From an uncultured Candidatus Saccharibacteria bacterium (GTDB lineage Bacteria > Patescibacteriota > Minisyncoccia > Phycocordibacterales > UBA9973): a stretch of 64,000 bases of DNA. Below, one piece after another: positions 1 through 64,000 of this stretch (positions within the stretch are counted from its first letter, which is position 1; each line of letters begins with the position of its first letter). The stretch spans positions 35,184-99,183 of the forward strand of contig CAYTSO010000003.1 of the NCBI GenBank assembly GCA_964440545.1, written 5' to 3'. The notes under the pieces were generated by a model, which was given only the letters and a program-made list of their open reading frames with translations, ran no database searches and was not told the origin of the DNA. The position numbers were made by a program, and so were the translations under genes.

Positions 1-1
1 T

Positions 2-1000
2 GTTGAAGCAGAAAAAAATCTTATCGGTAAACAAAATTTATATGCAGATTTTTTGGAAGGTTTTCTTTTGAAGTACAGAAGAGAGCCGGGGATAGTGGGT
101 TCTTTTGCTCTTCCTTTCGCAAAAGTAAATAATAAATTTATGGCTGATTGTTTGAACCTTACAAACAAGGATATCAATGAATTGGTTCAAAAATTTAATA
201 CTGGCTTTAAAGAGTATCTCCAGGAAAAAACAGGCGCAGGCTCTGATTTTACTGAAGAGAAGCACCTTGGGGCGGAAGGAATTATCAGCGTAGTTAGATA
301 CATTGAGTCCAAAAGAGAATTCTACAAAGATTCTCCCGAGAGTGTCCATTATTTTTTTGAAAACAATCTCGATGCCAGATACGCAGTTGATTTGCTCGAG
401 GTTGTGACGGGTGTCAACGAAAAAGGGGAGAAATTTACCAAAACCATAAATTTAGTTCAGGTTAAATCAAAAGAGCTGTTACCAAATGAACGGGAAGATA
501 TTCGGGAAAACCATCGCGAGTACTATAAGATGGTCAATAGTTTTGAATTACGCGAGAGAAATATTTTTCTAGATAATTTGACAAAAGAAATTCTTCTAAA
601 AAATGCTGGAGAAGTTAAAGAACTCATTTATGATATTTGTACTGATCCGAAGGGTTTTGATCCAGATATATTTATCTCAAATCTCAACATTAAGGATTTG
701 AACGATAGACACAAAGTATCTCTGTTGCTTCGATATTTAGCGGTCGTTGAAAGGTATGTTCCTGTTATAAGGAAAGATAAAAAAAAATATGAATTAACAG
801 ACAAGGACATTGATACGGCCCTAGAAGCTCTAAAAAAACTAGAGGACAAGGTTATGCAACTAAAACAAAAGATTAATACAAATGGCCCTCAAATAAATTC
901 CGTGATTGCCTATTGGGCTGAACGTGGGTTAGAAACAGAAAAGGAAGAGCTAGTGGAAGAGCCAAAGGGGAAAATACTTAATTTTAAACAAAAAAAATAA
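2..1000 (+). CDS. hypothetical protein (reading frame open to window edge; annotated start at 53 is TTG, gene may be 5'-partial)
   Basis: Long ORF with no stop codon upstream to position 2. No recognisable motifs in the 315-aa product. Confidence 0.45.
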   Translation, partial: VEAEKNLIGKQNLYADFLEGFLLKYRREPGIVGSFALPFAKVNNKFMADCLNLTNKDINELVQKFNTGFKEYLQEKTGAGSDFTEEKHLGAEGIISVVRYIESKREFYKDSPESVHYFFENNLDARYAVDLLEVVTGVNEKGEKFTKTINLVQVKSKELLPNEREDIRENHREYYKMVNSFELRERNIFLDNLTKEILLKNAGEVKELIYDICTDPKGFDPDIFISNLNIKDLNDRHKVSLLLRYLAVVERYVPVIRKDKKKYELTDKDIDTALEALKKLEDKVMQLKQKINTNGPQINSVIAYWAERGLETEKEELVEEPKGKILNFKQKK

Positions 1001-1001
1001 C

Positions 1002-1235
1002 ATGACTGAGAAAATCAAGATAGAAAACAAAAATACCAAGCCGAAGGAAGAAGGATTAATCACCCCACCTGGCAGCATCCCCCTAGAGGTTGTTGTTGAC
1101 AATACGACTCTCTTGAGTGAACACTTTTCAAGACAAGAAGCAGATCGAAAAGAAAAAGAAGCGCTGCTCGAACAGCAAGAGATAACAATAGAAGAATTGA
1201 TTCAAAAGATCAAAGAGGGGAAAGGGCAGGCATAA
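1002..1235 (+). CDS. hypothetical small acidic protein
   Basis: 77-aa ORF directly abutting the upstream ORF. Lys/Glu-rich with no recognisable motif. Confidence 0.35.
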   Translation: MTEKIKIENKNTKPKEEGLITPPGSIPLEVVVDNTTLLSEHFSRQEADRKEKEALLEQQEITIEELIQKIKEGKGQA

Positions 1236-1329
1236 TTTTTTACTGAGTTAATATTGTTAATTTAATAAAACTATGTTATTATGCAACAAAGCTCAGATGG
1301 TTGCCCGGGCTTTTTTGTTTGGTTGAATT

Positions 1330-3135
1330 ATGGAAATAAGAAACATTGCAATAATTGCACACGTAGATCACGGCAAAACAACTTTGACCGACGCCTTGAT
1401 GCGCCAATTTGGGACTTTGCCGGAGGAAAATTTTACCATGGACGTGAACGACCTAGAAAAAGAACGTGGTATAACTATTTATTCAAAAAATACGTCTATT
1501 GATTACAAAGGGACGAAGATAAATATAGTAGACACACCCGGTCATGCTGATTTTGGCTCAGAAGTGGAACGTGTTTTACGGGCAATCGACTCAGTTCTTT
1601 TGTTGGTGGACGCAGCTGAAGGACCAATGCCTCAAACCAGATTTGTTTTAAAAAAATCCCTTGAATTAGGACTCAAACCAATCGTAGTAATAAACAAAAT
1701 AGACAAACCAGCTGCTGATCCACATCAAACACATGAAAAAATTCTAGAATTATTTTTTGAACTAGGAGCAAACGAGGAACAGGCAAATTTCGAAACAGTT
1801 TACGCTAATGGCCGAGCAGGTATTGCTTATAAAAACCTAGGCGATAAATCTAATGATTTGTCCCCAATTGTGGATATGATTTTAGAAAAAGTTCCTCATG
1901 CTGCCGTTGACGAGAACGGCAAGATGTCAGCCCAAGTTTTTAATTTGGGTTATGATAATTTTTTGGGAAGAATGGCGATTGCTCGAATATATTCCGGAAA
2001 GATATTTTCCGGAAGTCAGGTCTTTGTGAAAGGGGAAAATAGCATCCGAAGAGGAAAAATTACGAAATTGTTTTCTTTTGAAGGAATAAATAGAAAGGAA
2101 GTTGAAAGTGCCTCCTCTGGTGATATCGTTCTTTTGGCTGGAATCCCAGATATTTATATTGGGGAGACAATTTGCGAAGATGAAAAAGTAGAAGCACTAC
2201 CTCACATCGCGATTGACGAACCAACCTTATCTCTCAATTTTTTAGTAAACGATTCTCCTTTTGCTGGACGAGAAGGAAAGTATGTTACCTCTAGGCAGAT
2301 AAAAGAAAGATTGGAAAAAGAATTAGAAATTAATGTTGGTCTAAAGATCGATTTTTCTCCGGAAGAAGGAAGAGACAAAATGGGTCCAAGTTTTTTTAAA
2401 GTATATGGACGAGGAGAATTACACGTTGCGGTTCTTCTTGAAAATATGCGTCGAGAAGGTTTCGAGATTCAGGTTTCTCAGCCGGAGGTTATTCTCAAGG
2501 AGAATGATGGCGAGCTTCTTGAACCTTACGAGGAATTGTTAATTGATGTACCGGTAGAATTTTCTGGCAGTGTAATTGAAAAAATTGGCAAAAGACGAGG
2601 TATTTTGAAAGATATGGTTGAAAAAGAAGGAATCGTAAGGATCGTTTTTAGCATACCGACCCGCGGACTCTTAGGCTACCGAGGAGAATTTATCATAGAC
2701 ACAAGGGGGGAAGGTATCATGTCTTCTCGGTTTACGGGTTTTAAAAAGCATGCGGGAGAAATTAGAAAAAGAGAATATGGATCTATGGTTTCTATTGCTG
2801 ACGGTAAGGCAGTTGCCTTTTCACTTGCCAATTTACAGGAACGTGGTATATTATATGTAGGCCATGGAGATTTGGTTTACGAGGGTATGGTTATTGGCAA
2901 TGTGCTAAAGGGAGAAGACATGTCCGTAAATCCCACCAAAGGAAAGCAACTTACCAACATGCGGGCTTCTGGGACTGACGAAGCCATTGTTTTAAATCCA
3001 GTCTTTGTTTTAAACATCGAAAGGGGCCTTGAAGTTATGAACGAAGATGATTATTTGGAAATTACCCCTAAATCTGTCAGGCTTCGCAAGAGACACTTAA
3101 CTGAATTAGATCGAGTTAGAGCAAAAAGAGAATAA
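1330..3135 (+). CDS. typA: translational GTPase TypA/BipA
   Basis: N-terminus [17 protein letters not shown] (G1), DTPGHADF (G3) and NKIDK (G4). The 601-aa length and EF-G-like domain order match BipA. Confidence 0.9.
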
Positions 3136-3167
3136 AAGAATGAAATTTTAATAATTAATGTTATAAT

Positions 3168-4205
3168 ATGGATATGCCAACAATATCTTTTAAACCAAAA
3201 AAAATTACCCAAAAAATAACTTCACATCTCCAAGATCGTTCTGCGGATGTTCTTATGAATCGTTTTGGTCTTACGGCCGACGGAAAGAGAAAAACTCTTG
3301 AGGAAATTGGTAAAAAATATAATATTACCAGAGAGCGAGTTCGTCAGATTGAGGATGTGGCTATAAATTTGATTAAAAAATCAAATGCTTTTAAAGCAGA
3401 ACAAGCGGTTTTTGAAGAGATAAAAAAAATAATTCATTCCTTGGGTTCAATTGTTGCTGAACATGAATTGTTGGCGCATATTTCAAAAGATAAAAGCGTT
3501 CAGAACCATATTCATTTTTATTTAACTCTTGGAGACTTTTTCAAAAGACACCGCGAAGACAATCATTTTCATACTCGTTGGAGCGTAGACGACGAAATGG
3601 CAGAAAAAGTCCATGATGCTCTTCATAAGCTGTATGCAAGCTTGGGTGATGAGGATTTAATACCAGAAACGGAGATGATAAAAAAGTTCTTTGGTCACTT
3701 GAAGGACGTTGCTGAACAATATAGAGATGAAGAAATAGCCAAGCGCTGGCTCTCTATGTCAAAAATAGTTTCCAAAAATCCCTTGGGAGAGTGGGGAAAA
3801 TCCTCTTCTCCAAATATTCGTACACGCGGAGTCAAAGATTATGCTTATCTTATAATGAGACGCCACGGTTCCCCGATGCATTTTAGAGAAGTAGCAGACG
3901 CCATTTCTAAAACTTTCGGGAAAAAAATACATTACGCTACCTGTCACAACGAACTCATTAGGGATTCTCGTTTTGTGTTGGTGGGAAGGGGAATGTATGC
4001 TCTTTCTGAGTGGGGGTACAAGACCGGTATTGCCCGAGAAGTCATTCAAGATATATTAAAGAAAGCAAAAGAGCCTCTAACTAAGGACGAAGTCGTAAAA
4101 AGAGTAATGAAAGAGAGGTATTTCAAGAAAAATACAATTTTAGTGAATCTAGCCAACTCAAAATATTTCAAGAAAAACAAAGAAGGACTTTACTCTCTAG
4201 CATAA
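3168..4205 (+). CDS. sigma-70 region-4-like HTH domain protein (no regions 2/3)
   Basis: N-terminal segment LEEIGKKYNITRERVRQIE is the sigma-70 region 4.2 helix-turn-helix signature. The remaining ~280 aa have no recognisable motif. Confidence 0.55.
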   Translation: MDMPTISFKPKKITQKITSHLQDRSADVLMNRFGLTADGKRKTLEEIGKKYNITRERVRQIEDVAINLIKKSNAFKAEQAVFEEIKKIIHSLGSIVAEHELLAHISKDKSVQNHIHFYLTLGDFFKRHREDNHFHTRWSVDDEMAEKVHDALHKLYASLGDEDLIPETEMIKKFFGHLKDVAEQYRDEEIAKRWLSMSKIVSKNPLGEWGKSSSPNIRTRGVKDYAYLIMRRHGSPMHFREVADAISKTFGKKIHYATCHNELIRDSRFVLVGRGMYALSEWGYKTGIAREVIQDILKKAKEPLTKDEVVKRVMKERYFKKNTILVNLANSKYFKKNKEGLYSLA

Positions 4206-4254
4206 TATTATTTGTTTGCTTTGTTTATTTTGCTTTATATATTAAAATATAGGC

Positions 4255-5673
4255 ATGGCTGATGCGAAAAAAAAGGAGGAAGAATCAGTGGAAGGCAGTA
4301 TTGCCAAGAGCATAGAAGATTTTATAAAAGAACATTGGATTTGGATTTTAGTTACAATCCTTATTTTTTTGATTTGGAAATATAACCTGATAATAGCGAC
4401 ACTAGCCGTCGCCGGGACTGCATTTTTGGGCTGGGTGGCCTGGAAGTTCTGGGTTCATTATGTTCAGCAAGATTTTATTTCGGGTATAGATTTTGCTTTG
4501 CTTGAAATTATTCCTCCGCGCGAAGTATTACGTTCCCCAAAAGCAATGGAGCTTTTTATTACTAACGCCCTTTATCACTGGAGCATGAAAGGGGGTAAAG
4601 AGCAGTACTGGCAAGGAGCAGTCTGGTTTTGGTTTTCTTTAGAACTTGTCTCGATTGATGGGCAAGTGCATTTTTATTTACGAACACCTACACGGGTTAG
4701 AAGTTTAATTGAAACTCAAATATATGCGCAATATCCTCAAGCACAAGTAAGGGTCGTGGAGGATTATACTTTGGCTGTTGATGAAATTACTCCCTGGAGC
4801 TCCTGGACTGGCTGGGGTTGTGAGTTTGCCCTAGCAAAACCTGAGGCTTATCCAATAAAAACTTATACTGATTTTGGATTAGACAAAGACCCAAAAGAGG
4901 AATATAAAATTGATCCCATCTCTCCGGTGATTGAATTTTTTGGTTCATTGCAAAAAGGAGAACAAATGTGGATGCAAATAGTTGTACGGCCTTCAAAAAA
5001 AGAATATCACACTGCCGGCACCTTGTTTGGGCATCATGATTGGGTAAAGGAAGCAGGACTGGAAATGGAAAAACTATTAGCTCCGTATACGCGTCACCAC
5101 CCACCCGACGAGGATCAAATAATTGGCGCAGCACAGACATTTGTCCCGGATAAATTAAAAAAGACGGTGGAGGGAATGACAGCAAAAACCAGTAAACTTG
5201 GTTTTGATACAGGTATAAGGGTTATGTATGTTGCCAAAAAAGAAGTTTTTTCAATGAACAACAGAAAGAGCCTTCGACTTATTTTTCGTCAATATGCAAA
5301 TCCAAATTCTAATGAATTAGTACGTCTAAACTCTACCCAGCCGGATGCCTATAATACTAGTTATTTTATGCTTTCGCAGAAGAAGGTTATGTTTCTGGCG
5401 AACAGGATGTTGCATGAATTTAGAGAAAGATCTTTTTTTCATCTTCCAATGCGCCACCGTCTATTTAATGCTCATGTGTTTGAAAAAGGAACGTGGCTGC
5501 TTTTGATGTTAGTAAAACAATTCTGGTTACCGTATTTTCATCCCAAAACTTTTGTCTTAAATGTTGAAGAGTTGGCCACCCTTTGGCACTTCCCAGGGCA
5601 GATTTTGAAGGTTCCAACACTTGAACGTATTGAATCCAAGGAAGCCTCTCCGCCTAGTAATTTACCCACCTAG
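4255..5673 (+). CDS. membrane-anchored hypothetical protein
   Basis: Two N-terminal hydrophobic helices (WIWILVTILIFLIW.. and LAVAGTAFLGWVAW) followed by a ~400-aa soluble region. No known motif. Confidence 0.5.
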   Translation: MADAKKKEEESVEGSIAKSIEDFIKEHWIWILVTILIFLIWKYNLIIATLAVAGTAFLGWVAWKFWVHYVQQDFISGIDFALLEIIPPREVLRSPKAMELFITNALYHWSMKGGKEQYWQGAVWFWFSLELVSIDGQVHFYLRTPTRVRSLIETQIYAQYPQAQVRVVEDYTLAVDEITPWSSWTGWGCEFALAKPEAYPIKTYTDFGLDKDPKEEYKIDPISPVIEFFGSLQKGEQMWMQIVVRPSKKEYHTAGTLFGHHDWVKEAGLEMEKLLAPYTRHHPPDEDQIIGAAQTFVPDKLKKTVEGMTAKTSKLGFDTGIRVMYVAKKEVFSMNNRKSLRLIFRQYANPNSNELVRLNSTQPDAYNTSYFMLSQKKVMFLANRMLHEFRERSFFHLPMRHRLFNAHVFEKGTWLLLMLVKQFWLPYFHPKTFVLNVEELATLWHFPGQILKVPTLERIESKEASPPSNLPT

Positions 5674-5679
5674 ACTATC

Positions 5680-6609
5680 ATGGAAAACATTTCTTTATCT
5701 AATGGTGAATTTGAGTACCCCAATCCCAGATTAAATAAAAGGGTTGTTTTTTATGTTTTAGGCGTAATAATATTTTTATTTTTTTTTAATTTTTTATTTT
5801 TAAGCGCTCCAATGGATTTTCCAGTTAAGTCGGTGTTGGAAATAGAGCCCGGAATGAGTTTGCGAAGTGTTTCTTTAAAATTAAAAAATGAAAATTATAT
5901 ACGCTCACGCCTTGCGCTTGAGGCTTTTGTCATAATTTTTGACAAAGAAAAACGCGTAATTTCTACAAACTATTATTTTGAAGGAAAACTGTCTGTTTAT
6001 GAAATTGCCAGACGGATAACTAAAGGTGAACACGAAATGGCGCCTATCTCCGTCACGATTCCAGAGGGCTTTAATGTAAATCAGATCGGAGATATTTTCG
6101 CAGAGAAATTAATAAATTTTGATAAAACAAAATTTTTACTGACAACTGAGAATTTAGAAGGATATCTTTTTCCAGACACCTACTTTTTCCTGGTAAATGA
6201 TAACGAAGAGAGTGTAGTAAAATCAATGAGCAAAAATTTTGAAAAAAAAATCGATCCTCTTCTTCTAGAAATTACTGCTTCCGGCAAGACCATAGAAGAC
6301 ATAATTATTATGGCCTCGATTATTGAAGGTGAGGCAAAAGGTGATGCTGACAGAGACATTATTTCTGGAATTTTATGGAAAAGAATTTCTATTAATATGC
6401 CACTACAGGTTGATGTTGCTATGGAAACATACAAAACAAAAGGTTTGCCTGATAGGCCGATCGGAAACCCGGGGCTTTTGGCTATTAAGGCAGCAATTTA
6501 CCCAAAAAGTTCTTCTTATCTTTATTATTTACATGACAAAGATGGAAATATTCATTATTCAAGGACTTATTCTGAACATCTAAAAAACATTTCAAAATAT
6601 TTGAAATAA
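5680..6609 (+). CDS. mltG: endolytic murein transglycosylase MltG (YceG family)
   Basis: N-terminal TM helix, a VTIPEGFNVNQIGD motif and LPDRPIGNPGLLAIKAAIYP, which are the characteristic YceG/MltG signatures. Confidence 0.8.
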   Translation: MENISLSNGEFEYPNPRLNKRVVFYVLGVIIFLFFFNFLFLSAPMDFPVKSVLEIEPGMSLRSVSLKLKNENYIRSRLALEAFVIIFDKEKRVISTNYYFEGKLSVYEIARRITKGEHEMAPISVTIPEGFNVNQIGDIFAEKLINFDKTKFLLTTENLEGYLFPDTYFFLVNDNEESVVKSMSKNFEKKIDPLLLEITASGKTIEDIIIMASIIEGEAKGDADRDIISGILWKRISINMPLQVDVAMETYKTKGLPDRPIGNPGLLAIKAAIYPKSSSYLYYLHDKDGNIHYSRTYSEHLKNISKYLK

Positions 6610-6614
6610 AAAAC

Positions 6615-7142
6615 ATGCGAAAACACAATTTGGCTTTTATAGATATTGAATTAACAGGGCTTGATTTAATTAAACATGAAATAATTGAAATTGGTTGTAT
6701 TATAACCAAGCCAAATTTTGAGGTAGTTGAGGAATTCGAAATAAAAATAAAACCTGAAAGAATTGAGGATGCCGATCCAACCTCTCTAAAAATAAATCAT
6801 TATGATGAAGAAAAATGGAAAGGCGCCTATTCTTTGAAGGAAGCGCTTGAATTTTTTTCTGAAAAAGTCTGTGATTGTATAATGATCGGACACAATGTCG
6901 CTTTTGATTCTGGTTTCCTGGAATATGCTTTTTCCAAGACCGGAATTAAAAATACCATGCATTACCATAAATTAGATACGATTTCTGTCGCCTGGGCTAA
7001 GTTGCACCAAAAGCCAGGCATTGAACATTTTTCCTTACGTGACCTATGTTTGCATTTTGATATAAAAAACGAAAATGCACACACCGCTCTTTCTGATGCT
7101 CGAGCAACTTTCGAGCTTTACAAAAAATTGATGGAATTGTAA
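6615..7142 (+). CDS. DEDDh 3'-5' exonuclease (DnaQ/epsilon-like)
   Basis: FIDIELTGLD (Exo I), HNVAFDSGFL (Exo II) and HTALSDARAT (Exo III) motifs. Confidence 0.75.
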   Translation: MRKHNLAFIDIELTGLDLIKHEIIEIGCIITKPNFEVVEEFEIKIKPERIEDADPTSLKINHYDEEKWKGAYSLKEALEFFSEKVCDCIMIGHNVAFDSGFLEYAFSKTGIKNTMHYHKLDTISVAWAKLHQKPGIEHFSLRDLCLHFDIKNENAHTALSDARATFELYKKLMEL

Positions 7143-7151
7143 GTTTAACCT

Positions 7152-8300
7152 ATGAGAAAAAAAATTGTTAACGGCGAGCGCAGTCGAACTGTTTTTGTGG
7201 GACTTTCTGGGGGCGTTGATTCCGCAGTTTCAGCGGCATTGTTGAAAAAACAAGGATACGAAGTGGTAGGGGTCTTTATCAAAACCTGGCATCCGGATTT
7301 TTTGGTTTGCAATGAAGAAGAAGAACGCCTTGATGCTATGCGCGTCGCGGCTCATTTAGATATTCCTTTTTTAACTTTTAATCTTAGAGATGTTTACAAA
7401 AAAGAAGTAGCGGACTACATGATTCGCGAATACAAAGCAGGCAGAACCCCCAATCCAGACGTAATGTGCAACAAAGAAGTTAAATTTGGCGCATTTCTAA
7501 AAAAGGCAATTTTCATGGGTGCAGATTTTGTAGCCACGGGGCATTATGCGATTGACAGCTCCGCAAAAACTGCTTTTTTTCAGGTCCTCGGTTCTCCTCG
7601 CTTTGCTCGGCCAGACCATTCAAAAAAGCAATTTTTGCTTCGCGGAGCTGATGTCGGCAAAGATCAAAGTTATTTTTTATGGACCTTAACACAAAAACAA
7701 CTAAATAAAATTTTATTTCCAATAGGCAATCTCAAAAAAACAGAAGTGCGGAAACTGGCAAAAAAATTTAAATTACCCGTCGCAGAGAAAAAAGACAGTC
7801 AGGGTATTTGTTTTTTGGGTGAAGTAGACTTAAAAGAATTTTTAAAGCATTACATAAAAACAAAGAGGGGAAAGGTGCTTACAGAAACTGGAAAAGAAGT
7901 TGGTTTTCACAATGGTGTTGCCTTTCATACCTTGGGAGAAAGACATGGTTTTACAATTACCAAAAAAAATCCCACAGACGGACCGCATTACATAATTGGC
8001 AAGGATTTTAAAAAAAACATCTTGATTGTGTCACAAAATAAAAACTATTTCAAAGCCTCTTTTGCAGATAGTTTTTGTTTAAGTTTAGAAAAAGTAAATT
8101 GGATTTGTGATGTTCCCAAAGAAAATGAGAACTATGTTGCCCAAATTCGTTATCATGGTGAGTTTTTGTCATGCAAGATAAAGATAAATTCTAAAACAAA
8201 GGCGCAAGTGTTTTTTAAAAAACCAATTTTGGTTGCCTCTGGGCAGTCTGTAGTTTTGTACGATAAAAATGTTTGTTTGGGTGGCGGAATAGTAGTATAA
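7152..8300 (+). CDS. mnmA: tRNA-specific 2-thiouridylase MnmA
   Basis: LSGGVDSAV PP-loop and the GRTPNPDVMCNKEVKF catalytic Cys region. 382-aa length fits MnmA. Confidence 0.9.
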   Translation: MRKKIVNGERSRTVFVGLSGGVDSAVSAALLKKQGYEVVGVFIKTWHPDFLVCNEEEERLDAMRVAAHLDIPFLTFNLRDVYKKEVADYMIREYKAGRTPNPDVMCNKEVKFGAFLKKAIFMGADFVATGHYAIDSSAKTAFFQVLGSPRFARPDHSKKQFLLRGADVGKDQSYFLWTLTQKQLNKILFPIGNLKKTEVRKLAKKFKLPVAEKKDSQGICFLGEVDLKEFLKHYIKTKRGKVLTETGKEVGFHNGVAFHTLGERHGFTITKKNPTDGPHYIIGKDFKKNILIVSQNKNYFKASFADSFCLSLEKVNWICDVPKENENYVAQIRYHGEFLSCKIKINSKTKAQVFFKKPILVASGQSVVLYDKNVCLGGGIVV

Positions 8301-8307
8301 TACCCAA

Positions 8308-8793
8308 ATGACCAAATTATTTTTAGCAAATCAAGACATTATTATAAAACTAGTTCTTTCAATGAGCTTGGGTATGGTTATCGGCATAGAGAGGTATATT
8401 GCTCATAAATCAGCCGGGATGCGCACTTATGCCCTCCTTTCCATGGGAGCGGCTCTTTTTGTGGTGCTTGGAAATGCTGTCATCAATTCATATATGAATC
8501 TTTCTTCAATTGGGATGAGTCCTCTTCAGATAATAGCGGCTGTTATTACCGGTATTGGGTTTCTTGGGGCTGGGGCAATGTTTAAAAACGAATCAACCTT
8601 GATTGGTCTTACCACCGCTACTGGACTTTGGGTTTCTGCTGGGATAGGAATGGCTGTTGGTTTTGGGTTTTATGCTCTTGCAATAATTACTACCATATTA
8701 ATTCTTTTCATCTTTGTTATTCTCTGGATTTTAGAGAAACGAATATTAGATAAAATTTCCGATAAGCGTCCGCCACAAAAAGAAAATTTATAA
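8308..8793 (+). CDS. MgtC/SapB family membrane protein
   Basis: GMVIGIERYIAHKSAGMRTYALLSMGAALF is the MgtC N-terminal signature. Four to five TM helices. Confidence 0.75.
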   Translation: MTKLFLANQDIIIKLVLSMSLGMVIGIERYIAHKSAGMRTYALLSMGAALFVVLGNAVINSYMNLSSIGMSPLQIIAAVITGIGFLGAGAMFKNESTLIGLTTATGLWVSAGIGMAVGFGFYALAIITTILILFIFVILWILEKRILDKISDKRPPQKENL

Positions 8794-8796
8794 GAT

Positions 8797-10440
8797 ATGG
8801 AATCTAGAGAAATAAGGAAAAAGTTTTTAGAATTTTTTAAAAAAAGGGGACACAAAATAATTCCTTCGTCTTCTTTAATGCCGAGCGACCCTTCGGTGCT
8901 TTTTACTACAGCAGGCATGCAACAGTTTAAAACATATTACCTTAACCCTCAAAAAGCCGAAAAAGATTTTGGTAATAAAAACATCGTTACGGTGCAAAAA
9001 TGCATACGCACTAGTGATATTGATGAAGTAGGAGATTCCACTCATTTGACGTTTTTTGAAATGCTTGGAAATTTTTCTTTTGGAGGTTATGGAAGAAAGG
9101 AGGCGATTGAATATGCCCATGATTTCATCACCAAGGAAATGAATTTGAATATCTCTTATGTTACTGTTTATGAAGGAAGCGAAAATGTTTCTCGAGACAC
9201 GGATTCGGCAAAATACTGGAAGGATTTAGGTATCAAAAATATTAAGGAAGAAGGAGCTGATGTTTTTTGGGGGCCAACAGGAGATTCGGGTCCTTGTGGT
9301 CCAACTACAGAAATTTATTGCAAAAATGCCGACGGTGATGATGTTGAAATTTGGAATATAGTTTTTAATGAATATTTTTGTGACGGATCACGCGAGGAAT
9401 TAGATAAAGGTAATGCTAATTTAAAAAAATTAAATGTTTTAGGAATTGATACAGGGATGGGCCTTGAGCGACTGCTGGCAATATCGCAAAAGAAAAAAAA
9501 TGTATATGAGACGGATCTGTTTGGTGATGAAAAAACAAAAAAAGAACGAATTGTCGCTGACCATGTAAAAGCTGCCCTCTTTGTGATTTCCGACGGCGTA
9601 ATTCCTTCGAACACTGGAGCTGGTTATGTTCTCCGAAGATTAATTAGAAGAGCAGTCAGGTTTTCTGATCGTCCATTAGCTCAGGAAATTGAAAAAATAA
9701 AAAAAATTTATAAAGACGTATACAAGCTTGAAGATGGGGGAGAAATAGAAAAAGAAGAGGGCAAATTCAGACAGACCCTGCAAAACGGATTAAAAGAATT
9801 TGAGAAGGGAGTGGATCCATTTATTTTAGCAACTACTTATGGTTTTCCCGTTGAGCTTACTGTCGAGCTAGCCAAGGAAAAAGGACGAGTAGTTGATTTG
9901 GAAGATTTTAATAAAAAAATGACAGAACACCAAAAGCTTTCTCATACTGCTTCAGCCGGGATGTTTAAAGGAGGACTTGCTAATTACGAAGAAAAAACAA
10001 TTAAATTGCATACCGCGCATCACTTGCTTCTTGCTGGGCTGAAAGAAATTGTTGATAAAAATATTAAACAAAGGGGAAGCAATATTACCGAAGAACGATT
10101 GCGGATAGATTTTCTTTGTGATCACAAATTATCTGATGAAGAGAAAAAGAAAGTAGAGAACTGGGTGAATGAGAAAATAAATGAAGGGCTTAGTGTTGTA
10201 CGCCGGGAAATGTCTTTGACGGAAGCAGAAAAAATTGGAGCTGAAATGGAATTTGGGGCAAAATACCCAGACAAAGTATCCGTTTATTTTATAGAAGGCA
10301 AGGAAGGGAACGTTATTTCCAAAGAATTTTGTGGCGGGCCCCACGTGTCCAACACTAAAGAAATAGGACAGATTAGAATCCAAAAGGAAGAAGCGGTTGC
10401 TCGAGGAATTAGGCGCATCAAAGCAGTGCTTGTGTTATAA
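8797..10440 (+). CDS. alaS: alanine--tRNA ligase, compact form lacking C-Ala domain
   Basis: FTTAGMQQFK, DTGMGLERL, ADHVKAALFVISDG..GYVLRRLIRRA and the editing-domain motifs HTAHHLL and CGGPHV. At 547 aa it is about 300 aa shorter than canonical AlaRS. Confidence 0.85.
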   Translation: MESREIRKKFLEFFKKRGHKIIPSSSLMPSDPSVLFTTAGMQQFKTYYLNPQKAEKDFGNKNIVTVQKCIRTSDIDEVGDSTHLTFFEMLGNFSFGGYGRKEAIEYAHDFITKEMNLNISYVTVYEGSENVSRDTDSAKYWKDLGIKNIKEEGADVFWGPTGDSGPCGPTTEIYCKNADGDDVEIWNIVFNEYFCDGSREELDKGNANLKKLNVLGIDTGMGLERLLAISQKKKNVYETDLFGDEKTKKERIVADHVKAALFVISDGVIPSNTGAGYVLRRLIRRAVRFSDRPLAQEIEKIKKIYKDVYKLEDGGEIEKEEGKFRQTLQNGLKEFEKGVDPFILATTYGFPVELTVELAKEKGRVVDLEDFNKKMTEHQKLSHTASAGMFKGGLANYEEKTIKLHTAHHLLLAGLKEIVDKNIKQRGSNITEERLRIDFLCDHKLSDEEKKKVENWVNEKINEGLSVVRREMSLTEAEKIGAEMEFGAKYPDKVSVYFIEGKEGNVISKEFCGGPHVSNTKEIGQIRIQKEEAVARGIRRIKAVLVL

Positions 10441-10447
10441 TTAAGTT

Positions 10448-11677
10448 ATGGGAATTTTTTCTAAATCAAAAAGAAAAGATGAGCTAGTTTTGGTTTTTAA
10501 TATTGGATCATCCTCGGTAGAAGGAGCTCTTTTTTGGGCTCAGAAATCCGGAATTCCTAAAATAATTTTTTCTGTTTGCGAACCAATACAAATTGAAAAA
10601 ACAGTTAATGTCAATCGGCTGGTACATCTAACAATTAAAGCACTAGAAAAAGCAGTCAAAAAAGTTTATGAGACTCAGCTTGGTGTGCCCAAAAGAATTT
10701 TTTGCGTTCTTGCTTCGCATTGGTGTATTTCTAATACGCGAGTGATAAGTCTTAAAAAAAATACCCCTTTCTTGTTTACAGAAAAAATGGCTGGTGATTT
10801 GATAAAAAAAGAGGTCAAGCTTTTTGAGGAAGAAAATTTAACTAAATATGCTGGTACTGATAACGCTGTTCGGATAATCGAACTTAAGAATATAAAAATA
10901 ACGTTAAATGGTTATGAGACACATAAACCACTAGACCAAGAAGCTCAAGAATTAGAAATGAGTATTTTTATTTCCATGAGCGGGGAAAAAATTCTAAAGA
11001 AAATTGAAGAAACAATATCAAAACATTTTCATGCCGGGCAAATAAAATTTTCATCTTTTACCCTTTCTTCTTTTGCGACGGCACGTGACATGAACACCAA
11101 ACAGGAAGATTTCCTTATAATTGATATTGGGGGAGAAGTAACGGATGTTTTAATGGTAAAAAAAAACATATTACGAGAATCAATTTCCTTTCCGTTAGGT
11201 CGTAATTTTTTAATACGCGGAGTTGCTCAGGGTCTAAATTGTAATTTGGAAGAGGCCCAATCTCTTATTTCTCTTTTTAAAGATGGACACGCAGAGGTTT
11301 CCATGGCAAAAAAACTTTCAGTGATTATAGACGAATTGCGGAGTGAGTGGCTAAAAAAATTTCAAGAATCTTTAGTAAATATTTCTAACGACATCTCTAT
11401 CCCTTCGGTTATTTATATGGTTATTTGCGAAGATCTGGCAAACTTTTTTTCAGAGACAATAAAGAGCGAACAATTTAGCCAATATACCTTGACTGAATCA
11501 AAGTTTGAATTATTTCTTTTGAGCACTAAGTTGCTTAATAGTCTTGTGGTCTTTGAAAAAAATATTATTTGTGATCCGATTATCACCATAGATTCTATTT
11601 ACATTAATCGCTTTCTAATTAACCCATTACTTCCCGCAATGAAGGGACAGGAAGTAGAAAAAAATAATTATGTCTAA
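10448..11677 (+). CDS. actin-like ATPase, FtsA/PilM family (probable cell-division protein FtsA)
   Basis: LVFNIGSSSVEGALF (phosphate 1) and IIDIGGEVTDV (phosphate 2), followed by a GR.F.IRGVAQGL segment resembling the FtsA DIA motif. Confidence 0.55.
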   Translation: MGIFSKSKRKDELVLVFNIGSSSVEGALFWAQKSGIPKIIFSVCEPIQIEKTVNVNRLVHLTIKALEKAVKKVYETQLGVPKRIFCVLASHWCISNTRVISLKKNTPFLFTEKMAGDLIKKEVKLFEEENLTKYAGTDNAVRIIELKNIKITLNGYETHKPLDQEAQELEMSIFISMSGEKILKKIEETISKHFHAGQIKFSSFTLSSFATARDMNTKQEDFLIIDIGGEVTDVLMVKKNILRESISFPLGRNFLIRGVAQGLNCNLEEAQSLISLFKDGHAEVSMAKKLSVIIDELRSEWLKKFQESLVNISNDISIPSVIYMVICEDLANFFSETIKSEQFSQYTLTESKFELFLLSTKLLNSLVVFEKNIICDPIITIDSIYINRFLINPLLPAMKGQEVEKNNYV

Positions 11678-12962
11678 ACGCATAGAGGATATGGTGCCTG
11701 CCAGGCATAAAAAGAAATTATTTGTTAAAAATAATATTGAAAAACAAAAAACTCAAAAAAAATTGGGAATAAAAAAGACGGAAGCTATTTATGGAGAAAA
11801 TCAGTCTAGACGCCTGCTTTGGTCTCTGGCTTTTGTTTCTGTGGTCTTTTGTTTTTTTGCAATTTCTTTTTTGTTTTCCCGAGCAGAGATTACCGTTTTT
11901 CCCAAAACAACAGAGATTGAATTAAGGCAAAATTTGTTTGCCAGCAAGGAGGCAAACAATGGCAATCTGGACTTTCGTCTAATGGTTGTTTCGGATGAGG
12001 AAGTAAAGACAATACAAGCAACAGAAGAAAAAGACGTTGAAATAAGGGCCACCGGGGCTGTTATAATTTTTAACTCTTTTAGTTCTTCACCTCAAACCCT
12101 GAGTATAGATACAAGGCTGGAAGGATCTAATAGAAAAATCTATAAAACGCAAGAAAAAATCATTGTGCCCGGAATGGGCGCAGACGGTACACCAGGGAAA
12201 GCGAAAGTAGTTATTTATGCAGCAGAAGCAGGAGAAGAATATAACAGTGGTCCGCTCGATTTTACCATTTTGGGTTTTAAGGATACTCCAAAATATTCAA
12301 AAATTATAGGAAGATCTGAAACCGGAACCGAAATAACAGGAGGGTTTAAGGGAAGGGCTCCTGCGGTCTCTGAAGAGGAAAAAGCAAAAGCAACCGAAGC
12401 ACTAAAAAAGGGTCTCCGGGAAAAATTATTAATGAAATCGGCTGATTACCCCGATAATTTTATTTTGTTTAAAGATGCAATCTTTATAAACATGGATGAT
12501 TCAAACATAACGACATATTACAATGAAGACAAAAGCATGACAATGAAAATTAAAGGAACACTCTATGGATTTCTTTTTAATGAACAAAAATTGATAGAAA
12601 AAATTGCAAAAAACAATGTTGAAAAATACGATGGAAGCGATATTTATATATCAAATATAAAAGATCTAATATTTTCTTTGTCTCCACAGACCGGATCTAC
12701 AAATAATGATATTTCTTTTGGAGATATTCAGGATATCAATTTTAATTTATCAGGGACGGCAAAAATAGTTTGGAAACTTGACGAGGATAAATTTATGGCT
12801 GATTTGCTGGGTAGGTCAAAAAAAGATTTTGATCAAATTTTATCAGAATATAAAAATATTGATTCTGCTCATTTAAAATTAAGGCCAATGTGGAGAATGT
12901 CTATTCCAGACAAGATTAATGATATAAACATCACAGTAAATTATCCAGAGAACTATAAATAA
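11670..12962 (+). CDS. single-pass membrane protein, unknown function
   Basis: N-terminal TM helix (LLWSLAFVSVVFCFFAISFLF) and a ~350-aa extracytoplasmic region. 8-nt overlap with the upstream FtsA-like gene suggests an operon. Confidence 0.5.
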   Translation: MSKRIEDMVPARHKKKLFVKNNIEKQKTQKKLGIKKTEAIYGENQSRRLLWSLAFVSVVFCFFAISFLFSRAEITVFPKTTEIELRQNLFASKEANNGNLDFRLMVVSDEEVKTIQATEEKDVEIRATGAVIIFNSFSSSPQTLSIDTRLEGSNRKIYKTQEKIIVPGMGADGTPGKAKVVIYAAEAGEEYNSGPLDFTILGFKDTPKYSKIIGRSETGTEITGGFKGRAPAVSEEEKAKATEALKKGLREKLLMKSADYPDNFILFKDAIFINMDDSNITTYYNEDKSMTMKIKGTLYGFLFNEQKLIEKIAKNNVEKYDGSDIYISNIKDLIFSLSPQTGSTNNDISFGDIQDINFNLSGTAKIVWKLDEDKFMADLLGRSKKDFDQILSEYKNIDSAHLKLRPMWRMSIPDKINDINITVNYPENYK

Positions 12963-13009
12963 TTTATATTGACACAACTTATTAATTTTAATAGAATAAT
13001 GTTCTATAC

Positions 13010-13276
13010 ATGAATGATAAAAAAAACGAGAAGGTTGTGACCGTAAAAGGGGATGTTACAGAATCTCTTCCCAACACCTTGTTTAGGGTTAAAATACCTG
13101 CACAATCTCGAGATGTTTCTGGGACAACACCCGATGAACAAAAAGCAGAAGAAGAAATTTTGGCATATCTTGGAGGAAAAATGAGAATGCACAGAATAAA
13201 GGTTCTGATTGGAGACAAGGTAGAAGTAGTGCTTGATCCCTATGGAGGAAAAGGGAGAATAATAAAAAGACTTTAA
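13010..13276 (+). CDS. infA: translation initiation factor IF-1 (with ~15-aa loop insertion)
   Basis: LPNTLFRV, GKMR..I.VL.GDKV and LDPY..KGRI motifs of IF-1. 88 aa versus the usual 72. Confidence 0.85.
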   Translation: MNDKKNEKVVTVKGDVTESLPNTLFRVKIPAQSRDVSGTTPDEQKAEEEILAYLGGKMRMHRIKVLIGDKVEVVLDPYGGKGRIIKRL

Positions 13277-13401
13277 AAGAGTTGTAATTTTTTAAGGAAT
13301 AGTGTATTATTATATCTGTAGGTTTTAAAAAGTAAAAAGTATTGAAAAATAAGGGTTATTTCCTTGTTTTTCTTTTGTGTAAGATTAAATAAAAGTTTTT
13401 T

Positions 13402-13512
13402 ATGAAAAAAAAGTCGGCAGTAAAAAAAATTTGCGATAATTGCAAGATGGTAAAACGAGCCAGGCATTTAAGAATAATTTGCTCTAACCCAAAGCATAAA
13501 CAAAAGCAATAA
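13402..13512 (+). CDS. rpmJ: 50S ribosomal protein L36
   Basis: Hand-translated 36 codons: [36 protein letters not shown], the L36 Cys-x2-Cys...Cys...His zinc-ribbon pattern. Too short for the ORF track. Confidence 0.9.
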
Positions 13513-13515
13513 TCT

Positions 13516-13896
13516 ATGAGAATTCTTGGAATTACAGTACCAGATGAAAAAAGGCTTGAAATTGGACTTACTTGTCTATACGGTATTGGTATTTCTTCTG
13601 CTCGAAAAATTTTAGATCAGGTCGGCATCGATTACGGGAAAAAGGCTAAGGATCTTACTGACGAAGAAGAAAACAAGATTCGCCTCATTGTAGAAAAAAT
13701 TCCAATTGAAGGAAACCTAAAAAGAGACATTGCCGCAAATATCAAAAGGCTAAAAGATATAAAGAGCTACCGTGGTGTTAGGCACATGAAAAGACTTCCG
13801 GTACGAGGACAGCGCACTAAAACTAATTCAAGAACAACTAGAGGAAATGTAAGAAAAACAATGGCGTCAGGAAAAAGAAAGGAAAGTAAAACATAA
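13516..13896 (+). CDS. rpsM: 30S ribosomal protein S13
   Basis: MRILGITVPDEKRLEIGLTCLYGIG N-terminus and basic C-terminus. Conserved position after rpmJ. Confidence 0.95.
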   Translation: MRILGITVPDEKRLEIGLTCLYGIGISSARKILDQVGIDYGKKAKDLTDEEENKIRLIVEKIPIEGNLKRDIAANIKRLKDIKSYRGVRHMKRLPVRGQRTKTNSRTTRGNVRKTMASGKRKESKT

Positions 13897-13930
13897 AATA
13901 ATTTAAATTATTCGCACATCGCGCAACCAA

Positions 13931-14386
13931 ATGGGAAAGACAAAAATTACAACAAAAGAAGAAAAAACAAAGGATGCTGAAAAAGTCGGGGTGGAAGAGG
14001 TGGAAGAAAAAAAGGCTTTATCAAAAACAGCAAAGAAAAGAACAACCTCAGGTGTTTTACACATTGAAGCAACCTTTAACAACACCAAAGTTCTTTTTTC
14101 AGATAAATTAGGGAATACTTTGTTTTGGTCGAGTGCAGGAAGTTTGGGCTTCAGGGGGGCAAAAAAGGGAACTCCTTTTGCTGCCTCAAAAGTTGGAGAT
14201 TTAATTGGAGAAAAAGCTTCTGCTCTTGGGGTAAAAGACTCCGGCGTAGTTGTTTTAGGCGTTGGGTCCGGACGCGAGCCAGCCATCAGAGCATTTATGG
14301 CACATGGCATTGAAATTACTTCGATCATGGATGCTACGCCAGTACCGCACAATGGTCCGAAAGCCAAGAAGCCAAGGAGAGTTTAA
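13931..14386 (+). CDS. rpsK: 30S ribosomal protein S11
   Basis: GVLHIEATFNNTKV...SAGSLGFRGAKKGTPFAA...HNGPKAKKPRRV. Confidence 0.95.
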   Translation: MGKTKITTKEEKTKDAEKVGVEEVEEKKALSKTAKKRTTSGVLHIEATFNNTKVLFSDKLGNTLFWSSAGSLGFRGAKKGTPFAASKVGDLIGEKASALGVKDSGVVVLGVGSGREPAIRAFMAHGIEITSIMDATPVPHNGPKAKKPRRV

Positions 14387-14411
14387 AAAATTATTTATAT
14401 TGCAAAAAGTC

Positions 14412-15014
14412 ATGATATCCAAACCAAAATTTAAAGTTTGTCGAAGACTAGGACCAGGAGTCTATGACAAATGTCAGACCTCTAGGTTTGCCTCTTCTTC
14501 TACAAAAACATTTTCAGGAGGCAAGCGCCCAAAGGCTCCAACTGAATACGGAACTCAGCTTATGGAGAAACAAAAAACCCGTTTTTCTTATGGGATATCT
14601 GAACGTCAACTTTCCAATTATGTTAAAAAAGTTTCTAGTACTAAGGGGGCTGGCACTGCCATAAAACTCTTTGAAAATCTAGAATCTCGTTTAGATAATG
14701 TGATATATCGAATGGGTCTTGGCTCAAGCCGTCGTGCAACTCGACAAATGGTTTCCCATGGACACTTTGTGGTTAATAATCATAGAGTCACCATTCCATC
14801 CTATGAAGTTAAAATAGGAGATATCGTAAAGATTCGAGAGGGAAGCAAGAGTAAGAAAATTTTCCAAAATTTAGTGGAAAAAATGAAAGATTACAATTCT
14901 CCGTCCTGGCTTTCCTTCGATCCGAATATAATGGAAGGAAAAATTTTAGATAAACCAAAAAACACCGAAACCTTTCTTGATCTAAATGCCGTTCTTGAAT
15001 TTTACAGCCGTTAA
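14412..15014 (+). CDS. rpsD: 30S ribosomal protein S4 (start at internal ATG of track ORF 14262..15014)
   Basis: MISKPKFKVCRRLG... then LESRLDNVIYRMGLGSSRRATRQMVSHGHFVVNNHRV (S4 domain). 200 aa. The upstream part of the track ORF overlaps rpsK and is an artefactual extension. Confidence 0.9.
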   Translation: MISKPKFKVCRRLGPGVYDKCQTSRFASSSTKTFSGGKRPKAPTEYGTQLMEKQKTRFSYGISERQLSNYVKKVSSTKGAGTAIKLFENLESRLDNVIYRMGLGSSRRATRQMVSHGHFVVNNHRVTIPSYEVKIGDIVKIREGSKSKKIFQNLVEKMKDYNSPSWLSFDPNIMEGKILDKPKNTETFLDLNAVLEFYSR

Positions 15015-15066
15015 ATTTTTTTTGTTTACATTATTAAATTTTAAAAGTTAATTTTTATAAAAAACT

Positions 15067-16044
15067 ATGCCTGAATATAAAATAATTATGCCTTCAAAAC
15101 CTCGCGTTGTTTCAGAGGAAGGAGATAAGGGGGTATTTGAAATAGATGGTTTGTACCCTGGTTATGGCCACACCCTAGGAAACAGCTTGAGGAGAATTAT
15201 TCTTTCCTCCTTGCCAGGTGCGAGTGTTACTTCTATCAAAATAGACGGAGTATCGCATGAGTTTCAGACAATGGATGGAATAAAAGAAGATGTAATTGTA
15301 ATGATTTTAAATTTAAAGAAAGTTCGTTTCAAAATGCTTTCAGACGAACCCCAAACAGTTACGCTTTCTATAAAAGGGCCCAAGGAAGTGCTTGCTAATG
15401 ACATAAAAACCGGTGGTCAGGTTGAAATTTTAAATCCCGAACTTCATATTGTTGAAGTTACTGGAAAGATAAATTTAAATATAGAAATGAAAATAGAAAA
15501 AGGCTTGGGCTTTATTCCAAAGGAGCTTTTTCAAAAAGACAAAGTTGATGTCGGAACCATTGCAGTGGATGCAATTTTTACTCCAATTCGCAGGGTTTCC
15601 TATGAAGTTGAGAATATGCGTGTCGGAGACAAGACAAATCATAATCGTTTAAGAATTTCAATTGAGACAGATGGAACCTTGACTGCCCGAGAAGCTCTTT
15701 CCCGTTCCATTGAAATTATGATAAATCAACTAAAGGCCATTATTGATTTTAAAGAGCCGGAGGAAGAAGAAATTAAAATAGATAAAAAATCAAAGGAGGA
15801 AGAGTCAGACAAAGAGACAGAGGAGAAAAAAGCTGATGTTGCAGATGTTTTAAAAACTCGCACGGACAGCCTAGATCTTTCTACTAGGACACTTAATGCA
15901 CTGAATTCTGCAAATATTCGAACACTCGGAGGTTTGGCGAGAAAGAAAAAAGAAGATTTGCTTGAAGTAGAAGGTATTGGAGAGAAAGGAATATCTGAAA
16001 TTAAAAAGGTTTTGAATAAATTTGGTCTTAATTTGAAGGAATAA
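15067..16044 (+). CDS. rpoA: DNA-directed RNA polymerase subunit alpha
   Basis: Conserved N-terminal domain (GHTLGNSLRRIILSSLPGASVTSIKIDGV.HEF) and C-terminal alpha-CTD (LSTRTLNALNSANIRTLGGL). Confidence 0.95.
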   Translation: MPEYKIIMPSKPRVVSEEGDKGVFEIDGLYPGYGHTLGNSLRRIILSSLPGASVTSIKIDGVSHEFQTMDGIKEDVIVMILNLKKVRFKMLSDEPQTVTLSIKGPKEVLANDIKTGGQVEILNPELHIVEVTGKINLNIEMKIEKGLGFIPKELFQKDKVDVGTIAVDAIFTPIRRVSYEVENMRVGDKTNHNRLRISIETDGTLTAREALSRSIEIMINQLKAIIDFKEPEEEEIKIDKKSKEEESDKETEEKKADVADVLKTRTDSLDLSTRTLNALNSANIRTLGGLARKKKEDLLEVEGIGEKGISEIKKVLNKFGLNLKE

Positions 16045-16098
16045 TTATACTTGTCAACGGGCAAAAAATAAAGATTATTAATTAAAATTTTTAATGGG

Positions 16099-16452
16099 AT
16101 GCGTCATCACAATAATGTAAGAAAATTCGGTAGAAGTAAAAACCAAAAAAGAGCCCTTATAAATTCTTTGGCACTTAATTTGATTGTTCGTGGAAAGATA
16201 AAAACAACGGAACCGAAAGCAAAAGAATTACGGCCATTTATTGAGAAACTTGTAACTCGAGCGAAAAAGGACAACTTGACTAATCGCAAGCTGATAGTAG
16301 CCAAACTCTCCAATCGCAGAAATGAAGTAAAAAAACTTTTTGAAGTTATTGCACCTAAATATGTTGACAAGAAAGGGGGATATACAAGAGTATTAAAACT
16401 AGGAATAAGAAAATCAGACGGGTCCAAAATGGCCATTATTGAATTTATCTAA
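16099..16452 (+). CDS. rplQ: 50S ribosomal protein L17
   Basis: MRHHNNVRKFGRSKNQKRALINSLALNLIVRGKIKTT... canonical L17. Confidence 0.95.
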   Translation: MRHHNNVRKFGRSKNQKRALINSLALNLIVRGKIKTTEPKAKELRPFIEKLVTRAKKDNLTNRKLIVAKLSNRRNEVKKLFEVIAPKYVDKKGGYTRVLKLGIRKSDGSKMAIIEFI

Positions 16453-16482
16453 TCCTTGTGTTATTTCAGTAAATAATTTAGT

Positions 16483-16863
16483 ATGAAAAGGCAAATGAAA
16501 AAGACAGCAGAAAAAAAAGAAGAAAAAACAATAGATGCAAGTGGCCGGACCTTGGGAAGAGTGGCGAGCGAGGCAGCTGCCTTTTTAATGGGTAAGAACA
16601 AGGCAACCTTCGAGCGGAACAAATACTCTGGTTTTCCGGTAAAAGTTATTAACGCCTCAAAGCTTCGTATTACCACTAAAAAACTTGATGAAATTTTTCA
16701 CACGAGATATTCTGGTTATCCTGGAGGTTTTCGAATAATAAAAGGAACTGAAACAATGGAAAAACGAGGTTTAAAAGAATTAATTAAATTGGCTATTTAT
16801 CACATGCTTCCAGGAAACAAATTACGCAGAACTATGATGAAAAATTTAAAAGTAGAAGATTAG
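16483..16863 (+). CDS. rplM: 50S ribosomal protein L13
   Basis: TIDASGRTLGRVASEAAAFLMGKNK...MLPGNKL. Confidence 0.9.
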   Translation: MKRQMKKTAEKKEEKTIDASGRTLGRVASEAAAFLMGKNKATFERNKYSGFPVKVINASKLRITTKKLDEIFHTRYSGYPGGFRIIKGTETMEKRGLKELIKLAIYHMLPGNKLRRTMMKNLKVED

Positions 16864-16867
16864 ATAT

Positions 16868-17284
16868 ATGGATAAAGAAACAATAAAAGGAAAATATATT
16901 GAAGCGGTAGGAAGACGCAAGACATCAACTGCTCGAGTACGTATTTCAGAGTCTGCTAAAGCTCATTTTGTCGTAAACAACAAGGATGCAAAGGAATATT
17001 TTAAAACAGAGTCTCAGCGTAGATTGATTCTGGATCCGATGATAAAAGGAGTTCCGGTCGGTTCAAAAAAATGGAGCGTAGAAGCACGAGTATTGGGAGG
17101 GGGAATTCACTCTCAGGCTGAAGCAATTCGCCATGGACTTTCAAGAGCTCTCGCTTTGTCCGATGATAGTCTTCGTAAAGGAATAAAGGATTTAGGTTTT
17201 TTGAAACGCGATCCAAGGGCTAAGGAACGCAGAAAATTTGGTTTGAAGAAAGCGCGAAAAGCTCCTCAATGGAGTAAACGATAA
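16868..17284 (+). CDS. rpsI: 30S ribosomal protein S9
   Basis: GRRKTSTARVRI...GGGIHSQAEAIRHGLSRAL...KRDPRAKERRKFGLKKARKAPQWSKR. Confidence 0.95.
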   Translation: MDKETIKGKYIEAVGRRKTSTARVRISESAKAHFVVNNKDAKEYFKTESQRRLILDPMIKGVPVGSKKWSVEARVLGGGIHSQAEAIRHGLSRALALSDDSLRKGIKDLGFLKRDPRAKERRKFGLKKARKAPQWSKR

Positions 17285-17336
17285 ATTTTTAAAATACTCC
17301 TTGAAAAAAGGAGTATTTTTGTTATAATGTATTTCT

Positions 17337-17915
17337 ATGACAGACAAAGAAGAAACAAAAGAAGAAAATTCCGAATCTGAAATTTTAGAATTTGAATTCA
17401 ACGAAGACGGAGAAGAAGATTTAAAGAAAACTTTGAAAAAATTCAGAGCTGATTTGAAGGCGTGCAAAAAAGAGAAGGAAGAATATCTAACTGGCTGGCA
17501 AAAAGAACGAGCAGAATTTGCTAATTACAAAAAACAAGAGGAAGACCGCAAGTCCGTTTTTTTTGAGGCGGTAAGGGAACGTATACTTATGCGTTTTTTA
17601 TCTGTTTTGGATAATTTTGACATGGCCTTTGCTAATCGCGAAGCCTGGGAGAAGGTAGATGAAAATTGGAGAAAAGGAGTAGAGTATATTTACTCTCAGA
17701 TGAGTGCAATATTTGAAGAGTATAACATAAAGCCAGTTGGGGAAAACGGGGAGAATTTTGATCCAAATATTCACCAATCTATGGAAATGGTAGAAACAAA
17801 CAAAAAAGAGCTAGAACACAAAATCGCAAGCGTGATCCAAAAAGGATACAAACTTGGAGATAGGGTCATTCGTCCTGCCAGGGTGAATGTGTATGAATAT
17901 AAGGAAAGTAAATAA
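17337..17915 (+). CDS. grpE: nucleotide exchange factor GrpE
   Basis: Acidic N-terminus, a coiled-coil region and a C-terminal beta domain (KGYKLGDRVIRPARVNV). Confidence 0.85.
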   Translation: MTDKEETKEENSESEILEFEFNEDGEEDLKKTLKKFRADLKACKKEKEEYLTGWQKERAEFANYKKQEEDRKSVFFEAVRERILMRFLSVLDNFDMAFANREAWEKVDENWRKGVEYIYSQMSAIFEEYNIKPVGENGENFDPNIHQSMEMVETNKKELEHKIASVIQKGYKLGDRVIRPARVNVYEYKESK

Positions 17916-17973
17916 TATTTACTCTCCATTCTAAAAATTTTGTTCAATACTCGGTGTTTAACAGAAACTCATG

Positions 17974-17991
17974 TACGTAATTAATTACGTA
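17974..17991. promoter_or_regulatory. perfect 18-bp palindrome TACGTAATTAATTACGTA over the -35 position of a TGnTATAAT extended -10 element (17997..18004) upstream of cutA
   Basis: Read directly from the sequence. The palindrome is perfect. An extended -10 (TGGTATAAT) lies 6 nt downstream. Confidence 0.3.
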
Positions 17992-18084
17992 ATTGTGGTA
18001 TAATTAAACAAAGGCCCTCCTTCGTTAAAACTACGGACGGGCAGGTCGACTATTATAATTTTAATAGTTAACATTCTCCATTTT

Positions 18085-18390
18085 ATGATATTTATTCATA
18101 CAAGTTGTGCAAAAATCGAGGAGGCAGAAAAATTAGGGAAAATGATTATTGAAAAAAAATTAGGTGTTTGCGTACATTATTGGCCGATTAAGTCAATGTT
18201 TAACTGGAAAGACAAATTTGAGAATGTAGAAGAAGTAATGATGGCAATCACTACCTTCGAGGGAAGGCTAGAGCAGGTAAATGATTTAATTTCCGAGCAC
18301 CATAGTTATTCTACCCCCATGATTGCCGGCATAGATGTGCGTAGGATCAATCGAGCCTACAAAGAATGGATGATGCAAGAGGTTTCCTAG
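18085..18390 (+). CDS. cutA: divalent-cation tolerance protein CutA
   Basis: 101-aa protein with a ..S...P.I.G..V......Y.EW pattern (HSYSTPMIAGIDV...YKEWM) typical of CutA1. Confidence 0.7.
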   Translation: MIFIHTSCAKIEEAEKLGKMIIEKKLGVCVHYWPIKSMFNWKDKFENVEEVMMAITTFEGRLEQVNDLISEHHSYSTPMIAGIDVRRINRAYKEWMMQEVS

Positions 18391-18441
18391 TAATTTATGG
18401 TTCAGTTTTATTCACCATAACCCTGAGTTTTATCGAATGGG

Positions 18442-18987
18442 TCATTTTCCAAAAGTTTCAAATAAAAACTTTTTAGTTTCTTCGTCTACGAATTGAGAGA
18501 CGATTATCATCATCTCAGCGCCCAATCCCAAATCTTTTTTTATATTTACAAACAAATGCTCATAGGGGAATGGAGAAATCCAAGCAGAATTTTTTAAACA
18601 GACAAAGCCGGCTTTTTTTAATAAATAACGTAATGACTCGCGTTCGTTTTTTCTGCTCTCTGGAACATCCAATAAAATAATTCGCCAATAACCATCCCAG
18701 GAAATATTTGCTAAAGTTGTCTCATTTTCTAGCTTGAGAGTATTGATTTTTTTTCTTCCTTCCTTGGTAAGCCTGGCATATTCATTTTGAGGGGAAGAAA
18801 TGTTTTCAATTAGCCCAGCCTCTCTAAGTCCTTTTAAAGAGCGCGTGATGGCGTATTTGTCGTTTTTAGAACACTCCTGGGAGTTTATCTTATTTGTGAG
18901 TTCTGGTAGGGAAATTGCTGGTTTTTCGCTTAATATTTTCAATATTTTTTTAGAATATTGATTATTTTTTAGTAATTTTCTTGACAT
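18442..18987 (-). CDS. PaaX-like winged-helix transcriptional regulator (Cas2/VapD-fold C-terminal domain)
   Basis: N-terminal wHTH (ILKILSEKPAISLPEL), then WDGYWRIILLDVPESRKNERESLRYLLKKAGFVCLKNSAWISP, matching the PaaX_C W-x-G-x-W...SVW consensus. Divergent to dnaK. Confidence 0.5.
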   Translation of the reverse strand: MSRKLLKNNQYSKKILKILSEKPAISLPELTNKINSQECSKNDKYAITRSLKGLREAGLIENISSPQNEYARLTKEGRKKINTLKLENETTLANISWDGYWRIILLDVPESRKNERESLRYLLKKAGFVCLKNSAWISPFPYEHLFVNIKKDLGLGAEMMIIVSQFVDEETKKFLFETFGK

Positions 18988-19008
18988 ACAGATATAGTAT
19001 CATATATA
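18981..19008 (+). promoter_or_regulatory. candidate sigma-70 promoter for dnaK (TTGACA-16/17-TATATA)
   Basis: TTGACA at 18981..18986 and TATATA at about 19003..19008. An AT palindrome TTAATTATTAATT (19047..19061) lies between the promoter and the dnaK ATG. Confidence 0.3.
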
Positions 19009-19076
19009 CTGGTATTATACAAGTTTTTAGTGGTCGCAAAATATATGTTAATTATTAATTTAATCTTATAAAATAT

Positions 19077-20987
19077 ATGTCAAAAATTATTGGTATCGAT
19101 TTGGGTACAACGAATTCTGCTTTTGCTGTAATTGAGGGTGGAGAACCAAAAATTTTAGAAAATTCAGAGGGAACTCGCACAACTCCGTCGGTTATCGCGC
19201 TAGCCAAGAACGGAGATCGTCTGGTGGGTACCTTGGCAAAACGTCAATCTGTTACTAATCCTAAAAATACAGTTTTCCAGATAAAAAGATTTATTGGTCA
19301 TAATTTTGATGAACCGGGAGTTCAGAAGGACATCAAGGCAGTACCTTTTGAAGTTAGAAAATCAGAGAATGGTGGAATTGACGTGAAGATGGGAGAAAAA
19401 TGGTATCGACCAGAAGAAATTTCCGCCATGCTTTTGCAAAAAATGAAAGCAGATGCCGAGTCTCGACTAGGAGAAAAAATTACCGAGGCAGTTATCACTG
19501 TTCCAGCTTACTTTAATGATGCGCAAAGAAAAGCTACTAAGGATGCAGGACAGATTGCAGGGCTAGAAGTAAAGCGAATTATTAACGAGCCAACTGCAGC
19601 TGCATTGGCATACGGTTTTAATAAAAAGAAGAATGAAAAAATAGTAGTTTATGATTTTGGTGGAGGAACATTTGATATTTCTGTGCTAGAGGTAGGAGAA
19701 GATGTAATTGAAGTAAAATCGACTGACGGAGATTCGCACTTGGGAGGTAAAGACATCGATCAAAAAATAATGAACTGGTTGGCGGACGGATTTCAGAAGG
19801 AGCACGGGGTTGATTTACGAAAGGATCCTTTGGCCAAACAACGCTTAGATGATGCGGCCGAGAAAGCAAAAATAGAGCTGTCTACAGCAGTAGAATCAGA
19901 AGTAAATATTCCATTTATTACTTCTTCGGATGCTGGACCTCTTCACTTGGTACGTACAATGAAGCGTGCTGATCTAGAAGAACTTTGCAAAGAGTTTATT
20001 GACCGAGCAATGGAAATTAGCAAAAGAGCCATGGAAGCCTCTCCTTTCAAGATGGGCGACATTAATGAAATAATTTTAGTTGGTGGACAAACTCGAATGC
20101 CAATGATCCAAAAAAGAGTAGAAGAATTTTTTGGCAAAAAACCGCACATGGGAGTAAATCCGGACGAAGTTGTTGCACTGGGTGCTGCTGTGCAGGCAGG
20201 GGTTCTACAAGGGGATGTGAAAGATGTTCTCTTGCTTGATGTTATTCCATTGTCTCTTGGTATTGAAACTCTCGGAGGCGTGGCCACTAAATTGATTGAT
20301 CGAAATACCACTATTCCTAGTTCTAAATCGCAGGTATTTTCTACAGCAGCGGACAATCAAACTTCCGTTGAAATTCATATTGTGCAGGGAGAGCGTCCGA
20401 TGGCTTCTGATAATAAATCGCTGGGAAGATTTATTCTGGACGGAGTTCCGCCTGCACCTCGTGGCATGCCACAGATTGAGGTCTCCTTTGATGTGGACGT
20501 AAATGGAATTTTAAGTGTTACAGCAAAAGATAAAGCTTCTGGCAAAACTCAGTCAATTAGAATTGAGGCAAGTTCTGGACTAAAAGAAGAAGAAATTAAG
20601 AAAATGCAAGCCGATGCTGAAATCCACGCAGAAGAAGACAAAAAGAAAAAAGAAAATGTAGAGATAAAAAATACTGCAGAAATGCTCGTTTATACAGCGG
20701 AAAAAGCGCTAAAAGACAATGAAGCAAAAATTCCAGCTGATGTTAAAGAGGGTGTAAACGCGAAAATAACCGCCTTGCGCAGTGTAAAGGATGGCTCTGA
20801 CGGAGAAGCAATTAAAAAAGCCACCGAAGAGCTTTCTGCTGAAATGTCTAAAATTGGTGAAGCAATGGCAAAAGCTGGAGCAACACCGGGTGCAAATCCT
20901 ACCCCAGAGGAACAACCCTCAGAAGTCCATGATGCTGAATTTAAGGAAAAAAAGGAAGGAGAAGAAGGTGAATCACCAAAAGCATAG
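19077..20987 (+). CDS. dnaK: molecular chaperone DnaK (Hsp70)
   Basis: [30 protein letters not shown] signatures. 636 aa. Confidence 0.97.
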
Positions 20988-21002
20988 TTTATAAGACCCC
21001 AA

Positions 21003-21025
21003 AAGCCCCGCAAGGGGCTTTTTAG
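21003..21025 (+). terminator. intrinsic terminator after dnaK
   Basis: AGCCCC-GCAA-GGGGCT hairpin followed by TTTTT. Confidence 0.5.
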
Positions 21026-21056
21026 TTTAAGGAATGTTTGATATAATCTGTCTATC

Positions 21057-23135
21057 ATGGATCTTCCAGAAATACCTAGAAATAAAGATATAACTTATCT
21101 TGGGCTTACAACTTTTCGCGACAAAAATCAGCTTTTTGGTATTAAGCGCAAGGATCGACGTCAACACGTTTACGTGCTTGGAAAATCCGGAACCGGTAAA
21201 TCCGTACTCCTTTTCAATATGATTACCCAAAACATTCAAAACGGGGAAGGGGTTTGCGTGGTTGATCCTCATGGCGAACTTGTAGAAAGTGTCCTTTCTT
21301 CAGTGCCGGAAAATAGAGTAAAAGATGTTATTTATTTTAATCCAGCCGACACCGATTATCATGTTGGTTTTAATGTTTTAGAACTCATTGATCCTCAATA
21401 CAAACATCTAGTGGCTTCAGGTTTGATGGCAATTTTTACTAAAATTTGGGCGAATGCCTGGAGCGCTCGTATGGAATATATTTTAAATAATTGTATCTTG
21501 GCTTTACTGGATACCCCTGGAACCACCTTGCTTGGTATTCCGCGTATGTTGGTGGACAAAGATTATCGCCAGAAAATTATTACCAACTTGAAAGATCCTG
21601 TTATTAAAGCATTCTGGGTGCATGAATATGAGGCCTGGCAAGAAAAATTCCGTAATGAAGCCATTGCACCAATTCAAAACAAAGTTGGACAATTTCTCTC
21701 TACCTCAATCATTCGAAATGTCGTTGGTCAAACCAAGAGCACAATCAATATTTTTGACATAATGAATGAGGGAAAGATATTTTTGGTAAATGTCTCCAAG
21801 GGGCGCATTGGCGAAGACAATTCCGCGCTTTTGGGTGGAATGATTATTACTAAGATTCAATTGGCAGCAATGGAGCGCGTGCGTATTCCAGAAGAAGAAC
21901 GAAAAGATTTTTATTTATATGTAGACGAATTTCAAAATTTCGTAACAGATGCTTTTGCTGGCATTTTGTCTGAAGCTCGAAAATATCGACTAAATCTTAC
22001 TGTCGCGCATCAATATACCGCCCAGCTTGTTTCTGATAAAAGCTCAGCTGTGCGAGATGCGGTTTTCGGGAACGTTGGAACAATGATCGTTTTTCGGGTT
22101 GGCTCTGATGATGCCGCTTTTCTGGAACAAGAATTTGATCCTGAATTTACTCCGTCGGATATAGTGAATTTGCCGAACTATAAGATTTACCTGAAGCTAA
22201 TGATAGACGGGGTGACCTCCAGGCCATTTTCAGCGAAAACCTTGCCCCCGATGACTAAGGCAGATAATAAAAAAGTAGCTGAAGAAGTTATTAGATCCTC
22301 TAGGGATCTTTATTGCAGGCCTAAAGATGTAATTGAAAGGGAAATCAATGAATGGAGCGGTATGTCCTTAGGAGATGACAATATTTCTTCTTTTGGCGGG
22401 ATGGAAAAATTCAAAATTATTTGTTCGCTCTGCGGGCTGGAAAAGACAGTTCCGTTCAAGCCAGAGCCAGGCAGATCAGTTTATTGTAGGGAATGCATTG
22501 CAAAAATAAAATCAGGTGAAGTTAAGATAAAGAAGGGAGGGGATGATCAGTTTAAATACGATGAGTCTACTTTTTTCAAGCCCTTGGCTGATTTGGGTAT
22601 TGAGTTTGACCAGAAGAGAGTTGAAAAAAATAGAGAAATAAATAAAGGGAAAAAAATAATACAAGACACTAAACCGATTGCTCCAACGAGCAGGCCTGGC
22701 GTGTTTGGAGCCATTAAAAAAGCATTTATTAAAAAAGAGAAGCCAAAAGTAGTTTCTGGGGACGGAAAAAATTTAGCATTAAAGGAAGCTCTGAATAAGG
22801 TGATTCCAAAAGAAACAATCTCAGAGCCATCACCGAAACATGCTTCGCTAGATATTCTTAAAAAACAGACAGAAGGGGTAGACAAAAATATTTCAACAAA
22901 TAAGCCTATACATACTGGTGGGGATCGTGCCGCTAGTTTAGAGGAAATGAATAAATTGAAAGATTTGATTTCTACTGCTGTCGCGGGGCAAGCAGAAAAA
23001 ACCCCCAACCAGAGCAAGTTCGGTACGGGGCAGGCAGAGAAGAAAGAAATTCCGCCTTCTGCGCCGACTCAAAAAGAGACAGGTAAACCCAAGGAAGTGC
23101 CAGAGGATGTTCTAAAAAAGATTTTAGAAGGGTGA
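21057..23135 (+). CDS. soluble TraG/VirD4/TraD-like (type IV coupling-protein family) P-loop ATPase with C-terminal zinc ribbon and K/E-rich tail (paralog 1)
   Basis: Walker A VLGKSGTGKS, VVDPHGEL, Walker [10 protein letters not shown], and a TraG-D_C-like SEARKYRLNLTVAHQYTAQL...FGNVGTMIVFRVGSDDA segment. No N-terminal TM helices. C-terminal CSLCG...CRECI zinc ribbon. Confidence 0.65.
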   Translation: MDLPEIPRNKDITYLGLTTFRDKNQLFGIKRKDRRQHVYVLGKSGTGKSVLLFNMITQNIQNGEGVCVVDPHGELVESVLSSVPENRVKDVIYFNPADTDYHVGFNVLELIDPQYKHLVASGLMAIFTKIWANAWSARMEYILNNCILALLDTPGTTLLGIPRMLVDKDYRQKIITNLKDPVIKAFWVHEYEAWQEKFRNEAIAPIQNKVGQFLSTSIIRNVVGQTKSTINIFDIMNEGKIFLVNVSKGRIGEDNSALLGGMIITKIQLAAMERVRIPEEERKDFYLYVDEFQNFVTDAFAGILSEARKYRLNLTVAHQYTAQLVSDKSSAVRDAVFGNVGTMIVFRVGSDDAAFLEQEFDPEFTPSDIVNLPNYKIYLKLMIDGVTSRPFSAKTLPPMTKADNKKVAEEVIRSSRDLYCRPKDVIEREINEWSGMSLGDDNISSFGGMEKFKIICSLCGLEKTVPFKPEPGRSVYCRECIAKIKSGEVKIKKGGDDQFKYDESTFFKPLADLGIEFDQKRVEKNREINKGKKIIQDTKPIAPTSRPGVFGAIKKAFIKKEKPKVVSGDGKNLALKEALNKVIPKETISEPSPKHASLDILKKQTEGVDKNISTNKPIHTGGDRAASLEEMNKLKDLISTAVAGQAEKTPNQSKFGTGQAEKKEIPPSAPTQKETGKPKEVPEDVLKKILEG

Positions 23136-23178
23136 ATCCGGAAATAGATTTTGAGATAGATCAGGAAATTGTAAAAAT

Positions 23179-24921
23179 ATGGAAACCAGAACATGTCAAA
23201 ATTGCAAAAGTGAATTTGTGATAGAGCCGGAGGATTTTAATTTTTATGAAAAGATTAAAGTTCCACCGCCAACTTTTTGTCCGGAATGCCGAACGATACG
23301 CAGATTGTGTTTTCGGAATGAGATGTCTTTGTTTAAAAGACCTTGTAATTTTCATGGTCATAAGGAAATTTTAATCTCCGCTTTTCATCCAGATGAAAAA
23401 TTAGTGGTTTATGATTTAAAAAGTTGGTGGGGGGATGGATGGAACCCATTAGATTTTGGCCGTGAATATGATTTTTCAAAATCCTTTTTTGCTCAATGGA
23501 GGGACTTTAGGGATAGTTTTCCTTTACAGGCTCTTTCAAATTCTAATGCGGTAAATAGTGATTATTGTAACGTAGCGGATGATAGCAAAAATTGTTACTT
23601 GATTTCTGGGTCAGAATCCTGCGAACAGACAATGTATTCTAATAGAATAATTAAGGTAAAAGACTCATTAGACTTGTATATAGTTAATCGCTCGGAGCTT
23701 TGCTATGATGATGTTTATTGCTTTGATTGCTACCGTGTTCTTTATTCTATAAATTGTAAAAATTGCGTTGATTCTTATTTTTTATATGATTGCGTGAATT
23801 GCGTAAATTGTTTTGGTTGTAGTAATTTAAGAAACAAATCATATTGTCTCTGGAATCAGCAGTTGACCCAAAAAGAATATAAAGAAAAGATCAAGGGATT
23901 AAACCTAAACAGCAGACAGGCAATTTTAAATTTTAAAAAGGAGTTTAATAAATTATACATTAATTCTATTCATCGTTTTGCTAATCAGGTTAAAACAATT
24001 AATTCAACCGGGAACAATTTAATTGGTGCAAAGGATTGCAAATACTGTTTTGACCTAGATGGTCAAATTGAAAACTCAAAAAATGTTCATTGGGGAGGGT
24101 TAAGCATAAAAGATGTTTATGATGGTGGTCCGGGGATTGGAAATACCGAGCTTGCGTATGAAATGTTTGACACCGGACTCGGTAGTCATCGTAGTCTGTG
24201 CACAAGCGTGGTATATGGTTCGAGTGATGTAGAGTATTCGTTCAATTGTTATAATTCTTCGAATCTTTTTGCTTGTTTTGGGTTGAGAAGTAAAAAATAT
24301 TGTATTTTTAATAAACAATATTCTAAAGAGGAATATGAAAGGATGGTTAATAAAATTAAGGACCAAATGAATGAAATTCCTTATATAGACAAAAACAATC
24401 GAACATATAGATATGGCGAATTTTTTCCAATTGAGTTATCTCCGTTTGCCTATAATGAGACAGTGGCGCAGGATTACTTTCCAATAACGAAAGAAATTGC
24501 TGAAAAAATGGGTTATAAATGGAGAGATAAAATAAAAAATGAATACAACGTCACTTTGAATTCAAAGAACATACCAGATAACCTTAACGAAACAAATGCT
24601 TCAATCTTAAAAGAAGTGATTGAGTGTGCGAATAATGGAAAAGACAACGGTAGGTGTTTGGGGGTATTTAGGATTTTAGAGAACGAGTTAAATTTATACA
24701 AAAGAATTGGTGTCCCTGTACCAAATTTATGTTTTGCTTGTCGCCATGCCGAACGGTTAAGTAAGCGAACCTCTCTTAAGCTCTGGCGTCGTCAGTGTAT
24801 GTGTGAAAAAGAGGGGCATGGTCACAAGGGAAGGTGTCAAGTAGAATTTGAAACCAGCTACGCCCCAGATCTTCCAGAAATAGTTTATTGTGAAAAGTGT
24901 TATCAGAAGGAAGTATATTAG
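23179..24921 (+). CDS. cysteine-rich multi-zinc-ribbon protein, unrecognised family (paralog 1)
   Basis: 580 aa. N-terminal C-x2-C..(20)..C-x2-C ribbon (CQNCKSEF..FCPECR). Central arrays of C-x2-C/NC-x2-C repeats with two copies of a C.GLR.K.YC..N.Q...EEY unit. C-terminal CFACRH...RQCMCEKEGHGHKGRC...YCEKCY. Not assignable to a family from the sequence. Confidence 0.65.
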   Translation: METRTCQNCKSEFVIEPEDFNFYEKIKVPPPTFCPECRTIRRLCFRNEMSLFKRPCNFHGHKEILISAFHPDEKLVVYDLKSWWGDGWNPLDFGREYDFSKSFFAQWRDFRDSFPLQALSNSNAVNSDYCNVADDSKNCYLISGSESCEQTMYSNRIIKVKDSLDLYIVNRSELCYDDVYCFDCYRVLYSINCKNCVDSYFLYDCVNCVNCFGCSNLRNKSYCLWNQQLTQKEYKEKIKGLNLNSRQAILNFKKEFNKLYINSIHRFANQVKTINSTGNNLIGAKDCKYCFDLDGQIENSKNVHWGGLSIKDVYDGGPGIGNTELAYEMFDTGLGSHRSLCTSVVYGSSDVEYSFNCYNSSNLFACFGLRSKKYCIFNKQYSKEEYERMVNKIKDQMNEIPYIDKNNRTYRYGEFFPIELSPFAYNETVAQDYFPITKEIAEKMGYKWRDKIKNEYNVTLNSKNIPDNLNETNASILKEVIECANNGKDNGRCLGVFRILENELNLYKRIGVPVPNLCFACRHAERLSKRTSLKLWRRQCMCEKEGHGHKGRCQVEFETSYAPDLPEIVYCEKCYQKEVY

Positions 24922-25613
24922 ATATTATTTACAGCTCGGTAGGTAGCGACGATGGCGGCAGTTTCGCCACGGAGAGTTAGATTTCCCAGGGAGGCGACGG
25001 TATAACTGGAATTTTTAGCGAACTCAATTTCTTTTTCCGTGAAGCCACCCTCGGGGCCAACAAAAATATTAGCTTTTTTTGCTTTCTTGTCTGGTGAGTA
25101 TTTTTTTCCATTTAAATCAAAGATGATTTTTTCATCTTCCATACTTCCATTAGCTAATGCATCTTTGAAATTTAAAATCGGGGATAATTCTGGAACAGTA
25201 TTTCTCCCGCATTGTTCGCTTGCCTCTAAAATTATTTTTTTCAAACGTTTTTCATTCAACCCAGTTTTTACAGTTCTCTCGGTGATAATCGGTGTTATCG
25301 ATGAGACCCCAACCTCTACTGCTTTTTGTACAGCTAGTTCAAAATTTTCTTTTTTTAGAATTGCCAAATATAAATTTACTGCTTTTTGCGCGTCTTGTTT
25401 TTGGCTGATTTTTTCAATTTTGCAGATGATTTCATTTTTTGAGGCAGAAAATATGCTTGCTTCCGCCTCGACACCCCTGCCATTTGAAAGGATAATTTTT
25501 TCGCCAATTTTAAGCCTTAAAACAGCTTTTATTTGCCTGATCGTTTCAGGATTTAAAATTTTTACTTCCTCTTTCAATAAATCATATTCGCCGATAAATC
25601 TATGTAATTTCAT
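24918..25613 (-). CDS. rsmE: 16S rRNA (uracil1498-N3)-methyltransferase RsmE
   Basis: PUA-like N-terminus (RLKIGEKIILSNGRG) and SPOUT C-terminus with IFVGPEGGFTEKEIE. Commonly linked to dnaJ. Confidence 0.8.
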   Translation of the reverse strand: MKLHRFIGEYDLLKEEVKILNPETIRQIKAVLRLKIGEKIILSNGRGVEAEASIFSASKNEIICKIEKISQKQDAQKAVNLYLAILKKENFELAVQKAVEVGVSSITPIITERTVKTGLNEKRLKKIILEASEQCGRNTVPELSPILNFKDALANGSMEDEKIIFDLNGKKYSPDKKAKKANIFVGPEGGFTEKEIEFAKNSSYTVASLGNLTLRGETAAIVATYRAVNNI

Positions 25614-25654
25614 GCTTAATATGATATACTAGAAAGGCAAATCATCAAAATTTT

Positions 25655-27160
25655 ATGTCTAAGCCGAATCGAGTGCAAATAATAAAATATGCTCCACCTC
25701 CGCCAGAATTGCCTGTGTATGGAAAAGTAAAGCCGGAAGAGGTATCCTTTTTCGGACGTACAAATTACGTGGCTTCCTTGGAAGAAAAAAAATTTATTTT
25801 CGGAATCAAGCGAGTTGATCGTCGTAGGCATCTTTATATAATCGGAAAATCAGGGGTTGGAAAAACTAAACTACTAGAACTGCTCTTGCGTCAAGATATC
25901 ACTTATAATCACGGCTTATGCTTGATAGACCCACACGGAGACGTGATAGATGCAATGCTTGATTATATCCCCAAGGAAAGAGCAGAAGACGTTTGCATAA
26001 TTGATCCTTCAGACGTAAATTTTCCAGCTTCCTTTAATCCATTGGCAAACGTGGATCCAATGTTTAAGTTTCAATTAACCCAAGGATTGATTGAGGTATT
26101 CCAAAAGCAATTCGGGGCGAACTGGACACCTCGTCTTGAGCACGTTTTTCGTTTTACTTGTTTAGCTCTTTTGGATTATCCACATGCCACGATGCGGGGA
26201 ATGATTTCAATGTTAACGGATAGAAATTATAGACAAAAAGTTGTGGAATATATTACAGACGACATGGTTAAAAGATTCTTCGCTATTGAATTCGCGGATT
26301 GGTCAGAAAAATTTGATACCGATGCCATCATTCCATTGGTAAATAAACTGGGTCAATTCCTTTCGGATCCATTACTTCGAAATATTTTTGGACAAAAAGA
26401 AAATAAAATTGATATGAGCAAGCTGATGAATGAAGGAAAAATCATCCTTATTAATCTTTCTAAGGGTCGTCTGGGTGAAGAGAACTCTTCCTTTCTCGGT
26501 TCCATGTTTTTAACAAAAATAAAACAAGCTGGAATGGAGCGAGCCGCTATCCCAGAAAAAGATCGAGTAGATTTTTACCTTTACGTGGATGAGTTTCAAA
26601 ACGTAGTGACTCAAACTTTTGAAAATATTTTGTCAGAAGCTAGAAAGTATGGATTGAATTTAACTATTGCTCATCAATATGTCGGCCAAATAATTACCAA
26701 GGTTCATCAGGCAGTGTTGGGTAATTGCGGAAGTATTATCACCTTCAGGGTAGGTGGGGAGGATGCAGTAAAAATGAAACCAGAATTTGCTCCTATCTTC
26801 GACGTGAAGGATATGATAAATCTTGCAGTTGGAGAAATTTATGTAAAAATGACAATAGATGGAGAATCTTATGATCCATTTTCTGCGGAAACGCTCAGGG
26901 TGCTTCCCCCTACACATTCTTCTTGTAGAGAAGAAATTATCGAAGCTTCACGCAGGAAATACTCAATATCCAAAGATTCGGCGGCAAAACTTATCGCCGA
27001 GGAAGAAGCCTCAATTATTCGAAGTGCCGAGGAAAAAGCTATTATTGAAGGAAAAAAGAAAGGAAAGGCTAAATCCAGTGAAACTGGAACGCCCGGCGCT
27101 TCTGAGGAAACGCTTAGGGAAGAAGAAAAAACTTCACAAGAAGCTGAACCTATGATATAA
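25655..27160 (+). CDS. soluble TraG/VirD4/TraD-like P-loop ATPase (paralog 2, no zinc ribbon, acidic tail)
   Basis: Same architecture as 21057..23135: [47 protein letters not shown]...[16 protein letters not shown]. Roughly 45-50% identical to paralog 1 by eye. Confidence 0.65.
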
Positions 27161-27168
27161 CCCCATAT

Positions 27169-28275
27169 ATGAAAAAGGATTACTATGAAATTTTAGGAGT
27201 AAAAAAAGACGCGTCTAAAGAGGAAATCAAAAAAGCCTTTTATAAAATGGCGCACAAATATCATCCCGACAAAGGGGGCGGAAACGAGGCAAAATTCAAA
27301 GAAGTAAATGAAGCTTATCAAGTATTGTCTAGCGACGAAAAGCGTTCAAAATATGATCAATTTGGATCTGGCTTCGAAAACATGGGAGCTCAAGGGGGAT
27401 ATGGCAGGGGAGGCTTTGATGGCTTTGATTTTTCTGGCTTTTCCACCAGAGGCGGACAAGCGAATGGAGGAATGGAATTTGACTTTGGTAATCTAAATGA
27501 TATTTTTAGCGATTTTTTTGGAGGCGGAATGGGTGGAGGAAGACAACAGGCAAGACGAGGCAGGGATATTTCTACTGAAATCCAAGTTTCTTTTGCCGAT
27601 GCAGTTTTTGGCACAACTAGAAAAATTTTAATCACTAAGACTTCTAGGTGTTTAACCTGTGATGGTTCTGGGGCGAAGGCTGGTACAGGTATGGAAACTT
27701 GTAAAAAGTGTAATGGGCAAGGAAAAATTCGCGAACAAAAAAGAACTATTTTTGGAATTATTGCGAATACAAAAACCTGCGAGACCTGTCTGGGTACAGG
27801 AGAGGTGCCAAAAGAAATCTGCGATAAGTGCAAGGGTAAGGGTATTTTGCGTCGAGAAGAAGAGGTGCCTATTGTTATTCCAGCTGGAATTCGCGATGGT
27901 GAAATGGTTCGAATGGCCGGTTACGGAGAAGCAGTTTCCAAAGGAACGACAGGGGATTTATATATAAAAATAAATGTGACACAGCATCCTGTATTTAAGC
28001 GTGCTGGCAATGATTTGGTAATGAATTTAGACCTGAAGCTCACCGAAGCTCTTTTGGGGGCAAAATACACGATTCAAACCCTAGACGGAGAAATTGAAGT
28101 AAAAATTCCAGAAGGTGTCTCTATAAATGAAATTCTTCGCGTGCGGGGTAAGGGTGTTCCAGTGTCAAAAAGCAAGCGCGGTGATCTTCTCATAAAACTA
28201 AACATAAAACTTCCATCAAAACTTTCCCGCAAATCTCGTGAAATTATAGAGGAATTAAAGAAAGAGGGAATTTAG
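27169..28275 (+). CDS. dnaJ: chaperone DnaJ
   Basis: J domain (DYYEILGV...HPDK), G/F-rich region, four CxxCxGxG zinc-finger repeats and a C-terminal domain. Confidence 0.95.
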
Positions 28276-30029
28276 TGATGAAAGCACAAACTAAAAATTG
28301 TCAAAATTGCAAAAAAGACTTCGTCATTGAGACGGAGGATTTTAATTTCTATGAAAAAATCAAAGTTCCTCCACCGACTTGGTGTCCAGAATGCAGAATG
28401 ACAAGGCGATTTGCCTGGAGAAATGAAATTAATTTGTATAAAAGAAAATCTAGTCTATCCGGAGAAGAAATTATTAGCCAATATTCGAAAGATGTTGTTT
28501 TTCCAGTTTTTTCTGTAAAAGAGTACTATTCTAGAGAATGGGATATTCCTTTTGTGGATTATTCATTTGATAAAGGTTTTTTTGAGCAATTTTTTGCACT
28601 TCAACAAATAACGCCACATTGCGCGCTTTTAACTGACTTGCAATCAATGGAAAATGGTAGTATTTATCAGAATTCAGCAAGCCGAAACAAGAATTGCTAT
28701 ATGGTTAGCGCTTCAGGAGACAACGAAGATTCTCTGTATGGAAACAATCTAGACTATTCAAAAAACTCAATTGATTGCTTTTGGTGTAGGAGAACGAATT
28801 ATTCCTATGAGTCAACCGATTCGGTGGATTGCAATATGATCTTTTTTTCCGAGGAGTGTAAGCAGTGTGTTGATTGTTGGTTTTGTTTCGAATGCCGAAA
28901 TTGCGTAAACTGTTTTGGCTGTGCGGAGCTTAGAAACAAATCCTACTGTTTTTTCAATGAACAGCTTTCCCAGGAAGATTATAGTAAAAAAATTCAGGAT
29001 TTTTTTGAGAATCTGACAAGAGAAAAAATCGGTGAGATAAAAGATAAATTTAAGAAATTTAGTAATACTTTTCCTAGAAAATATGCCCATGTTGATTCAA
29101 ATAGTAATTATACTTCCTCTGGGGATTATATAATTAATTCAAAAAACGTTGTTAGAGGTTTTTTTATTCATGATAGTGAAAATGTTCGTTATTGCTCAAA
29201 AATAATTAAAGGCAGTGATTGCTGGGACACTAGTGATTGGGGAGATCCGATTGAGCTTTGCTACGAGAGTATAACAATAGGCAAGGGTGCTAATAAAATA
29301 TTTTTTTCTAATAACTGCTGGCCAGAATGTAGAGAAATACAGTATTGTGATTCTTGTTCAAGCTCTCACCACTTATTTGGTTGTATTGGTCTAAAAAATA
29401 AATCCTACTGCATCCTTAATAAGCAGTACGCTAAAGAAGAATACGAAGAACTAGTGCCAAAAATCATTCAGCATATGAACGATATGCCTCATATAGATAG
29501 TAAGGGTAGGGTATATAAATATGGAGAATTTTTCCCCGTAGAGCTTTCACCCTTTTTTTATAATGAAACAATCGCACAAGATTATTTTTCACTTTCTAAA
29601 AACCAGGCCCTTTTTTGTGGTTTTGGCTGGAAGGAAGAGGAAGAAAAAAACTACACGATAGACATTAAAAAGGGGCAAATACCTACAATTATTGATCAGG
29701 TCAATGAAGATATAATAAATAAGGTTTTAGAATGTGAACACGAAGGAAATTGCAACGAAAAGTGTACGAAGGCTTTTAGAATAGTAGAAGCAGAATTTCG
29801 ATTTTATAAAAAAATGAATTTACCTTTACCACATTTGTGCCCTAACTGTAGACACTACCAAAGACTGAAACAACGTAATCCATTAAAGCTTTGGCACCGA
29901 CAATGTATGTGTGAAAAAGAAGAGCACGGACATAGGGGTCGTTGCCCAATAGAATTTGAGACTTCTTATGCGCCCGAACGACCGGAGATTGTTTATTGTG
30001 AAAAGTGCTATCAGAAGGAAGTATATTAA
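28275..30029 (+). CDS. cysteine-rich multi-zinc-ribbon protein, unrecognised family (paralog 2)
   Basis: 584 aa. N- and C-termini nearly identical to paralog 1 (CQNCKKDF..WCPECR and ...RQCMCEKEEHGHRGRC...YCEKCYQKEVY). GTG/ATG start overlaps the dnaJ stop (TAGTGATG). Confidence 0.65.
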   Translation: MMKAQTKNCQNCKKDFVIETEDFNFYEKIKVPPPTWCPECRMTRRFAWRNEINLYKRKSSLSGEEIISQYSKDVVFPVFSVKEYYSREWDIPFVDYSFDKGFFEQFFALQQITPHCALLTDLQSMENGSIYQNSASRNKNCYMVSASGDNEDSLYGNNLDYSKNSIDCFWCRRTNYSYESTDSVDCNMIFFSEECKQCVDCWFCFECRNCVNCFGCAELRNKSYCFFNEQLSQEDYSKKIQDFFENLTREKIGEIKDKFKKFSNTFPRKYAHVDSNSNYTSSGDYIINSKNVVRGFFIHDSENVRYCSKIIKGSDCWDTSDWGDPIELCYESITIGKGANKIFFSNNCWPECREIQYCDSCSSSHHLFGCIGLKNKSYCILNKQYAKEEYEELVPKIIQHMNDMPHIDSKGRVYKYGEFFPVELSPFFYNETIAQDYFSLSKNQALFCGFGWKEEEEKNYTIDIKKGQIPTIIDQVNEDIINKVLECEHEGNCNEKCTKAFRIVEAEFRFYKKMNLPLPHLCPNCRHYQRLKQRNPLKLWHRQCMCEKEEHGHRGRCPIEFETSYAPERPEIVYCEKCYQKEVY

Positions 30030-30032
30030 TCT

Positions 30033-30623
30033 ATGTTTCCAGAACAAATTATTATTGTTGGAGTTTTGATAAATCTGCTCTGTTCTCTTTGGTATATCAA
30101 AAATATTTTAAGAGGGGATACTAGGCCGAATCCGGTTTCTTGGTTTATTTGGTCCTTGGCTCCATTTATTGGAGTATTTTTGCAATTAAAGGCTGGGGCC
30201 ACTTGGTCAGTGATGGGAGTATTCATGGCCGGTTTTGCCCCACTTCTAGTAGTAATTTTTTCCTTATTTAAAAAAAATGCCTTTTGGAAAATACAATCTT
30301 TTGATATTTTCTGTGGGCTTTTTTCTGTACTTGCTTTAGTTATTTATATAATAACAAGTAACCTATGGATTTCCATTCTTTTTGCTATTACCAGTGATTT
30401 TCTTGCTTACATTCCAACCTTTGTAAAATCATGGAAGAACCCAGAAAGTGAAACAAGTTCTGTATACTTGGGAGGAATAATTAACAACATCATCGCGATG
30501 CTGATTATTAAAAATTGGGCATTTGCCGTTTACTCTTTTCCGTTATATCTAGTGTTAGTGAATTTAGCCGAGGTGGCTGTGATTTACCGTAAAAAGTTTT
30601 TGAGAATAAAAATTATTTCTTAA
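30033..30623 (+). CDS. polytopic membrane protein, unknown function
   Basis: 196 aa with about six hydrophobic helices. No motif recognised. Confidence 0.45.
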   Translation: MFPEQIIIVGVLINLLCSLWYIKNILRGDTRPNPVSWFIWSLAPFIGVFLQLKAGATWSVMGVFMAGFAPLLVVIFSLFKKNAFWKIQSFDIFCGLFSVLALVIYIITSNLWISILFAITSDFLAYIPTFVKSWKNPESETSSVYLGGIINNIIAMLIIKNWAFAVYSFPLYLVLVNLAEVAVIYRKKFLRIKIIS

Positions 30624-31500
30624 ATTTTTTCTGAAACTTATTGGCAATAATTGTATAGCATAATTGGGCAGCGTTATATTCAGTAAGAACAGAGTCCTTT
30701 AATGGAGAGACCTCTACAATATCCGCACCGATTAAATTGAATTTTTTAGCTGCTTTTTCAATTAAATCAGTTCCATAATACCAGGAAAGTCCTCCTGATA
30801 CTGGGGTGCCTGTGCCAGGCATATAAGCAGGATCAAAACCATCAACATCAATAGTGACATAGACATATTTTGTTTTGATTGATTTTAATATTTTTTCTAC
30901 TGGAATTATTGTTTTACCCCACTCAAATACTTTTATATTGTTTTTAGGGTCACTAAAATATTCATATTCATCTTTCGAATAAGTGCGTATGCCAACCTGT
31001 ATGATTTTATAACCCAATTTGCTTGCATGCCGCATGACGGTTGAATGTGCTAAATTTGATGGTTTCTTGCTATAATCACTATCGTCTTTTCGTAGATCAC
31101 AATGAGCGTCTATTTGCAAAATGGTAACGTCCGCCGGATTATATTTTTTAGCGATTGCCTGGAAAGCTCCCACAGACACAGAATGTTCTCCGCCCAAAAG
31201 AAGAATAAATTTATTATTCTTTATGAGTTCTTGGTAAGTATTTTTTATTTTTTGTAAAACCTGAGGAGGGGAGAGTCTTTGTAGGTTCTGTAGATTTTGA
31301 TGAGCAATTTTTACAAAATTATTTACTTCAATCTTGAATTTTCTGTCAAAAAATTCTATTTGGGTATCCAAGCACTCGATAATTTTTTTGGGACCATTAG
31401 CGGTTCCCTTATGAAAAGAAGCAGTTTTTTCGTATCCAGCTGACACTAGTACCACGTCCGCCTTGTCTATTTTTTTCTCATTAATAATTGTTTTAATCAT
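30613..31500 (-). CDS. ureohydrolase (agmatinase/arginase family)
   Basis: GGEHS, DAHCD, DVDGFDP and PGTGTPVSGGL metal-binding motifs of the arginase fold. Confidence 0.8.
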   Translation of the reverse strand: MIKTIINEKKIDKADVVLVSAGYEKTASFHKGTANGPKKIIECLDTQIEFFDRKFKIEVNNFVKIAHQNLQNLQRLSPPQVLQKIKNTYQELIKNNKFILLLGGEHSVSVGAFQAIAKKYNPADVTILQIDAHCDLRKDDSDYSKKPSNLAHSTVMRHASKLGYKIIQVGIRTYSKDEYEYFSDPKNNIKVFEWGKTIIPVEKILKSIKTKYVYVTIDVDGFDPAYMPGTGTPVSGGLSWYYGTDLIEKAAKKFNLIGADIVEVSPLKDSVLTEYNAAQLCYTIIANKFQKKFKK

Positions 31501-31502
31501 TG

Positions 31503-32861
31503 TTAGATTTTATTTATTTTATATTCGTTGCCAAGATCTTTAATTTCATATCCTAAGCTATTTATTTCTTTTCGCAACTCATCCGACTTTTTGAAATCCT
31601 TATTTTTACGTGCCCCTTCGCGTTCCTTAGCGAGTTTTAATATTTCTTCCGGAATTGCCTCTTCTTTTAGGTTTTCAAAACCGAGTCCGAGAACTTTGTC
31701 AAAATCTAAAATAGTTGCCTTTTTATCACCATTGGACATGTTTTCGTCCTTCGCCACATCCCAAAGTAGAGCCAATGCTCTTGGTGTGTCCAAGTCGTCC
31801 TCAAGGTATTCCTTAAACTTATTTTGGTATTCCTTATGTACTTGTCCCATATCGTCTCCAAGGCCTAAATAAAGCGAATGTAGGCGTTTTAAGGCCGTTT
31901 CTGCGCCCTCCAGAGCTTCCCAGACAAAGTTTACCCGGGTTCGATAATTGGCCATCAGGAGCCAAAATCTATAGACCAAGGGATCCAGTTCTCTTGTTTG
32001 TAAATCTCTTAGAGTGTAGAAATTATTAAATGATTTAGCCATTTTTTTATTATCTACCAATACCCATTCGTTATGCATCCAATACTTTACAAAGGGCGTT
32101 TTTCCGGTGGCGCCTTCAGATTGGGCGATTTCATTTTCATGGTGGGGAAAGATGTTGTCTACACCTCCGGTATGAATATCGATTTGTTCCCCGAGATTTT
32201 TTATAGACATGGCCGAACACTCAATATGCCAGCCAGGACGTCCCTTGCCCAAGGTCGTTTCCCAGAAAATATCCCCATCTTTTTCATCCCAAGCTTTCCA
32301 TAGTGCAAAGTCTTGAGCGTTTTCTTTATCGTATTCGTCTGAAGTAATTCTACCCCCAGCATTTTCCTTTTGATTTTCCAGGACCAAGTGTGAAAGTTTG
32401 CCATAATTTTTAAATTTTTTTATTTCAAAATAAACAGAACCGTCCCTGCTTTTATAAGCGAGTTTTTTGTCTAGAAGTTTTTCAATAATCTCAACCATTT
32501 CTGGAATGTAGTCTGTGGCTTTGGTGAACTTCGTTGGTTCAAGAATATTAAGAGATTTTATGTCTTTAAAAAATTCTTCGGAATAAAATTCCGTGAATTC
32601 TCTTAGGGTTTTATTTTCTTTCTGTGATTCACGAATAGTCTTATCATCAATATCAGTTAAATTCATTATGTGGCGTACTTTATAACCTTCATAAAGCAGC
32701 ACTCTTTTTAAAACATCAGCAAAGACATAAGCCCGATAATTTCCAATATGAGGGTAATTGTAAACCGTTGGTCCGCAACTGTACATCCGGACATCTTTTT
32801 TGTCGTACGGAACAAAAATTTCTTTTTCTCGACTCAGGGTGTTGTAAAATTTTAAAGCCAC
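31503..32861 (-). CDS. cysS: cysteine--tRNA ligase
   Basis: CGPTVYNYPHIGNYR (HIGH region), NLTDIDDKTI, and KMAKSFNN in place of KMSKS. Confidence 0.9.
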   Translation of the reverse strand: MALKFYNTLSREKEIFVPYDKKDVRMYSCGPTVYNYPHIGNYRAYVFADVLKRVLLYEGYKVRHIMNLTDIDDKTIRESQKENKTLREFTEFYSEEFFKDIKSLNILEPTKFTKATDYIPEMVEIIEKLLDKKLAYKSRDGSVYFEIKKFKNYGKLSHLVLENQKENAGGRITSDEYDKENAQDFALWKAWDEKDGDIFWETTLGKGRPGWHIECSAMSIKNLGEQIDIHTGGVDNIFPHHENEIAQSEGATGKTPFVKYWMHNEWVLVDNKKMAKSFNNFYTLRDLQTRELDPLVYRFWLLMANYRTRVNFVWEALEGAETALKRLHSLYLGLGDDMGQVHKEYQNKFKEYLEDDLDTPRALALLWDVAKDENMSNGDKKATILDFDKVLGLGFENLKEEAIPEEILKLAKEREGARKNKDFKKSDELRKEINSLGYEIKDLGNEYKINKI

Positions 32862-32862
32862 T

Positions 32863-33906
32863 TTATTTAAATTCGCCTTGATAAATTTCAGTTAAAGTAT
32901 AGAGCAAGCTAACAGTGAGCGGGCCGATTAAAATGCCGACAGGGCCCAGCAAGGAAATACCACCCAACACAGAAAAAAGTATCAGGAATGGCGGAATTCT
33001 AATTTTGTTTCCAATGACATAAGGGGCCAGGAAGTTATCAACCATCCCAACGATAACAACAGACCAGATCAAAAGACCCAAGGCGGAGCCAAGATGCCCA
33101 GTCAAAAAAAGAAAAATTATTGCTGGAACAGAAACGAGGGCGGTACCGATGGTAGGGATAAGCGAAGTTATGGCTGCAACCACTCCCCAAATAGCAAAAT
33201 TCTGTATGCCAAAGATACTTAAACCTGCCCCCATCAAAAGACCCTGGACTAGGGCGATGAAAACAGTTCCTCTCAATACGCCGTTTATTGTTTGAGAAAG
33301 TCTATTTACTATTTTATTGTCGTCAGTATCCGAAAGAGGGCTTAATCTTACAAGAACCCTTCTCCATCTTTCTCCGTCCTTCAAAAAATAAAAGATAGCT
33401 AAAAATAGCAACAAGAGCGAAAATAAAAATGTAGCGGTTGTGCTGAATATTTTTGCTAGATTGCTAGTTAGGAAGGAGATAAAGTCAGAAATTCTTTCGT
33501 TGATGTCAAAAGACACACCGCTTGGTAATATTTCGTTAATTTTGCTTCCAATTAAATTTATAGACGGCAGGGTGTTACCGTTGTTTATGACAGAATAATA
33601 CAAATCCTGAGATTGGTTAAAAACTATGGAGCCAATACCAAAAAGTGGGACACAAAGCACCAGAATAAACAGAAGCAAGGTTATTAATGCGGAAAGCCAG
33701 CCAGGAAAACGCTTTTCGTGTAGCCAGGCGTATATCGGGTGAAGCATTACCGAAAAAGAAGCTCCTAGCACTAACACAATCCAGAAAGGACGAAAAACCA
33801 AAAAAGTAAAAACAAGGGTAGCTAATAATAACCCAAAGAAAAAATATCTTTCTATAATTTTTTGTTGCATATTGTGAATTATAGCAGAAACCATGCCCCG
33901 CACCAA
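32863..33906 (-). CDS. AI-2E family transporter (UPF0118/PerM-like)
   Basis: Eight-TM profile with the conserved C-terminal LIPTIGTALVSVPAIIFLF segment. Confidence 0.65.
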   Translation of the reverse strand: MVRGMVSAIIHNMQQKIIERYFFFGLLLATLVFTFLVFRPFWIVLVLGASFSVMLHPIYAWLHEKRFPGWLSALITLLLFILVLCVPLFGIGSIVFNQSQDLYYSVINNGNTLPSINLIGSKINEILPSGVSFDINERISDFISFLTSNLAKIFSTTATFLFSLLLLFLAIFYFLKDGERWRRVLVRLSPLSDTDDNKIVNRLSQTINGVLRGTVFIALVQGLLMGAGLSIFGIQNFAIWGVVAAITSLIPTIGTALVSVPAIIFLFLTGHLGSALGLLIWSVVIVGMVDNFLAPYVIGNKIRIPPFLILFSVLGGISLLGPVGILIGPLTVSLLYTLTEIYQGEFK

Positions 33907-33961
33907 GCCTGCTTTGGTGCGGGGTTGCCTTTTTGTGAAATATCATATAATATAAGGCCAT

Positions 33962-34288
33962 ATGAAGAAAGAGGAATTTGCAGTAATACATACAGGCGGA
34001 AAACAATATAAAGTCTCTGAAGGAGGCGTTGTTTCTATTGAGAAAATAAAAGGCGAATTCAAAAAAGGAGATAAATTGTCTTTCGATAAAGTCATGCTAG
34101 TGGATGATGGCAAGGATACAACTATCGGTACCCCTTATATTAAAGGAGCAAAAGTAGAAGGGGAGTTAATAGAAATCGGACGATCTAAAAAAGTACTGGT
34201 GGTAAAATACAAACAAAAATCTCGTTATCTAAAACGCAACGGCCACCGTCAACCGTTTTTCAAAGTAAAAATTAGCTCGATAAAATAA
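33962..34288 (+). CDS. rplU: 50S ribosomal protein L21
   Basis: FAVIHTGGKQYKVSEGGVVSIEKI...KVLVVKYKQKSRYLKRNGHRQPFFKVKI. Confidence 0.9.
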   Translation: MKKEEFAVIHTGGKQYKVSEGGVVSIEKIKGEFKKGDKLSFDKVMLVDDGKDTTIGTPYIKGAKVEGELIEIGRSKKVLVVKYKQKSRYLKRNGHRQPFFKVKISSIK

Positions 34289-34290
34289 AA

Positions 34291-34316
34291 AATCCCGTTT
34301 GACGGGATTTTTTATT
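34291..34316 (+). terminator. intrinsic terminator after rplU
   Basis: AATCCCG-TTTG-ACGGGATT hairpin followed by a T-run. Confidence 0.6.
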
Positions 34317-34410
34317 TGTGTTTGCATTTTGCATGTTTTTGTATAGTATAAAATTTGGTGGACAAAAATTGCCCTTTGACATATGTGCAAACCCCAGAAA
34401 GGAGTTGACC

Positions 34411-35832
34411 ATGCCAAATCTAATGCTTCCGGGGAACCCCCGGTACCAACCGAAGGAACTTCAAGCGTTCTTCGGCTACGACAGATTGTTTGAGGCTGTC
34501 GCTAGTGTCGAGATCGCGACCATGCAAACCTTGGCCGAGATCGGTATCATCCCTGCGGCGGACATCACCGTGCTTACTTCGGTGATCAAAGAAGAACTTT
34601 TTGCTATCTCGACGAGCGAAGTTGACGAGCTTGAGCGGAGAGTAACCAAGCACGACATCCGCGCTTGGGTGCGAATTGCCCAGGGCAAAATGGAGCCCGG
34701 GCTTCGTCGGTGGGTCCACGTGCCGCTGACGAGCTACGACGCACTCGACACTGCTCGTGCGGTGCAGTTCGTGCAAGCTCACAACAATGTGGTGAAGAGA
34801 TTCACAAACAAAGTGATCAGTCACTTTGTGGATCAGGTCTACCGTTTTGCTGACCAACCGCAGATTGGCCGAACACACGGCCAGCACGCCCTTCCTATCA
34901 CGGTCGGATTCTGGTTCGCAACAATTTTGAACCGGATTCTCTCCAACATCCAAGCGGCCAACGCTGCTGCGGAAAAACTGGTCGGGAAGATCTCAGGAGC
35001 CGTGGGCGTGTATAACGCTCAGGTTGGTCTTGGTATTTTGGCTCGTTGCGGAAGCAAAACCTTCGAGGAGCGTGTGCTCGAGAAGCTCGGCCTTAAGCCC
35101 GCGCCGATCAGCACGCAGATTCTCCCTCCGGAGCCACTCGCGGACTACTTGTTTGCTTGTGTTAAGCTCTCTGCTACGTTCGGTCAGTTCGGACTCGATG
35201 GACGGCATCTTATGCGTACCGAGATTGCCGAACTCGGGGAACCTTTCGAGTCGGGTCAGGTTGGTTCTTCGACCATGGCCCACAAACGAAACCCTATCAA
35301 CTTTGAAAACTTGGAGGGAACCTGGAAGAAGAACAAGGCTGAGTTCTACAAGGTGCTCGAGTGCATGACGAGCGAGCACCAGCGGGACTTGGTTGGTAGT
35401 TCAATCACTCGCGATTTCCCGACGATCGTCGTGAACGTCGTCAACCAGCTGAATACTCTGCTTCGAGAAGCGGGAGGCAAACCGTTTATCTCTCGCATCT
35501 CGGTCGACAAGGCTGCTTGTGAGCGGAACCTCAAAGCTCAGGGCGATGCTATTCTTGCAGAGCCGATTTACATTGCTCTTCAAATGGCTGGTTATGAAGG
35601 CGATGCTCATGAGCTCGTGAACCATGTGGCTTTGCCGTACGCGAAGAAACACAACATGTTGTTGCTTGCGGCGACGCGCCAAGTGCTTTCGGATTGCAAC
35701 AGCATCGTTTGGAAAAACATTCCGAGTGACACTGTTCAGATGCTTGAGGATTCCGAGCGCTACACCGGCAACGCGGCAGAAAAGGCGTACGAAATCGCCA
35801 AAGCCGCCGAAGCGTATCTCAAGACGAAGTAG
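34411..35832 (+). CDS. purB: adenylosuccinate lyase (class II fumarate-lyase family), high-GC
   Basis: GSSTMAHKRNPINFEN lyase signature with PurB-type NP(I/V)(D/N)FEN. AAAGGAG RBS 7 nt before the ATG at 34411. GC content is far above the flanks. The track ORF start at 34318 is an artefactual extension. Confidence 0.85.
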   Translation: MPNLMLPGNPRYQPKELQAFFGYDRLFEAVASVEIATMQTLAEIGIIPAADITVLTSVIKEELFAISTSEVDELERRVTKHDIRAWVRIAQGKMEPGLRRWVHVPLTSYDALDTARAVQFVQAHNNVVKRFTNKVISHFVDQVYRFADQPQIGRTHGQHALPITVGFWFATILNRILSNIQAANAAAEKLVGKISGAVGVYNAQVGLGILARCGSKTFEERVLEKLGLKPAPISTQILPPEPLADYLFACVKLSATFGQFGLDGRHLMRTEIAELGEPFESGQVGSSTMAHKRNPINFENLEGTWKKNKAEFYKVLECMTSEHQRDLVGSSITRDFPTIVVNVVNQLNTLLREAGGKPFISRISVDKAACERNLKAQGDAILAEPIYIALQMAGYEGDAHELVNHVALPYAKKHNMLLLAATRQVLSDCNSIVWKNIPSDTVQMLEDSERYTGNAAEKAYEIAKAAEAYLKTK

Positions 35833-35850
35833 TAGAAACATCACAAACTC

Positions 35851-35880
35851 AAAAGGAGGGGCTTCGGCCTCTCCTTTTTA
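35851..35880. terminator. bidirectional intrinsic terminator between purB and recR
   Basis: AAAA-GGAGGGGC-TTCG-GCCTCTCC-TTTTT, with an A-run and T-run on either side. Confidence 0.6.
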
Positions 35881-36489
35881 CTGTCTATTTTTTAGGGCGT
35901 TTTTGAGAGTGTCATTGTCGGAATATTCTAATTCAGTGCCGGTAGAGAGACCTTTACCGAGGGAAGAAATTTTTATGTCCGACTTTTCGCAAAGGCTTTT
36001 TAATTGTTCTCGTACGTATGCATCAGTATGGTCGCCCTGTGGACTGATAGAAAAAGCTAAAATTATTTCCTTCAATTCTTTTTCACGCTCAATTTTCTTT
36101 TTTAATTCTTCAATTCGTACTCGACTTCTGGTGTTTTTTTCAACAATCGGGACCAGTCCACCCAGAACAAAATATTTTCCATGATAGGCGTGACTCTTTT
36201 TTACGCTTTCTAAATCAGAATCTTTTTCTACTACCATCAACACAGAGGAATCAGTGTGTTGATTCGCGCAAATCTCACAGACTTTTTCTTTTTTGGAATT
36301 TAAAATAAAGAATCGATAACATTCCTTGCATTGCGCTGTTTCTTTTTTTAGTTCAGAAATCAAGGAAGATAAATTTTCACCATAGGCGGGAGTTTTGGCC
36401 ATTAAAAAATAGACAAAACGTCGCGCTTGTCGTTCTCCGATACCCGGGAATTCCTTAAAAATTTCTGTTAGTTTATCTATGATGTCCAT
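35878..36489 (-). CDS. recR: recombination protein RecR
   Basis: FPGIGERQARRFVYFL (HhH), a C4 zinc finger (CKEC...CEIC) and a Toprim domain. Confidence 0.9.
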   Translation of the reverse strand: MDIIDKLTEIFKEFPGIGERQARRFVYFLMAKTPAYGENLSSLISELKKETAQCKECYRFFILNSKKEKVCEICANQHTDSSVLMVVEKDSDLESVKKSHAYHGKYFVLGGLVPIVEKNTRSRVRIEELKKKIEREKELKEIILAFSISPQGDHTDAYVREQLKSLCEKSDIKISSLGKGLSTGTELEYSDNDTLKNALKNRQ

Positions 36490-36491
36490 AT

Positions 36492-37898
36492 TTAAAATTC
36501 ATCCAATTCTCCACCGATTTTTGACGGAGCAAATTCGCTCAAGCTACTTTTTTCAAGGTTAAGGAAGGTGGTAGTTTTTTCGTCGAAGTAGAGTTCAATT
36601 TTTCCAGTCGGACCGTTGCGGTGTTTTTCGATTAAAATTTCGGCAATGTTGGTCCTCTCAGATTCATCCTTACCCTTGTCTTCGCGGTGAATAAACATTA
36701 CTACGTCAGCGTCTTGTTCTATAGAACCTGAATCTCGAAGATCAGAAAGGCGAGGTTTGCCACCGCGGGATTCCACAGCACGAGAAAGCTGGGAGAGAGC
36801 GAGAACAGGCACATCGAGCTCCTTTGCGAGACTTTTTAGTGACCTCGAGATTTCTGTCACCTGATTTACCATTGAGTCGTAATTTTTTGAGGTAGTCATA
36901 AGTTGTAAATAGTCCACGACGACAAGGTCAAGTCCTTTTTCTGCTTTTATTCTACGAGCGAGAGCCTTCATGCGAACGATGGAATTGCCAGGTTGGTCAT
37001 CGATATAAATTTTTGCTTTAGCGAGTTTATCTAGGGAATCTCGAAGTAAAGAAAAATCACGGTCAGAAGAAAGACGGCCAGTACGCAAGTTCCAAGCATT
37101 AACACGTGATTCTGCGGAGAGCATGCGGTCAACGAGTTGTTGTGAAGACATTTCTAAAGAAAATACCAAAATAGATTTTTCATGAATTACTCCGGCCATG
37201 CGAGCGATGTCGAGGGCAAGTGTGGTTTTACCCATTGATGGTCTTGCAGCAAGAATAATCAAATCAGAATTCTGTAAACCGGAGAGCATTGTGTCTAATT
37301 CTTTGAAACCAGTCGGTAGTCCACGAAGCATCCCTTTGTTCTCATGCAATTTTTCTAAACGCTCATAAGCCTCTGGCAAGGCGTCCTTAAGGTTTACAAA
37401 TTTTTGATTTTTCGGAGAAGAAACAACGCTAAAGACTTTTTTCTCTGCTAAATCTAAAATATCATCCATGTGATCATCTCCTTCCTCAAAGGCGAGCTCG
37501 GAAACATAGTCTGCTGCTTCGATTAGACTACGAAGTACATATTTTTTTTGCACAATATCGGCATAATGTTTGACGTTCGTGGAGGAGGGAACTACATTTA
37601 CAATCTCCGCGAGATATTGATTGCCCCCTACGCTTTCGAGTAATTTTTTTTCCTTGAGTTTTGTCGACAAGGAAAGCATATCTATTGGTTCGTTTTTTAC
37701 AGAGAGGTCAAGCATTGCTTGAAAAATTTTCTTATGCTTTTCGGCATAGAAAGAATCAGGGCTGACCATGTCTTCCACTTCGTGCATAGCATCTTTTCGG
37801 AGCATAATGGATCCGAGCACGGCTTGCTCAGAAGGGATACTTTGAGGAGGAATGCGCAAATCGCTTTTTTTATAACCGCTCTTGTTTGTCTTTACCAT
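36492..37898 (-). CDS. dnaB: replicative DNA helicase DnaB
   Basis: N-terminal domain (PPQSIPSEQAVLGSIM), Walker A ARPSMGKTTLAL, Walker B VVVDYLQLM and SQLSR. Confidence 0.95.
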   Translation of the reverse strand: MVKTNKSGYKKSDLRIPPQSIPSEQAVLGSIMLRKDAMHEVEDMVSPDSFYAEKHKKIFQAMLDLSVKNEPIDMLSLSTKLKEKKLLESVGGNQYLAEIVNVVPSSTNVKHYADIVQKKYVLRSLIEAADYVSELAFEEGDDHMDDILDLAEKKVFSVVSSPKNQKFVNLKDALPEAYERLEKLHENKGMLRGLPTGFKELDTMLSGLQNSDLIILAARPSMGKTTLALDIARMAGVIHEKSILVFSLEMSSQQLVDRMLSAESRVNAWNLRTGRLSSDRDFSLLRDSLDKLAKAKIYIDDQPGNSIVRMKALARRIKAEKGLDLVVVDYLQLMTTSKNYDSMVNQVTEISRSLKSLAKELDVPVLALSQLSRAVESRGGKPRLSDLRDSGSIEQDADVVMFIHREDKGKDESERTNIAEILIEKHRNGPTGKIELYFDEKTTTFLNLEKSSLSEFAPSKIGGELDEF

Positions 37899-37991
37899 GG
37901 TGCCATTCTAGCACGAGAGAGGAATACTCCAAGTCCCCAAAATGCGCAAAATGTTATTAATATGTGGACAAATATATGCTATTATAAAGGC

Positions 37992-38942
37992 ATGTCTAAA
38001 AAGGTATTTTTATCAGGTGTTCAGCCCTCAGGCAAGCCGCATATTGGCAACTATTTCGGAGCCATGAAGCAGTTTGTTGACCTGCAGAATGAGCATGACG
38101 GCTACGTTTTTATTGCCGACTATCACGCGATGCATTCTTTGCGAAATCCGAAGGAAATGAATGAAAATATAAAGGGTGTTTTGCTTGATTATTTAGCGAT
38201 AGGCCTTGATCCCAAGAAAGTAACTTTTTTTAAACAAAGCGACATTTCTGAACACACCGAGCTTGCCTGGATTTTCGATACCATTACCACTATGCCTTTT
38301 TTGATGCGCGCGCATGCTTTTAAGGACGCGCAGGCAAAAAATAAGGAAATAGACGTTGGTACTTTTAATTATCCAGTTTTAATGGCAGCGGATATTTTGC
38401 TCTATGGCCCGGACATGGTGCCGGTTGGTGCGGACCAAAAACAACACGTAGAAATTGCTCGCGACATCGCTATTAAATTTAATAACCAATATGGAGAGAC
38501 TTTCAAATTGCCAGAGCCAATGATTCTAAAAGATGTAGCAGTTGTTCCGGGGACTGACGGCAGAAAGATGAGCAAGAGTTATGGGAATATTATCCCGCTT
38601 TTTGCTGAATACGAGGAAATAAAAAAATGCGTGATGAGCATAGTCACGGATTCGAGTGGGGGAATTCCGCAAAATGTTTACGCTATTCATAAGCTTTTCC
38701 GCACAGAAGAAGAACTTAAAAAAATCTATGAAGAGAAGGCAGGGAAGTACAAGGAGCTTAAAGAATTGTTGATAGAAGACATCGAGAAATTTATTGCGCC
38801 ACTTCGTGAGAAGAGAAAAGAATTTGAAAAAGATATTCCGAAAGCGCTTGCGATACTCAAAGAAGGAGGCGAAAAAGCAAAAAAAGTAGCTACGAGGAAA
38901 ATGGAAGAAATTAGAGAGAAGGTTGGAGTGAAGGTATATTAA
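37992..38942 (+). CDS. trpS: tryptophan--tRNA ligase (start at internal ATG of track ORF 37719..38942)
   Basis: VFLSGVQPSGKPHIGNYFGA (HIGH), GADQKQH and KMSKS. The upstream part of the track ORF overlaps dnaB on the opposite strand and is an artefactual extension. Confidence 0.9.
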   Translation: MSKKVFLSGVQPSGKPHIGNYFGAMKQFVDLQNEHDGYVFIADYHAMHSLRNPKEMNENIKGVLLDYLAIGLDPKKVTFFKQSDISEHTELAWIFDTITTMPFLMRAHAFKDAQAKNKEIDVGTFNYPVLMAADILLYGPDMVPVGADQKQHVEIARDIAIKFNNQYGETFKLPEPMILKDVAVVPGTDGRKMSKSYGNIIPLFAEYEEIKKCVMSIVTDSSGGIPQNVYAIHKLFRTEEELKKIYEEKAGKYKELKELLIEDIEKFIAPLREKRKEFEKDIPKALAILKEGGEKAKKVATRKMEEIREKVGVKVY

Positions 38943-38962
38943 AACTAAAACCGATATCAAAA

Positions 38963-40312
38963 ATGCAAAATAGAACATTTATTAAAAATTTAAAAGAAAA
39001 CATTGGTAAGGAAACGACTATCGCTGGTTGGGTGGATGTAAGGCGTGATCAAGGGAAAATGATATTTTTTGATATTCGAGATATGACTGGCAGAGTGCAG
39101 TGTGTTGTTCTGCCGAATCACGCAGAAGCGATAGAAAAAGCCAAAGAAATTCGCTCTGAATGGGTTTTGAAAATTACAGGTCTCGTGAATAAACGTCCAG
39201 AAAAGAATATCAAAGCTGGGATTTTGAATGGGGATATTGAAATAGAAATACTTTCGGTTGAAATTTTATCAGAAGCTGCTCCCTTGCCATTTGATATGTC
39301 TTTGGAGGGATATAATCTTGAACTTACCACCGAACTAGACAATCGTTCGCTGGTTTTAAGACAGCCGAAGATCCAAGCAGTTTTCAAGGTGCAAGAAACG
39401 ATTATTGACTCATTTAGAGAATTTATGAAGGAAAATATGTTTTTTGAATTTCAGGCACCAGCTATCACCCCAGCGACAGCAGAGGGCGGAGCAGAAGTTT
39501 TTAAAATTGATTACTTTGATAAAAAGGCGTACCTCACTCAATCACCACAACTTTATAAACAAATAGTAATGTCTGCCTTCGAGAGATGTTTTTCAATAAA
39601 TAAAGTTTTTCGCGCGGAACCGTCTTCTACCACAAGGCACCTTACAGAAATTGTCTCACTTGATGCGGAAATGGGATTTATTGATTCTTGGAGGGACGTG
39701 CGAGATATGGCGGAAGAAACCATTAGATATATTTTAAAACAAATAGAAATAAAAAATGTTGAACATCTTAAGTTATTGAATGTTGAACTTCCCAAAATGA
39801 TAGAAAAAACGCCAACTCTCTCTCTGAGAGAAGTTCAACAGAAGATTTTTGAAAATTCAGGACGGGATGTTCGTGGTGAAAAAGATACAAATCCAGAAGA
39901 CGAGAGAGAAATCTGTGAAATTATCAAAAAAGAAACTGATTCTGATTTTGTCTTTGTTTATGGTTATCCGACTCGTAAAAAACCATTCTATGTTTATCCG
40001 AACCCAGAAGAACCGGAATACAACGAAGGAGTAGATCTTTTGTGCCGCGGAGTAGAGTGGATGTCTGGTGGACGAAGAGTGAATGATTACAGGCAGCTCA
40101 TGGAGCATGTGAAAATCTGGAAGATGGATCCAAATAAGATAAAAATGTTTTTAGAGGCTTTCAAGTATGGAGTCCCCCCCGAAGGAGGTTTTGCGTTTGG
40201 GGCAGAACGTTTAACTATGCAAATATTGGAATTGAAAAATGTTCGCGAGGCCTCAATGTTTCCACGAGACATGAATAGAATCGACGAGAGACTGAGTGAG
40301 GAGGGATATTAA
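38963..40312 (+). CDS. aspS: aspartate--tRNA ligase, archaeal/eukaryotic-type class IIb (probably non-discriminating)
   Basis: N-terminal OB fold, LTQSPQLYKQ (AspRS-type QSPQ), FRAEPSSTTRHL (motif 2) and GGFAFGAERL (motif 3). 449 aa. Confidence 0.7.
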   Translation: MQNRTFIKNLKENIGKETTIAGWVDVRRDQGKMIFFDIRDMTGRVQCVVLPNHAEAIEKAKEIRSEWVLKITGLVNKRPEKNIKAGILNGDIEIEILSVEILSEAAPLPFDMSLEGYNLELTTELDNRSLVLRQPKIQAVFKVQETIIDSFREFMKENMFFEFQAPAITPATAEGGAEVFKIDYFDKKAYLTQSPQLYKQIVMSAFERCFSINKVFRAEPSSTTRHLTEIVSLDAEMGFIDSWRDVRDMAEETIRYILKQIEIKNVEHLKLLNVELPKMIEKTPTLSLREVQQKIFENSGRDVRGEKDTNPEDEREICEIIKKETDSDFVFVYGYPTRKKPFYVYPNPEEPEYNEGVDLLCRGVEWMSGGRRVNDYRQLMEHVKIWKMDPNKIKMFLEAFKYGVPPEGGFAFGAERLTMQILELKNVREASMFPRDMNRIDERLSEEGY

Positions 40313-40317
40313 TTCTT

Positions 40318-41700
40318 ATGAAAATAAGCTTCAAAAAACCAAATACTGAAAATGATATTTTGTTTGTAAATATCGGCTCAAAAAACAAGGACGAGATTGT
40401 AAAGGAGGCTGAGAAGAAAACTCTTTATTTGAAATGCGACGAGAAAGACAAAATGAATTTAAGAAAATTGTTTTTGCTTGTTCGTAAAATGATTGCTCTT
40501 GCCAAAAGTATTAGAATAAAAAAAATTATTTTTGACCTTAACGATTTTAATTTTAAAAATCTAAAATTAGAAGACGAAGAACTGGGGGAAATCATTGGCA
40601 CACAGCTTGATTTTGCCAATTACGAATTTAACGTTTATAAAACTCCATCAGAAGATGGTTTTACTCTACTCGACGAGATTGTTATTACGGGCGCAAATAA
40701 AATTGCGGAGAGAGCAATTCTTAAAGGACATATTATTGCGGACGAGGTAAATAAAACTAGAACTCTTTCCAATACTCCCGGGGGTGACATGACTCCAAAA
40801 ATTCTAGCAGAAAAAGCGAAAGAAACGGTAAGGGGTTTGCAAGTAAAAGTTTCTGTTTTAGGAGAAAAAGAAATGGAAAAACAAAATATGCAGGCAATTC
40901 TTTCTGTGGGACGGGGATCAGAAGAAGAATCAAAATTTATTATTATGGAATATCCCGGAGGCAAAAAAAGTGAAAAGCCAATCGTACTTGTGGGCAAAGG
41001 AGTAACTTTTGATTCTGGTGGAATAAACTTGAAACCCTCTTCTTCGCTTACTGGAATGAATCTAGATATGTCGGGTGGCGCGGCGGTTATTCACACCATT
41101 GCGCTCGCGGCAAAAATGAAACTAAAGAAAAATATTGTCGCGCTTGTTCCGGCAGTTGAAAATATGCCCTCTGGAAAAAGCTATCGGCCTGGAGATGTTG
41201 TGCGTTCGATGTCAGGAAAAACAATTGAAATATTAAATACTGATGCGGAAGGAAGAGTAATTTTAGCTGATGCCTTAACCTATGCGCAAAAGTATAAGCC
41301 AGAGCTTGTGGTAGATGTTGCAACGTTAACTGGCGCTGCACTTGTGGCTCTCGGCGAGAGAATGTCTGCACTTCTAACCGATGACGATAAATTAGCAAAA
41401 GATTTAGAAAAAGCAGGAGAGATCACTGGGGATTATGTTTGGCGATTACCGCTTTGGGAAGAATATGAAAATGAAATAAAAGGCTCACTTGGAGATATTT
41501 CCAATGTGCACAACAAAGATTCTCGTTACGGGGGAGTAATTTATGGAGCGATTTTCCTTCAGCAATTTATAAAAGGTTATAAATGGGCACATATTGATAT
41601 GGCACCCCGTATGACGGCTATGGCAGGGGAATATTTAACTACTGGAGCCGTCGGAGCACCAGTACGACTTTTGTATAAGTTTATTGAAAAATATGAATAA
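40318..41700 (+). CDS. pepA: leucyl aminopeptidase (M17)
   Basis: NTDAEGRVILADALTYA signature, VGKGVTFDSGG. Confidence 0.9.
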   Translation: MKISFKKPNTENDILFVNIGSKNKDEIVKEAEKKTLYLKCDEKDKMNLRKLFLLVRKMIALAKSIRIKKIIFDLNDFNFKNLKLEDEELGEIIGTQLDFANYEFNVYKTPSEDGFTLLDEIVITGANKIAERAILKGHIIADEVNKTRTLSNTPGGDMTPKILAEKAKETVRGLQVKVSVLGEKEMEKQNMQAILSVGRGSEEESKFIIMEYPGGKKSEKPIVLVGKGVTFDSGGINLKPSSSLTGMNLDMSGGAAVIHTIALAAKMKLKKNIVALVPAVENMPSGKSYRPGDVVRSMSGKTIEILNTDAEGRVILADALTYAQKYKPELVVDVATLTGAALVALGERMSALLTDDDKLAKDLEKAGEITGDYVWRLPLWEEYENEIKGSLGDISNVHNKDSRYGGVIYGAIFLQQFIKGYKWAHIDMAPRMTAMAGEYLTTGAVGAPVRLLYKFIEKYE

Positions 41701-41965
41701 AGAGGAAATTGACATTTTAAAGAAGCTCGAAGATTTAACCGCAAGGTTGAACCAACTGTTCGGTGAAAAGGGTAGAAATGTTTTCGGCAGATATCCATTA
41801 CTTTTCGCGCTTCTAATTGTTTTCGGCGTGACCATGGTAACGCAGGGAATAAAAGATTTCTTGGAACAAATTTCTTTTTTTCACAATAATCCATTTGTAA
41901 TGATCCTACTTGGCTTGATTATTTTAATAATAACCGGAACTTTGTATAAAAAGTTAGCCAAATAA
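41693..41965 (+). CDS. small membrane protein
   Basis: ATG at 41693 overlapping the pepA stop. About 90 aa with two hydrophobic helices. Confidence 0.35.
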   Translation: MNKEEIDILKKLEDLTARLNQLFGEKGRNVFGRYPLLFALLIVFGVTMVTQGIKDFLEQISFFHNNPFVMILLGLIILIITGTLYKKLAK

Positions 41966-41966
41966 A

Positions 41967-42710
41967 ATGGAAACAAAAGATTTTCAAATAAAGACAATAA
42001 ATTTTGAAGGGCCGTTCAAGCTACTTCTAGATTTGATAGAAAAAAGAAAACTTCACATAAATGATGTTTCGTTGGCGCAAGTTACTGAAGATTACCTAGC
42101 GTACATGAATAAACTAGGCGGACTTCCTCCAGTAGAAGTCTCGAGCTTTATTCTTGTCGCTTCTACCTTGCTTTTAATCAAATCGAAATCGCTTTTACCT
42201 AATCTTGACCTTACTTCCGAGGAAGAGGGAGATATTCGTAACTTAGAAGAAAGATTGCGCTTGTACGAAATCTTTACCAAACTTTCCGGCAATATAAAAA
42301 AAGATTTTGGAAAAAGGATAATTTTTGCTCCACTCGAAAGGAAGAATGATTTTCTGGTGTTTCTGCCGGATGAACAAATTACGAGGGAATCGATGATGAC
42401 CTTCGCAAGAAATGTTCTGGGTGCAATGCCGAAAAAGGTATTTCTGCCAGAGGTGGAAGTACGAACAGTGATAAGCATCGAAGAGATGATAGATAAATTG
42501 ACCGACAGAATACAAAATTCTCTTAAAATGAACTTTAAAGAGTTTGCTGGAAAAGCTGAAACGAAAGAAGAAAGAGTGGTTGTAATTGTTGGATTTCTTG
42601 CTATGCTTGAACTTGTGAGACAGGGTATCATGAGTGCAACACAAAATGAGAATTTTCAAGATATTATTATAGAAAAAACAGAAGTAACGGTGGAGACATA
42701 TGGAGAATAA
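41967..42710 (+). CDS. scpA: segregation and condensation protein A
   Basis: FEGPFKLLLDLIEKRKLHINDVSLAQV...LLIKSKSLLP. Confidence 0.85.
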   Translation: METKDFQIKTINFEGPFKLLLDLIEKRKLHINDVSLAQVTEDYLAYMNKLGGLPPVEVSSFILVASTLLLIKSKSLLPNLDLTSEEEGDIRNLEERLRLYEIFTKLSGNIKKDFGKRIIFAPLERKNDFLVFLPDEQITRESMMTFARNVLGAMPKKVFLPEVEVRTVISIEEMIDKLTDRIQNSLKMNFKEFAGKAETKEERVVVIVGFLAMLELVRQGIMSATQNENFQDIIIEKTEVTVETYGE

Positions 42711-43260
42711 TTTAGAATCAAAAATAGAAGCAATACTTTTTTTCAAAGGTGAACCAGTTTCTCGTAAAAAACTTGCAGATATTTTGAAAGTGGGCCAAAC
42801 AGAAATTAATGAAGGCATAAAAAAGCTGAAAGAAAATTTACAGAATAGGGGAGTTGTTCTTCTCGAAAATGATAATGAAATTACTCTTGGCACGGCCCCA
42901 GAGCTTTCTAAACTTATTGAGCATTTACAAAAAGAGGAATTAAGCAGAGAGCTTTCGAAGGCTAGTTTGGAAACCTTGTCTATCGTTCTTTATAAAAACG
43001 GGGTTTCCAGGGTGGAGATAGACTATATTAGGGGAGTAAACTCAAGCTTTACCCTGCGCGCTTTGTCTGTCCGTGGTTTAGTTGAGAAAACGATCGACAA
43101 AAAAGACAGCCGAAGATATATTTATAGACCAAGTTTTGAATTACTTTCTTACATGGGAGTGAAATCGGTGGAAGAGTTGCCTGATTGGAGTGAATTGAAC
43201 AATTCCATGCAGGAAGCTGCAAAAAATCTGGGGGATGAACTTAAAGACACTCAGGATTGA
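42700..43260 (+). CDS. scpB: segregation and condensation protein B
   Basis: IEAILFFKGEPVSRKKLADIL...TLSIVLYKNGVSRVEIDYIRGVNSSFTLRAL. Confidence 0.8.
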   Translation: MENNLESKIEAILFFKGEPVSRKKLADILKVGQTEINEGIKKLKENLQNRGVVLLENDNEITLGTAPELSKLIEHLQKEELSRELSKASLETLSIVLYKNGVSRVEIDYIRGVNSSFTLRALSVRGLVEKTIDKKDSRRYIYRPSFELLSYMGVKSVEELPDWSELNNSMQEAAKNLGDELKDTQD

Positions 43261-44083
43261 TACCGAAGACGTAGTCGTTGATTAGATTTAATTCAGGCAC
43301 ATACTGATCTCCCATAAAACCATTTATATCTCCTTCTTTAACTAATTTTTTATATTCCTCCGTGAAAGTTTTCGCGAGAGGTAAATATGACCAGTGCCAT
43401 TTTTCTTCGTAATATCCCGTGGGGCGAGATTGTCCCTTCAGTGTGTACGGTTGACAGAAGCCAAAGAGGGGAGCGTTGACAACCAACCAAGCATATTCTT
43501 TTTGTCCTATTTCTGTTTTGAAATATTGAGGATTTGAATTGTTGATATCAATATCAGTACCCCAGTGATGGCGAGAGGTACCTGGGACAGCGCTATATTC
43601 CAATATTTTTTTGAATCTTTCTAATTCATCTGGCTGGCTTTTTGTTAAGTCTTTGCCTCCAACAAGAATGTAGCCAGTCCACTTCTTCTCCCAAATAATT
43701 TTTTGATTTTCAAAATTTCTGGTAGCTGAAGCAATTTTTAACTCAACCCCATCCATTTTTGCTGTTTCTGCCATTTGCAGAAAAGCCTCAAGAGTTTCTT
43801 TTCTTAAATAAGTTTGATATCCGCTTACATTGTGTTCGTTAGGTATCAAGACAAAATCTTTTTTTAGGGCTGGGTCAAATTTGCCCATTAAATAAATTTT
43901 TTTCTCAGCATTTTCTATGGCCTTCTGTTCGGCTAAAATTTTTTGACGAATTAGCTCACCCTCTTTTTTTATTTCTAAATCTAGAAGGGAAGAGGTGACA
44001 ACGGGAATTAAAAAAAGAATAAGTACCACTATCGGTAATATGCGTTTTGAGTCAAATTTATCCATTAAAAGAAACAATAACAC
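43241..44083 (-). CDS. M15-family D-Ala-D-Ala carboxypeptidase-like peptidase (VanY-like), membrane-anchored
   Basis: N-terminal TM helix. SRHHWGTDIDI matches the M15 S-x-H-x-x-G-x-D zinc-binding motif. A His-Trp later may be the third ligand. Confidence 0.6.
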   Translation of the reverse strand: MLLFLLMDKFDSKRILPIVVLILFLIPVVTSSLLDLEIKKEGELIRQKILAEQKAIENAEKKIYLMGKFDPALKKDFVLIPNEHNVSGYQTYLRKETLEAFLQMAETAKMDGVELKIASATRNFENQKIIWEKKWTGYILVGGKDLTKSQPDELERFKKILEYSAVPGTSRHHWGTDIDINNSNPQYFKTEIGQKEYAWLVVNAPLFGFCQPYTLKGQSRPTGYYEEKWHWSYLPLAKTFTEEYKKLVKEGDINGFMGDQYVPELNLINDYVFGINPECL

Positions 44084-44113
44084 GAGAAGTCCTTTTTAAC
44101 AAAAAACAAACAC

Positions 44114-45205
44114 TTGTTTATGATCCCTGCTTGTTGTTATAATGATTTTATGCTTATAAATTTAATTAAGATTTCAATACCCACAACTTTTGCCTTTTTT
44201 TTGGCTTTATTTCTTACACCAATTGCTACTCACTTTTTTTACAAATATAAAATGTGGAAGAAATATTCTAGAAATAATGCTACTAGCGCGACGGATTTTC
44301 ACAAGATTCATAACGAACAGGAAGAATTAAAAACTCCTCGAGTAGGTGGAATTATAATTTGGGTTTCTGCCTTGCTTGCCACTCTTGTTTTTTATCTTGT
44401 GTCTGTTATTTTCCCGACGGAAGATACAATTAAAATGAATTTTTTAAGCAGAAATCAAACCCTGATTCCATTGGCCACTCTTATTCTCGGATCACTAATT
44501 GGACTTTGGGACGATCTGCTCCAAATTTTTGGGCAAGGAAAATGCGCTCAAGACGACAGCTCCTGGCGTAAGTGGAAGGCTCTTTTGATAACAACAATTT
44601 CCTTGTCTATTGGTCTTTGGTTTTATTATAAATTAGGAATGGTCGCCATTCATGTTCCTTTCGGAGGGGAAATTTATTTAGGTATTCTTATTATTCCATT
44701 TTTCGTAATAATAGCTCTGGCCACTTTTTCTGGCGGAGTAATTGACGGGATAGATGGATTAGCCGGCGGAGTGATGGCCTGCATTTTCGCTGCCTATTCG
44801 GTAATTGCTTTTGCTAATAATCAAATTGACCTTGCCGCCTTTTCAGGTGTGGTTGCCGGAGTAACCCTTGCTTTTCTTTGGTTTAATATTCCACCAGCTA
44901 GGTTTTACATGGGGGAAACAGGAATTATGGGACTTACTGTCACTCTTGCCACTATCGCTTTTTTGACTGATTCTGTTTTAATTCTTCCGGTCATTGCTTT
45001 GCCCCTAGTTGTCACCTCTGGTTCAGTTATTTTACAACTTCTTTCAAAAAAGTTTAGAGACGGAAAAAGGATATTTAAATTAGCGCCCTTGCATCATCAT
45101 TTTGAAGCAATTGGCTGGCCTCCCTATAAGGTAACAATGCGTTTCTGGGTTCTTTCAATTATCTTTGCTGTCATTGGCATAATTTTAGTAGTTATTAGTA
45201 GGTAG
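44114..45205 (+). CDS. mraY: phospho-N-acetylmuramoyl-pentapeptide transferase MraY
   Basis: KTPRVGG, DGIDGLAGG and C-terminal LHHHFEAIGW motifs. Ten-TM profile. Confidence 0.85.
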   Translation: MFMIPACCYNDFMLINLIKISIPTTFAFFLALFLTPIATHFFYKYKMWKKYSRNNATSATDFHKIHNEQEELKTPRVGGIIIWVSALLATLVFYLVSVIFPTEDTIKMNFLSRNQTLIPLATLILGSLIGLWDDLLQIFGQGKCAQDDSSWRKWKALLITTISLSIGLWFYYKLGMVAIHVPFGGEIYLGILIIPFFVIIALATFSGGVIDGIDGLAGGVMACIFAAYSVIAFANNQIDLAAFSGVVAGVTLAFLWFNIPPARFYMGETGIMGLTVTLATIAFLTDSVLILPVIALPLVVTSGSVILQLLSKKFRDGKRIFKLAPLHHHFEAIGWPPYKVTMRFWVLSIIFAVIGIILVVISR

Positions 45206-45217
45206 AATTAAAACAGA

Positions 45218-46315
45218 ATGAAGAAGGGAAAAGTAGATAAATTTTTTTTAGTGATTGCATCTCTTCTGATTGTTTTGGGAACTGCGATGTTTATTTCTGC
45301 CTCCTTGGGAGTTTTGGCAAGAAGCGAAAAAACATTTTATGCTATCCTTTTTAGTCAGCTTGCCCAGGGTCTCGGTTTGGGATTTTTGGGGATGTTTGTT
45401 TGCTTAAAAATAAATTATAAATTTTGGCGTAATTATTCTTTTTTAATTTTTATTGGCTCGATCCTTTTGACGGCGGCAGTATTTATTCCATCCCTTGGTT
45501 GGAGTCACGGAGGAGCCAGAAGGTGGCTGGAAATAGGCCCTATTTCTTTTCAGCCCGTAGAGTTTTTAAAATTTGGTTTTATAATTTATCTTGCAGCCTG
45601 GTTGTCCTGGGTAAAACACAAAGTTCAGGATTTTAGGTTCGGTATTTTACCGCTTAGTATAATGCTCGCAGTTATTGCCGTCATTTTATTTAAACAGCCC
45701 GATACAAAAAGTTTCATTTTAATCGCGATTACCGGAACATCGATGCTTTTTGTTTCTAACGCTACTGTTAAGTATATATTGGGCGTAGTTTTGGGATTAA
45801 CTTTTTTACTCGGAACACTCGTTTATTTTACACCTTATTTACAAGAACGAGTTAAAACTTTCATTAATCCAGCACAAGATTCGCTTGGGTCTTCTTATCA
45901 AATTCAGCAATCACTTATCGCTCTCGGTTCGGGAGGTGTTTTTGGAAGAGGTTATGGCCAAAGTGTCCAAAAGTTCAGCTATCTTCCAGAACCGCAAGGA
46001 GATTCTATTTTTGCCGTTCTTGGAGAGGAGTTGGGTTTCGTGGGTACTTTTGTGACAATTCTTCTCTACCTGCTTTTCATGATGCGTGGTTTTCGTATTG
46101 CTAATCGGTCCCCGGATCTTTTCAGTGGACTTTTGGTCTATGGAATTGTTATACTCATTACAGTGCAGTCATTTATGCACATTGCTTCAGTGATTGGGGT
46201 TTTTCCCTTAACAGGAGTCCCACTAGTTTTCATGAGTCAAGGAGGTACCTCGCTTATGATGTACCTTATAGCGGTAGGTATTGTACTTAATATTTCAAGA
46301 TTTCAAAGGAATTAA
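45218..46315 (+). CDS. ftsW: SEDS-family peptidoglycan glycosyltransferase FtsW/RodA
   Basis: Polytopic protein with SFQPVEFLK and SQGGTSL motifs. Confidence 0.85.
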   Translation: MKKGKVDKFFLVIASLLIVLGTAMFISASLGVLARSEKTFYAILFSQLAQGLGLGFLGMFVCLKINYKFWRNYSFLIFIGSILLTAAVFIPSLGWSHGGARRWLEIGPISFQPVEFLKFGFIIYLAAWLSWVKHKVQDFRFGILPLSIMLAVIAVILFKQPDTKSFILIAITGTSMLFVSNATVKYILGVVLGLTFLLGTLVYFTPYLQERVKTFINPAQDSLGSSYQIQQSLIALGSGGVFGRGYGQSVQKFSYLPEPQGDSIFAVLGEELGFVGTFVTILLYLLFMMRGFRIANRSPDLFSGLLVYGIVILITVQSFMHIASVIGVFPLTGVPLVFMSQGGTSLMMYLIAVGIVLNISRFQRN

Positions 46316-46323
46316 ATTAATTT

Positions 46324-47457
46324 ATGAAAATAGTTTTTACAGGAGGAGGAACAGGCGGACATTTTTACCCGATAGTCGCTGTTGTTCAAAAAGTAAATCG
46401 AATAATTGACGAAGAACACGTAATAGGAGCTAAACTATATTATATTTCCGATAGTCCTTACGACAAGGAGGTGCTCGTTGAAAATGGACTTATTTTTGAG
46501 GAAATTAAAGCTGGGAAAATGCGTACCTATTTTTCCTTAAAAAATTTTTCTGATATTTTTAAAACTATTTATGGAATTGTAAATGCCATCTACAAACTTT
46601 TCACAATCTACCCAGACGTTGTGTTTGGAAAAGGAGGGTATGCGTCATTTCCGACCATTTTTGCCGCTAGGATATTACGCATTCCTGTAATGATTCACGA
46701 ATCAGATTCTGCCCCAGGACGAGTAAATAAATGGGCAGGGAAGTTTGCCAAGAGAGTTGCTGTCTCTTTTGTAGAATGCTTAGATTATTTTCCTAAAAAA
46801 AACACAGCCTGGACAGGCCAGCCAGTGAGAATGGAGATAGAACATAGTGCTTCCCGCAGAGAGGCCCTAGAGTATTTTAAATTGGAAGAAAAACTTCCAA
46901 CCATTGTTGTTTTGGGTGGATCTCAAGGAGCAGAATTGATTAATGATGTAATTTTAGATGCCCTGCCGAGATTATTAAAAAATTATCAGGTCATTCATCA
47001 GACAGGATTAAAGAATTTTAATATAGTTTCCAGGCAGGCCGAAGTGGTTCTGGGTAATGATAAAAATAAAAATCGATATTTGCCTACCGGTTATTTAAAT
47101 CCTTTGCAGCTGAAAATGGCAGCTGGTGCCGCCTCCTTGATTATTTCACGGGCGGGGGCCGGAGGATTATTTGAAATTGCCACCTGGGGTATTCCTTCAA
47201 TTTTAATACCGATAACAAAAACAAATTTGGATCATCAAAGAAAAAATGCTTTTAATTATGCACGGGCGGGAGGTTGCAGTGTGGTGGAAGAAGCAAACTT
47301 AACGGCCAATATTCTCTGTTCAGAGATAGAAAGAATTTTTAATGACAAGGCTGGTTATGAACAAATGGCACAAAATGCCAAGGTCTTTAGTAAGCCTGGA
47401 GCAGCCGAAAAAATCGCTCGCGAATTGGTAAGCATCGCCCTCAAACACGAAAAATAA
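46324..47457 (+). CDS. murG: undecaprenyl-PP-MurNAc-pentapeptide-UDPGlcNAc GlcNAc transferase MurG
   Basis: FTGGGTGGHFYP N-terminus and GT-B C-terminal domain (GGSQGA). Confidence 0.9.
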   Translation: MKIVFTGGGTGGHFYPIVAVVQKVNRIIDEEHVIGAKLYYISDSPYDKEVLVENGLIFEEIKAGKMRTYFSLKNFSDIFKTIYGIVNAIYKLFTIYPDVVFGKGGYASFPTIFAARILRIPVMIHESDSAPGRVNKWAGKFAKRVAVSFVECLDYFPKKNTAWTGQPVRMEIEHSASRREALEYFKLEEKLPTIVVLGGSQGAELINDVILDALPRLLKNYQVIHQTGLKNFNIVSRQAEVVLGNDKNKNRYLPTGYLNPLQLKMAAGAASLIISRAGAGGLFEIATWGIPSILIPITKTNLDHQRKNAFNYARAGGCSVVEEANLTANILCSEIERIFNDKAGYEQMAQNAKVFSKPGAAEKIARELVSIALKHEK

Positions 47458-47475
47458 ACAGAGGGGGGATTTGTA

Positions 47476-47510
47476 GGCCAGCGATGATGCTGGCTTTTTC
47501 TTTTTTTTCT
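47476..47510 (+). terminator. intrinsic terminator after murG
   Basis: GCCAGC-GATGAT-GCTGGC hairpin followed by a T-run of more than 12. Confidence 0.55.
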
Positions 47511-47532
47511 AAATAAATGTTAGAATAGAAAT

Positions 47533-48843
47533 ATGTCAATAAATAAGGTTATAACCAGATTTGCGCCGAGCCCGACAGGTTTTTTGCATTTAGGAAATTA
47601 CCGGACTGCTATTTTTGCGTATCTTTATGCCAAAAAGCACAAGGGCGATTTTGTGCTCCGTATTGAGGACACAGACAAGGAGCGTTCAAAAAAAGAATAC
47701 GAAGATAACATAATGGAAAGTTTATACTGGCTGGGTCTTGCTCACAATAAATTTTATAGACAATCAGAAAATATTGAAAGACATAAATTTTATTTGGAAA
47801 AAATGATTAAAGAGGGGAGTGCCTATGTTTCAAAAGAGGAAGCCAAGGACGACAGTGGAATCATTAAGGAAATTATTAGATTCAAAAACCCCAACATTGA
47901 TGTAAGCTTTAAGGACGAAATAAAAGGAGAGGTCACTATGAACACCAAGGATCTGGGTGACTTCGTTATTGCCCGAAACATAAATGAACCACTTTTCCAT
48001 TTAGCCGTCGTGGTGGATGATTTTGAGGAAGGAATTACGCATGTGATAAGGGGAGAAGATCATGTTTCAAACACGCCCCGTCAGATATTAATTCAACGTG
48101 CCATCGGCGCTTCGACCCCTATCTATGCCCATCTTCCACTTGTCCTGGGCCCCGATAAGTTAAAACTTTCCAAGCGCAGAGGAGCGCTTTCTCTGACTGA
48201 ATATAAAAATCGGGGATATTTACCCGAGGCAATTTTAAACGGAGTGGCTTTTATTGGGTGGAACCCCGGAACCGATCAAGAAATTTTTACCCGAGATGAA
48301 TTAATAAAAGCCTTCGATTTGCCGCGTGTACAAAAAAGCCCTGCTATTTTTAACGAGGAAAAATTGGAATGGTTCAACAAGGAACACATGAAATTGCTTC
48401 CCAAAAAAGAAATTGAAAAAAATATTTTTGCTTGGCTACCGACAGAATTACAAAAACCAAAACTAATTCCAATTATTTTTGAAAGAATAAATAAATGGAG
48501 TGATATAAAGACCATGGTGCAAGCAGGGGAGTTGGATTTCTTTTACAAGCAACCAAGGTATTCCAAAGAAAAATTAATTTTTAAGAGTGTGCCACCAGAA
48601 AAGATATCAGAAAATTTAAGGCGAGCAATAAATGCCTTAGAAAAAATGGAAGGAAGTGATTTCGACGAACAAAACGTTAAAAATACTCTTATGTCAATAG
48701 CAGAAAAATTAGAAAGCAGGGGAGAGCTACTTCACCCAATACGTTATGCTCTTTCTGGATTAGACAAATCACCCGATCCTTTTATTATCGCCTCAATTTT
48801 AGGTAAAAATGAAACAATTTCAAGATTACAAAAAGCTATATAA
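47533..48843 (+). CDS. gltX: glutamate--tRNA ligase
   Basis: RFAPSPTGFLHLGNYRTA (HIGH), LRIEDTDKERS, KLSKR. Confidence 0.9.
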   Translation: MSINKVITRFAPSPTGFLHLGNYRTAIFAYLYAKKHKGDFVLRIEDTDKERSKKEYEDNIMESLYWLGLAHNKFYRQSENIERHKFYLEKMIKEGSAYVSKEEAKDDSGIIKEIIRFKNPNIDVSFKDEIKGEVTMNTKDLGDFVIARNINEPLFHLAVVVDDFEEGITHVIRGEDHVSNTPRQILIQRAIGASTPIYAHLPLVLGPDKLKLSKRRGALSLTEYKNRGYLPEAILNGVAFIGWNPGTDQEIFTRDELIKAFDLPRVQKSPAIFNEEKLEWFNKEHMKLLPKKEIEKNIFAWLPTELQKPKLIPIIFERINKWSDIKTMVQAGELDFFYKQPRYSKEKLIFKSVPPEKISENLRRAINALEKMEGSDFDEQNVKNTLMSIAEKLESRGELLHPIRYALSGLDKSPDPFIIASILGKNETISRLQKAI

Positions 48844-48844
48844 T

Positions 48845-50086
48845 ATGGCCCTTCTGGCAGTTGTTTTATTGCTTCCTGTTGCTTTTCCTTTGGCGCAAAA
48901 TGCTTCGGAAATTAGAAATAAAATGGCAGAAAAGGATGCTGAAATAAGAGAATTAGAACAGGAGATAGCTAGTTATCAGTCGGAGCTTTATAGTTTGGGT
49001 GAACAAAAGGACTCTCTAGACAAATCACTAAAAGAGCTTGATTTAACCAAAAAAAAGCTGAACGCGGATATCTCTATTACTGAAAATAAAATTGATAAAA
49101 CAAATTTGAAAATTCAAAACCTTAGTCAGGACATAGGGACAAAAGAAGACTCTATTTTAAACAACACTGATGCCATTTCCTTGGGAATAAAAGAAATAAA
49201 CGAGTTCGAAAATGAAAGTATTTTAGAAAACATTCTTTCCAATGAAGATTTTTCGACGACCTGGAATGATATTGACAATGCGATGACTGTTCGAGAAAAA
49301 ATTAGAAATAGGACTATTGAGTTAAAACAAATAAAAGGAGAGCTGGAAGATACCAGAGAAGAAACTATTGAGGCAAAAAATGAATTAATTAGCCTAAAGA
49401 CTAAGCTAGCCGATCAAAAAAAGATAGTTGAGCAAAACGCCGATGAGAAGAAGAAACTTTTAGAACAAACAAAAAACAATGAAGCCAATTATCAAAAAAT
49501 GCTACAGGATCGAATAGCTCAAAAGGATGCTCTAGAAAAGGAGCTCCGTGATTATGAGGAACAACTTAAATACATTTTAGATCCCTCAACCTTGCCTGGT
49601 GCTGGGGTATTTTCTTGGCCACTTGATTCAATTTTAGTAACATCGCCCTTTGGGCCACGCTGGGGGAGTTTTCATCGCGGGGTGGACTTTCGAGCCTCAG
49701 TCGGTACTCCAGTAAAAGCTATGGCTGGTGGAGTTGTAACTGGCACAGGAAATACTGATTCCCAATGCCCAGGTGCCTCCTTGGGCGGATTTGTGCTTAT
49801 AAAGTACGACAATGGTTTATCTGGCACCTATGGGCACCTTTCATTAATAAAGGTAAAGAAGGGGCAGAGGGTTTCAAGGGGTCAAATTGTTGCTTATAGC
49901 GGAAATACTGGCTATTCTACGGGTCCGCACTTGCATGTTTCTGTTTATGCCCCAAATGCCGTAAAAATAGAGAGTATTCCAAGTAAAACCTGCCCAGGCA
50001 AGGTATTGACTTTGCCGGTAGCGGCAACGAATGCTTATCTTGATCCAATGTATTATCTGCCATCTTCTTATGAGGTAAAAAGGTAG
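48845..50086 (+). CDS. M23-family peptidoglycan endopeptidase with N-terminal coiled coil (EnvC-like)
   Basis: Signal/TM segment, then a ~250-aa coiled coil, then HRGVDF...GYSTGPHLHVSV (M23 HxxxD / HxH). ATG at 48845 follows the gltX stop. The track start at 48809 overlaps gltX. Confidence 0.8.
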   Translation: MALLAVVLLLPVAFPLAQNASEIRNKMAEKDAEIRELEQEIASYQSELYSLGEQKDSLDKSLKELDLTKKKLNADISITENKIDKTNLKIQNLSQDIGTKEDSILNNTDAISLGIKEINEFENESILENILSNEDFSTTWNDIDNAMTVREKIRNRTIELKQIKGELEDTREETIEAKNELISLKTKLADQKKIVEQNADEKKKLLEQTKNNEANYQKMLQDRIAQKDALEKELRDYEEQLKYILDPSTLPGAGVFSWPLDSILVTSPFGPRWGSFHRGVDFRASVGTPVKAMAGGVVTGTGNTDSQCPGASLGGFVLIKYDNGLSGTYGHLSLIKVKKGQRVSRGQIVAYSGNTGYSTGPHLHVSVYAPNAVKIESIPSKTCPGKVLTLPVAATNAYLDPMYYLPSSYEVKR

Positions 50087-50132
50087 TTAAATTATTGTAT
50101 TAATAAATATCCCGTGATAAAATATTCATAAT

Positions 50133-50300
50133 ATGAAAAATCAAATAAAAAACCAAAAGAGTGGCTTTATTCAAATAATAATTTTAATAATTGTTGTTCT
50201 TATCCTGATGAAGTATTTTGGAATAAGCATCCCTGATATTATTGACTGGATAGCCGGACTTTTTCAGTGGGTAGCGGACTTCCTAAGAAACCTATTTTAA
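50133..50300 (+). CDS. possible 55-aa single-TM small protein
   Basis: Hand-translated MKNQIKNQKSGFIQIIILIIVVLILMKYFGISIPDIIDWIAGLFQWVADFLRNLF. Too short for the track. No RBS checked. Confidence 0.25.
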   Translation: MKNQIKNQKSGFIQIIILIIVVLILMKYFGISIPDIIDWIAGLFQWVADFLRNLF

Positions 50301-50365
50301 ATTATAACCTCAAGATTGTCCTACCAGAACGTACCGCAACATATATTGTGCGACACACTGATATT

Positions 50366-50743
50366 TTATTTACATCCGCTAGAAAGCGTATATCCAGCCC
50401 TTTCTGCCTCTTCCCCTGTCGCAAAATAGATCCGATTCTCTTGTTTGATAGTTTTGCCCGCAGAACAGCTTATCGTGTAGTATTTTGTGCCACGACTTGA
50501 AGCAAAAAAGGTTTTTGTCATTGGATTAGAATTTTGAACCGTATTAACAAATTCCGAGGCCGAAATAACACTTGCCACCTGATTGTTGTTTTTGTCAGTA
50601 TATTCAATTTTTAACCCTGAGGGTTCACTTTTCTTTGATAGTCTACCTAGCTCAAAGGACCCTATTCCAACTAAAATTACTATAAAAATAGTTAATAAAT
50701 CCTTTCCTTTTTCATTTTCGATAAATCGCTTGATTTTTTGCAT
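50366..50743 (-). CDS. membrane-anchored hypothetical protein with C-terminal Cys-pair domain
   Basis: N-terminal TM helix. C-terminal YYTISCSAG...YFATGEEAERAGYTLSSGCK. Confidence 0.4.
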   Translation of the reverse strand: MQKIKRFIENEKGKDLLTIFIVILVGIGSFELGRLSKKSEPSGLKIEYTDKNNNQVASVISASEFVNTVQNSNPMTKTFFASSRGTKYYTISCSAGKTIKQENRIYFATGEEAERAGYTLSSGCK

Positions 50744-50790
50744 ATAATTGTTTATACTCTAATTGCACTAAATTATATCATTAAAAAAAT

Positions 50791-51063
50791 ATGGCACATA
50801 GAAAAGCTGGCGGTACTGCTAAAAACTTAAGAGACTCGCAACCCAAATACCTTGGAATAAAGCTTGCCGATGGTCAGAAGGCCCAAGCTGGCTCTGTAAT
50901 CGTAAGACAACGAGGCACTGCTATTCTGGCTGGTACAAACGTATCTACGGGTAAGGATCATACCCTGTTTGCCCTAAAAGACGGAACAGTAAAATTTGGT
51001 TCAAAACGAAAAATTTCCTTTAATGGGAAGACTACTACCAAAAAAATAGTTAATGTGAACTAA
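50791..51063 (+). CDS. rpmA: 50S ribosomal protein L27
   Basis: [24 protein letters not shown]...VRQRGT...[15 protein letters not shown]. Confidence 0.95.
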
Positions 51064-51092
51064 AAAATCCCCAGACGGGGATTTTTTAGTTT
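51064..51092. terminator. bidirectional intrinsic terminator between rpmA and rplI
   Basis: AAAAAATCCCC-AGA-CGGGGATTTTTT. Confidence 0.6.
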
Positions 51093-51550
51093 TTTTCTAT
51101 AATAAGTTTAAAGGAAGATTTTTTACTTGTTCCACCCCTTGTTGCTGTTTTTACCATAACGGGTATCTCATACTCCCCTACTTCTTTGATGGGTTTTTCT
51201 AGAACGATAGAATCCTCGCTGATGTCAACGTGATTTTGTTTTTTCATTTCCTCGACTATCTCGTTTTTGTTGATTCCGGAAAATAGATGACCTTTTTCGT
51301 CTGTTTTAGTTTTTATGTTTAACATCATGCCTTTTATTTCTTCAAGGTTTTTTAACAGAAGTTCTTCTTGTATTTCTTTTTCAATTTCTATGCTTTTTTT
51401 TCTTTTTTCAAGCTCTGCGATAGCTTTTGGGGTTGCTAATTCACCCAACATTCTTGGAATTAAAAAGTTCATGGCATAGCCGTCATTTACTTCCTTAACA
51501 TCATATCTTTTCCCTACCCTTGGCACATCATGTAAAAATATTACGCGCAT
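51086..51550 (-). CDS. rplI: 50S ribosomal protein L9
   Basis: MRVIFLHDVPRVGKRYDVKEVNDGYAMNFLIP. Confidence 0.9.
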   Translation of the reverse strand: MRVIFLHDVPRVGKRYDVKEVNDGYAMNFLIPRMLGELATPKAIAELEKRKKSIEIEKEIQEELLLKNLEEIKGMMLNIKTKTDEKGHLFSGINKNEIVEEMKKQNHVDISEDSIVLEKPIKEVGEYEIPVMVKTATRGGTSKKSSFKLIIEKN

Positions 51551-51560
51551 TTTTGTATTG

Positions 51561-52772
51561 TTATTCTAATAATAATTCTATGGCCTTGTTCATTTGTGAA
51601 TCTGTTTTATTTTCCATGTCTTTTTCAGTATTTTCTACCAGGTAATCTGGAGTTAATCCTTTTTCGGAAATGGAGGTCCCGTTAGGTGTTAACCATTTTG
51701 CGACGGTAATTTTTAAGACAGTGTCTGAAGTGATGTTTACAACTTCCTGAATAGACCCTTTTCCAAAGCTCTGGGTGCCGACGAGTTTCGCTATTCCATT
51801 GTCTTGTAGTGCCCCGGCCAGAATTTCCGAGGCAGAAGCAGAGCCCCCATCAATTAAGATGATCATACTTAGTTTATTGTCAAAAAGATCGTATCCCTTA
51901 CTTCTGAATATTTCCGACTCTCTGTTGTCTCCATAATCTTCGGTTACCACAACTTTCCCTCCTTTTAAAAACCAACTTGCCATATCTACAGCTGCCTCTA
52001 AATATCCTCCTGGATTCCCTCTTAGGTCAAGTAAAAGTTTGTTTTTTCCGCTGTTGTAAAATTCCTTAATGGCATTTCGGAAAAGACCCGCTGAGTTTGC
52101 TGAAAAACTATATAATTTAATTACAAAAATTCCATCCTTTCTAACTTCCGTATCAAGGGTGGGAAAATTAATGGTATCTCTTATGATTTCAATTTCCTTC
52201 GGTTGTTCTATGCCTTCTCGATATATTGTAAGAATTACCGGTGTTCCTTTAGAGCCACGCATTAATTTAATTGCGCTATCAATCGTTAGTCCGGTGGTCA
52301 CAGTGTCGTCAATTTTGAGAATTCTATCTCCCGACCGAATATCCGCCCTGAAAGCCGGAGTATCCTTAAGTGGTGCTACTACCGTAAGTATTTTATCCTT
52401 CATTCCTACTTCTATGCCAATCCCGTCAAAATTACCAGCAATTTCTTCCTCAAAAAGTTTAGTTTCTTCGGGGTTAAAAAATATAGTGTAGGGGTCATCC
52501 AATGAGCTTACCAGACCCGAGATCGCCCCATAAACCCTGTCCTGGTTTGATGTTTTGCTTGCTTCGGGGTGTTTCTCGTCCATAATGTTCCAGGTTTTCC
52601 AAAATGGCGAAAAATCAGTTTGGCTTGTTACTTGAGAATCCATGTCTAAAACCCCAATAACCTTTTCTGTTTCTGAGCGATTGTGGTTTCCAACATAGAT
52701 GCCTAAGACAAAAAAAGCACACACAAATAAAATAGTTATAGAAAAATATCTTGTTTTGGAAAAATTTTCCAT
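51561..52772 (-). CDS. carboxyl-terminal processing protease (S41, with PDZ)
   Basis: N-terminal TM helix, PDZ domain (GIGIEVG...GDRILKIDD), LDLRGNPGGYL and GGSASASEILAGAL catalytic region. Confidence 0.85.
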   Translation of the reverse strand: MENFSKTRYFSITILFVCAFFVLGIYVGNHNRSETEKVIGVLDMDSQVTSQTDFSPFWKTWNIMDEKHPEASKTSNQDRVYGAISGLVSSLDDPYTIFFNPEETKLFEEEIAGNFDGIGIEVGMKDKILTVVAPLKDTPAFRADIRSGDRILKIDDTVTTGLTIDSAIKLMRGSKGTPVILTIYREGIEQPKEIEIIRDTINFPTLDTEVRKDGIFVIKLYSFSANSAGLFRNAIKEFYNSGKNKLLLDLRGNPGGYLEAAVDMASWFLKGGKVVVTEDYGDNRESEIFRSKGYDLFDNKLSMIILIDGGSASASEILAGALQDNGIAKLVGTQSFGKGSIQEVVNITSDTVLKITVAKWLTPNGTSISEKGLTPDYLVENTEKDMENKTDSQMNKAIELLLE

Positions 52773-52785
52773 CAGTTTTTGTTTT

Positions 52786-53055
52786 TTAATTTATATTTTC
52801 CAGTGATCCTTCGGAGATATTTTTATCCTCTTTTTCGTGAAAATCATGATTTTCGCTGAAATTGTCAAAAGTTTTTCTTTGGCTTATCTTCTTTTTAGAA
52901 TTCTCGTGGTACATAGCGTAACCAAAATAAATTAGGATTAATCCAGAAAGAGTAAATAAAATATTTCTCCAAAAGGAAGGAAAGCCCAAATACGGCAATA
53001 CCGCTATCCATACCCCAAAGATAAAAAGTGTTCTTGCTTTATTCATGAAGCTCAT
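52786..53055 (-). CDS. small two-TM membrane protein
   Basis: 89 aa with two hydrophobic helices and a polar tail. Confidence 0.35.
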   Translation of the reverse strand: MSFMNKARTLFIFGVWIAVLPYLGFPSFWRNILFTLSGLILIYFGYAMYHENSKKKISQRKTFDNFSENHDFHEKEDKNISEGSLENIN

Positions 53056-53111
53056 TATATCAATAATAATAAATTAATGCAAAAAACTATAACATTGGTT
53101 AGGCAATATAT

Positions 53112-54815
53112 TTAAGACACTTGTTCAAAGTATTCTGGCGTATTTATAAACATCCAATCAAGGAGTTGACGCATTACAGAGGTAGCACCGACTGTGTTCG
53201 TATTAGGTCCTGCTTCCATTATTACAGCGAAGGCATATTTAGGTTTTTCGTAAGGGAAAAAACCAATAACCCAGGAATTTACTTTATTCTTAGCAACGCC
53301 AATTTGAGCAGTTCCCGTTTTCGCAGCTACTTTAACATAAGGTACATCTAAAGAACTTGCTGTGCCAGAAGTAACTGCCATTTTCATCCCTTCGTGAACT
53401 AGATCGAAATATTTACTATCAAAATCCATTACAAAAAACGCTTTTTCTTTTTCAAAATCGCTCAATATAAAATGTGGAGTTAGTAATTTTCCATAATTCG
53501 CAATTGCTGCTACCGCGCGAACCATTTCCATTGGGGTTACTTGAAAACCGTATTGTCCGATAGCGGTATGGTATGTATCTCCCACCCGCCATGGATCACC
53601 ATTAAAATTTTCCTCTTTCCATTTTGGGTTTGGTATGGTGCCACTTGTTTCGTCTGGTAAATCAACGCCAGTTTTTTCTCCAAGCTTAAAAAAATTGGCA
53701 TATTTTTCAAGATTTGTTATTCCTAGCCCCTTTTGGTCCTCATAACCACCACCAATTTCATAAAAATAGATGTCTGAAGAAACAGCAATTGCTTCCATCA
53801 TGTTCGTCCAACCATTTACTTGCCAGTCCTTGAAAATAGTTTTTTGGTCTGGAAAATATGGATTTGGAATTGATATAGAGCCAGTAGAAAGAATTTCTTT
53901 ATATGGGTCGATAATATTTTCCGCCAAAGCAGCTAAAGCGAAAATTGGTTTAACAATAGATCCAGGAGTATATAGACCAGAAATATTTCTATCTAAAAAA
54001 ACTTTTCTTTTGTCCGACAGATAACCGCTGATTTCCGATACATCTTTCCCAATTGAAAGAATTTCTGAATTATATTCGGGGAAACTTGTTGAGACGAGAA
54101 TTTCTCCATTTTCTGTATCCATAATTATACCTGCTCCCCCGGTAAAACCCCTGCTTTCTGAAAGCTCCTGAATAAGAATGAATAGTTCTTTTTGAATCCT
54201 TGAATCAATGGTCGTCACTAGATCTGTACCGGGCCTGGGCGTATTAATCATATTTTCTGAATAAACTTCACCCAAAGCGTCCATTTCAATTATTTTAGCC
54301 CCGTTTTCACCTTTCAGTACATCATTATATTGCTTTTCTAGGCCATCCTTGCCAATAAATTCCCCTTGCCAATAATTACCGGAACTGTCCTTTGTTGGAT
54401 AGCTTACATATCCAAGCAGGTGCGAAAATCCAGGTGATAAATATGATCGAATTGGAATGGGACTCTCCTCGTCCTTTTTATTCCAAATTAGCTCTGCCTT
54501 ATTGCGATCATAAACCATTCCCCTGTCTGTAAATATAATTGCTTTTTCTAATACATTGTTTTGACTTCTTTCAAAATAAGCTTCACCTTTTTGAATTTGT
54601 AGATAACCCAAACGACTACTAAAAATTCCCATAAAAAATAAAAACAAAAAACCAAGCAACCAGATAGTTTTTTTTGGAATAGGTTTTTCTATGCGTCCCT
54701 CAAATTGCTGACGATCAAAATTCTGTAAATTTTTTGAATCAAGAAAAATTTCGTCTGGTTCTACGAGGGAATTTTTATTTCTTAATTTATTTTTCCTTAT
54801 GAATCTTGTAATCAT
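53112..54815 (-). CDS. penicillin-binding protein 2 / FtsI-type transpeptidase
   Basis: N-terminal TM helix, then GSIVKP (SxxK), SSD (SxN) and KTGTAQ (KTG). Confidence 0.85.
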   Translation of the reverse strand: MITRFIRKNKLRNKNSLVEPDEIFLDSKNLQNFDRQQFEGRIEKPIPKKTIWLLGFLFLFFMGIFSSRLGYLQIQKGEAYFERSQNNVLEKAIIFTDRGMVYDRNKAELIWNKKDEESPIPIRSYLSPGFSHLLGYVSYPTKDSSGNYWQGEFIGKDGLEKQYNDVLKGENGAKIIEMDALGEVYSENMINTPRPGTDLVTTIDSRIQKELFILIQELSESRGFTGGAGIIMDTENGEILVSTSFPEYNSEILSIGKDVSEISGYLSDKRKVFLDRNISGLYTPGSIVKPIFALAALAENIIDPYKEILSTGSISIPNPYFPDQKTIFKDWQVNGWTNMMEAIAVSSDIYFYEIGGGYEDQKGLGITNLEKYANFFKLGEKTGVDLPDETSGTIPNPKWKEENFNGDPWRVGDTYHTAIGQYGFQVTPMEMVRAVAAIANYGKLLTPHFILSDFEKEKAFFVMDFDSKYFDLVHEGMKMAVTSGTASSLDVPYVKVAAKTGTAQIGVAKNKVNSWVIGFFPYEKPKYAFAVIMEAGPNTNTVGATSVMRQLLDWMFINTPEYFEQVS

Positions 54816-55078
54816 GATCTATAAAATTTTAATTTCTTTTTTAATGCTTCAATTGCCAGAAGCACTATCGTTGCAATAATAGAGGAAACAAAAACAACCC
54901 CTTGAAATCTTATCTCCCCTACCCCGTAAAGAAAATCTGACAAAAGGAGTAAAACAACCGCTTCCCAAAAAATAGAAAAATAAAACATTCCAGCAAGAAC
55001 TAGCAAAATTGTTAGCCAGAAAGGCATAAAAAGTACAGAAAACAAAACTAAAATTACGGCCGAAATTCTGATTAACAT
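54812..55078 (-). CDS. small membrane protein immediately upstream of PBP2 (possibly MreD-like)
   Basis: 88 aa with three hydrophobic helices and a 4-nt overlap with the PBP2 start. The position matches MreD in mreBCD-mrdA operons, but the sequence is not diagnostic. Confidence 0.3.
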   Translation of the reverse strand: MLIRISAVILVLFSVLFMPFWLTILLVLAGMFYFSIFWEAVVLLLLSDFLYGVGEIRFQGVVFVSSIIATIVLLAIEALKKKLKFYRS

Positions 55079-55133
55079 ATTTCTATCTTACCTGTTTTCT
55101 CCCAAAAATTCCACTTTTTGATATAATAATCTC

Positions 55134-56111
55134 ATGAAGAAGATTGTGACTATTGGCGGAGGAACCGGGAGTTTTACAACTCTCTCTGGATTAAAAAATC
55201 TTTCAGATGTCTCTCTGACAGCCCTTGTTTCCATGGCAGATGATGGTGGATCTACTGGTGTATTGCGAGATGAACTTGGTGTATTGCCTCCTGGGGACGT
55301 TAGGCAATGTTTAGTAGCCCTTTCTGAACATACTGATATTGTGCGAAAATTAATAAGTTATCGATTCGGTGAAGGAACATTGAAGGGGCATAGTTTTGGA
55401 AATATTTTTTTAGCGGCCTTAGAAAAAGTTACCGGCGATTTTGTAAAAGGTGTAGAAGTTGCGTCAGAAATTCTAAAAATTAAGGGAAAGGTAATACCTG
55501 TCACTAGCAACAAAGCCACTCTTTCAATCTTGCTCTCAGATGGAGCCCTTATAGAGGGTGAAGATAAAATTAACCATTCGGACCTAGAAAAAATTGGTAT
55601 CAAAAGAATTTTTTACCGAGACAATGTTGAGATAAACGAAAATGCTCAAAAGGCAATTCTAGAAGCAGATTATATTATTTTAGGTCCAGGAAATTACTAT
55701 TGTTCCATAATTCCTAATCTTATTGTTCAGGGTTTTCAAGAATCAATTATAAAAAGCAAGGCCAAAATTATATTACCTATAAATCTTACAAATAAATTAG
55801 GTCACACCATGCACTGGAAAGCCAGTAATTATGTAAATGATATAGAAAAATATCTTGGAAGATTAGTAGATATTATTTTGGTTAATAATGAAATGCCGTC
55901 CGAGGAACAACTAGAAAACTATAAATTAAAGGAGGGCGAAGGCGTGTTGGTTGAAGACGACTTTAAGGATAGTCGAGTTATTAGAGAGCCCTTATTGTCC
56001 CACGCGCTTATTGTTTATGACAAATCAGATGTTGTTCAAGACATACGGAGTTTTGTTCGTCACGATTCAGAAAAATTCGCAAACTGCATAAATGGCATTA
56101 TTAACAAATAG
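55134..56111 (+). CDS. YvcK/CofD-like (UPF0052) gluconeogenesis-factor family protein
   Basis: IGGGTGSFTTLSGL...MADDGGSTGVLRDE..PPGDVRQCLVAL. Confidence 0.85.
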   Translation: MKKIVTIGGGTGSFTTLSGLKNLSDVSLTALVSMADDGGSTGVLRDELGVLPPGDVRQCLVALSEHTDIVRKLISYRFGEGTLKGHSFGNIFLAALEKVTGDFVKGVEVASEILKIKGKVIPVTSNKATLSILLSDGALIEGEDKINHSDLEKIGIKRIFYRDNVEINENAQKAILEADYIILGPGNYYCSIIPNLIVQGFQESIIKSKAKIILPINLTNKLGHTMHWKASNYVNDIEKYLGRLVDIILVNNEMPSEEQLENYKLKEGEGVLVEDDFKDSRVIREPLLSHALIVYDKSDVVQDIRSFVRHDSEKFANCINGIINK

Positions 56112-56116
56112 AAAGT

Positions 56117-57205
56117 CTATCTTATCATTGTTGCCAGTTCTGGCTCTTTGTTTACTAGCAGGACATTAAACCTCAAATGACCAATTGTTTTCCCTTCTAT
56201 TGTTTTTATATTTATTCGCCACTTCCCTGTTCCTAAATTTGAACGCATAGAATAGGTTCGGAAGCCACCATCCCGTCCACCAATAACCGGCAAATTAATT
56301 ACTTTATCAGTTATCCATTCTTCTTGATTTTCATTGTAATGTTGCCATTCGTGAACAATTGTTGTATCTAGGTTACTAGGAGAGAAAATTGCGCTAAAGG
56401 CATATGTGGGTGTTCCTGGGGCTTTATTAAAATCCGGATAAAGCCTGAAATAGTGCCACCAGCTCTTTTTCTCATAACTAGCAAGATAATTTCCGGTATT
56501 CGTTTTTTGTATAGAATAATAGACACCGGCATCTTTGAGAGAAAGCGGAATAGGTGGAAGGAGATTAGCAAAATATAATAAATTAACCAAAACAAAAATA
56601 CCTACAACTAAGGAGATAACTAATTTTTTACTTTCAGCAAAATTATCTTTTGTAAAGCGGAAGAGAATTATTATAAAAAGACTAATGAATATTAAACTAA
56701 TTAAGCCAGAAAGTAAAAATATTTTTGTGCCAATTTGGTGTAAAATTACCGGTATCAAAAAAATTGCAAAGGCGTAAATTGAAAGAAAGAATAAACTTAT
56801 TTGAAAACTTAATCGAACATAATGCCGTTTCATTGATTCATTGGCGATGAAGGCGAGCAAGAGGATAAAAACAAAAGGCCAGGTTACAAGGATGTCGGCA
56901 CTGCGGAAATAAAAAACCAGATAAGTAGAAAGAATTCCTCCAAAGAAGAACTGCAAAATATTTACATACCAAAAATGAGCTTTTTGCGGATTCTTTTCAT
57001 TTCCTGGTTCAGTGTCGTGCAGGTGGATGAGTAGAATAAAAATACCCACAACTAGTAAGTGTCCAAGAATCCAAATATTTTCCCAGAGGGTGTCCACCCT
57101 CTTTAGGGTGATGGCGTCAAAGACGAAACCAAATATTAGGGAAAATGATGAAATTGGCCGCTCAAAGCGACCATAAAAATTTCGAATTGGTTGTATTAAA
57201 AACAT
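56117..57205 (-). CDS. polytopic membrane protein with ~120-aa C-terminal extracytoplasmic domain, unknown function
   Basis: ATG at 57205 lies 7 nt downstream of a TATAAT hexamer. About eight TM helices. The track ORF extension to 57562 runs through a GC-rich element containing a terminator hairpin and is probably non-coding. Confidence 0.5.
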   Translation of the reverse strand: MFLIQPIRNFYGRFERPISSFSLIFGFVFDAITLKRVDTLWENIWILGHLLVVGIFILLIHLHDTEPGNEKNPQKAHFWYVNILQFFFGGILSTYLVFYFRSADILVTWPFVFILLLAFIANESMKRHYVRLSFQISLFFLSIYAFAIFLIPVILHQIGTKIFLLSGLISLIFISLFIIILFRFTKDNFAESKKLVISLVVGIFVLVNLLYFANLLPPIPLSLKDAGVYYSIQKTNTGNYLASYEKKSWWHYFRLYPDFNKAPGTPTYAFSAIFSPSNLDTTIVHEWQHYNENQEEWITDKVINLPVIGGRDGGFRTYSMRSNLGTGKWRINIKTIEGKTIGHLRFNVLLVNKEPELATMIR

Positions 57206-57249
57206 GGATTGATTATACACTACAAATTTAATAAATTTTTGTAAAATGA

Positions 57250-57600
57250 AAGGGGGCCCGAAGGCCCCCGTGGTGATGGTTTTGCGTGGCTGAGATTCCG
57301 GTGGCCACGCGGTTGATGAGACAGTTGCCCAGCTTACGACGGCCCCAGCGTCGTGCCGGGCGGGTTTGTGGCCCCTACTCGGAGGGGCACGACGGTTGCC
57401 GCTCTTGGCGAGCTTTTGGCCGGCCGTAGCGGCCTTGACGGCGTGGACCCCGGCAGCGGCCAAGGCGGCGAACTTTCCTCCCACCCGAGCTGTGTCCTCG
57501 GTGTAGGGGCAGAACGCGACCTCACAAGCGATTGCCGGAAGGTCCGGGACAAACATGAACAATTCTACCCTCCTTTCCTTTGAATTAAAAAATGTACGTT
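57250..57600 (-). other. unclassified GC-rich (about 60-65%) structured element, probably a minus-strand transcript from a promoter at 57610..57638 to a terminator at 57254..57271
   Basis: Sharp GC jump in a roughly 35% GC genome. Multiple hairpins (CCGGACCTTCCGG, ACGACG-N7-CGTCGT, CGTGGC-N13-GCCACG). Promoter and terminator flank it. Confidence 0.4.
57254..57271 (-). terminator. intrinsic terminator (minus strand)
   Basis: GGGGGCC-UUCG-GGCCCCC followed by UUUCAUUUU on the minus strand. Confidence 0.5.
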
Positions 57601-57609
57601 ACAGTTAAT

Positions 57610-57638
57610 AGTATATACTATATACAAAAACTTGTCAA
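57610..57638 (-). promoter_or_regulatory. near-consensus sigma-70 promoter on minus strand (TTGACA-17-TATACT)
   Basis: The minus strand reads TTGACAagtttttgtatatagtaTATACT. The -35 box is a perfect consensus. Confidence 0.45.
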
Positions 57639-57644
57639 GTGAGC

Positions 57645-57683
57645 AAAAAAATGCCGCCCCTGTTAAAATTGGGCGGCTTGATG
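57645..57683 (-). terminator. intrinsic terminator (minus strand) closing a second short GC-rich hairpin cluster (57684..57790)
   Basis: GCCGCCC-AATTTTAACAGG-GGCGGC followed by ATTTTTTTG on the minus strand. Confidence 0.4.
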
Positions 57684-58054
57684 ACTAACTGCGTCCTGGT
57701 AGACTAGTTTTGAAAAGCAGGACGACCGATGTCGTAGCAGAGGAATGAAGAAAGGGGGTTACGACGCCCACGCATGTGGGTTAAAACAGATGAGCAAACC
57801 AAATAAAATATACCACTTATTAATTTTTTTTGCAATATCCTGCTGCGATGCTTAGGCTAGTACCACTAGAGGTGAGCTGTCGTAAGGGTATTCTAGCATT
57901 TTTTCGTCTAGTGAAATGACGGCTTTGGGTCAATATATGAAATGTTGTTTTTCCTTGTTTTACTGTGAAATTTACTGTGATGACTTTGGTCTGGTACCGG
58001 ACAAAAAATTATCGCGCGCTATACTAAAAACATCACGATAGATGTGGTGATACT

Positions 58055-58462
58055 ATGTCTAATTTAAATACATTAAAACCTTTTCAATCAGGATTTGATT
58101 CGAGAAGAAATACAAAAGGAAGACCTAAAGGTGTTCGTAATATGAAAACAATTTTGTCTCAAAAATTGATGCAATATGTTGGTGAAGGTAAAAACAAAAC
58201 TCAACTTCAAGATGTTTTGATAAATAGGATTATTGATAAAGCTCTCAAAGGAGATAGGAAAATGATTCAGCTTATTTGGGAATATATGGATGGTAAGCCA
58301 CCAAAATGGAAAGGTGATCCTGTCCTTCAATCAAAAAGATATACGGAAAAGAAGACGGAAATTTCACCAGAAGATGAAGCTAAAATACAAGAATTATTTG
58401 GATCAAGACCAATCAACCCTACCCAAGAATCTCGACCCGATTCCAAGGTGTCTGTAACTTAA
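58055..58462 (+). CDS. hypothetical basic protein (mobile-element associated)
   Basis: 135 aa with N-terminal RRNTKGRPKGVRN. No further motif. Confidence 0.4.
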   Translation: MSNLNTLKPFQSGFDSRRNTKGRPKGVRNMKTILSQKLMQYVGEGKNKTQLQDVLINRIIDKALKGDRKMIQLIWEYMDGKPPKWKGDPVLQSKRYTEKKTEISPEDEAKIQELFGSRPINPTQESRPDSKVSVT

Positions 58463-58644
58463 CTTCCTTTTGAGAAAATGTGTAGAGGGAGTTATCCACT
58501 TAACACAAAGACCCTTTTAATAGGGTCTTTGTTGAGTAGGTGTGTATTTTGATCGCTATCGGGCGTGCAATTCTGGAAAACTGAATTCTGCTGATCGTAT
58601 CAAGTCCTCAAGCTCTATCGACTTTATCACTTTTCTCATTCAAC

Positions 58645-58830
58645 CTAATTTGTTTCATCTACAACAGTTGCGTCCTTAGCATTTAACTTTGTCCACTCGA
58701 TTGAATATTTTGCATCTGTTTTGTTGATGTAACTTTCACTACTCTTTGCAATAATCTTTCCGTTTTTATCAGATTTTAAAATCCAATAAAATTGACCAGA
58801 TATTGTCTTCTGAAGTTTAAATTTTGCCAT
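58645..58830 (-). CDS. YegP-like (DUF1508/UPF0339) small protein
   Basis: MAKFKLQKTISGQFYWILKSDKNGKIIAKSSESYINKTDAKYSIEW matches the YegP repeat pattern (G.F.F.LKA.NGE.IA.SE.Y). Confidence 0.55.
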   Translation of the reverse strand: MAKFKLQKTISGQFYWILKSDKNGKIIAKSSESYINKTDAKYSIEWTKLNAKDATVVDETN

Positions 58831-59026
58831 ACAAAAATAAAATTTAATTTACTAATAATATCGACCTGATAAAGAACGACCTTTCCTTATCATAACTCTT
58901 ATATAAATCGAGGTCAGGTAAATTTTTTCTAAAATTTGTTAATCAAATGTGGATAAGTTTGCCTAGACTTTCGGTTTTTATTCGGTTATAATACAAATGT
59001 AGCAAATTTAAGCATCTATAGCAAAT

Positions 59027-60604
59027 ATGACTAATATCACAAAAAAACAAAAACAAGTTTTTGACTTCATAAACAGCTATAGAGCTGAGAATGGCATTTC
59101 CCCTACCATAGAAGAAATACGAAAAAAACTTAAACTCAAAGCAGTATCTACTATCCACGAACATATTAAATCACTTCAAGACAAAGGGTATCTATCGAAG
59201 AGTGATAATTCTCCAAGAAGTATTGAGCCGACAAAGACAATTCGATCTGTTATTGATATTCCTGTTTTGGGAACTATTGCAGCTGGTCAACCAATCGAAG
59301 CAATAGAAAATTCTCAAGACACAATATCAATAATTAATCCTACGATTAAATCTTCTCAAGGTTATTACGCTTTAAGAGTTGCCGGAGATAGTATGATAGA
59401 AGAAGGTATATTTGATGGAGATATTGTTATCATTAAAAAACAATCAGTCGCGGAAAACGGACAAACTGTAGTTGCCATCATAGACGACAACGAAGCTACC
59501 CTTAAAAAGCTTTATCGCGAAAAATCTCGTTTTAGATTAGAACCAAGAAATCAAAACATGCTACCTTTTTTCAGAAAAGAAGTTGAGGTAAGAGGTGTTG
59601 TTGTTCAAGTAATTAGAAATATCAATAATCAAGAAATAGCAACTGTTTCAAAAAAAACTAAACATGGATTTAAAACCATTGACCTATTTGCAGGTGTAGG
59701 AGGTATCAGACTAGGCTTTGAAAAAGCTGGTTTTGAGACCGTCTTTGCAAATGATTTTGAAAAGCAATGTAAAGAAACATATGATTTAAACTTTCCAACT
59801 TCCAAACTAGTCATTGAAGATATAAGGCAAGTAGGAATTGAAGATTTACCTCAATTTGATTTTCTACTTGGGGGTTTTCCCTGCCAAGCATTTTCTATCG
59901 CAGGATACAGACAAGGTTTCAAAGATGAAAAAGGGCGTGGAAACTTATTTTTTGATATTGCCAGGATTATCGACGCAAGAAAGCCGGCTGGATTTCTATT
60001 AGAAAACGTAAAAAATCTAAAGAGCCACGATGGCGGTAAGACCTTCAAAATAATTGAACAAACATTAACAGATCTTGGATATCACATTAAAACCAAAGTA
60101 TTAAACAGTATGGAATATGGAAATATTCCCCAAAACAGAGAGCGTATCTACATAGTGGGCTTTAGAGATAAAAACTATACGGATAAATTTGAATTTCCTG
60201 ACCCAATAAAATTGAATGTTAAAATTACTGATTTACTCGAAAAGAATGTTCCAGAGAAATATTATTACAATGGTAAACCTCTTTTTGAAAAATTAAAAGA
60301 TTTTGTAAAAGAAGAAGGAAAAGTTTATCAGTGGCGAAGACAATATGTGAGAGAAAACAAGAAAGGTGTATGTCCTACCCTTACTGCAAACATGGGCATG
60401 GGCGGACACAACGTTCCTATCATAAAAGACAAAAAAGGTATAAGAAAGTTAACTCCTTTAGAGTGTTTTAGAATTCAGGGATTTCCTAAAAATTATACGT
60501 TACCTAAAATAGCCGACTCTGCTTTATATAAACAAGCTGGAAACTCTGTTAGTGTACCTGTTATTGAGGCGGTAGCAAAAAGGATGATGGTCGCTATGGA
60601 ATAA
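59027..60604 (+). CDS. fusion protein: full-length LexA-type repressor (HTH + S24 autopeptidase) fused to DNA (cytosine-5)-methyltransferase
   Basis: Residues 1 to about 205: LTKKQKQVFDFI..EEIRKKLKL.STIHEHIKSLQDKGYL (LexA wHTH), Ala-Gly cleavage site in IAAGQPIEA, VAGDSMIEEGI (catalytic Ser), TVVAIIDDNEATLKKL (catalytic Lys). Residues about 215-525: DLFAGVGG (motif I), GGFPCQAFS (IV), LLENVKNL (VI), QNRERIYIVG (VIII), QAGNSVSVPV (X). Single uninterrupted ORF. Confidence 0.8.
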   Translation: MTNITKKQKQVFDFINSYRAENGISPTIEEIRKKLKLKAVSTIHEHIKSLQDKGYLSKSDNSPRSIEPTKTIRSVIDIPVLGTIAAGQPIEAIENSQDTISIINPTIKSSQGYYALRVAGDSMIEEGIFDGDIVIIKKQSVAENGQTVVAIIDDNEATLKKLYREKSRFRLEPRNQNMLPFFRKEVEVRGVVVQVIRNINNQEIATVSKKTKHGFKTIDLFAGVGGIRLGFEKAGFETVFANDFEKQCKETYDLNFPTSKLVIEDIRQVGIEDLPQFDFLLGGFPCQAFSIAGYRQGFKDEKGRGNLFFDIARIIDARKPAGFLLENVKNLKSHDGGKTFKIIEQTLTDLGYHIKTKVLNSMEYGNIPQNRERIYIVGFRDKNYTDKFEFPDPIKLNVKITDLLEKNVPEKYYYNGKPLFEKLKDFVKEEGKVYQWRRQYVRENKKGVCPTLTANMGMGGHNVPIIKDKKGIRKLTPLECFRIQGFPKNYTLPKIADSALYKQAGNSVSVPVIEAVAKRMMVAME

Positions 60605-60605
60605 G

Positions 60606-61649
60606 TTATTTGTTGTAAACTTTATCAAAAGCCTTAATCATTTTGTCTGTAGAATCTTTTGCAAATACTTCAAAAGAATTTTTCACCGCCAAGTTCTCAT
60701 CCCAGTTTGAACTTCTATCAAATTGAGCTAACTCAATTTTAATAAAACCTGGCAACATTTTCTGATTATTAATTGATAGTGTTTTATCTGTCTTCAAGAA
60801 TACTGACCCTTTATTTTCTTTTACAATAAAGGTGCTTTTTGTATCGCCCTCTATAGAAATTGGTAAATAAATATCACTGCCATTTTCATATATAAATTTA
60901 CTATTTAAAAATTTTATCTTTTTTGGATCTTGTGGCTTAGTAACTTTATCTACATTAGAAACACTCTTCACATATCTTGGGCTAACTTTCGGTTTACAAG
61001 AAACTGTATTCTCTAAAATTTGATCTTTTGTATAAGTACCAATTAATCTGAAGCTACCCACAATCTCAGCCTTCTCAGGTTTAACTGGAGAAATAATACT
61101 AGAATTTTTATCTGATTTTATAAATATAGGATCCGCTTTAAGTAACTCAGCATTTTTTTCATTAAAAACTTCATCTTCAAATATCATAGTTAAATAATCA
61201 GGAGAAAGGTCCGATTCTACAAAAACATAATAATCATCAATCATTTGAGGTTGTCTAATGCCTAAAAGATATTGATCTTTACGTAAAGCTTTTACTTCAA
61301 CTCTTGGACTATTACCGACCGTTTCCCATCGTCCATCATTATACTGAACAAAAGGAATAGTCTTTTTGTTATCTTTGATACCTATAATATCTGGTGCATT
61401 CTTTTCAGACTCATTGTTATATAGAAAATAGTCTGGCACCGCTTTATATGGTTTGTCTTGTAAAAGACTATCAAAAACCGCTGTCTCAGCTAATTTATTT
61501 AACCATCTTTCAATAAAACCACCGACAAGATCTCTCTTTGAAGATGTTCCTTGCATGTGTAAAGAATCAGAACTATATTTCATTAATATAAAATATATAG
61601 TTCTTATTAACTCCTCTTTTGTTATTTCGATTTTTGGATATTTACTCAC
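60606..61649 (-). CDS. candidate type II restriction endonuclease (PD-(D/E)xK) partner of the methyltransferase
   Basis: Convergent, 1-nt gap to the MTase gene. Possible ..APDIIGIK..(27)..RVEVKALRK PD...E.K motif. No other homology recognised. Confidence 0.35.
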   Translation of the reverse strand: MSKYPKIEITKEELIRTIYFILMKYSSDSLHMQGTSSKRDLVGGFIERWLNKLAETAVFDSLLQDKPYKAVPDYFLYNNESEKNAPDIIGIKDNKKTIPFVQYNDGRWETVGNSPRVEVKALRKDQYLLGIRQPQMIDDYYVFVESDLSPDYLTMIFEDEVFNEKNAELLKADPIFIKSDKNSSIISPVKPEKAEIVGSFRLIGTYTKDQILENTVSCKPKVSPRYVKSVSNVDKVTKPQDPKKIKFLNSKFIYENGSDIYLPISIEGDTKSTFIVKENKGSVFLKTDKTLSINNQKMLPGFIKIELAQFDRSSNWDENLAVKNSFEVFAKDSTDKMIKAFDKVYNK

Positions 61650-61749
61650 AATATCTCAAGAATATCTGAAAATTGACTAAAAATCAATTTTACTGCATGG
61701 AATATAGACTCATCTGGACTTCGTCCCTCCATCCGGTATGTTCGTGTAT

Positions 61750-63066
61750 ATGGAGAATATAGCCATACAGAATCAATATTTTCACACCAACATCACGGAA
61801 CAGGAACCTCTCAGATATTGTTTATATGCTCGAAAATCAAGTGAGGCAGAAGAAAAACAAGCTCTTTCTATAGATTCACAAATCAAAGAAATGCTCTTGA
61901 TTGCTCAAAGAGAAAATCTGAATATTGTTGATATGTATCGAGAATCACATTCAGCAAAAGATTGTGGGCAAAGACCTGTATTCAATCAATTGTTGACTGA
62001 TATTCGCGAAGGTAAATTTAATGGAATATTAGTGTGGCATCCTGACAGACTTTCAAGAAATGCTGGGGACTTGGGAGCCGTTGTAGATTTACTCGATCAA
62101 AAGAAACTTATAGAGATCCGAACATACAGTCAAAAATTTACTAACAATCCGAATGAAAAGTTTCTTCTGATGATTCTTGGTTCGCAAGCAAAACTTGAAA
62201 ATGATAACAAGAGTATTAATGTGAAGCGTGGGCTAAAAACAAAATGCGAGATGGGGCTATGGCCAAGTGTTGCACCAACCGGATATTTAAATTCAAAAAA
62301 TAAAGATCAAAAAGGAACTGTATTCATTGACCCTGTACGAGCACCAATTATTAAACAAATGTTTGAGAAGGTATCTAATGAGGGTTGGAGTGGTAGAAAA
62401 TTATTTAGATGGTTAAAAGATATACGATTTGTAACAAGAACAGGAAAATATCTAACACTGAGTAATGTATATGTAATATTGAATAATCATTTTTATTATG
62501 GATCTTTTGAATATCCAAAGAATAGTGGTCGATGGTTTCAAGGTAAACACGTGCCAATAATTTCAAAAGATTTATTTGATGCAGTACAAAAGCATTTAAA
62601 ACTACAGATCAAAGTCCATTCCAAAAATAAGGAATTTGCTTTCACTAAACTTCTCTCTTGTGGAGTATGTGGCTCTGGTGTTACCGCTCAAGAAAAATAC
62701 AAAAACCTCAAAGATGGATCAATAAACAAATATATTTATTACGGTTGTACAAGAGCAAAAGATATTAATTGCAAAGAAGGATATATTGAAGAAAAAGTTT
62801 TGATTGCACAATTACTTGTAATTATTGATCGAATTGACTTAGACAGGTCAGGTATAAAGAAAAAACTAGAAGCAGAAATTGAGCGTCACAAAAAATTCCA
62901 CTCGGGTATTATGGGAAAATCTGAGGAGGAATATCATGCAAAAGATGCAGATATCAGGAACTACGCAAAATACTTATTGAATGAAGGATCGATGTTTGAG
63001 AAGAGAGATTTGTTGACGTGCTTGAAAAGTAAGATAAGTTTGAAGGATAAAAAAATTATTTTGTAA
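61750..63066 (+). CDS. large serine recombinase (resolvase/invertase catalytic domain + recombinase domain + zinc ribbon)
   Basis: YARKSSEAEEKQALSIDSQ (catalytic Ser in Y-x-R-x-S-S), a large recombinase domain, and CGVCGS...YYGCTRAK zinc ribbon. The track ORF starts 61738. ATG at 61750 is equally plausible. Confidence 0.8.
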   Translation: MENIAIQNQYFHTNITEQEPLRYCLYARKSSEAEEKQALSIDSQIKEMLLIAQRENLNIVDMYRESHSAKDCGQRPVFNQLLTDIREGKFNGILVWHPDRLSRNAGDLGAVVDLLDQKKLIEIRTYSQKFTNNPNEKFLLMILGSQAKLENDNKSINVKRGLKTKCEMGLWPSVAPTGYLNSKNKDQKGTVFIDPVRAPIIKQMFEKVSNEGWSGRKLFRWLKDIRFVTRTGKYLTLSNVYVILNNHFYYGSFEYPKNSGRWFQGKHVPIISKDLFDAVQKHLKLQIKVHSKNKEFAFTKLLSCGVCGSGVTAQEKYKNLKDGSINKYIYYGCTRAKDINCKEGYIEEKVLIAQLLVIIDRIDLDRSGIKKKLEAEIERHKKFHSGIMGKSEEEYHAKDADIRNYAKYLLNEGSMFEKRDLLTCLKSKISLKDKKIIL

Positions 63067-63967
63067 CCGCAACCTGTTGAATAACAGCTGATCCTTTATG
63101 GTTTTCAACTATTTTTGAAGCAAATGTACTACCGAGAGTATGCATCATTGCGTGATGAACAGATAAAACATTTTCTTGAAGAACTTGGTCTTCTTCCAAT
63201 TTTTCAACGATTAATCCTATTTCAACACATTTTGAATAAGATAGGTGTCTTCCATGAGAAAGACTTACAGAATGGTCCCCGAGTTCTTTAATAATTTTAT
63301 CAATCGTTGCTTTCTTTTCATGAGCATTTGTAACATTAGAAAACATTCTTATTCCGAGCTTTTCTCTAGCAATATCTTCTGCCCACTTTAATGCTTGCTG
63401 ACACTCTCCAACAAGTGTAGGTGTATATTTTGCAATTATAGGTTGCCAAACAAAAACCTTACTCTGATCAGCCTTGATTTCTTCATGAGCTTTTTTAAAT
63501 TCTTCTAAAACTCCATGGGCTGCAACCATACCATAAGGCGTATTAAACTGTGGATCAATAGGACCAAGGCTAGAATGTTTCCCCATTAAAATTTTATTTG
63601 ATGAACAAGCAATCATTGTTCCACCAGACATTGCTAATTGAGGAACAATTACGCGAATATCTTCAAACATAGTCATTAAATAATCAATTATTGATTCTGT
63701 TGCAGCAATATCACCACCAGGAGTATGAAGAATGAGATCAAGTCCCTTGGTTCGATCTAAACCTTTAATGGTTGCCATGAAAGCATTCTTATCTAAGTCG
63801 TTTATACCCAAATTGGGAGCACCATTCTTTTGCAACCAACCACTATAGTAAGCAATCACATTTCTTTTGGTATAATTTTGAAGACGTTTCAAATACCTCC
63901 TTCGAATACCATCGAAGTCACCTCTGCTTTTTTGTAATTCATTTAATATGCCTGTCCAGTCTGCCAT
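63056..63967 (-). CDS. ClpP/crotonase-fold serine protease, S49/SDH-like family
   Basis: LILHTPGGDIAATESIIDYL and PQLAMSGGTMIACSSNKILMGKHSSLGPIDPQ resemble the serine dehydrogenase proteinase / SppA-like active-site region. Confidence 0.55.
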   Translation of the reverse strand: MADWTGILNELQKSRGDFDGIRRRYLKRLQNYTKRNVIAYYSGWLQKNGAPNLGINDLDKNAFMATIKGLDRTKGLDLILHTPGGDIAATESIIDYLMTMFEDIRVIVPQLAMSGGTMIACSSNKILMGKHSSLGPIDPQFNTPYGMVAAHGVLEEFKKAHEEIKADQSKVFVWQPIIAKYTPTLVGECQQALKWAEDIAREKLGIRMFSNVTNAHEKKATIDKIIKELGDHSVSLSHGRHLSYSKCVEIGLIVEKLEEDQVLQENVLSVHHAMMHTLGSTFASKIVENHKGSAVIQQVAVTK

Positions 63968-64000
63968 GTTGATACTTGAATAAGTTTATTATTTTCTTTA

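Follow-up and report, generated by a model that had tools for sequence, protein, structure and literature searches.

Why do two gene pairs, each coding for a coupling-protein-like ATPase and a cysteine-rich protein, lie in the dnaK-dnaJ region of a Candidatus Saccharibacteria contig? Our preferred answer is tentative, with a probability of about 0.4: the locus may encode parts of an exapted, split type-IV-coupling-protein (T4CP)-like machine whose ATPase tails recruit a zinc-ribbon family. Coordinates are positions in the window, that is, the whole 64,000-nt stretch of the contig that was analysed, and genes were read from its open reading frames (ORFs) and their translations. The host, a member of the Patescibacteria, has a tiny genome. 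The genes, motifs, gene order and junctions given by an earlier sequence-only reading were all confirmed. The features are as follows.

3168..4205, plus strand: DNA-binding protein with Sigma70 region 4 and HARE-HTH, 345 aa (Pfam Sigma70_r4 3e-12, HARE-HTH 1.5e-10)
4255..5673, plus strand: NDOM, membrane N-domain protein, 472 aa (hydrophobic segments; homology to proteins 5' of ATPases)
17337..17915, plus strand: grpE (ORF; named from the translation and syntenic orthologues 63-80% identical)
18085..18390, plus strand: CutA1-like protein (Pfam CutA1 4e-25)
18442..18987, minus strand: PaaX-like winged-helix regulator, divergent from dnaK, syntenic (Pfam PaaX_M 1e-19)
19077..20987, plus strand: dnaK (Hsp70; translation and syntenic orthologues 63-80% identical)
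21001..21026, plus strand: terminator-like hairpin 3' of dnaK (inverted repeat, 9/9 complementary bases)
21057..23135, plus strand: ATP1, 692 aa, TM-less VirD4/VirB4-class NTPase (Pfam, TIGR04272)
23179..24921, plus strand: Cys1, 580 aa, Cys-rich zinc-ribbon/β-solenoid family
24918..25613, minus strand: rsmE, 16S rRNA methyltransferase, convergent with Cys1 (Pfam Methyltrans_RNA 2e-40)
25655..27160, plus strand: ATP2, 501 aa, TM-less VirD4/VirB4-class NTPase (Pfam T4CP-type domains)
27169..28275, plus strand: dnaJ, type I, with J domain, CxxCxGxG zinc domain and C-terminal domain (Pfam DnaJ, DnaJ_CXXCXGXG, DnaJ_C)
28275..30029, plus strand: Cys2, 584 aa, second member of the Cys family (ORF translation)
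30033..30623, plus strand: TM196, 196-aa polytopic membrane protein, last in the ATP2-dnaJ-Cys2 unit (40 hydrophobic windows)

ATP2 and Cys2 do bracket dnaJ: the gap from the ATP2 stop to the dnaJ ATG is 8 nt, and the dnaJ TAG shares 1 nt with the Cys2 GTG. An alternative Cys2 ATG (28278), 3 nt beyond the GTG, has a better ribosome-binding site (GAGGG) and is the more likely start. TM196, for which the Pfam search returned no family match, begins 3 nt after the Cys2 stop and also closes the operon, in synteny, in related loci (L001, L014, L018, L039, L050, L075, L080, L081, L082 and L096); the gap from the ATP1 stop to the Cys1 ATG is 43 nt. At the 3' end of dnaK, the hairpin AAAAGCCCC-gcaa-GGGGCTTTT forms a perfect 9-bp GC-rich stem and is followed by a T-run, and a TATAAT lies at 21043-21048, upstream of the ATP1 ATG. 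Since dnaK ends in this terminator hairpin, operon-like packing is limited to ATP2-dnaJ-Cys2-TM196. The claim that the ATPase and Cys genes are co-transcribed with Hsp70/Hsp40 is thus doubtful for dnaK. rsmE is a lineage-specific passenger; the minimal arrangement, with no rsmE between ATP1/Cys and ATP2, occurs in L081, L083 and L003.

By family and fold, ATP1 and ATP2 are two ancient, paralogous subtypes of a VirD4/VirB4-class NTPase. Their alignment spans 441 aa at 44% identity (E 2e-136), and Cys1 and Cys2 align over their whole length, also at 44% identity (E 1e-169), in keeping with the two paralogous gene pairs proposed before. The proposed T4CP-type identity was upheld by HMM search, in which TrwB_AAD_bind, T4SS-DNA_transf and TraG-D_C scored above the Pfam gathering scores; ATP1 matched TrwB_AAD_bind (1e-12), zf_Tbcl_2 (6.5e-12), T4SS-DNA_transf, DUF87 and TraG-D_C, as well as TIGR04272 (score 47, cutoff 36). 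TrwB was the sole solved structure found from the ATPase sequence. The translations contain Walker A (GKSGTGKS in ATP1, nt 21180-21203; GKSGVGKT in ATP2, nt 25844-25867), DPHGE in ATP1 and DPHGD in ATP2, Walker B YVDEFQN in both, and a TraG-D_C-like segment that is SEARKYRLNLTVAHQYTAQ in one copy and 19 residues in the other. The Walker A/B and flanking motifs are invariant among 65 ATPase sequences.

The two subtypes differ in their tails. ATP1 carries a CxxC-x17-CxxC zinc finger (nt 22404-22505) and then a disordered, basic, Lys/Pro-rich tail (pI 9.6) that ends in a conserved helix, with the tip ...EVPEDVLRKILE and the conserved C-terminal end EVPEDVLKKILEG (nt 23094-23132), an architecture common to all its orthologues. 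The ATP2 tail is disordered and acidic and ends in the invariant SQEAEPMI (nt 27134-27157; EPxI-COOH), of which the EP[MLI][IV] tip is retained across lineages. Across 36 ATP2 and 29 ATP1 orthologues, hypervariable linkers lead to invariant tips. ATP2 orthologues are conserved at 84-93%, above DnaK, and in all 10 loci holding both proteins ATP2 is the higher (83-90% vs 77-80%), a pattern that points to hub-like constraint on ATP2.

No TM segment was found in ATP1, ATP2 or the Cys proteins (Kyte-Doolittle maximum 1.13). To call the ATPases soluble is nevertheless misleading, as the window also encodes the two-TM NDOM, which in 20 relatives forms one polypeptide with the ATPase. NDOM is encoded ~15 kb from the ATPases and gave no match in the Pfam search. 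Its two TM helices lie near the N-terminus (aa ~22-63), it contains the motif EELATLWHFP, and its last residues are SPPSNLPT. The proteins 5' of the ATPase in L126 and in L034 are homologous to it (E 2e-51 and 2e-36, respectively). Of its 57 homologues, 27 are encoded directly 5' of an ATPase, and a further 20 are ATPase fusions, some of which have ATP2-type tails and adjoining Cys genes (L103-L107). In phrog_5156, the N-terminal part resembles NDOM and the C-terminal part resembles ATP1 and ATP2. A PPxxLP junction motif is present at the NDOM C-terminus and at the ATP2 N-terminus, where PPPPELP, the junction motif of the fused forms, is retained. By this fusion and adjacency evidence, NDOM is the detached membrane anchor of the ATPases. 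In related loci, homologues of the Sigma70_r4/HARE-HTH protein were directly 5' of the N-domain gene or the fused ATPase in 31/34 cases.

Members of the Cys family contain a pair of treble-clef zinc modules and a β-solenoid that is duplicated, and they close with a zinc finger at the C-terminus; in Cys1 these parts lie as follows.

23185-23343, plus strand: N treble-clef module
23536-23898, plus strand: solenoid A
24004-24363, plus strand: solenoid B
24625-24798, plus strand: second treble-clef module
24799-24918, plus strand: C-terminal zinc finger

The proteins contain ~6% Cys and 14% aromatic residues, no signal peptide was seen, and in Cys2 eight Cys residues follow one another at every third position (aa 195-216). 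Their zinc modules are basic and Arg-rich (pI 9.4-10). As the sequence-only reading supposed, they fall outside any named family, with no match in Pfam, NCBIfam or solved structures. The C-terminal finger resembles the ATP1 zinc finger (hhalign 74.8%, E 2.6e-5) and matches Pfam zf_Tbcl_2 at E 0.01, so ATP1 and the Cys family probably have one zinc-finger type in common; zinc binding by a zf_Tbcl_2-type domain is experimental (PMC12704099). The family is multicopy in Parcubacteria: as many as 9 copies stand in tandem, and clustering at 50% identity gives ~4,500 clusters. Across 183 paralogues the sequence is conserved in the end modules and varies in the middle. Orthologues are 55-67% identical. 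Tandem neighbours are only 30-50% identical, and the arrays are therefore ancient and maintained.

The gene order is not due to chance, since the same ATPase/Cys/dnaK-dnaJ arrangement was seen again in many independent assemblies in the neighbourhood survey. We compared 79 Cys-centred loci (201 Cys genes) and a separate ATPase-centred sample. A Cys gene lay within 10 kb in 15/22 loci of the EPxI-tailed ATP2 subtype vs 13/69 loci (p = 3e-5, kinship ignored), and a same-strand Cys gene within 800 nt in 9/11 vs 7/30 loci (p = 0.001, kinship ignored). The Cys family thus tracks the ATP2 subtype only. The claim that the ATPase is always paired with a Cys-rich protein does not hold: the ATPase family is far wider than the Cys family, L081 has dnaK-ATP1-ATP2-dnaJ without a Cys gene, and the gene 5' of a Cys gene was another Cys gene in 80 of 201 cases, an unrelated gene in 69 and an ATPase gene in 19. 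An ATPase was present in 33/79 Cys-centred loci; in the other 46, the arrays were >10 kb from any ATPase. ATP2 is followed by dnaJ in 11 Cys-centred loci and 6 further metagenome loci, grpE often directly precedes a Cys-family gene (L016, L051, L055, L060), and ~12 loci keep the PaaX(-)/dnaK(+) pair. The dnaK/dnaJ linkage belongs to one Nomurabacteria-like lineage (dnaK-ATP1, ATP2-dnaJ, grpE-Cys, dnaJ-Cys), with the grpE-Cys and dnaJ-Cys orthogroups at fixed positions. In other lineages the neighbours are CutA or HARE-HTH and anchor genes; ATPase-Cys linkage occurs there without Hsp70 linkage (L034, L043, L044, L053, L100, L103-L107), and also in Staskawicz- and Liptonbacteria-type loci with quite different gene orders. 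A CutA1-like gene lies near ATPases or Cys arrays in L033, L034, L043, L044, L053, L072, L082, L085, L087, L090, L098, L100 and L137.

In the machine that we favour, ATP1 and ATP2 would presumably be hexameric NTPases, NDOM a separate two-TM anchor and the sigma-r4/HARE-HTH DNA-binding protein its partner. The ATPase tails would act as tethered docking peptides, with tips recruiting the basic zinc-ribbon end-modules conserved in all Cys-family members; the variable β-solenoid middles may provide differing specificities or be cargo. The motor would use ATP to deliver a macromolecular substrate to a conduit in the membrane; this substrate may be the Cys proteins, which DnaK/DnaJ/GrpE would keep from folding, or else nucleoprotein or DNA. 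The earlier idea that the ATPase may handle or translocate a substrate remains plausible. Against the split machine stand the 46 loci with distant Cys arrays, the shared ancestry that the association tests ignore, the confinement of the dnaK/dnaJ linkage to one lineage, and the scan of the window, in which neither virB4 nor a relaxase gene nor any other gene for a conduit turned up. Cys orthologues also evolve more slowly than typical effectors.

An HTH protein, a two-TM anchor and an ATPase could instead form a membrane-tethered DNA or nucleic-acid translocase, serving, e.g., DNA uptake and nucleotide scavenging or chromosome handling, with Cys proteins at most nucleic-acid-binding accessories and the dnaK/dnaJ context incidental. 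The nearest ATPase families (TrwB, DptH, HerA, FtsK) are DNA motors or DNA-dependent ATPases, and the zinc finger and basic tail of ATP1, the Arg-rich Cys modules, the HARE-HTH gene as the most constant neighbour and a phage SPO1 homologue (gp27.4) flanked by a partition protein and a nicking replication initiator fit such a role. We nonetheless think it unlikely: VirB4 is an equally good fold match yet no DNA motor, the ATP2 tail is acidic, and neither the tracking of ATP2 by a family of up to 9 tandem copies nor the placing of grpE, dnaJ and dnaK each before ATPase/Cys genes in one lineage is explained. That placing would suit Hsp70-coupled, cytosolic unfoldases or assembly factors that load, remodel or disassemble zinc-rich Cys proteins without membrane translocation, in a role like that of ClpB, the Cys proteins being redox- or metal-sensitive holdases or a polymer. 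Their composition and β-solenoid, their lack of signal peptide and TM segments, and the recurrence nearby of CutA, a divalent-ion tolerance protein, are compatible with this; but the anchor fused or adjacent in 47 relatives points to the membrane, the Hsp70 linkage is missing in other lineages with ATPase-Cys linkage, and dnaK ends in a terminator-like hairpin, and we hold this reading to be rather improbable.

We give equally little credence to the view that ATPase and Cys genes have no functional link, the Cys family expanding on its own into those gaps between genes of a conserved core region that tolerate it, and its proximity to ATPases and chaperones being inherited synteny. The 19 Cys genes after an ATPase, L081, the plain lineage synteny of neighbours such as cysS, perM, the agmatinase gene and rplU, and the phylogenetic non-independence ignored by the statistics all favour it. 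However, the association persists in different gene orders (the fused ATP2-type loci and the Staskawicz- and Liptonbacteria-type loci), is specific to one ATPase subtype, and is accompanied by a probably common zinc-finger type and by ancient, maintained arrays. An anti-phage pair of a HerA-like ATPase with a Cys effector or sensor, modelled on HerA-Sir2, HerA-DUF4297, DptH and MADS, is very improbable and was set aside. PADLOC mad8 matched at 2e-14 and 4e-11, and HerA and DndH weakly, but the NCBIfam HerA_antiphage score was 20.6 vs a cutoff of 800 and the Cys family had no PADLOC match; few proteins in these genomes are as conserved as ATP2, which lies in fixed core synteny rather than a variable island, in a window of housekeeping genes throughout.

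As for the earlier claim of an undescribed system, a 2025 paper (PMC12102498) already describes orphan homologues of VirD4 type from Patescibacteria; beyond these, the rest of the system appears to be undescribed. Published counts place virB4 close to just 148 of 5,713 T4CP homologues from Patescibacteria, and in Ca. Southlakia the T4CP homologue is non-essential whereas the T4SS is essential; both observations speak against a split machine, as does the Cys C-terminus, a folded zinc finger, whereas known T4SS signals are unstructured. T4CPs that lack a TM domain and have a separate membrane partner are a recognised class (PMC7431656), and the proposed tail docking would resemble that of F TraD with TraM and of Legionella DotL with DotN/IcmSW. 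With its membrane anchor encoded ~15 kb away in the same window, the system gives the impression of a membrane machine for transport or coupling that has been put to a new use.

Translation of the ORFs and inspection of the junction sequences gave exactly the genes, order and junctions that the sequence-only reading had described at the dnaK-dnaJ locus, and every ATPase motif it had quoted was found in the translations. The proposed duplication was also borne out: ATP1 and ATP2, the two paralogous NTPases, are 44% identical, as are Cys1 and Cys2, the two cysteine-rich proteins, over their full length. The genes are arranged as follows.

grpE, a CutA1-like gene and dnaK, followed by ATP1 (21057-23135) and Cys1 (23179-24921), + strand
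rsmE, between Cys1 and ATP2, opposite strand
25655-27160, ATP2, followed after 8 nt by dnaJ (27169-28275)
28275-30029, Cys2, whose start overlaps or abuts the dnaJ stop
30033-30623, TM196, a 196-aa polytopic membrane protein whose gene starts 3 nt after Cys2

No hydrophobic segment was found in either ATPase or either Cys protein, in keeping with the description of the ATPases as TM-less. The remaining window is ordinary core genome (BipA, AlaS, RpoA, DnaB, several aminoacyl-tRNA synthetases and a PBP), and tRNA and Rfam scans of the 64 kb returned zero matches. Elsewhere in the window, a single 525-aa ORF (59027-60604, +) joins a LexA DNA-binding domain (Pfam E = 7e-16), an S24 autopeptidase (8e-29) and a complete C-5 cytosine DNA methyltransferase (2e-93), an unusual SOS-type repressor-methylase fusion. 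The GC content reaches 0.49 at 34001-36000, compared with about 0.36 elsewhere; this rise coincides with a Lyase_1/adenylosuccinate-lyase-like gene (34318-35832) and may reflect horizontal acquisition. A 430-aa ORF beside an FtsA-like gene (11670-12962, +) had no Pfam match at E ≤ 1e-5.

Co-transcription of the inserted genes with Hsp70/Hsp40 had been suggested, and this is plausible for one part of the locus only. Judging from the sequence, ATP2-dnaJ-Cys2-TM196 is packed like an operon, with spacers of 8, ≤2 and 3 nt, but a perfect 9-bp GC-rich hairpin with a T-run lies directly 3' of dnaK (21001-21026) and, terminator-like, separates it from ATP1. Given this hairpin and a TATAAT 8 nt ahead of the ATP1 ATG, ATP1-Cys1 probably has its own promoter. 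A shared heat-shock operator was considered and rejected, as no inverted repeat is common to the regions upstream of grpE, dnaK, ATP1 and ATP2. A perfect 12-nt inverted repeat, AAAATACTCCTT-N5-AAGGAGTATTTT, was noted between rpsI and grpE (17291-17319), where it overlaps the best promoter-like site of grpE (TTGAAA at 17301, TATAAT ending at 17328). This repeat is unlike CIRCE, has no copy upstream of dnaK, ATP1 or ATP2, and is a candidate rpsI terminator or operator. A PaaX-like winged-helix gene (18442-18987, -) diverges from dnaK (19077, +) across an AT-rich spacer of 89 nt with several short palindromes; the pair is kept in about 12 related loci, and the PaaX-like protein may be a local heat-shock regulator.

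The assignment of both ATPases to coupling-protein families was upheld by HMM searches. ATP1 scored 48.1 bits against TrwB_AAD_bind (cutoff 20.5), 36.3 against T4SS-DNA_transf (20.1) and 25.9 against TraG-D_C (22), and ATP2 scored 29.4, 24.0 and 26.8 bits, respectively, all above gathering; the gathering score of DUF87 was also exceeded by both. By Pfam, ATP1 and ATP2 have an FtsK/HerA-type nucleotide-binding domain (NBD) with the sequence signatures of type IV coupling proteins (T4CPs), and Walker A and B are invariant in the family. Neither protein came near the curated NCBIfam cutoffs for T4CP, VirB4 or HerA, the best matches being SXT_TraD (52-53 bits, cutoff 366) and CD1115 (45-48 bits, cutoff 250). 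TrwB was the sole solved protein reachable from the ATPases by sequence search. In an AF2 model of ATP2 (pLDDT 69.7, pTM 0.76), which like our other AF2 models is of moderate confidence, the fold appears about equally near TrwB, VirB4 and DptH. Since several structures match the model about equally well, this modelling places the ATPases in the VirD4/VirB4 class of the FtsK-HerA superfamily, where no sister group stands out as nearest. Membership of HerA itself was rejected: only the P-loop core (DUF87) matches, HerA_antiphage scores 20.6 against a cutoff of 800, and there is no nuclease neighbour. Walker A begins at aa 42 in ATP1 and aa 64 in ATP2, and no hydrophobic window above 1.6 was found in the ATPases for an N-terminal TM domain on the same chain.

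The two ATPases represent distinct subtypes. ATP1 orthologues are 58-78% identical and in every case have a CxxC-x17-CxxC zinc finger (PF23477) C-terminal to the NBD, followed by a basic, Lys/Pro-rich disordered region (pI 9.6). The finger (aa 450-483) scored about 45-51 bits against PF23477 (cutoff 27) and 47 against TIGR04272 (cutoff 36), and PF23477 was carried by 120 of 120 ATP1 orthologues among the matches listed. ATP2 orthologues are 84-93% identical, and all 10 loci that hold both ATP2 and dnaK show higher conservation for ATP2 (83-90%) than for DnaK (77-80%). The duplication behind the two subtypes is old, since each is found in loci of the Nomura-, Staskawicz- and Liptonbacteria type. 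In each subtype, the tail linker is hypervariable and the last residues are fixed. The ATP2 tail peptide is SQEAEPMI in the window, and EP[MLI][IV] is kept across lineages (the EPxI tail); the C-terminal conserved helix of ATP1 is EVPEDVLKKILE, and within the window's lineage ATP1 ends in EVPEDVLRKILE. A hypervariable linker with a fixed tip is the signature of a putative tethered docking peptide. A third, long subtype of 790-1164 aa, in which an N-domain is fused to the ATPase, was also seen (L007:13062-15827, L024:5207-7579, L077:9532-12276, L110-L111, L116, L132, L135, L141-L142, L146, L159), sometimes as two tandem copies (L111, L116, L132, L146).

Related loci from other genomes, metagenomes and phages (L numbers) were collected in a Cys-centred survey (79 genome loci, 201 Cys genes) and an ATPase-centred survey (80 metagenome loci). 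Their ORFs were called mechanically, the metagenome contigs are without taxonomy, and many titles of third-party MAGs ('uncultured Candidatus Saccharibacteria') seem to be generic labels. The commonest neighbour in the ATPase-centred loci is a protein of about 450-490 aa with N-terminal TM helices and the C-terminal motif EELA(T/S)(I/L)(W/Y/F)H(F/L)P...PPxxLP, which we call the anchor. The window encodes one, next to a constant partner:

3168-4205, gene with sigma70-region-4 and HARE-HTH domains, found directly 5' of the anchor or fused ATPase in 31 of 34 cases
4255-5673, anchor, 472 aa, hydrophobic segments at aa 22-63, no Pfam match

ORF 4255-5673 matches anchors of L126 (E = 2e-51) and L034 (2e-36). 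Among 57 anchor homologues in the fetched loci, 25 lie directly 5' of an ATP1-type ATPase, mostly with gaps of 4-40 nt, two lie 5' of ATP2, and 20 are fused to the ATPase as one chain. In the fused proteins of L103-L107, the ATPase ends in the ATP2-type ...EEPLI and Cys genes adjoin. The window's anchor ends in ...ASPPSNLPT, and the same junction motif is kept at the N-terminus of ATP2. Furthermore, the phage profile phrog_5156 (824 positions) matches ORF 4255 with its N-terminal part (2e-8), ATP1 (1e-62) and ATP2 (8e-52) with its C-terminal part, and fused CPR proteins from end to end (1e-75 to 1e-78). The fusions, the adjacency and the shared profile, taken as "Rosetta stone" and neighbourhood evidence, suggest that the TM-less ATPases act together with a protein of two TM helices, whose topology would match the transmembrane domain of a T4CP. 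A dedicated membrane partner of the kind known from TMD-less T4CPs is thereby present on genomic evidence. The view of these ATPases as soluble is correct for the chain itself but has to be qualified, because the two-TM partner is fused in 20 cases and directly upstream in 27. The order in L034 is HARE-HTH, anchor, ATP1, five Cys genes, CutA and ATP2; by inference, the ATPase genes of the window's lineage were relocated to the dnaK locus and the HTH-anchor pair was left behind.

The Cys partner lies outside the named families, as had been suspected: searches of Pfam and NCBIfam gave no family at threshold. No relative was found in the PDB by sequence with either the whole protein or its zinc module, nor by Foldseek; tblastn against phage genomes and PADLOC gave no match, PHROGs returned nothing useful, and no account of the Cys family was found in the literature on PF13451 and on cysteine-rich/zinc-ribbon families in Patescibacteria. 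The family is large, with at least 7,956 clusters at 90% identity, all unnamed or hypothetical. The representatives recovered by a profile search number 4,556 at 50% identity; E is ≤ 1e-30 for 2,017, and every one has a length of 545-625 aa. The named records all belong to the Parcubacteria group. A basic, treble-clef-like zinc module (aa 3-55) recurs at aa 492-540 (hhalign 99.4%, E = 3e-21). The N-terminal copy scored 21.7-22.2 bits against PF13451 (zf_Tbcl), below the gathering cutoff of 24, and the internal copy had no match in Pfam. The centre is likewise duplicated (aa 130-240 versus aa 278-392; 99.95%, E = 1e-37), each repeat ending in FGCxxLRNKxYCIxNKQYxKEEY, and YGEFFPxELSPFxYNET is a highly conserved segment of the family. 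The C-terminal finger ends in YCExCYQxEVY and resembles the zinc finger of ATP1 (hhalign 74.8%, E = 2.6e-5); the sole match of the C-terminus, in both paralogues, is to PF23477 at 15-16 bits (E 0.01-0.02, cutoff 27). Cysteines form a ladder at 9-residue spacing, and Cys2 has eight at 3-residue spacing. The 183 paralogues compared share conserved ends around a variable middle. A hexapeptide-repeat signature with a strong fold match, as expected of the left-handed β-helix class, was not found in the Cys proteins. A role as DnaJ-like zinc-finger co-chaperones was rejected, since PF00684 (CxxCxGxG) is matched at 7.8e-15 by the genuine DnaJ (27169-28275) and not by the Cys proteins in the same Pfam search. 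As judged by these comparisons, weak resemblances to zinc modules and β-solenoids appear to be the only ties of the family to known proteins.

The linkage of this locus to dnaK is not unique to the contig. The order PaaX(-), dnaK, ATP1, Cys(n), [rsmE(-)], ATP2, dnaJ, Cys(n), TM196 recurs, being present in L001, L014, L018, L050, L055 and L075, although the dnaK/dnaJ linkage is limited to one lineage. Two of the loci bear unexpected titles: L050 (JAMPXW010000002.1, 'Burkholderiales bacterium') carries ATP1, Cys, rsmE, ATP2, dnaJ and TM196, and L021 (CAYZAZ010000094.1, 'Gammaproteobacteria bacterium') likewise holds a typical Parcubacteria locus; both are probably mis-binned contigs. Among the 79 Cys-centred loci, 33 contain an ATPase and 20 contain DnaK, DnaJ or GrpE. 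The gene 5' of a Cys gene is another Cys gene (80 cases), an unrelated gene (69), an ATPase (19), GrpE (4), DnaJ (4) or CutA (3), and certain Cys orthogroups keep fixed places after ATP1, after DnaJ or after GrpE. Tandem arrays hold 5-8 genes in L026, L033, L043 and L053; since adjacent copies are just 30-50% identical, the arrays are ancient. One locus, L081, has the minimal order dnaK-ATP1-ATP2-dnaJ-TM196, without a Cys gene and without rsmE; the ATPases are therefore the constant insert of the chaperone operon and the Cys genes variable additions. A functional link to cysteinyl-tRNA synthetase or rsmE was dropped, both being just lineage synteny; rsmE is missing from this minimal arrangement.

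The statement that the ATPase is always paired with a Cys-rich protein did not survive the surveys, because most ATP1-like ATPases of other lineages have no Cys gene nearby and L081 has none at all. Instead, the Cys genes track one ATPase subtype, the EPxI-tailed ATP2. A Cys gene lies within 10 kb of 15 of 22 EPxI-tailed ATPases versus 13 of 69 of the other subtypes (Fisher p = 3e-5, ignoring shared ancestry), and a same-strand Cys gene lies within 800 nt of 9 of 11 versus 7 of 30 where at least 3 kb of flank was available (p = 0.001, ignoring phylogeny). VirB4-like genes beside the Cys arrays were also considered and set aside, the large unlabelled neighbours looking housekeeping by inspection only. 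An ORF divergent from a lone Cys gene (L017:8260-9957, -) has by eye an N-terminus like that of PilB/GspE-type secretion ATPases, and such ORFs adjoin Cys genes in 2 loci only. A CutA1-type divalent-ion-tolerance gene, at 18085-18390 in the window, also stands beside ATP2, ATP1 or Cys arrays in lineages without dnaK linkage (L033, L034, L043, L044, L053, L072, L085, L087, L090, L098, L100 and L137), and its recurrence may point to a metal connection of the zinc-rich Cys family.

The family and fold class of the ATPases, their subtypes and conserved tails, the fused or adjacent anchor and the subtype-specific Cys linkage are the observations from which we read the locus as an exapted, split coupling-protein-type machine, at a probability of roughly 0.4. 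Such a machine would consist of membrane-tethered ring NTPases, presumably hexameric, whose C-terminal peptides, and in ATP1 also the zinc finger, would dock the basic zinc-ribbon end-modules that every Cys-family member has, by the recruitment logic of DotL with DotN/IcmSW or of TraD with TraM. ATP would be spent to pass a macromolecule toward a membrane conduit, and the cargo could be either the Cys proteins, held unfolded by the Hsp70 system, or a nucleoprotein/DNA substrate. Toward nucleic-acid cargo point the CPR-wide HTH partner, the basic tail, the DNA-motor relatives and the nickase neighbour in SPO1, and these would also suit a DNA translocase in which the Cys family has no part, an explanation that we regard as rather unlikely beside the linkage of Cys genes to ATP2. 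The lineage-specific Hsp70 context and a multicopy Cys family with conserved ends point toward protein handling. A cytosolic, Hsp70-coupled remodeller would draw on the same context, and the anchor speaks against it; we consider it improbable. That the neighbours have no functional link at all is improbable to a similar degree: the lack of Cys genes in L081 would suit this view, and their association with the EPxI-tailed subtype in particular speaks against it. A defence system was rejected and is given hardly any weight, because the PADLOC matches of the locus (mad8, HerA, DndH) are weak and partial and do not extend to the Cys proteins, and because ATP2 is 84-93% conserved in fixed core synteny.

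Extending the split-machine reading, HARE-HTH protein, anchor, ATPase and Cys family might form their own kind of macromolecule-translocation system, derived from coupling proteins and independent of conjugation, with the Cys proteins as cargo or exchangeable adaptors and Hsp70-aided delivery to the envelope. This is a speculative proposal, and we think it unlikely as a whole; were it true, the Cys proteins would be candidates for what mediates the action of these episymbionts on their hosts.

Much of bacterial diversity belongs to the Patescibacteria, a mostly uncultured group with very small genomes. Nine tandem Cys genes (L074), the largest array seen, at about 1.75 kb each, fill about 17 kb at one locus, a heavy investment for genomes well below 1 Mb, of which two records in the surveys, of 694 kb and 808 kb, are examples. 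As cargo or adaptors of the motor, the Cys proteins would be prime candidates for host-interaction, nutrient-acquisition or DNA-acquisition factors; if they are neither, ATP2 is still among the most conserved proteins of these organisms and without a known role. Novelty had been claimed for the system as a whole, and this holds in part. A 2025 paper counted 5,713 VirD4-type homologues in 2,918 Patescibacteria genomes, 148 of them near virB4, with about two orphan genes per genome, and its authors keep exaptation of the orphans possible (PMC12102498); the existence of such orphans is therefore already published. Neither the two subtypes and their tail peptides nor the split anchor and the HTH partner were found described in the literature, and the same goes for the Cys family and its linkage to ATP2. 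The exaptation question now takes a testable shape, with two ATPase subtypes bearing conserved tail peptides, a fusion-supported membrane anchor and a constant DNA-binding neighbour, to which Parcubacteria add a partner family without a Pfam or NCBIfam match.

Several known systems resemble parts of this one. The zinc modules of PF23477, TIGR04272 and PF13451, as in small zinc-binding proteins of Methanosarcina mazei, include the ATP1 finger as a clear member, and zinc binding by a CxxC-x17-CxxC-type domain has been demonstrated by ICP-MS (PMC12704099). In the Cys proteins, resemblance to any Pfam family is limited to the N-terminal module, the internal module and the C-terminal finger, which score below gathering and flank a large β-solenoid instead of standing alone. 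The predicted fold of the duplicated Cys centre is like that of β-solenoids, among them acyltransferases and γ-carbonic anhydrases (left-handed β-helices), insect and plant antifreeze proteins, and CsgA of curli, and the 9-residue ladder recalls the Cys-rich antifreeze β-helices. The window ATPases differ from HerA-NurA, HerA-Sir2, HerA-DUF4297, DptH (Dnd) and mad8 of MADS in lacking a HAS-barrel N-domain, for which the 41-63 residues ahead of Walker A are too few; in contrast to these HerA/FtsK pairs, there is no nuclease or Sir2 partner, and housekeeping-like conservation and synteny take the place of a defence island. The strongest profile match is phrog_5156 (Bacillus phage SPO1 gp27.4, phage G gp156), which unites N-domain and ATPase in one chain, but identity is just 22-27% and the phages have no Cys-family genes. 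The phage context is a partition protein and a nicking replication initiator: SPO1 gp27.4 (L160, 92636-95356) lies between the partition protein gp27.9 and gp27.3, 'replication initiation by nicking', whose start overlaps the gp27.4 end, an arrangement suggestive of DNA processing by the phage branch of the fused family.

The VirD4/TrwB T4CPs share with the window ATPases the series GxxGxGK[ST]...DPxGE...DEFQN...SEARK in a P-loop NBD, a helical insertion that separates Walker A from B, an N-terminal anchor of two TM helices (a separate protein here, part of the same chain in some relatives), and a disordered C-terminal tail whose tip binds partners, or here would do so. TMD-less T4CPs acting with a membrane protein are a recognised class, as in TraJ/TraI of pIP501 (PMC7431656). 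Unlike T4CPs, the window ATPases have no linkage to virB4, a relaxase or oriT, and no VirB4 or relaxase gene is present in the window, where all 10 ORFs of at least 500 aa were assigned to other families. They score about 50 bits against NCBIfam cutoffs of 250-650, the TM helices are separated from the NBD by an additional domain of about 380 aa, and the modelled fold appears no nearer TrwB than VirB4 or DptH. Both paralogues are chromosomal and in core synteny, and the conservation of one of them exceeds that of DnaK. The NBD signature and the membrane partner speak for a T4CP, whereas a TMD on the same chain, T4SS/relaxase linkage and curated-level scores are missing. In Legionella Dot/Icm (the DotL tail with DotN, IcmS/W and LvgA) and F TraD-TraM, the partners are unlike the Cys proteins in sequence and fold, and the partner here is a 580-aa protein with many paralogues that would bind the tail. 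In its proposed working, the system most closely resembles a T4CP with its adaptors.

What the first reader, a model, noticed from the sequence alone, without database searches (positions are those of the whole stretch)
28270..28280. dnaJ stop codon overlaps the start of Cys-rich paralog 2 (TAGTGATG)
The dnaJ TAG stop shares its G with a GTG, immediately followed by ATG, that opens the 584-aa Cys-rich ORF. This is a classic translational-coupling junction. It implies the Cys-rich protein is made stoichiometrically with Hsp40 and is functionally tied to the chaperone cycle rather than being a passenger insertion. Upstream, ATPase2 ends 8 nt before the dnaJ ATG.
Basis: seen in the sequence. Interest (0 to 1): 0.5.

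Follow-up and report, generated by a model that had tools for sequence, protein, structure and literature searches.

The report
Accessory Cys-rich gene inserted after dnaJ
The tight dnaJ/Cys-rich gene junction is real but ordinary for this compact genome, and close relatives lack the Cys-rich gene at this site, so it is a variable insertion into a conserved chaperone operon, not a fixed partner of DnaJ.

Summary
The sequence is as described. The dnaJ stop TAG is at 28273-28275, a GTG at 28275-28277 and an ATG at 28278-28280. ATPase2 ends 8 nt before dnaJ. The real start is most likely the ATG, 2 nt after the stop.

Tight junctions are the norm here: 25 of 43 same-strand junctions are 15 nt or less apart. 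The SD-like AAAGAGGGA simply encodes the conserved DnaJ C-terminus KKEGI*. Co-transcription and termination-reinitiation are plausible.

The functional inference fails. Syntenic relatives carry the backbone grpE-dnaK-ATPase1-ATPase2-dnaJ-membrane gene, with no Cys-rich gene after dnaJ (L164-L166, L084, L089, L099). Where a Cys-rich gene does follow dnaJ, the spacer is 29-110 nt and a different paralog occupies the site.

The Cys-rich family is huge (at least 2,250 clusters at 50% identity), seen only in Patescibacteria records and unannotated. It lies mostly in tandem arrays. Only 4 of 170 scorable copies follow dnaJ.

The conserved and more interesting feature is a pair of soluble VirD4-like ATPases embedded between dnaK and dnaJ.

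The parts
27169..28275 (+). dnaJ (368 aa), TAG stop at 28273-28275
   Evidence: TIGR02349 392 bits against cut-off 377; Pfam DnaJ, DnaJ_CXXCXGXG and DnaJ_C. The C-terminus KKEGI* is conserved in relatives.
28260..28269 (+). SD-like GAAAGAGGGA, 8-10 nt upstream of the ATG
   Evidence: Read. It is the coding sequence for the conserved DnaJ tail (E)LKKEG, and it is present in relatives whose next gene is not a Cys-rich gene. Only 8 of 63 genes in the window have a core SD.
28273..28280 (+). Junction TAGTGATG: stop TAG, overlapping GTG, then ATG
   Evidence: The N-terminal alignment favours the ATG at 28278. The RNA fold of 28225-28330 is no more stable than shuffles, z = -0.19.
28278..30029 (+). 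Cys-rich paralog 2 (583 aa, 38 Cys, no TM segment): zinc-finger module, Cys-rich beta-solenoid-like middle, homologous zinc-finger module, terminal zinc ribbon
   Evidence: No Pfam, NCBIfam or PADLOC family. More than 7,900 homologs, those that carry a source name all Patescibacteria. AF2 pLDDT 75.5. Only weak beta-solenoid fold hits. N- and C-terminal modules are 39% identical, E = 6e-13.
28857..28922 (+). Run of eight Cys spaced CxxC (residues 194-215 of paralog 2)
   Evidence: Read from the translation. C209, C212 and C215 are invariant or nearly invariant in the family alignment.
30033..30623 (+). 196-aa polytopic membrane protein, 3 nt after the Cys-rich stop. It is the backbone gene that directly follows dnaJ in relatives.
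   Evidence: Hydrophobic segments. No Pfam family. dnaJ-to-membrane-gene gaps of 1-5 nt in L164-L166. Also directly after dnaJ in L084, L089 and L099.
25655..27160 (+). ATPase2: soluble VirD4/TraD/HerA-like P-loop ATPase, ends 8 nt before dnaJ
   Evidence: Pfam TrwB_AAD_bind, DUF87 and TraG-D_C. No TM segment. The top 120 homolog clusters are 83-93% identical. It lies directly upstream of dnaJ in 12 of 12 close dnaJ-seeded loci.
23179..24921 (+). Cys-rich paralog 1 (580 aa), 44% identical to paralog 2
   Evidence: Absent between ATPase1 and ATPase2 in L164 and L166.
21057..23135 (+). ATPase1: VirD4/TraD-like ATPase with a C-terminal CxxC-x17-CxxC treble-clef finger and a disordered tail
   Evidence: Pfam TrwB_AAD_bind 48 bits and zf_Tbcl_2 45 bits; TIGR04272 47 bits. 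44% identical to ATPase2.
19077..20987 (+). dnaK
   Evidence: Translation; the orthologous gene in L164 and L166 carries Pfam HSP70.
17337..17915 (+). grpE
   Evidence: Translation; Pfam GrpE at the orthologous position in L164.
24918..25613 (-). rsmE-like 16S rRNA methyltransferase on the opposite strand, between Cys-rich 1 and ATPase2. Not part of the backbone.
   Evidence: Pfam Methyltrans_RNA and PUA_4. Absent from this position in L164 and L166.

Best explanation
The window holds a conserved chaperone operon of one Patescibacteria clade, whose named members are Nomurabacteria and Paceibacterota: grpE, (PaaX-like regulator, opposite strand), dnaK, ATPase1, ATPase2, dnaJ, a 196-aa membrane protein. 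Two members of a very large, fast-turning-over, uncharacterised Cys-rich family have been added to it. Paralog 1 (with rsmE) sits between the two ATPases. Paralog 2 sits exactly between the dnaJ stop and the membrane gene's ATG.

Shown: paralog 2 is an ORF-sized insertion with a 2-nt spacer upstream and a 3-nt spacer downstream.

Inferred: it is read from the operon transcript. Its translation most likely starts at ATG 28278, by ribosomes that terminate at the dnaJ TAG 2 nt upstream and re-initiate. The purine-rich stretch that encodes the DnaJ tail may help.

The tight junction reflects genome compaction and operon embedding, as at most junctions in this genome. It does not indicate a dedicated DnaJ partnership. 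What the Cys-rich protein itself does is not shown. From its sequence it is a cytoplasmic, metal-binding (probably zinc) protein with two homologous treble-clef-like modules flanking a Cys-ladder beta-solenoid. Its recurrent position after the orphan VirD4-like ATPases suggests that, if it has a dedicated partner, the partner is the ATPase and not DnaJ.
For: Junction and start: consensus M-x-x-ETK-x-C; public 583-aa product.

Ordinary spacing: 25 of 43 same-strand junctions are 15 nt or less apart.

No promoter or terminator signal at the junction, and no significant RNA structure.

Insertion polymorphism:
- ATPase2-seeded syntenic loci L164 and L166 have dnaK-ATPase1-ATPase2-dnaJ-membrane gene with no Cys-rich gene. 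L165 has Cys-rich genes after ATPase1 but the membrane gene directly after dnaJ.
- The junction sequences line up: window 'TAA tct ATG ttt cca gaa' against L165 'TAA tcc ATG ttc cct gaa'.
- In the dnaJ-seeded loci with DnaJ at 65% identity or more, the gene after dnaJ is Cys-rich in 3, the membrane gene in 3 and another gene in 5. ATPase2 is upstream in 12 of 12.
- Where dnaJ is directly followed by a Cys-rich gene, the spacers are 29-110 nt.

Paralog turnover: the post-dnaJ Cys-rich proteins of L080 and L081 are 52% identical to paralog 2 although DnaJ is 80% identical. The one in L082 is 65% identical to paralog 1 instead.

Family-wide context (183 genes): the upstream neighbour is another Cys-rich gene in 76, an unrelated gene in 70, an ATPase in 19 and dnaJ in 4. 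Copies also lie between ftsW and murG and after scpB. The closest homologs of paralog 2 lie in unrelated contexts.
Against: There is no expression data, so co-transcription and re-initiation are inferred. An internal promoter inside the dnaJ 3' end cannot be excluded by a consensus scan, especially in a lineage whose promoters are poorly known.

Cys-rich genes recur in the dnaK-dnaJ locus more often than a family of a few to about 20 copies per genome would by chance. A Cys-rich gene follows ATPase1 in 5 of 8 loci that were not selected for Cys-rich genes, and follows dnaJ in 3 of 14. Some functional or mechanistic link to this operon is therefore not excluded. It could be through the ATPases, or through an insertion hot spot.

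Presence/absence across relatives could reflect repeated loss and not insertion.
Confidence: 0.72

Rival explanations
1. The overlapping stop/start enforces 1:1 production of DnaJ and the Cys-rich protein, which is a dedicated component or co-chaperone of the DnaK/DnaJ cycle.
For: The junction is tight. An SD-like motif lies upstream. Cys-rich genes recur after dnaJ in L012, L020, L051, L063, L080, L081 and L082. A second paralog lies in the same operon after ATPase1.
Against: Syntenic relatives lack it. The junction is not conserved; spacers are 29-110 nt. Different paralogs occupy the site. Only 4 of 170 scorable family members follow dnaJ. The closest homologs sit beside unrelated genes. 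The SD-like motif is just the DnaJ tail codons. Tight junctions are generic in this genome.
Confidence: 0.08
2. The Cys-rich proteins are substrates or partners of the orphan soluble VirD4-like ATPases, and the dnaK-ATPase-ATPase-dnaJ operon is the core of a protein-handling system specific to this group of Patescibacteria. The placement of paralog 2 in the operon is then meaningful, but through the ATPases and not through DnaJ.
For: The gene downstream of an ATPase is a Cys-rich gene or dnaJ in 27 of 32 cases (Cys-rich-seeded loci) and in 15 of 16 cases (dnaJ-seeded loci). A Cys-rich gene follows ATPase1 in L082, L084, L089, L099 and L165, none of which was selected for Cys-rich genes. ATPase1 carries a CxxC-x17-CxxC finger weakly similar to the Cys-rich C-terminal ribbon, E = 2e-4 in a pairwise comparison. 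The Cys-rich family has strongly conserved N- and C-termini and a variable middle. ATPase2 is more conserved than DnaJ. The literature notes 5,713 VirD4-like homologues in Patescibacteria, mostly away from virB4 and possibly exapted (PMC12102498).
Against: 70 of 170 scorable Cys-rich genes have an unrelated upstream neighbour, and many loci have no ATPase within 10 kb. L164 and L166 keep both ATPases with no adjacent Cys-rich gene. There is no biochemical evidence. Adjacency could reflect an insertion or duplication hot spot.
Confidence: 0.2
3. Paralog 2 is expressed independently, from a promoter inside the 3' end of dnaJ, and starts at the GTG or ATG without coupling.
For: This genome is SD-poor (8 of 63 genes) and seems to use -10 boxes placed 6-10 nt before ATGs (grpE, ATPase1, others), so promoters can lie inside upstream genes. 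A TGATATAAC motif lies inside the ATPase2 end, just before dnaJ.
Against: There is no -10-like element in the 40 nt before 28278. There is no promoter-like site on the + strand between 27506 and 28958.
Confidence: 0.08

Closest known systems
Tight or overlapping stop-start junctions in bacterial operons (termination-reinitiation coupling, e.g. the UGAUG junctions of E. coli trpE-trpD and trpB-trpA; from general knowledge)
   Same: The genes lie on the same strand. The stop and the next start are within 0-2 nt. A purine-rich stretch sits inside the upstream gene. There is no room for a promoter or terminator.
   Different: The start actually used is probably the ATG 2 nt after the stop, not the overlapping GTG. 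The junction is not conserved in relatives. The genome has few SD motifs. The downstream gene is a variable insertion and not a fixed subunit partner, so the stoichiometry argument that holds for trp subunits does not carry over.
Canonical grpE-dnaK-dnaJ heat-shock operon
   Same: grpE, dnaK and dnaJ are all present, co-oriented and in the canonical order. More distant relatives (DnaJ 57% identity or less) have the plain grpE-dnaK-dnaJ arrangement.
   Different: In this clade two soluble VirD4-like ATPase genes lie between dnaK and dnaJ, a small membrane protein follows dnaJ, and Cys-rich genes are added variably.
Orphan VirD4-like type IV coupling protein homologues of Patescibacteria (PMC12102498)
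   Same: ATPase1 and ATPase2 match TrwB_AAD_bind, T4SS-DNA_transf and TraG-D_C. They lie away from any virB4, as the paper reports for most of its 5,713 homologues.
   Different: They have no N-terminal membrane anchor. They score far below the NCBIfam TraD/VirD4 cut-offs. They are embedded in the chaperone operon, a context that the paper does not mention; its text has no occurrence of dnaK.
Beta-solenoid / left-handed beta-helix proteins (curli CsgA, LpxA/LpxD/GlmU-type hexapeptide-repeat proteins, bactofilin)
   Different: The hits are weak. Foldseek's best E-value is 0.07, there is no sequence match to any PDB chain, and the model confidence is lowest in this region. The Cys ladder and the flanking zinc-finger modules have no counterpart in those proteins.

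Membership tests
Translationally coupled stop-start junction | Same-strand ORFs whose stop and start overlap or lie within a few nt | tested here: met
   TAG 28273-28275, GTG 28275-28277, ATG 28278-28280.
Translationally coupled stop-start junction | The overlapping codon (GTG) is the start actually used | tested here: inconclusive
   The ATG gives exactly the family's consensus N-terminal length, M-x-x-ETK-x-C, and the public gene call is 583 aa. The GTG cannot be excluded from sequence alone.
Translationally coupled stop-start junction | No promoter or terminator between or just upstream of the junction | tested here: met
   No + strand promoter-like site between 27506 and 28958. The only terminator-like hit (28319-28337) lies inside conserved coding sequence, and the number of such hits equals the shuffle expectation. 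No -10-like element in the 40 nt upstream. These are consensus scans only.
Translationally coupled stop-start junction | Junction conserved in related genomes | tested here: not met
   The seven loci with a direct dnaJ-to-Cys-rich junction have spacers of 29-110 nt. Other relatives have no Cys-rich gene there.
Translationally coupled stop-start junction | Downstream translation depends on upstream translation | not testable with these tools
   Needs ribosome profiling or reporter fusions with a premature stop in dnaJ.
DnaK/DnaJ/GrpE chaperone system (Cys-rich protein as a dedicated component) | Co-occurrence with dnaJ in syntenic relatives | tested here: not met
   Among loci not selected for Cys-rich genes, a Cys-rich gene follows dnaJ in 3 of 14 (L080-L082). 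The other 11 have the membrane gene (6) or another gene (5).
DnaK/DnaJ/GrpE chaperone system (Cys-rich protein as a dedicated component) | Family-wide genomic association with dnaJ/dnaK | tested here: not met
   4 of 170 scorable family members have dnaJ as upstream neighbour; 76 have another Cys-rich gene and 70 an unrelated gene. Unrelated contexts are shown.
DnaK/DnaJ/GrpE chaperone system (Cys-rich protein as a dedicated component) | Orthologous, co-evolving copy at the post-dnaJ site | tested here: not met
   The post-dnaJ copies are 52% identical to paralog 2 while DnaJ is 80% identical. The L082 copy is closer to paralog 1, at 65%.
DnaJ (Hsp40), for the upstream gene | J domain, CxxCxGxG zinc centre and C-terminal domain; equivalog score | tested here: met
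   Pfam DnaJ, DnaJ_CXXCXGXG and DnaJ_C; TIGR02349 392.3 bits against cut-off 377.2.
Type IV coupling protein VirD4/TraD (for ATPase1 and ATPase2) | TrwB/TraD-type P-loop NTPase domain | tested here: met
   PF10412 scores 48.1 and 29.4 bits against cut-off 20.5; PF12696 scores 25.9 and 26.8 against 22.
Type IV coupling protein VirD4/TraD (for ATPase1 and ATPase2) | N-terminal transmembrane anchor | tested here: not met
   No 19-residue window reaches Kyte-Doolittle 1.6 in either protein; the maxima are 1.13 and 1.06.
Type IV coupling protein VirD4/TraD (for ATPase1 and ATPase2) | Curated equivalog or subfamily score (NCBIfam TraD/VirD4 models) | tested here: not met
   Best is TIGR03743 at 51.8 and 52.8 bits against cut-off 366.
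Type IV coupling protein VirD4/TraD (for ATPase1 and ATPase2) | Encoded near virB4, a relaxase or other T4SS genes | tested here: not met
   The genes annotated from 16.5 to 37.9 kb are ribosomal, chaperone, tRNA-synthetase and replication genes. The rest of the window was not annotated.
zf_Tbcl / CxxC-x17-CxxC treble-clef domain (for the Cys-rich termini) | Pfam or NCBIfam score above the curated cut-off | tested here: not met
   Paralog 1 N-terminus: PF13451 scores 17.7 bits against cut-off 24. Paralog 2 has no hit. ATPase1 does pass: PF23477 45.4 against 27, and TIGR04272 47 against 36.

The most novel reading that the evidence does not exclude
The two highly conserved, soluble VirD4-like ATPases wedged between dnaK and dnaJ, together with the fast-diversifying arrays of Cys-rich zinc-finger/beta-solenoid proteins that tend to follow such ATPases, form a protein-handling or export system that has not been described. 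In it, Hsp70/Hsp40 and a coupling-protein-like hexameric ATPase process a hypervariable cargo family, possibly effectors of the episymbiotic lifestyle. The dnaJ/Cys-rich junction would then be one visible edge of that system.
Probability: 0.12. Interest if true: 0.75.

Novelty: new member of a known kind. Interest (0 to 1): 0.33.

Why it matters
The junction is a routine operon junction and does not justify calling the Cys-rich protein a chaperone component. Showing this prevents an over-interpretation.

The follow-up exposes two things that deserve their own study:
- A conserved dnaK-ATPase-ATPase-dnaJ-membrane protein operon. Here orphan VirD4-like ATPases are more conserved than DnaJ itself. 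The recent literature suspects these ATPases of being exapted in Patescibacteria, and this operon gives a concrete context for that idea.
- One of the largest unannotated protein families of these bacteria. It has at least 2,250 clusters at 50% identity, matches no Pfam model, and forms tandem arrays of up to 12 or more copies. It behaves as a rapidly turning-over accessory gene that inserts cleanly into housekeeping operons.

Tried and rejected
- Rfam on the whole window: no RNA family.
- ARAGORN: no tRNA.
- Looked for a structured RNA or hairpin at the junction. The fold is no better than shuffles, z = -0.19.
- Looked for a known defence system. PADLOC gave nothing for the Cys-rich proteins and only weak HerA/mad8-type hits for the ATPases.
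- Looked for a phage origin. There are no Cys-rich relatives in 2.9 million viral contigs and no close ATPase2 relatives there. PHROGs gave only a weak hit for paralog 2, but a strong hit of the ATPases to phrog_5156, of unknown function.
- Plasmid megablast of 27000-30700: no match.
- PDB sequence profile search: no hit.
- Fold searches gave only weak beta-solenoid resemblances. The afdb50 library was unavailable.
- Exact look-up of P0001's contig failed.
- Four literature searches for the Cys-rich family or for a dnaK/VirD4 link in CPR found nothing relevant.
- Tested for gene conversion between the two window paralogs. Third-position identity is unremarkable, 0.27-0.64 across the gene.
- Considered stop-codon read-through or a DnaJ/Cys-rich fusion. 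Rejected, because the ORFs are in different frames and the DnaJ stop position is conserved.
Full report
**1. Observation**

The sequence reads ...AAAGAAAGAGGGAATT TAG TG ATG AAA GCA....
- dnaJ runs from 27169 to 28275, with its TAG stop at 28273-28275.
- A GTG at 28275-28277 shares the G of the stop. An ATG follows at 28278-28280.
- The ORF then runs to 30029: 584 aa from the GTG, 583 aa from the ATG.
- ATPase2 ends at 27160, 8 nt before the dnaJ ATG.
- dnaJ is a bona fide DnaJ: TIGR02349 scores 392 bits against a cut-off of 377, with the J, CxxCxGxG and C-terminal domains.

**2. Is the junction special?**

It is not. A greedy gene set for the window has 43 same-strand junctions. Six overlap and 19 more are 1-15 nt apart.

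The SD-like GAAAGAGGGA at 28260-28269 is the coding sequence for the conserved DnaJ tail ...LKKEGI*. The same codons end dnaJ in relatives, whatever gene follows. Only 8 of 63 genes in the window have a core SD in the 20 nt before the start.

No promoter-like site lies on the + strand between 27506 and 28958. The single terminator-like hit at 28319-28337 lies in conserved coding sequence, in a scan whose total equals the shuffle expectation. The RNA fold of 28225-28330 is no more stable than shuffles, z = -0.19.

**3. Which start?**

An alignment of 24 family members shows a consensus N-terminus M-x-x-E-T-K-x-C-Q-N-C, with seven residues before the first invariant Cys. The ATG at 28278 reproduces this exactly (MKAQTKNC). 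The GTG adds one residue. The public protein for this gene is the 583-aa ATG product.

A start further downstream is excluded, because the next Met lies beyond the invariant C8/C11...C36/C39 finger. The likely junction is therefore stop, 2 nt, ATG, and not a true overlap. That is still compatible with termination-reinitiation.

**4. What the Cys-rich gene is**

- It matches no Pfam, NCBIfam or PADLOC model. The only trace is a sub-threshold zf_Tbcl hit at the N-terminus of paralog 1.
- It has 38 Cys in 583 residues and no hydrophobic segment.
- The family is very large. A word-indexed search saturated, with 7,993 of 8,000 scored candidates significant. Every hit that carries a source name is a hypothetical protein from Patescibacteria (Paceibacteria, Nomurabacteria, Minisyncoccia), and several come from one genome.
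- A full HMM scan of 1.84 billion representatives at 50% identity found 2,250 clusters at E <= 1e-30 and 5,265 at E <= 1e-3.
- The N-terminal ~60 residues and the C-terminal ~210 residues are conserved. The middle is variable.
- The N-terminal module and a C-terminal module are homologous to each other: 39% identity over 59 residues, E = 6e-13.
- Paralog 2 has a run of eight Cys spaced CxxC at residues 194-215.
- No PDB sequence matches.
- No relatives occur in 2.9 million viral contigs.

**5. Where the family sits in genomes**

In 79 loci seeded on the family from GTDB species representatives, I located 183 full-length copies. Thirteen lie at a contig edge, leaving 170 that can be scored. The immediate upstream same-strand neighbour is:
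- another Cys-rich gene in 76;
- an unrelated gene in 70;
- the VirD4-like ATPase in 19;
- dnaJ in 4;
- grpE in 1.

Arrays reach 12 copies in 21 kb (L004). Another locus cut from the same contig, L011, shows seven more. Copies also lie between ftsW and murG, inside the cell-wall cluster, and after scpB (L160). The closest homologs of paralog 2 (53-57% identical) lie next to a serine recombinase and an ABC transporter, next to an amino-acid kinase, or after a DUF2130 gene. Adjacency to dnaJ is therefore a rare context for this family.

**6. The decisive comparison**

*Loci seeded on DnaJ* (80 metagenome loci). They split cleanly.
- Relatives with DnaJ at 57% identity or less that show upstream genes have grpE and/or dnaK upstream of dnaJ, and none has an ATPase or a Cys-rich gene.
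- The 13 closest (65-81% identity) have ATPase2 directly upstream of dnaJ in 12 of the 12 with enough sequence.
- The gene after dnaJ varies among the 11 with enough downstream sequence. It is a Cys-rich gene in L080-L082 and the 196-aa membrane gene in L084, L089 and L099. In the other five it is another gene: the convergent arginase-family gene followed by cysS in L083 and L091, and different genes in L085, L086 and L090.

*Loci seeded on ATPase2 orthologs* (about 90% identical). L164 and L166 show the same backbone as the window gene for gene: rplM, rpsI, grpE, PaaX-like (opposite strand), dnaK, ATPase1 with its zinc finger, ATPase2, dnaJ, the ~196-aa membrane protein, arginase family, cysS, AI-2E permease, rplU, recR, dnaB. 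They have no Cys-rich gene at all. L165 has two Cys-rich genes after ATPase1, but dnaJ is followed directly by the membrane gene.

In these three loci the dnaJ stop and the membrane gene's ATG are 1, 3 and 5 nt apart. The window's 'TAA tct ATG ttt cca gaa' after paralog 2 matches L165's 'TAA tcc ATG ttc cct gaa' after dnaJ.

Paralog 2 is thus an ORF-sized addition placed exactly between dnaJ and its usual downstream neighbour. Paralog 1 (with rsmE) is likewise an addition between ATPase1 and ATPase2.

**7. No conserved junction, no orthology at the site**

In the seven loci where a Cys-rich gene directly follows dnaJ, the spacer is 29-110 nt and never an overlap. In an eighth, L075, another ORF lies between them. 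Five of the seven spacers carry a conserved element, TATCTCTAATTCGCGCGAATAG, with a perfect 12-bp palindrome. The window lacks this element.

The post-dnaJ Cys-rich proteins of L080 and L081 are only 52% identical to paralog 2, although their DnaJ is 80% identical. The one in L082 is 65% identical to paralog 1 and is not among the 25 best matches to paralog 2. The site is occupied by different paralogs in different genomes. That is turnover, not co-evolution with DnaJ.

**8. Interpretation**

Co-transcription with dnaJ and re-initiation at ATG 28278 are the most economical reading of the junction. Both are inferred and not shown.

The further inference, of stoichiometric production and a role in the chaperone cycle 'rather than a passenger insertion', is contradicted by sections 5 to 7.

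A link to this operon is still not excluded. A Cys-rich gene follows ATPase1 in 5 of 8 loci that were not selected for Cys-rich genes (L082, L084, L089, L099, L165). The gene downstream of an ATPase is a Cys-rich gene or dnaJ in 27 of 32 and in 15 of 16 cases. If the Cys-rich proteins have a dedicated partner, the orphan VirD4-like ATPase is the better candidate.

The ATPases:
- have no membrane anchor;
- score far below the NCBIfam TraD/VirD4 cut-offs;
- are not near T4SS genes;
- are extremely conserved. ATPase2 sits in a 24-member cluster at 90% identity, and its 120 best homolog clusters are 83-93% identical. DnaJ's best match is 81%.

A 2025 survey found 5,713 VirD4-like homologues in 2,918 Patescibacteria genomes. 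Only 148 were near virB4, and the authors could not rule out exaptation (PMC12102498). That paper does not mention dnaK.

**9. Verdict**

The junction is ordinary for this compact, SD-poor genome. The claimed functional implication is not supported.

The surrounding locus is more interesting than the junction. It holds a conserved chaperone operon with two embedded coupling-protein-like ATPases, and a huge unannotated Cys-rich family that inserts into housekeeping operons.

Noticed in passing
window 19077-30623; L164, L165, L166, L080-L091, L099: The operon dnaK - ATPase1 (with CxxC-x17-CxxC finger) - ATPase2 - dnaJ - 196-aa membrane protein is conserved in one Patescibacteria clade whose named members are Nomurabacteria and Paceibacterota. 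ATPase2 (83-93% identity across 120 clusters) is more conserved than DnaJ (81% or less). More distant relatives have plain grpE-dnaK-dnaJ.
   Followed up: partly
L004 and L011 (both cut from contig JALLOO010000001.1); L066, L062, L077, L078: Cys-rich genes form same-strand tandem arrays with spacers of 2-17 nt. L004 shows 12 copies in 21 kb, and L011, another locus cut from the same contig, shows 7 more.
   Followed up: partly
L160 10001-11752 and 737-6033: One Cys-rich gene sits between ftsW and murG, inside the cell-wall/division cluster, and three sit directly after scpB. The family inserts into several unrelated housekeeping operons, always co-oriented with them.
   Followed up: no
L012 2337-2348, L063 14546-14557, L080 9098-9109, L081 5818-5829, L082 9101-9112; also L023, L031, L065, L074: A conserved intergenic element, TATCTCTAATTCGCGCGAATAG, with the perfect palindrome ATTCGCGCGAAT, lies between dnaJ and the following Cys-rich gene in five loci. 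It also occurs just after Cys-rich genes in L023, L031 and L074, and once more in L065. It is absent from the window. It could be an operator or a cassette boundary.
   Followed up: partly
window 27150-27168; same position in L019, L020, L086, L087, L090 and others: The ATPase2 C-terminus ...EPMI* (cct atg ata taa) forms an extended -10-like motif (TGATATAAT in relatives, TGATATAAC in the window) ending 8-16 nt before the dnaJ ATG in about 10 of 21 loci. Either the protein tail or a leaderless-type dnaJ promoter is conserved.
   Followed up: no
window, gene starts at 8308, 10448, 17337, 21057, 33962 and 55134: The genome is SD-poor: 8 of 63 genes have GGAG, GAGG or AGGA in the 20 nt before the start. 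Several operon-first genes have TATAAT ending 6-10 nt before the ATG, which suggests leaderless or very short-leader mRNAs.
   Followed up: no
window 34318-35832 (+): A 504-aa Lyase_1 (adenylosuccinate-lyase-like) ORF with GC about 0.49, against a background of about 0.36, lies between rplU and recR. The syntenic loci L164 and L166 have rplU directly followed by recR, so this looks like a foreign insertion.
   Followed up: partly
window 22404-22505 (ATPase1 residues 450-483) and 29943-30026 (paralog 2 C-terminus): The treble-clef finger of ATPase1 and the terminal zinc ribbon of the Cys-rich proteins share a weak motif, x-[FY]-x-P-E-x4-VYC-x2-C (36% identity over 25 aa, pairwise E = 2e-4). This may hint at a shared interaction module.
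   Followed up: partly
window 21057-23135 and 25655-27160: Both ATPases match phage family phrog_5156, of unknown function, strongly (E = 1e-62 and 8e-52) over the C-terminal half of that 824-position profile.
   Followed up: no

Follow-up and report, generated by a model that had tools for sequence, protein, structure and literature searches.

How did a single GC-rich gene come to lie in an otherwise low-GC patescibacterial genome, and what does its product do there? The gene, a predicted lyase, sits in a 64-kb stretch of DNA that was analyzed as a whole and is referred to here as the window. Its GC content is 0.540, compared with a mean of 0.367 in the other 56 ORFs of the window (sd 0.027, maximum 0.423; z = 6.5), and GC exceeds 0.47 in no other 1-kb bin across the 64 kb. 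The step extends from ~34380 to ~35880, in line with the sharp rise over one gene described in an earlier note on this DNA. Checked likewise, codon usage of the lyase proved unlike that of the host, with a GC3 of 0.639 vs 0.310 ± 0.041 in the other 56 ORFs (z = 8.0). As the z-scores of GC1 and GC2 are low in comparison (3.1 and 1.4), the shift originates from third codon positions, not from amino-acid content. Spurious overlapping ORFs 62–186 aa long are present within the gene, as had been remarked. Features of the locus are listed below.

Table: Features of the lyase locus and its core-gene flanks, in window coordinates
Feature	Coordinates	Strand	Description
rplU (ribosomal protein L21)	33962..34288	+	left core flank; Pfam Ribosomal_L21p 4e-34; syntenic in L081, L087-L097
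rplU terminator hairpin	34283..34317	.	inverted repeat, 16-nt perfect arms, A-run and T-run
Lyase leader	34318..34410	+	AT-rich, promoter-like; TTGCaTTTT..TATAGT..GCCCTTTGACATA conserved; RBS AGGAG 34400-34404
Lyase CDS	34411..35832	+	473 aa; PurB-type adenylosuccinate/SAICAR lyase, CPR (Patescibacteria) clade; GC-rich
Catalytic-loop signature GSSTMAHKRNPINFEN	35263..35310	+	residues 285-300; S286/S287, K292, N294, E299
Bidirectional terminator	35851..35878	.	for lyase and convergent recR; RNA fold, also called by terminator scan
recR	35878..36489	-	right core flank; Pfam RecR and Toprim domains
dnaB	36492..37898	-	core gene for ranking genome relatedness; Pfam DnaB and DnaB_C

The reading frame opens with an ATG behind its ribosome-binding site and ends in a TAG TAG double stop. 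Both terminators that had been placed around the gene exist: the hairpin behind rplU folds with a dG of -18.1 kcal/mol (z = -6.9), and the one behind the lyase with -19.3 kcal/mol on the plus and -18.6 kcal/mol on the minus strand (z = -5.5 and -5.1), its A- and T-runs on either side making it bidirectional for lyase and recR. By alignment, the lyase leader has a homolog in front of the lyase of a sister locus, L081, which contains a second leader copy ahead of unrelated cargo. A scan for consensus sigma-70 promoters did not call this conserved leader; we infer from its sequence that it may act as a promoter. Neither Rfam at gathering threshold nor ARAGORN identified an RNA element in the window. 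A riboswitch in the leader was considered and is unlikely, given that it folds no better than shuffled sequence (z = +0.41) and that the same leader precedes unrelated cargo in L081.

PurB is an enzyme of the fumarate-lyase fold that takes fumarate off SAICAR and adenylosuccinate. The window protein matches Pfam Lyase_1 (PF00206) over residues 33–303, where it scores 105.7 bits (cut-off 27; E = 4e-30), its best NCBIfam match is TIGR00928 purB, and its best PDB matches are adenylosuccinate lyase (ASL) structures (1.8e-42), which upholds its previous description as a PurB-like class II lyase. The curated purB equivalog cut-offs (TIGR00928, NF006764, NF006500) are not reached, with 275.4 bits against 326.2 for TIGR00928 and the latter two scoring far below theirs; purB is the top-scoring NCBIfam family by a wide margin, other Lyase_1 families attaining at most 128 bits vs 275. 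The match to the ASL C-terminal domain (PF08328 ASL_C) over residues 321–405 reaches 27.5 bits, below the cut-off (35 bits; E = 3.6e-6).

The catalytic loop GSSTMAHKRNPINFEN aligns with GSSAMPHKRNPIGSEN of Bacillus subtilis ASL. Its signature GSSTMAHKRN comprises residues 285–294, and S286, S287, M289, K292, N294, and E299 are invariant in the family alignment. This motif had been regarded as diagnostic for adenylosuccinate lyase, a claim that does not hold: GSSTMAHKRNPINFEN matches G-S-x2-M-x2-K-x-N, which we take to be the PROSITE signature of the whole fumarate-lyase superfamily, and is for that reason not ASL-diagnostic by itself. A pairwise HMMER alignment to 1F1O (B. subtilis ASL) places R4/Y5, H68, H89, T93/S94, H141, and Q212 of that enzyme at R11/Y12, H81, H103, T107/S108, H156, and Q236 of the lyase, and S262/S263, K268, N270, E275, R301, and R310 at S286/S287, K292, N294, E299, R325, and R334. 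These residues, whose catalytic and substrate-binding roles presumably follow those in the literature on B. subtilis and T. maritima ASL, are each either invariant or conserved to at least 90% across the family. Of 123 positions conserved to 95% or more in the family, the lyase deviates at one. With canonical PurB (TIGR00928; 1F1O of B. subtilis, 1C3C/1C3U of T. maritima), it shares the Lyase_1 fold, a putative ASL C-terminal region, the N-terminal R-Y, three histidines, the Ser-Ser loop with K/N/E, and the Gln and Arg ligands, but it is only ~35% identical over the aligned part and its loop reads M-A-H instead of M-P-H.

Homologs from CPR bacteria are 48–84% identical to the lyase, and its clade is set apart by a score gap, members reaching 333 bits or more and an identity of 42% or higher, other proteins no more than 253 bits and 39%. 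PcaB (3-carboxy-cis,cis-muconate cycloisomerase), XcbD, the nitrosuccinate lyase CreD, and trans-aconitate decarboxylase have the superfamily fold and signature in common with it and give significant HMM and PDB matches; however, they score at most 128 bits, and relatives of the lyase are encoded in a context of purine synthesis, not of aromatic catabolism or CoM synthesis. Judged by profile and residue comparisons, the gene likely encodes a functional PurB homolog of putative activity.

This purine context was read directly from neighboring genes. Clustering of neighbors, confirmed by Pfam, placed purC-purE next to the lyase in 24 CPR loci, purL in 7, and purH in 5, so that the normal setting of clade members in CPR genomes consists of a purC-purE fusion, purB, and purH, sometimes with purL. 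Sister locus L081 harbors purC-purE (GC3 0.62) divergent from the lyase, and the full purCE-purB-purH trio is present in L083 and L001, whereas L084 contains purB with a truncated purH and L004 purB alone. Purine-gene linkage characterizes the lyase family, whose CPR members lie between purC and purH, but is absent for the window copy within 64 kb: Pfam profiles detected no purine-metabolism domain in any of the 57 ORFs of the window. PurA was also sought in all six frames by its P-loop (G[DS]EGKG) and GIGP motifs, without a match in the window or, up to 10 kb from the lyase, in 80 related loci. Because the sister keeps adjacent purC-purE and closer relatives also purH, the lone purB of the window is probably a remnant of a purCE-purB(-purH) module via secondary loss. 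Retention of purB where purCE or purH is lost or truncated recurs in several genomes (window, L004, L084).

Synteny across the rplU–recR gap was recovered only via an exact-protein look-up (P0002) and a DNA pattern from the recR end, and tblastn of the window neighbors against 80 GTDB loci returned no common context. The recovered loci display an insertion polymorphism. L088, L092, and L096 have an empty site of 49 nt, and L087, L090, L093–L095, and L097 have unrelated low-GC cargo in it, while the sister L081/L082 carries homologous leader, lyase, and terminator in the same place. Independent assemblies (L081, L082, L089, L091) reproduce the order rplU, leader, lyase, hairpin, recR with homologous junctions. 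DnaB identity to the window amounts to 0.93–0.94 for cargo-bearing L081 and L086 and to 0.90 for empty L092. Ca. Nomurabacteria GW2011_GWB1_40_7 falls into the same protein cluster as the sister locus, in agreement with the earlier view that the host is a Patescibacterium. The last ~53 nt of the recR 3' end (35878-35925) occur once in the window and three times in L081/L082, around the cargo. As a separate observation, L081 has a cassette-like array built on the triplicated recR 3' end, in which a single leader and terminator recur with differing cargo between them.

No flanking direct repeats surround the lyase in the window, and no mobility gene accompanies it, the nearest recombinase lying 26 kb off (61738..63066); none is evident in the sister locus within a flank of ~10 kb on each side. 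Searches for close lyase relatives on mobile DNA found none, and carriage by phage or plasmid was rejected, with identities of at most 32% on viral contigs and at most 30% on plasmids. The locus resembles GC-atypical islands at core-gene hot spots in its odd GC and codon usage, presence/absence polymorphism, conserved flanks, different cargo in relatives, and incongruence of gene tree and host; it differs from them in comprising a single metabolic gene without integrase, transposase, or flanking repeats. Both the lyase and the gene island that carries it are of an ordinary kind.

Comparison with L083, a distant CPR genome, reveals the incongruence: the lyases are 77% identical, whereas syntenic sigma-70-like, DUF8128, YceG, RNase T, and MnmA proteins share only 34–50%, and loci as host-distant as L083 have lyases only 56–62% identical. 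Together with the empty sites in relatives, this comparison bears out the horizontal acquisition proposed beforehand, which is strongly supported. Two attributes given to that event in the earlier note, a high-GC donor and a recent date, found no support in the analysis. As to the donor, the lyase clade is CPR-wide and CPR-rooted and the closest relatives are other Paceibacteria, whose crown-clade copies have a GC of 0.51–0.57 whatever the host GC. Agreement with the GC3 of the host is seen for these crown lyases only where the genome has ~48–49% GC (L083, L084), and in CPR genomes of this range the purCE-purB-purH trio is of host-like composition. In a neighbor-joining tree (Kimura distances, 100 bootstraps), successive outgroups of the crown all come from CPR genomes and form clades of 25 and 29 sequences, with supports of 94 and 100. 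Within the crown, a clade supported at 94%, branching is star-like and supports stay below 55%, so that the exact donor lineage, and whether the gene passed to or from Alphaproteobacteria, are judged by context and composition instead of topology. The donor would most likely be another CPR bacterium of ~48–55% GC and not a member of a classical high-GC phylum. Alphaproteobacterial (Bradyrhizobium-type) copies look like recipients, since their GC3 is below that of their hosts and they have no purCE neighbor.

As to the date, the insertion is common to the sister, and the two lyases have diverged to an amino-acid identity of 0.85 (dS ~1.25, dN 0.10, dN/dS ~0.08). The excess of identity at four-fold sites is about twice as high for this pair as for pooled host genes (0.37 vs 0.18), and window and sister lyases may for this reason have an ancestor more recent than that of their genomes, e.g., through later recombinational exchange, or synonymous sites may be constrained. 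A rough F81-type estimate from four-fold sites gives an ancestral GC4 of 0.53–0.71 for the window lyase. A two-state amelioration estimate with NG86 dS was dropped, as it returned an impossible ancestral GC3.

These data fit a history that we consider probable, in which a purine module from a GC-richer Patescibacterium was inserted between rplU and recR and later reduced to purB. A copy of the module would have come from a moderately GC-richer Patescibacterium (~48–55% GC, gene GC ~0.52–0.57) and entered the hypervariable gap that separates rplU from recR, two convergent core genes. Insertion would have taken place in the ancestor of the window organism and its Nomurabacteria-like sister, after their split from the empty-site relatives. 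The insert would be expressed from the AT-rich leader found in both lineages and end in the hairpin held in common with recR. Subsequently, purC-purE would have been lost in the window lineage and purB alone kept, under purifying selection. Third positions of the lyase would have drifted only partly toward the 31% GC3 of the host, which could account for the sharp GC step.

Several other origins can be weighed against this history. That an error of assembly or binning produced the GC step, by joining a foreign GC-rich fragment to a low-GC contig, is suggested by the sharp boundaries and by nothing else; because independent assemblies from other samples (L081, L082, L089, L091) reproduce arrangement and junctions, a chimera is not the explanation, and the boundaries match functional signals (RBS, terminator) with a leader that is AT-rich and host-like, making such an artefact extremely improbable. 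Vertical inheritance, with GC-rich codons actively maintained, for instance by selection on synonymous sites or mRNA, would agree with a lyase GC3 that lies 0.077 above the flanking-gene median over 71 loci, with an excess above 0.1 in 41% of loci vs 9% of ordinary flanking genes (Mann-Whitney p = 7e-10), and with the better conservation of four-fold sites relative to the sister. We hold it to be very improbable nonetheless: apart from the empty or otherwise filled site in related genomes and the disparity between lyase and housekeeping identities to L083, the lyase has no conserved position among CPR genomes, host-like copies exist in low-GC L029, L031, L033, L034, L044, and L063 (GC3 0.24–0.31), and offsets turn negative in high-GC hosts, as expected of a common mobile gene pool and not of a constraint favoring GC. 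Direct acquisition from a classical high-GC bacterium, for instance an alphaproteobacterium resembling Bradyrhizobium, could draw on alphaproteobacterial copies that are 75–78% identical to the window protein at a gene GC of 0.59–0.70, one of them on a contig of 275 kb from an isolate, Bradyrhizobium sp. LTSP885, as well as on the star-like crown and a back-extrapolated GC4 of up to ~0.7. Against it stand the CPR outgroups and a lyase GC3 that in Alphaproteobacteria falls below that of its neighbors (-0.05 to -0.14). In LTSP885 (L003, one locus read ORF by ORF) the lyase adjoins TetR and aminotransferase genes, and neighbor clustering assigned 0 alphaproteobacterial loci to the purC-purE or purH clusters, whereas the sister and crown CPR loci keep adjacent CPR-type purC-purE, some with purH, at likewise raised GC. 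Such a donor is improbable.

Other readings concern why purB alone is present and how the site is occupied. Instead of being a module leftover, the lone PurB could be kept for IMP to AMP conversion (salvage or purine-nucleotide cycle), with PurA encoded elsewhere, AMP salvage being among the roles named in the earlier note. Characterized PurB enzymes are bifunctional, purB is the gene retained in the window, L004, and L084, and it is intact and under purifying selection. However, neither a PurA P-loop nor another purine domain was detected in the regions searched, the selection measured mostly predates purCE loss, and the window branch is 1.4x as long as that of the sister; we regard this role as possible but doubtful. 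At present the enzyme could cleave SAICAR if purC is encoded elsewhere, cleave adenylosuccinate with an unseen PurA, or be a relic. A further, unlikely proposal is that the rplU–recR gap is a dedicated cargo-capture site, where genes would be slotted between one resident leader (TTGCxTTTT..TATAGT..GCCCTTTGACATA) and one terminator and each capture would regenerate recR by duplicating its last 53–70 nt. This would amount to an integron-like tandem cassette array without a nearby recombinase, with purB as one cassette from a purine-module pool circulating in Patescibacteria and found also in Bradyrhizobium.

The reduction of a transferred purine module bears on a wider pattern. Patescibacteria mostly lack nucleotide synthesis; it is reported to be missing from 93% of genomes, with biosynthesis genes scattered over the phylogeny (2026 preprint, 10.64898/2026.06.21.733656). 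Our analysis suggests that late purine genes move between distant Patescibacteria as a purCE-purB-purH module, land in core-gene hot spots, and then decay gene by gene, purB being the last survivor in several genomes. Module transfer with subsequent decay helps explain the patchy occurrence of nucleotide-synthesis genes in Patescibacteria, and it calls for caution in inferring a salvage pathway from a lone purB. Aside from this, a CPR-type purB paralog is present in Bradyrhizobium.

The PurB-like lyase gene between rplU and the convergent recR has a GC content of 0.540, compared with a mean of 0.367 (sd 0.027, maximum 0.423) for the 56 other ORFs of the window (z = 6.5), and a GC3 of 0.639 compared with 0.310 ± 0.041 (z = 8.0). 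Since third positions carry this shift and GC2 is raised only slightly (z = 1.4), it stems from codon usage rather than amino-acid content. The rise starts at ~34380 and the fall is complete by ~35880. Strong hairpins were found at both ends of the gene; A- and T-runs flank the one downstream, which can therefore serve both the lyase and recR. Hence, the GC jump, the terminators on either side, the overlapping antisense ORFs (present in the ORF list) and the deviation from host codon usage described or anticipated in an earlier note are all real features of this locus.

Positions of features in the window and in related loci
Sequence	Feature	Position	Strand	Properties
Window	PaaX_M (Cas2-like domain) protein	18442-18987	-	27% identity, E = 2e-10 to L087 cargo
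Window	TrwB/VirD4-like homologs	21057-23135; 25655-27160
Window	Hairpin 3' of rplU	34283-34317		-18.1 kcal/mol, z = -6.9
Window	Lyase CDS	34411..35832	+	473 codons; AGGAG six bases 5' of ATG; TAG TAG double stop
Window	Hairpin 3' of lyase	35851-35878		-19.3 kcal/mol on +, -18.6 on -
Window	GC spike	57250-57575		~300 nt at 63-71% GC (150-nt windows)
Window	GC-rich hairpin of spike	57250-57268
Window	Cluster beside spike	58055-63967		DUF5681 protein, ClpP-like SDH protease
Window	LexA-S24 peptidase fused to C5 cytosine DNA methylase	59027..60604
Window	Large serine recombinase	61738..63066
L003	Lyase paralog	10001-11413		Bradyrhizobium sp. LTSP885
L081	rplU-recR site	7900-13800
L081	Last 53 nt of recR	11446; 12303; 13061		Direct orientation
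L081	Terminator hairpin	11423; 13039
L081	Lyase promoter-leader	9902-9970; 12381-12445
L084	Truncated purH	13504-14118		204 aa, MGS and part of AICARFT domain

The protein is a purB-like class II lyase, as first proposed: it contains Lyase_1 (Pfam, 4e-30; ASL_C matches below threshold), its top NCBIfam model is purB TIGR00928, with the remaining Lyase_1 families at 162 bits or less and non-PurB enzymes at 128 or less, and the closest solved structures are adenylosuccinate lyases (B. subtilis, 1.8e-42; T. maritima, 2.5e-39; ~35% identity). The motif originally taken as diagnostic for adenylosuccinate lyase, however, belongs to the whole superfamily. Alignment to 1F1O matched the N-terminal R-Y, H68, H89, T-S, H141, Q212, the Ser-Ser loop, K268, N270, E275, R301 and R310, residues with known roles in the B. 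subtilis and T. maritima enzymes, all of them invariant or nearly so among 25 homologs. Unlike canonical PurB, the lyase stays below the curated equivalog cut-off of TIGR00928 (275 versus 326 bits). When 1.84 billion representatives were searched exhaustively, a discrete clade emerged: its full-length members score 333 bits or more (42% identity or higher), the proteins ranked next 253 bits or less (39% at most) and canonical PurBs ~150 bits. The gene is intact, with a single change (P448S) among the 123 family positions conserved at 95% or more, and its branch is 1.4 times as long as that of its sister protein P0002. We file it as a divergent member of the PurB clade, predicted to work like PurB.

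A word-indexed search and a scan of GTDB species representatives yielded hundreds of clade members, 48-84% identical to the window protein, on 566 confirmed stretches. Named members are overwhelmingly Patescibacteria (CPR), including Nomura-, Vogel-, Yanofsky-, Taylor-, Kaiser-, Adler-, Falkow-, Doudna- and Berkelbacteria. Clustering of flanking ORFs, confirmed by Pfam, identified a PurC-PurE fusion (purCE) next to the lyase in 24 of 81 loci, FGAM synthase PurL in seven and PurH in five. These recurrent neighbours therefore identify the clade as the PurB component of a purine module in CPR, in which the predicted reaction, SAICAR to AICAR, would be the step between PurC-PurE and PurH.

Four independent lines of evidence, namely composition, insertion polymorphism, incongruent identity and the lack of a fixed position, mark the lyase as foreign in the window, and its horizontal acquisition, already suggested by the earlier note, is real. 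A metagenome scan for the recR 3' end returned 12 related rplU-recR loci. In L088, L092 and L096 the gap is 49 nt with one hairpin and no cargo; a small ORF, low in GC and of membrane-peptide type, fills it in L090 and L093, a HIT-like gene in L097, and a PaaX-like (PaaX/Cas2-like) gene with a Cys-rich secreted protein in L087, L094 and L095, whereas L089 and L091 are arranged as in the sister locus L081. The gap is thus hypervariable among related genomes. In L086, recR has beside it a homolog of one of the small ORFs of L081. A chimeric assembly is excluded, as the independent assemblies L081, L082, L089 and L091 repeat the window's order rplU, leader, lyase, hairpin, recR with alignable junctions. 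DnaB identity to the window (0.93-0.94 for L081 and L086, 0.90 for the empty-site L092) is consistent with acquisition by the common ancestor of the window/L081 group. In the 672-kb CPR contig L083, which carries purCE-purB-purH, the lyase is 77% identical to that of the window, compared with 34-50% for syntenic housekeeping proteins (sigma-70-like, DUF8128, YceG, RNase T, MnmA); at equal host distance, the lyases of L020, L024 and L057 reach only 56-62%. In the 80 GTDB loci, the lyase never has the same neighbour genes as in the window. The locus matches textbook hot-spot insertion islands, except that mobility genes are not visible.

As to the donor, a high-GC phylum, as initially envisaged, had to be weighed against a CPR source. 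In a neighbor-joining tree built from 99 sequences and 472 columns with 100 bootstraps, the root of the family lies in CPR, and the window lyase pairs with P0002 (100%) inside a crown clade (94%, and 100% one node deeper) of star-like topology, whose successive outgroups are Taylorbacteria-type CPR. The crown also holds Alphaproteobacteria with lyases 75-78% identical to that of the window, including the isolate Bradyrhizobium sp. LTSP885. Their lyase GC3 is lower than that of neighbour genes (-0.05 to -0.14), none of their loci falls in purC-purE or purH clusters in the neighbour clustering of 81 loci, and in LTSP885, the only one of these loci examined ORF by ORF, TetR and aminotransferase genes adjoin the lyase; crown CPR loci, the window's sister included, keep CPR-type purC-purE adjacent, some also purH. 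Alphaproteobacteria therefore look like recipients rather than donors, in an apparent CPR-to-Alphaproteobacteria transfer of a CPR-type PurB paralog. This paralog also occurs in L005-L007, L011, L013, L015, L019 and L078 (Bradyrhizobium, Reyranellaceae and others), and one 90%-identity cluster, with P0006 as its representative, comprises 315 sequences. Crown CPR lyases have a GC of 0.51-0.57 regardless of host and match it only at ~48-49% genome GC (L083, L084; module GC3 0.57-0.60, neighbours 0.45-0.59), which makes a moderately GC-richer Patescibacterium the most likely donor. The donor was thus probably a CPR bacterium rather than a member of a high-GC phylum. HGT in Patescibacteria has already been noted to take place mostly among Patescibacteria themselves (PMC12455944). 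Family-wide, lyase GC3 exceeds that of the flanks by a median of 0.077 (p = 7e-10 versus ordinary flanking genes), with positive offsets in low-GC and negative ones in high-GC hosts, as would be expected if hosts differing in composition exchange the gene from a common pool; the window's offset is the third largest of 71 loci.

The acquisition is not recent, contrary to the first reading: L081, which falls in a protein cluster including Ca. Nomurabacteria GW2011_GWB1_40_7, has the insertion in common with the window, homologous leader included, and the two lyases are 85% identical with dS ~1.25 and dN 0.10. For the core genes on either side, identity is 58-93% and dS is saturated. At four-fold sites, identity above chance is 0.37 for the lyase versus 0.18 for pooled host genes, which means that the lyase copies split somewhat later than the genomes did, or else that their synonymous sites are under constraint. 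Our own rough estimate of ancestral lyase GC4 (~0.53-0.71, F81-type decay) is compatible with crown-clade values.

Nucleotide-synthesis genes have already been described as patchy and scattered in Patescibacteria (bioRxiv 10.64898/2026.06.21.733656). Relatives show the module at different stages of completeness: purCE-purB-purH is complete in L083 and L001, L085 retains purB-purCE, L081 has the lyase divergently paired with purC-purE (GC3 0.62), and purB stands alone in L004 and the window. In L084, from a ~48% GC genome, a purH stump 2 kb from an intact lyase is direct evidence of gene-by-gene decay. The lone state of purB is therefore attributed to secondary loss, the lyase being a remnant of the purine module. 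The earlier suggestion of a lone lyase for AMP salvage holds for its lone state in the window, but not as an original state, since L081 keeps purC-purE. A search for purA across the 64-kb window returned no PurA motif, nor any purine-related Pfam domain. Retention as partner of a distant PurA appears rather unlikely to us, and a salvage role is unproven; the remnant lyase may now serve a distant PurC or be no more than a relic.

More unusual features are found beyond the window, in the apparent transfer from CPR to Bradyrhizobium and in the triple recR 3' end and reused leader and terminator of L081. There, as in L082, L089 and L091, the rplU-recR site contains the lyase with purC-purE, a toxin-antitoxin pair of HepT/MNT type and two small ORFs rich in GC. 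In L081 the hairpin and the promoter-leader each occur twice and enclose unrelated cargo as well as the lyase, the second leader preceding that cargo. The site resembles a cassette-type array grown by accretion at the 3' end of recR; no recombinase gene was found within ~10 kb on each side.

Within the window, a smaller GC spike in the 36% GC genome lies just 5' of a DUF2914 membrane protein gene, with no Rfam match (best E = 0.53), no tRNA or tmRNA and no clear coding frame. The adjacent cluster includes a methylase fusion and a serine recombinase, suggesting a putative integrated mobile element or prophage remnant. A PaaX_M protein gene elsewhere in the window is distantly related to the PaaX-like genes filling the rplU-recR site in L087, L094 and L095. 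Two type IV coupling-protein homologs, one with a treble-clef zinc finger, surround an RNA methyltransferase gene.
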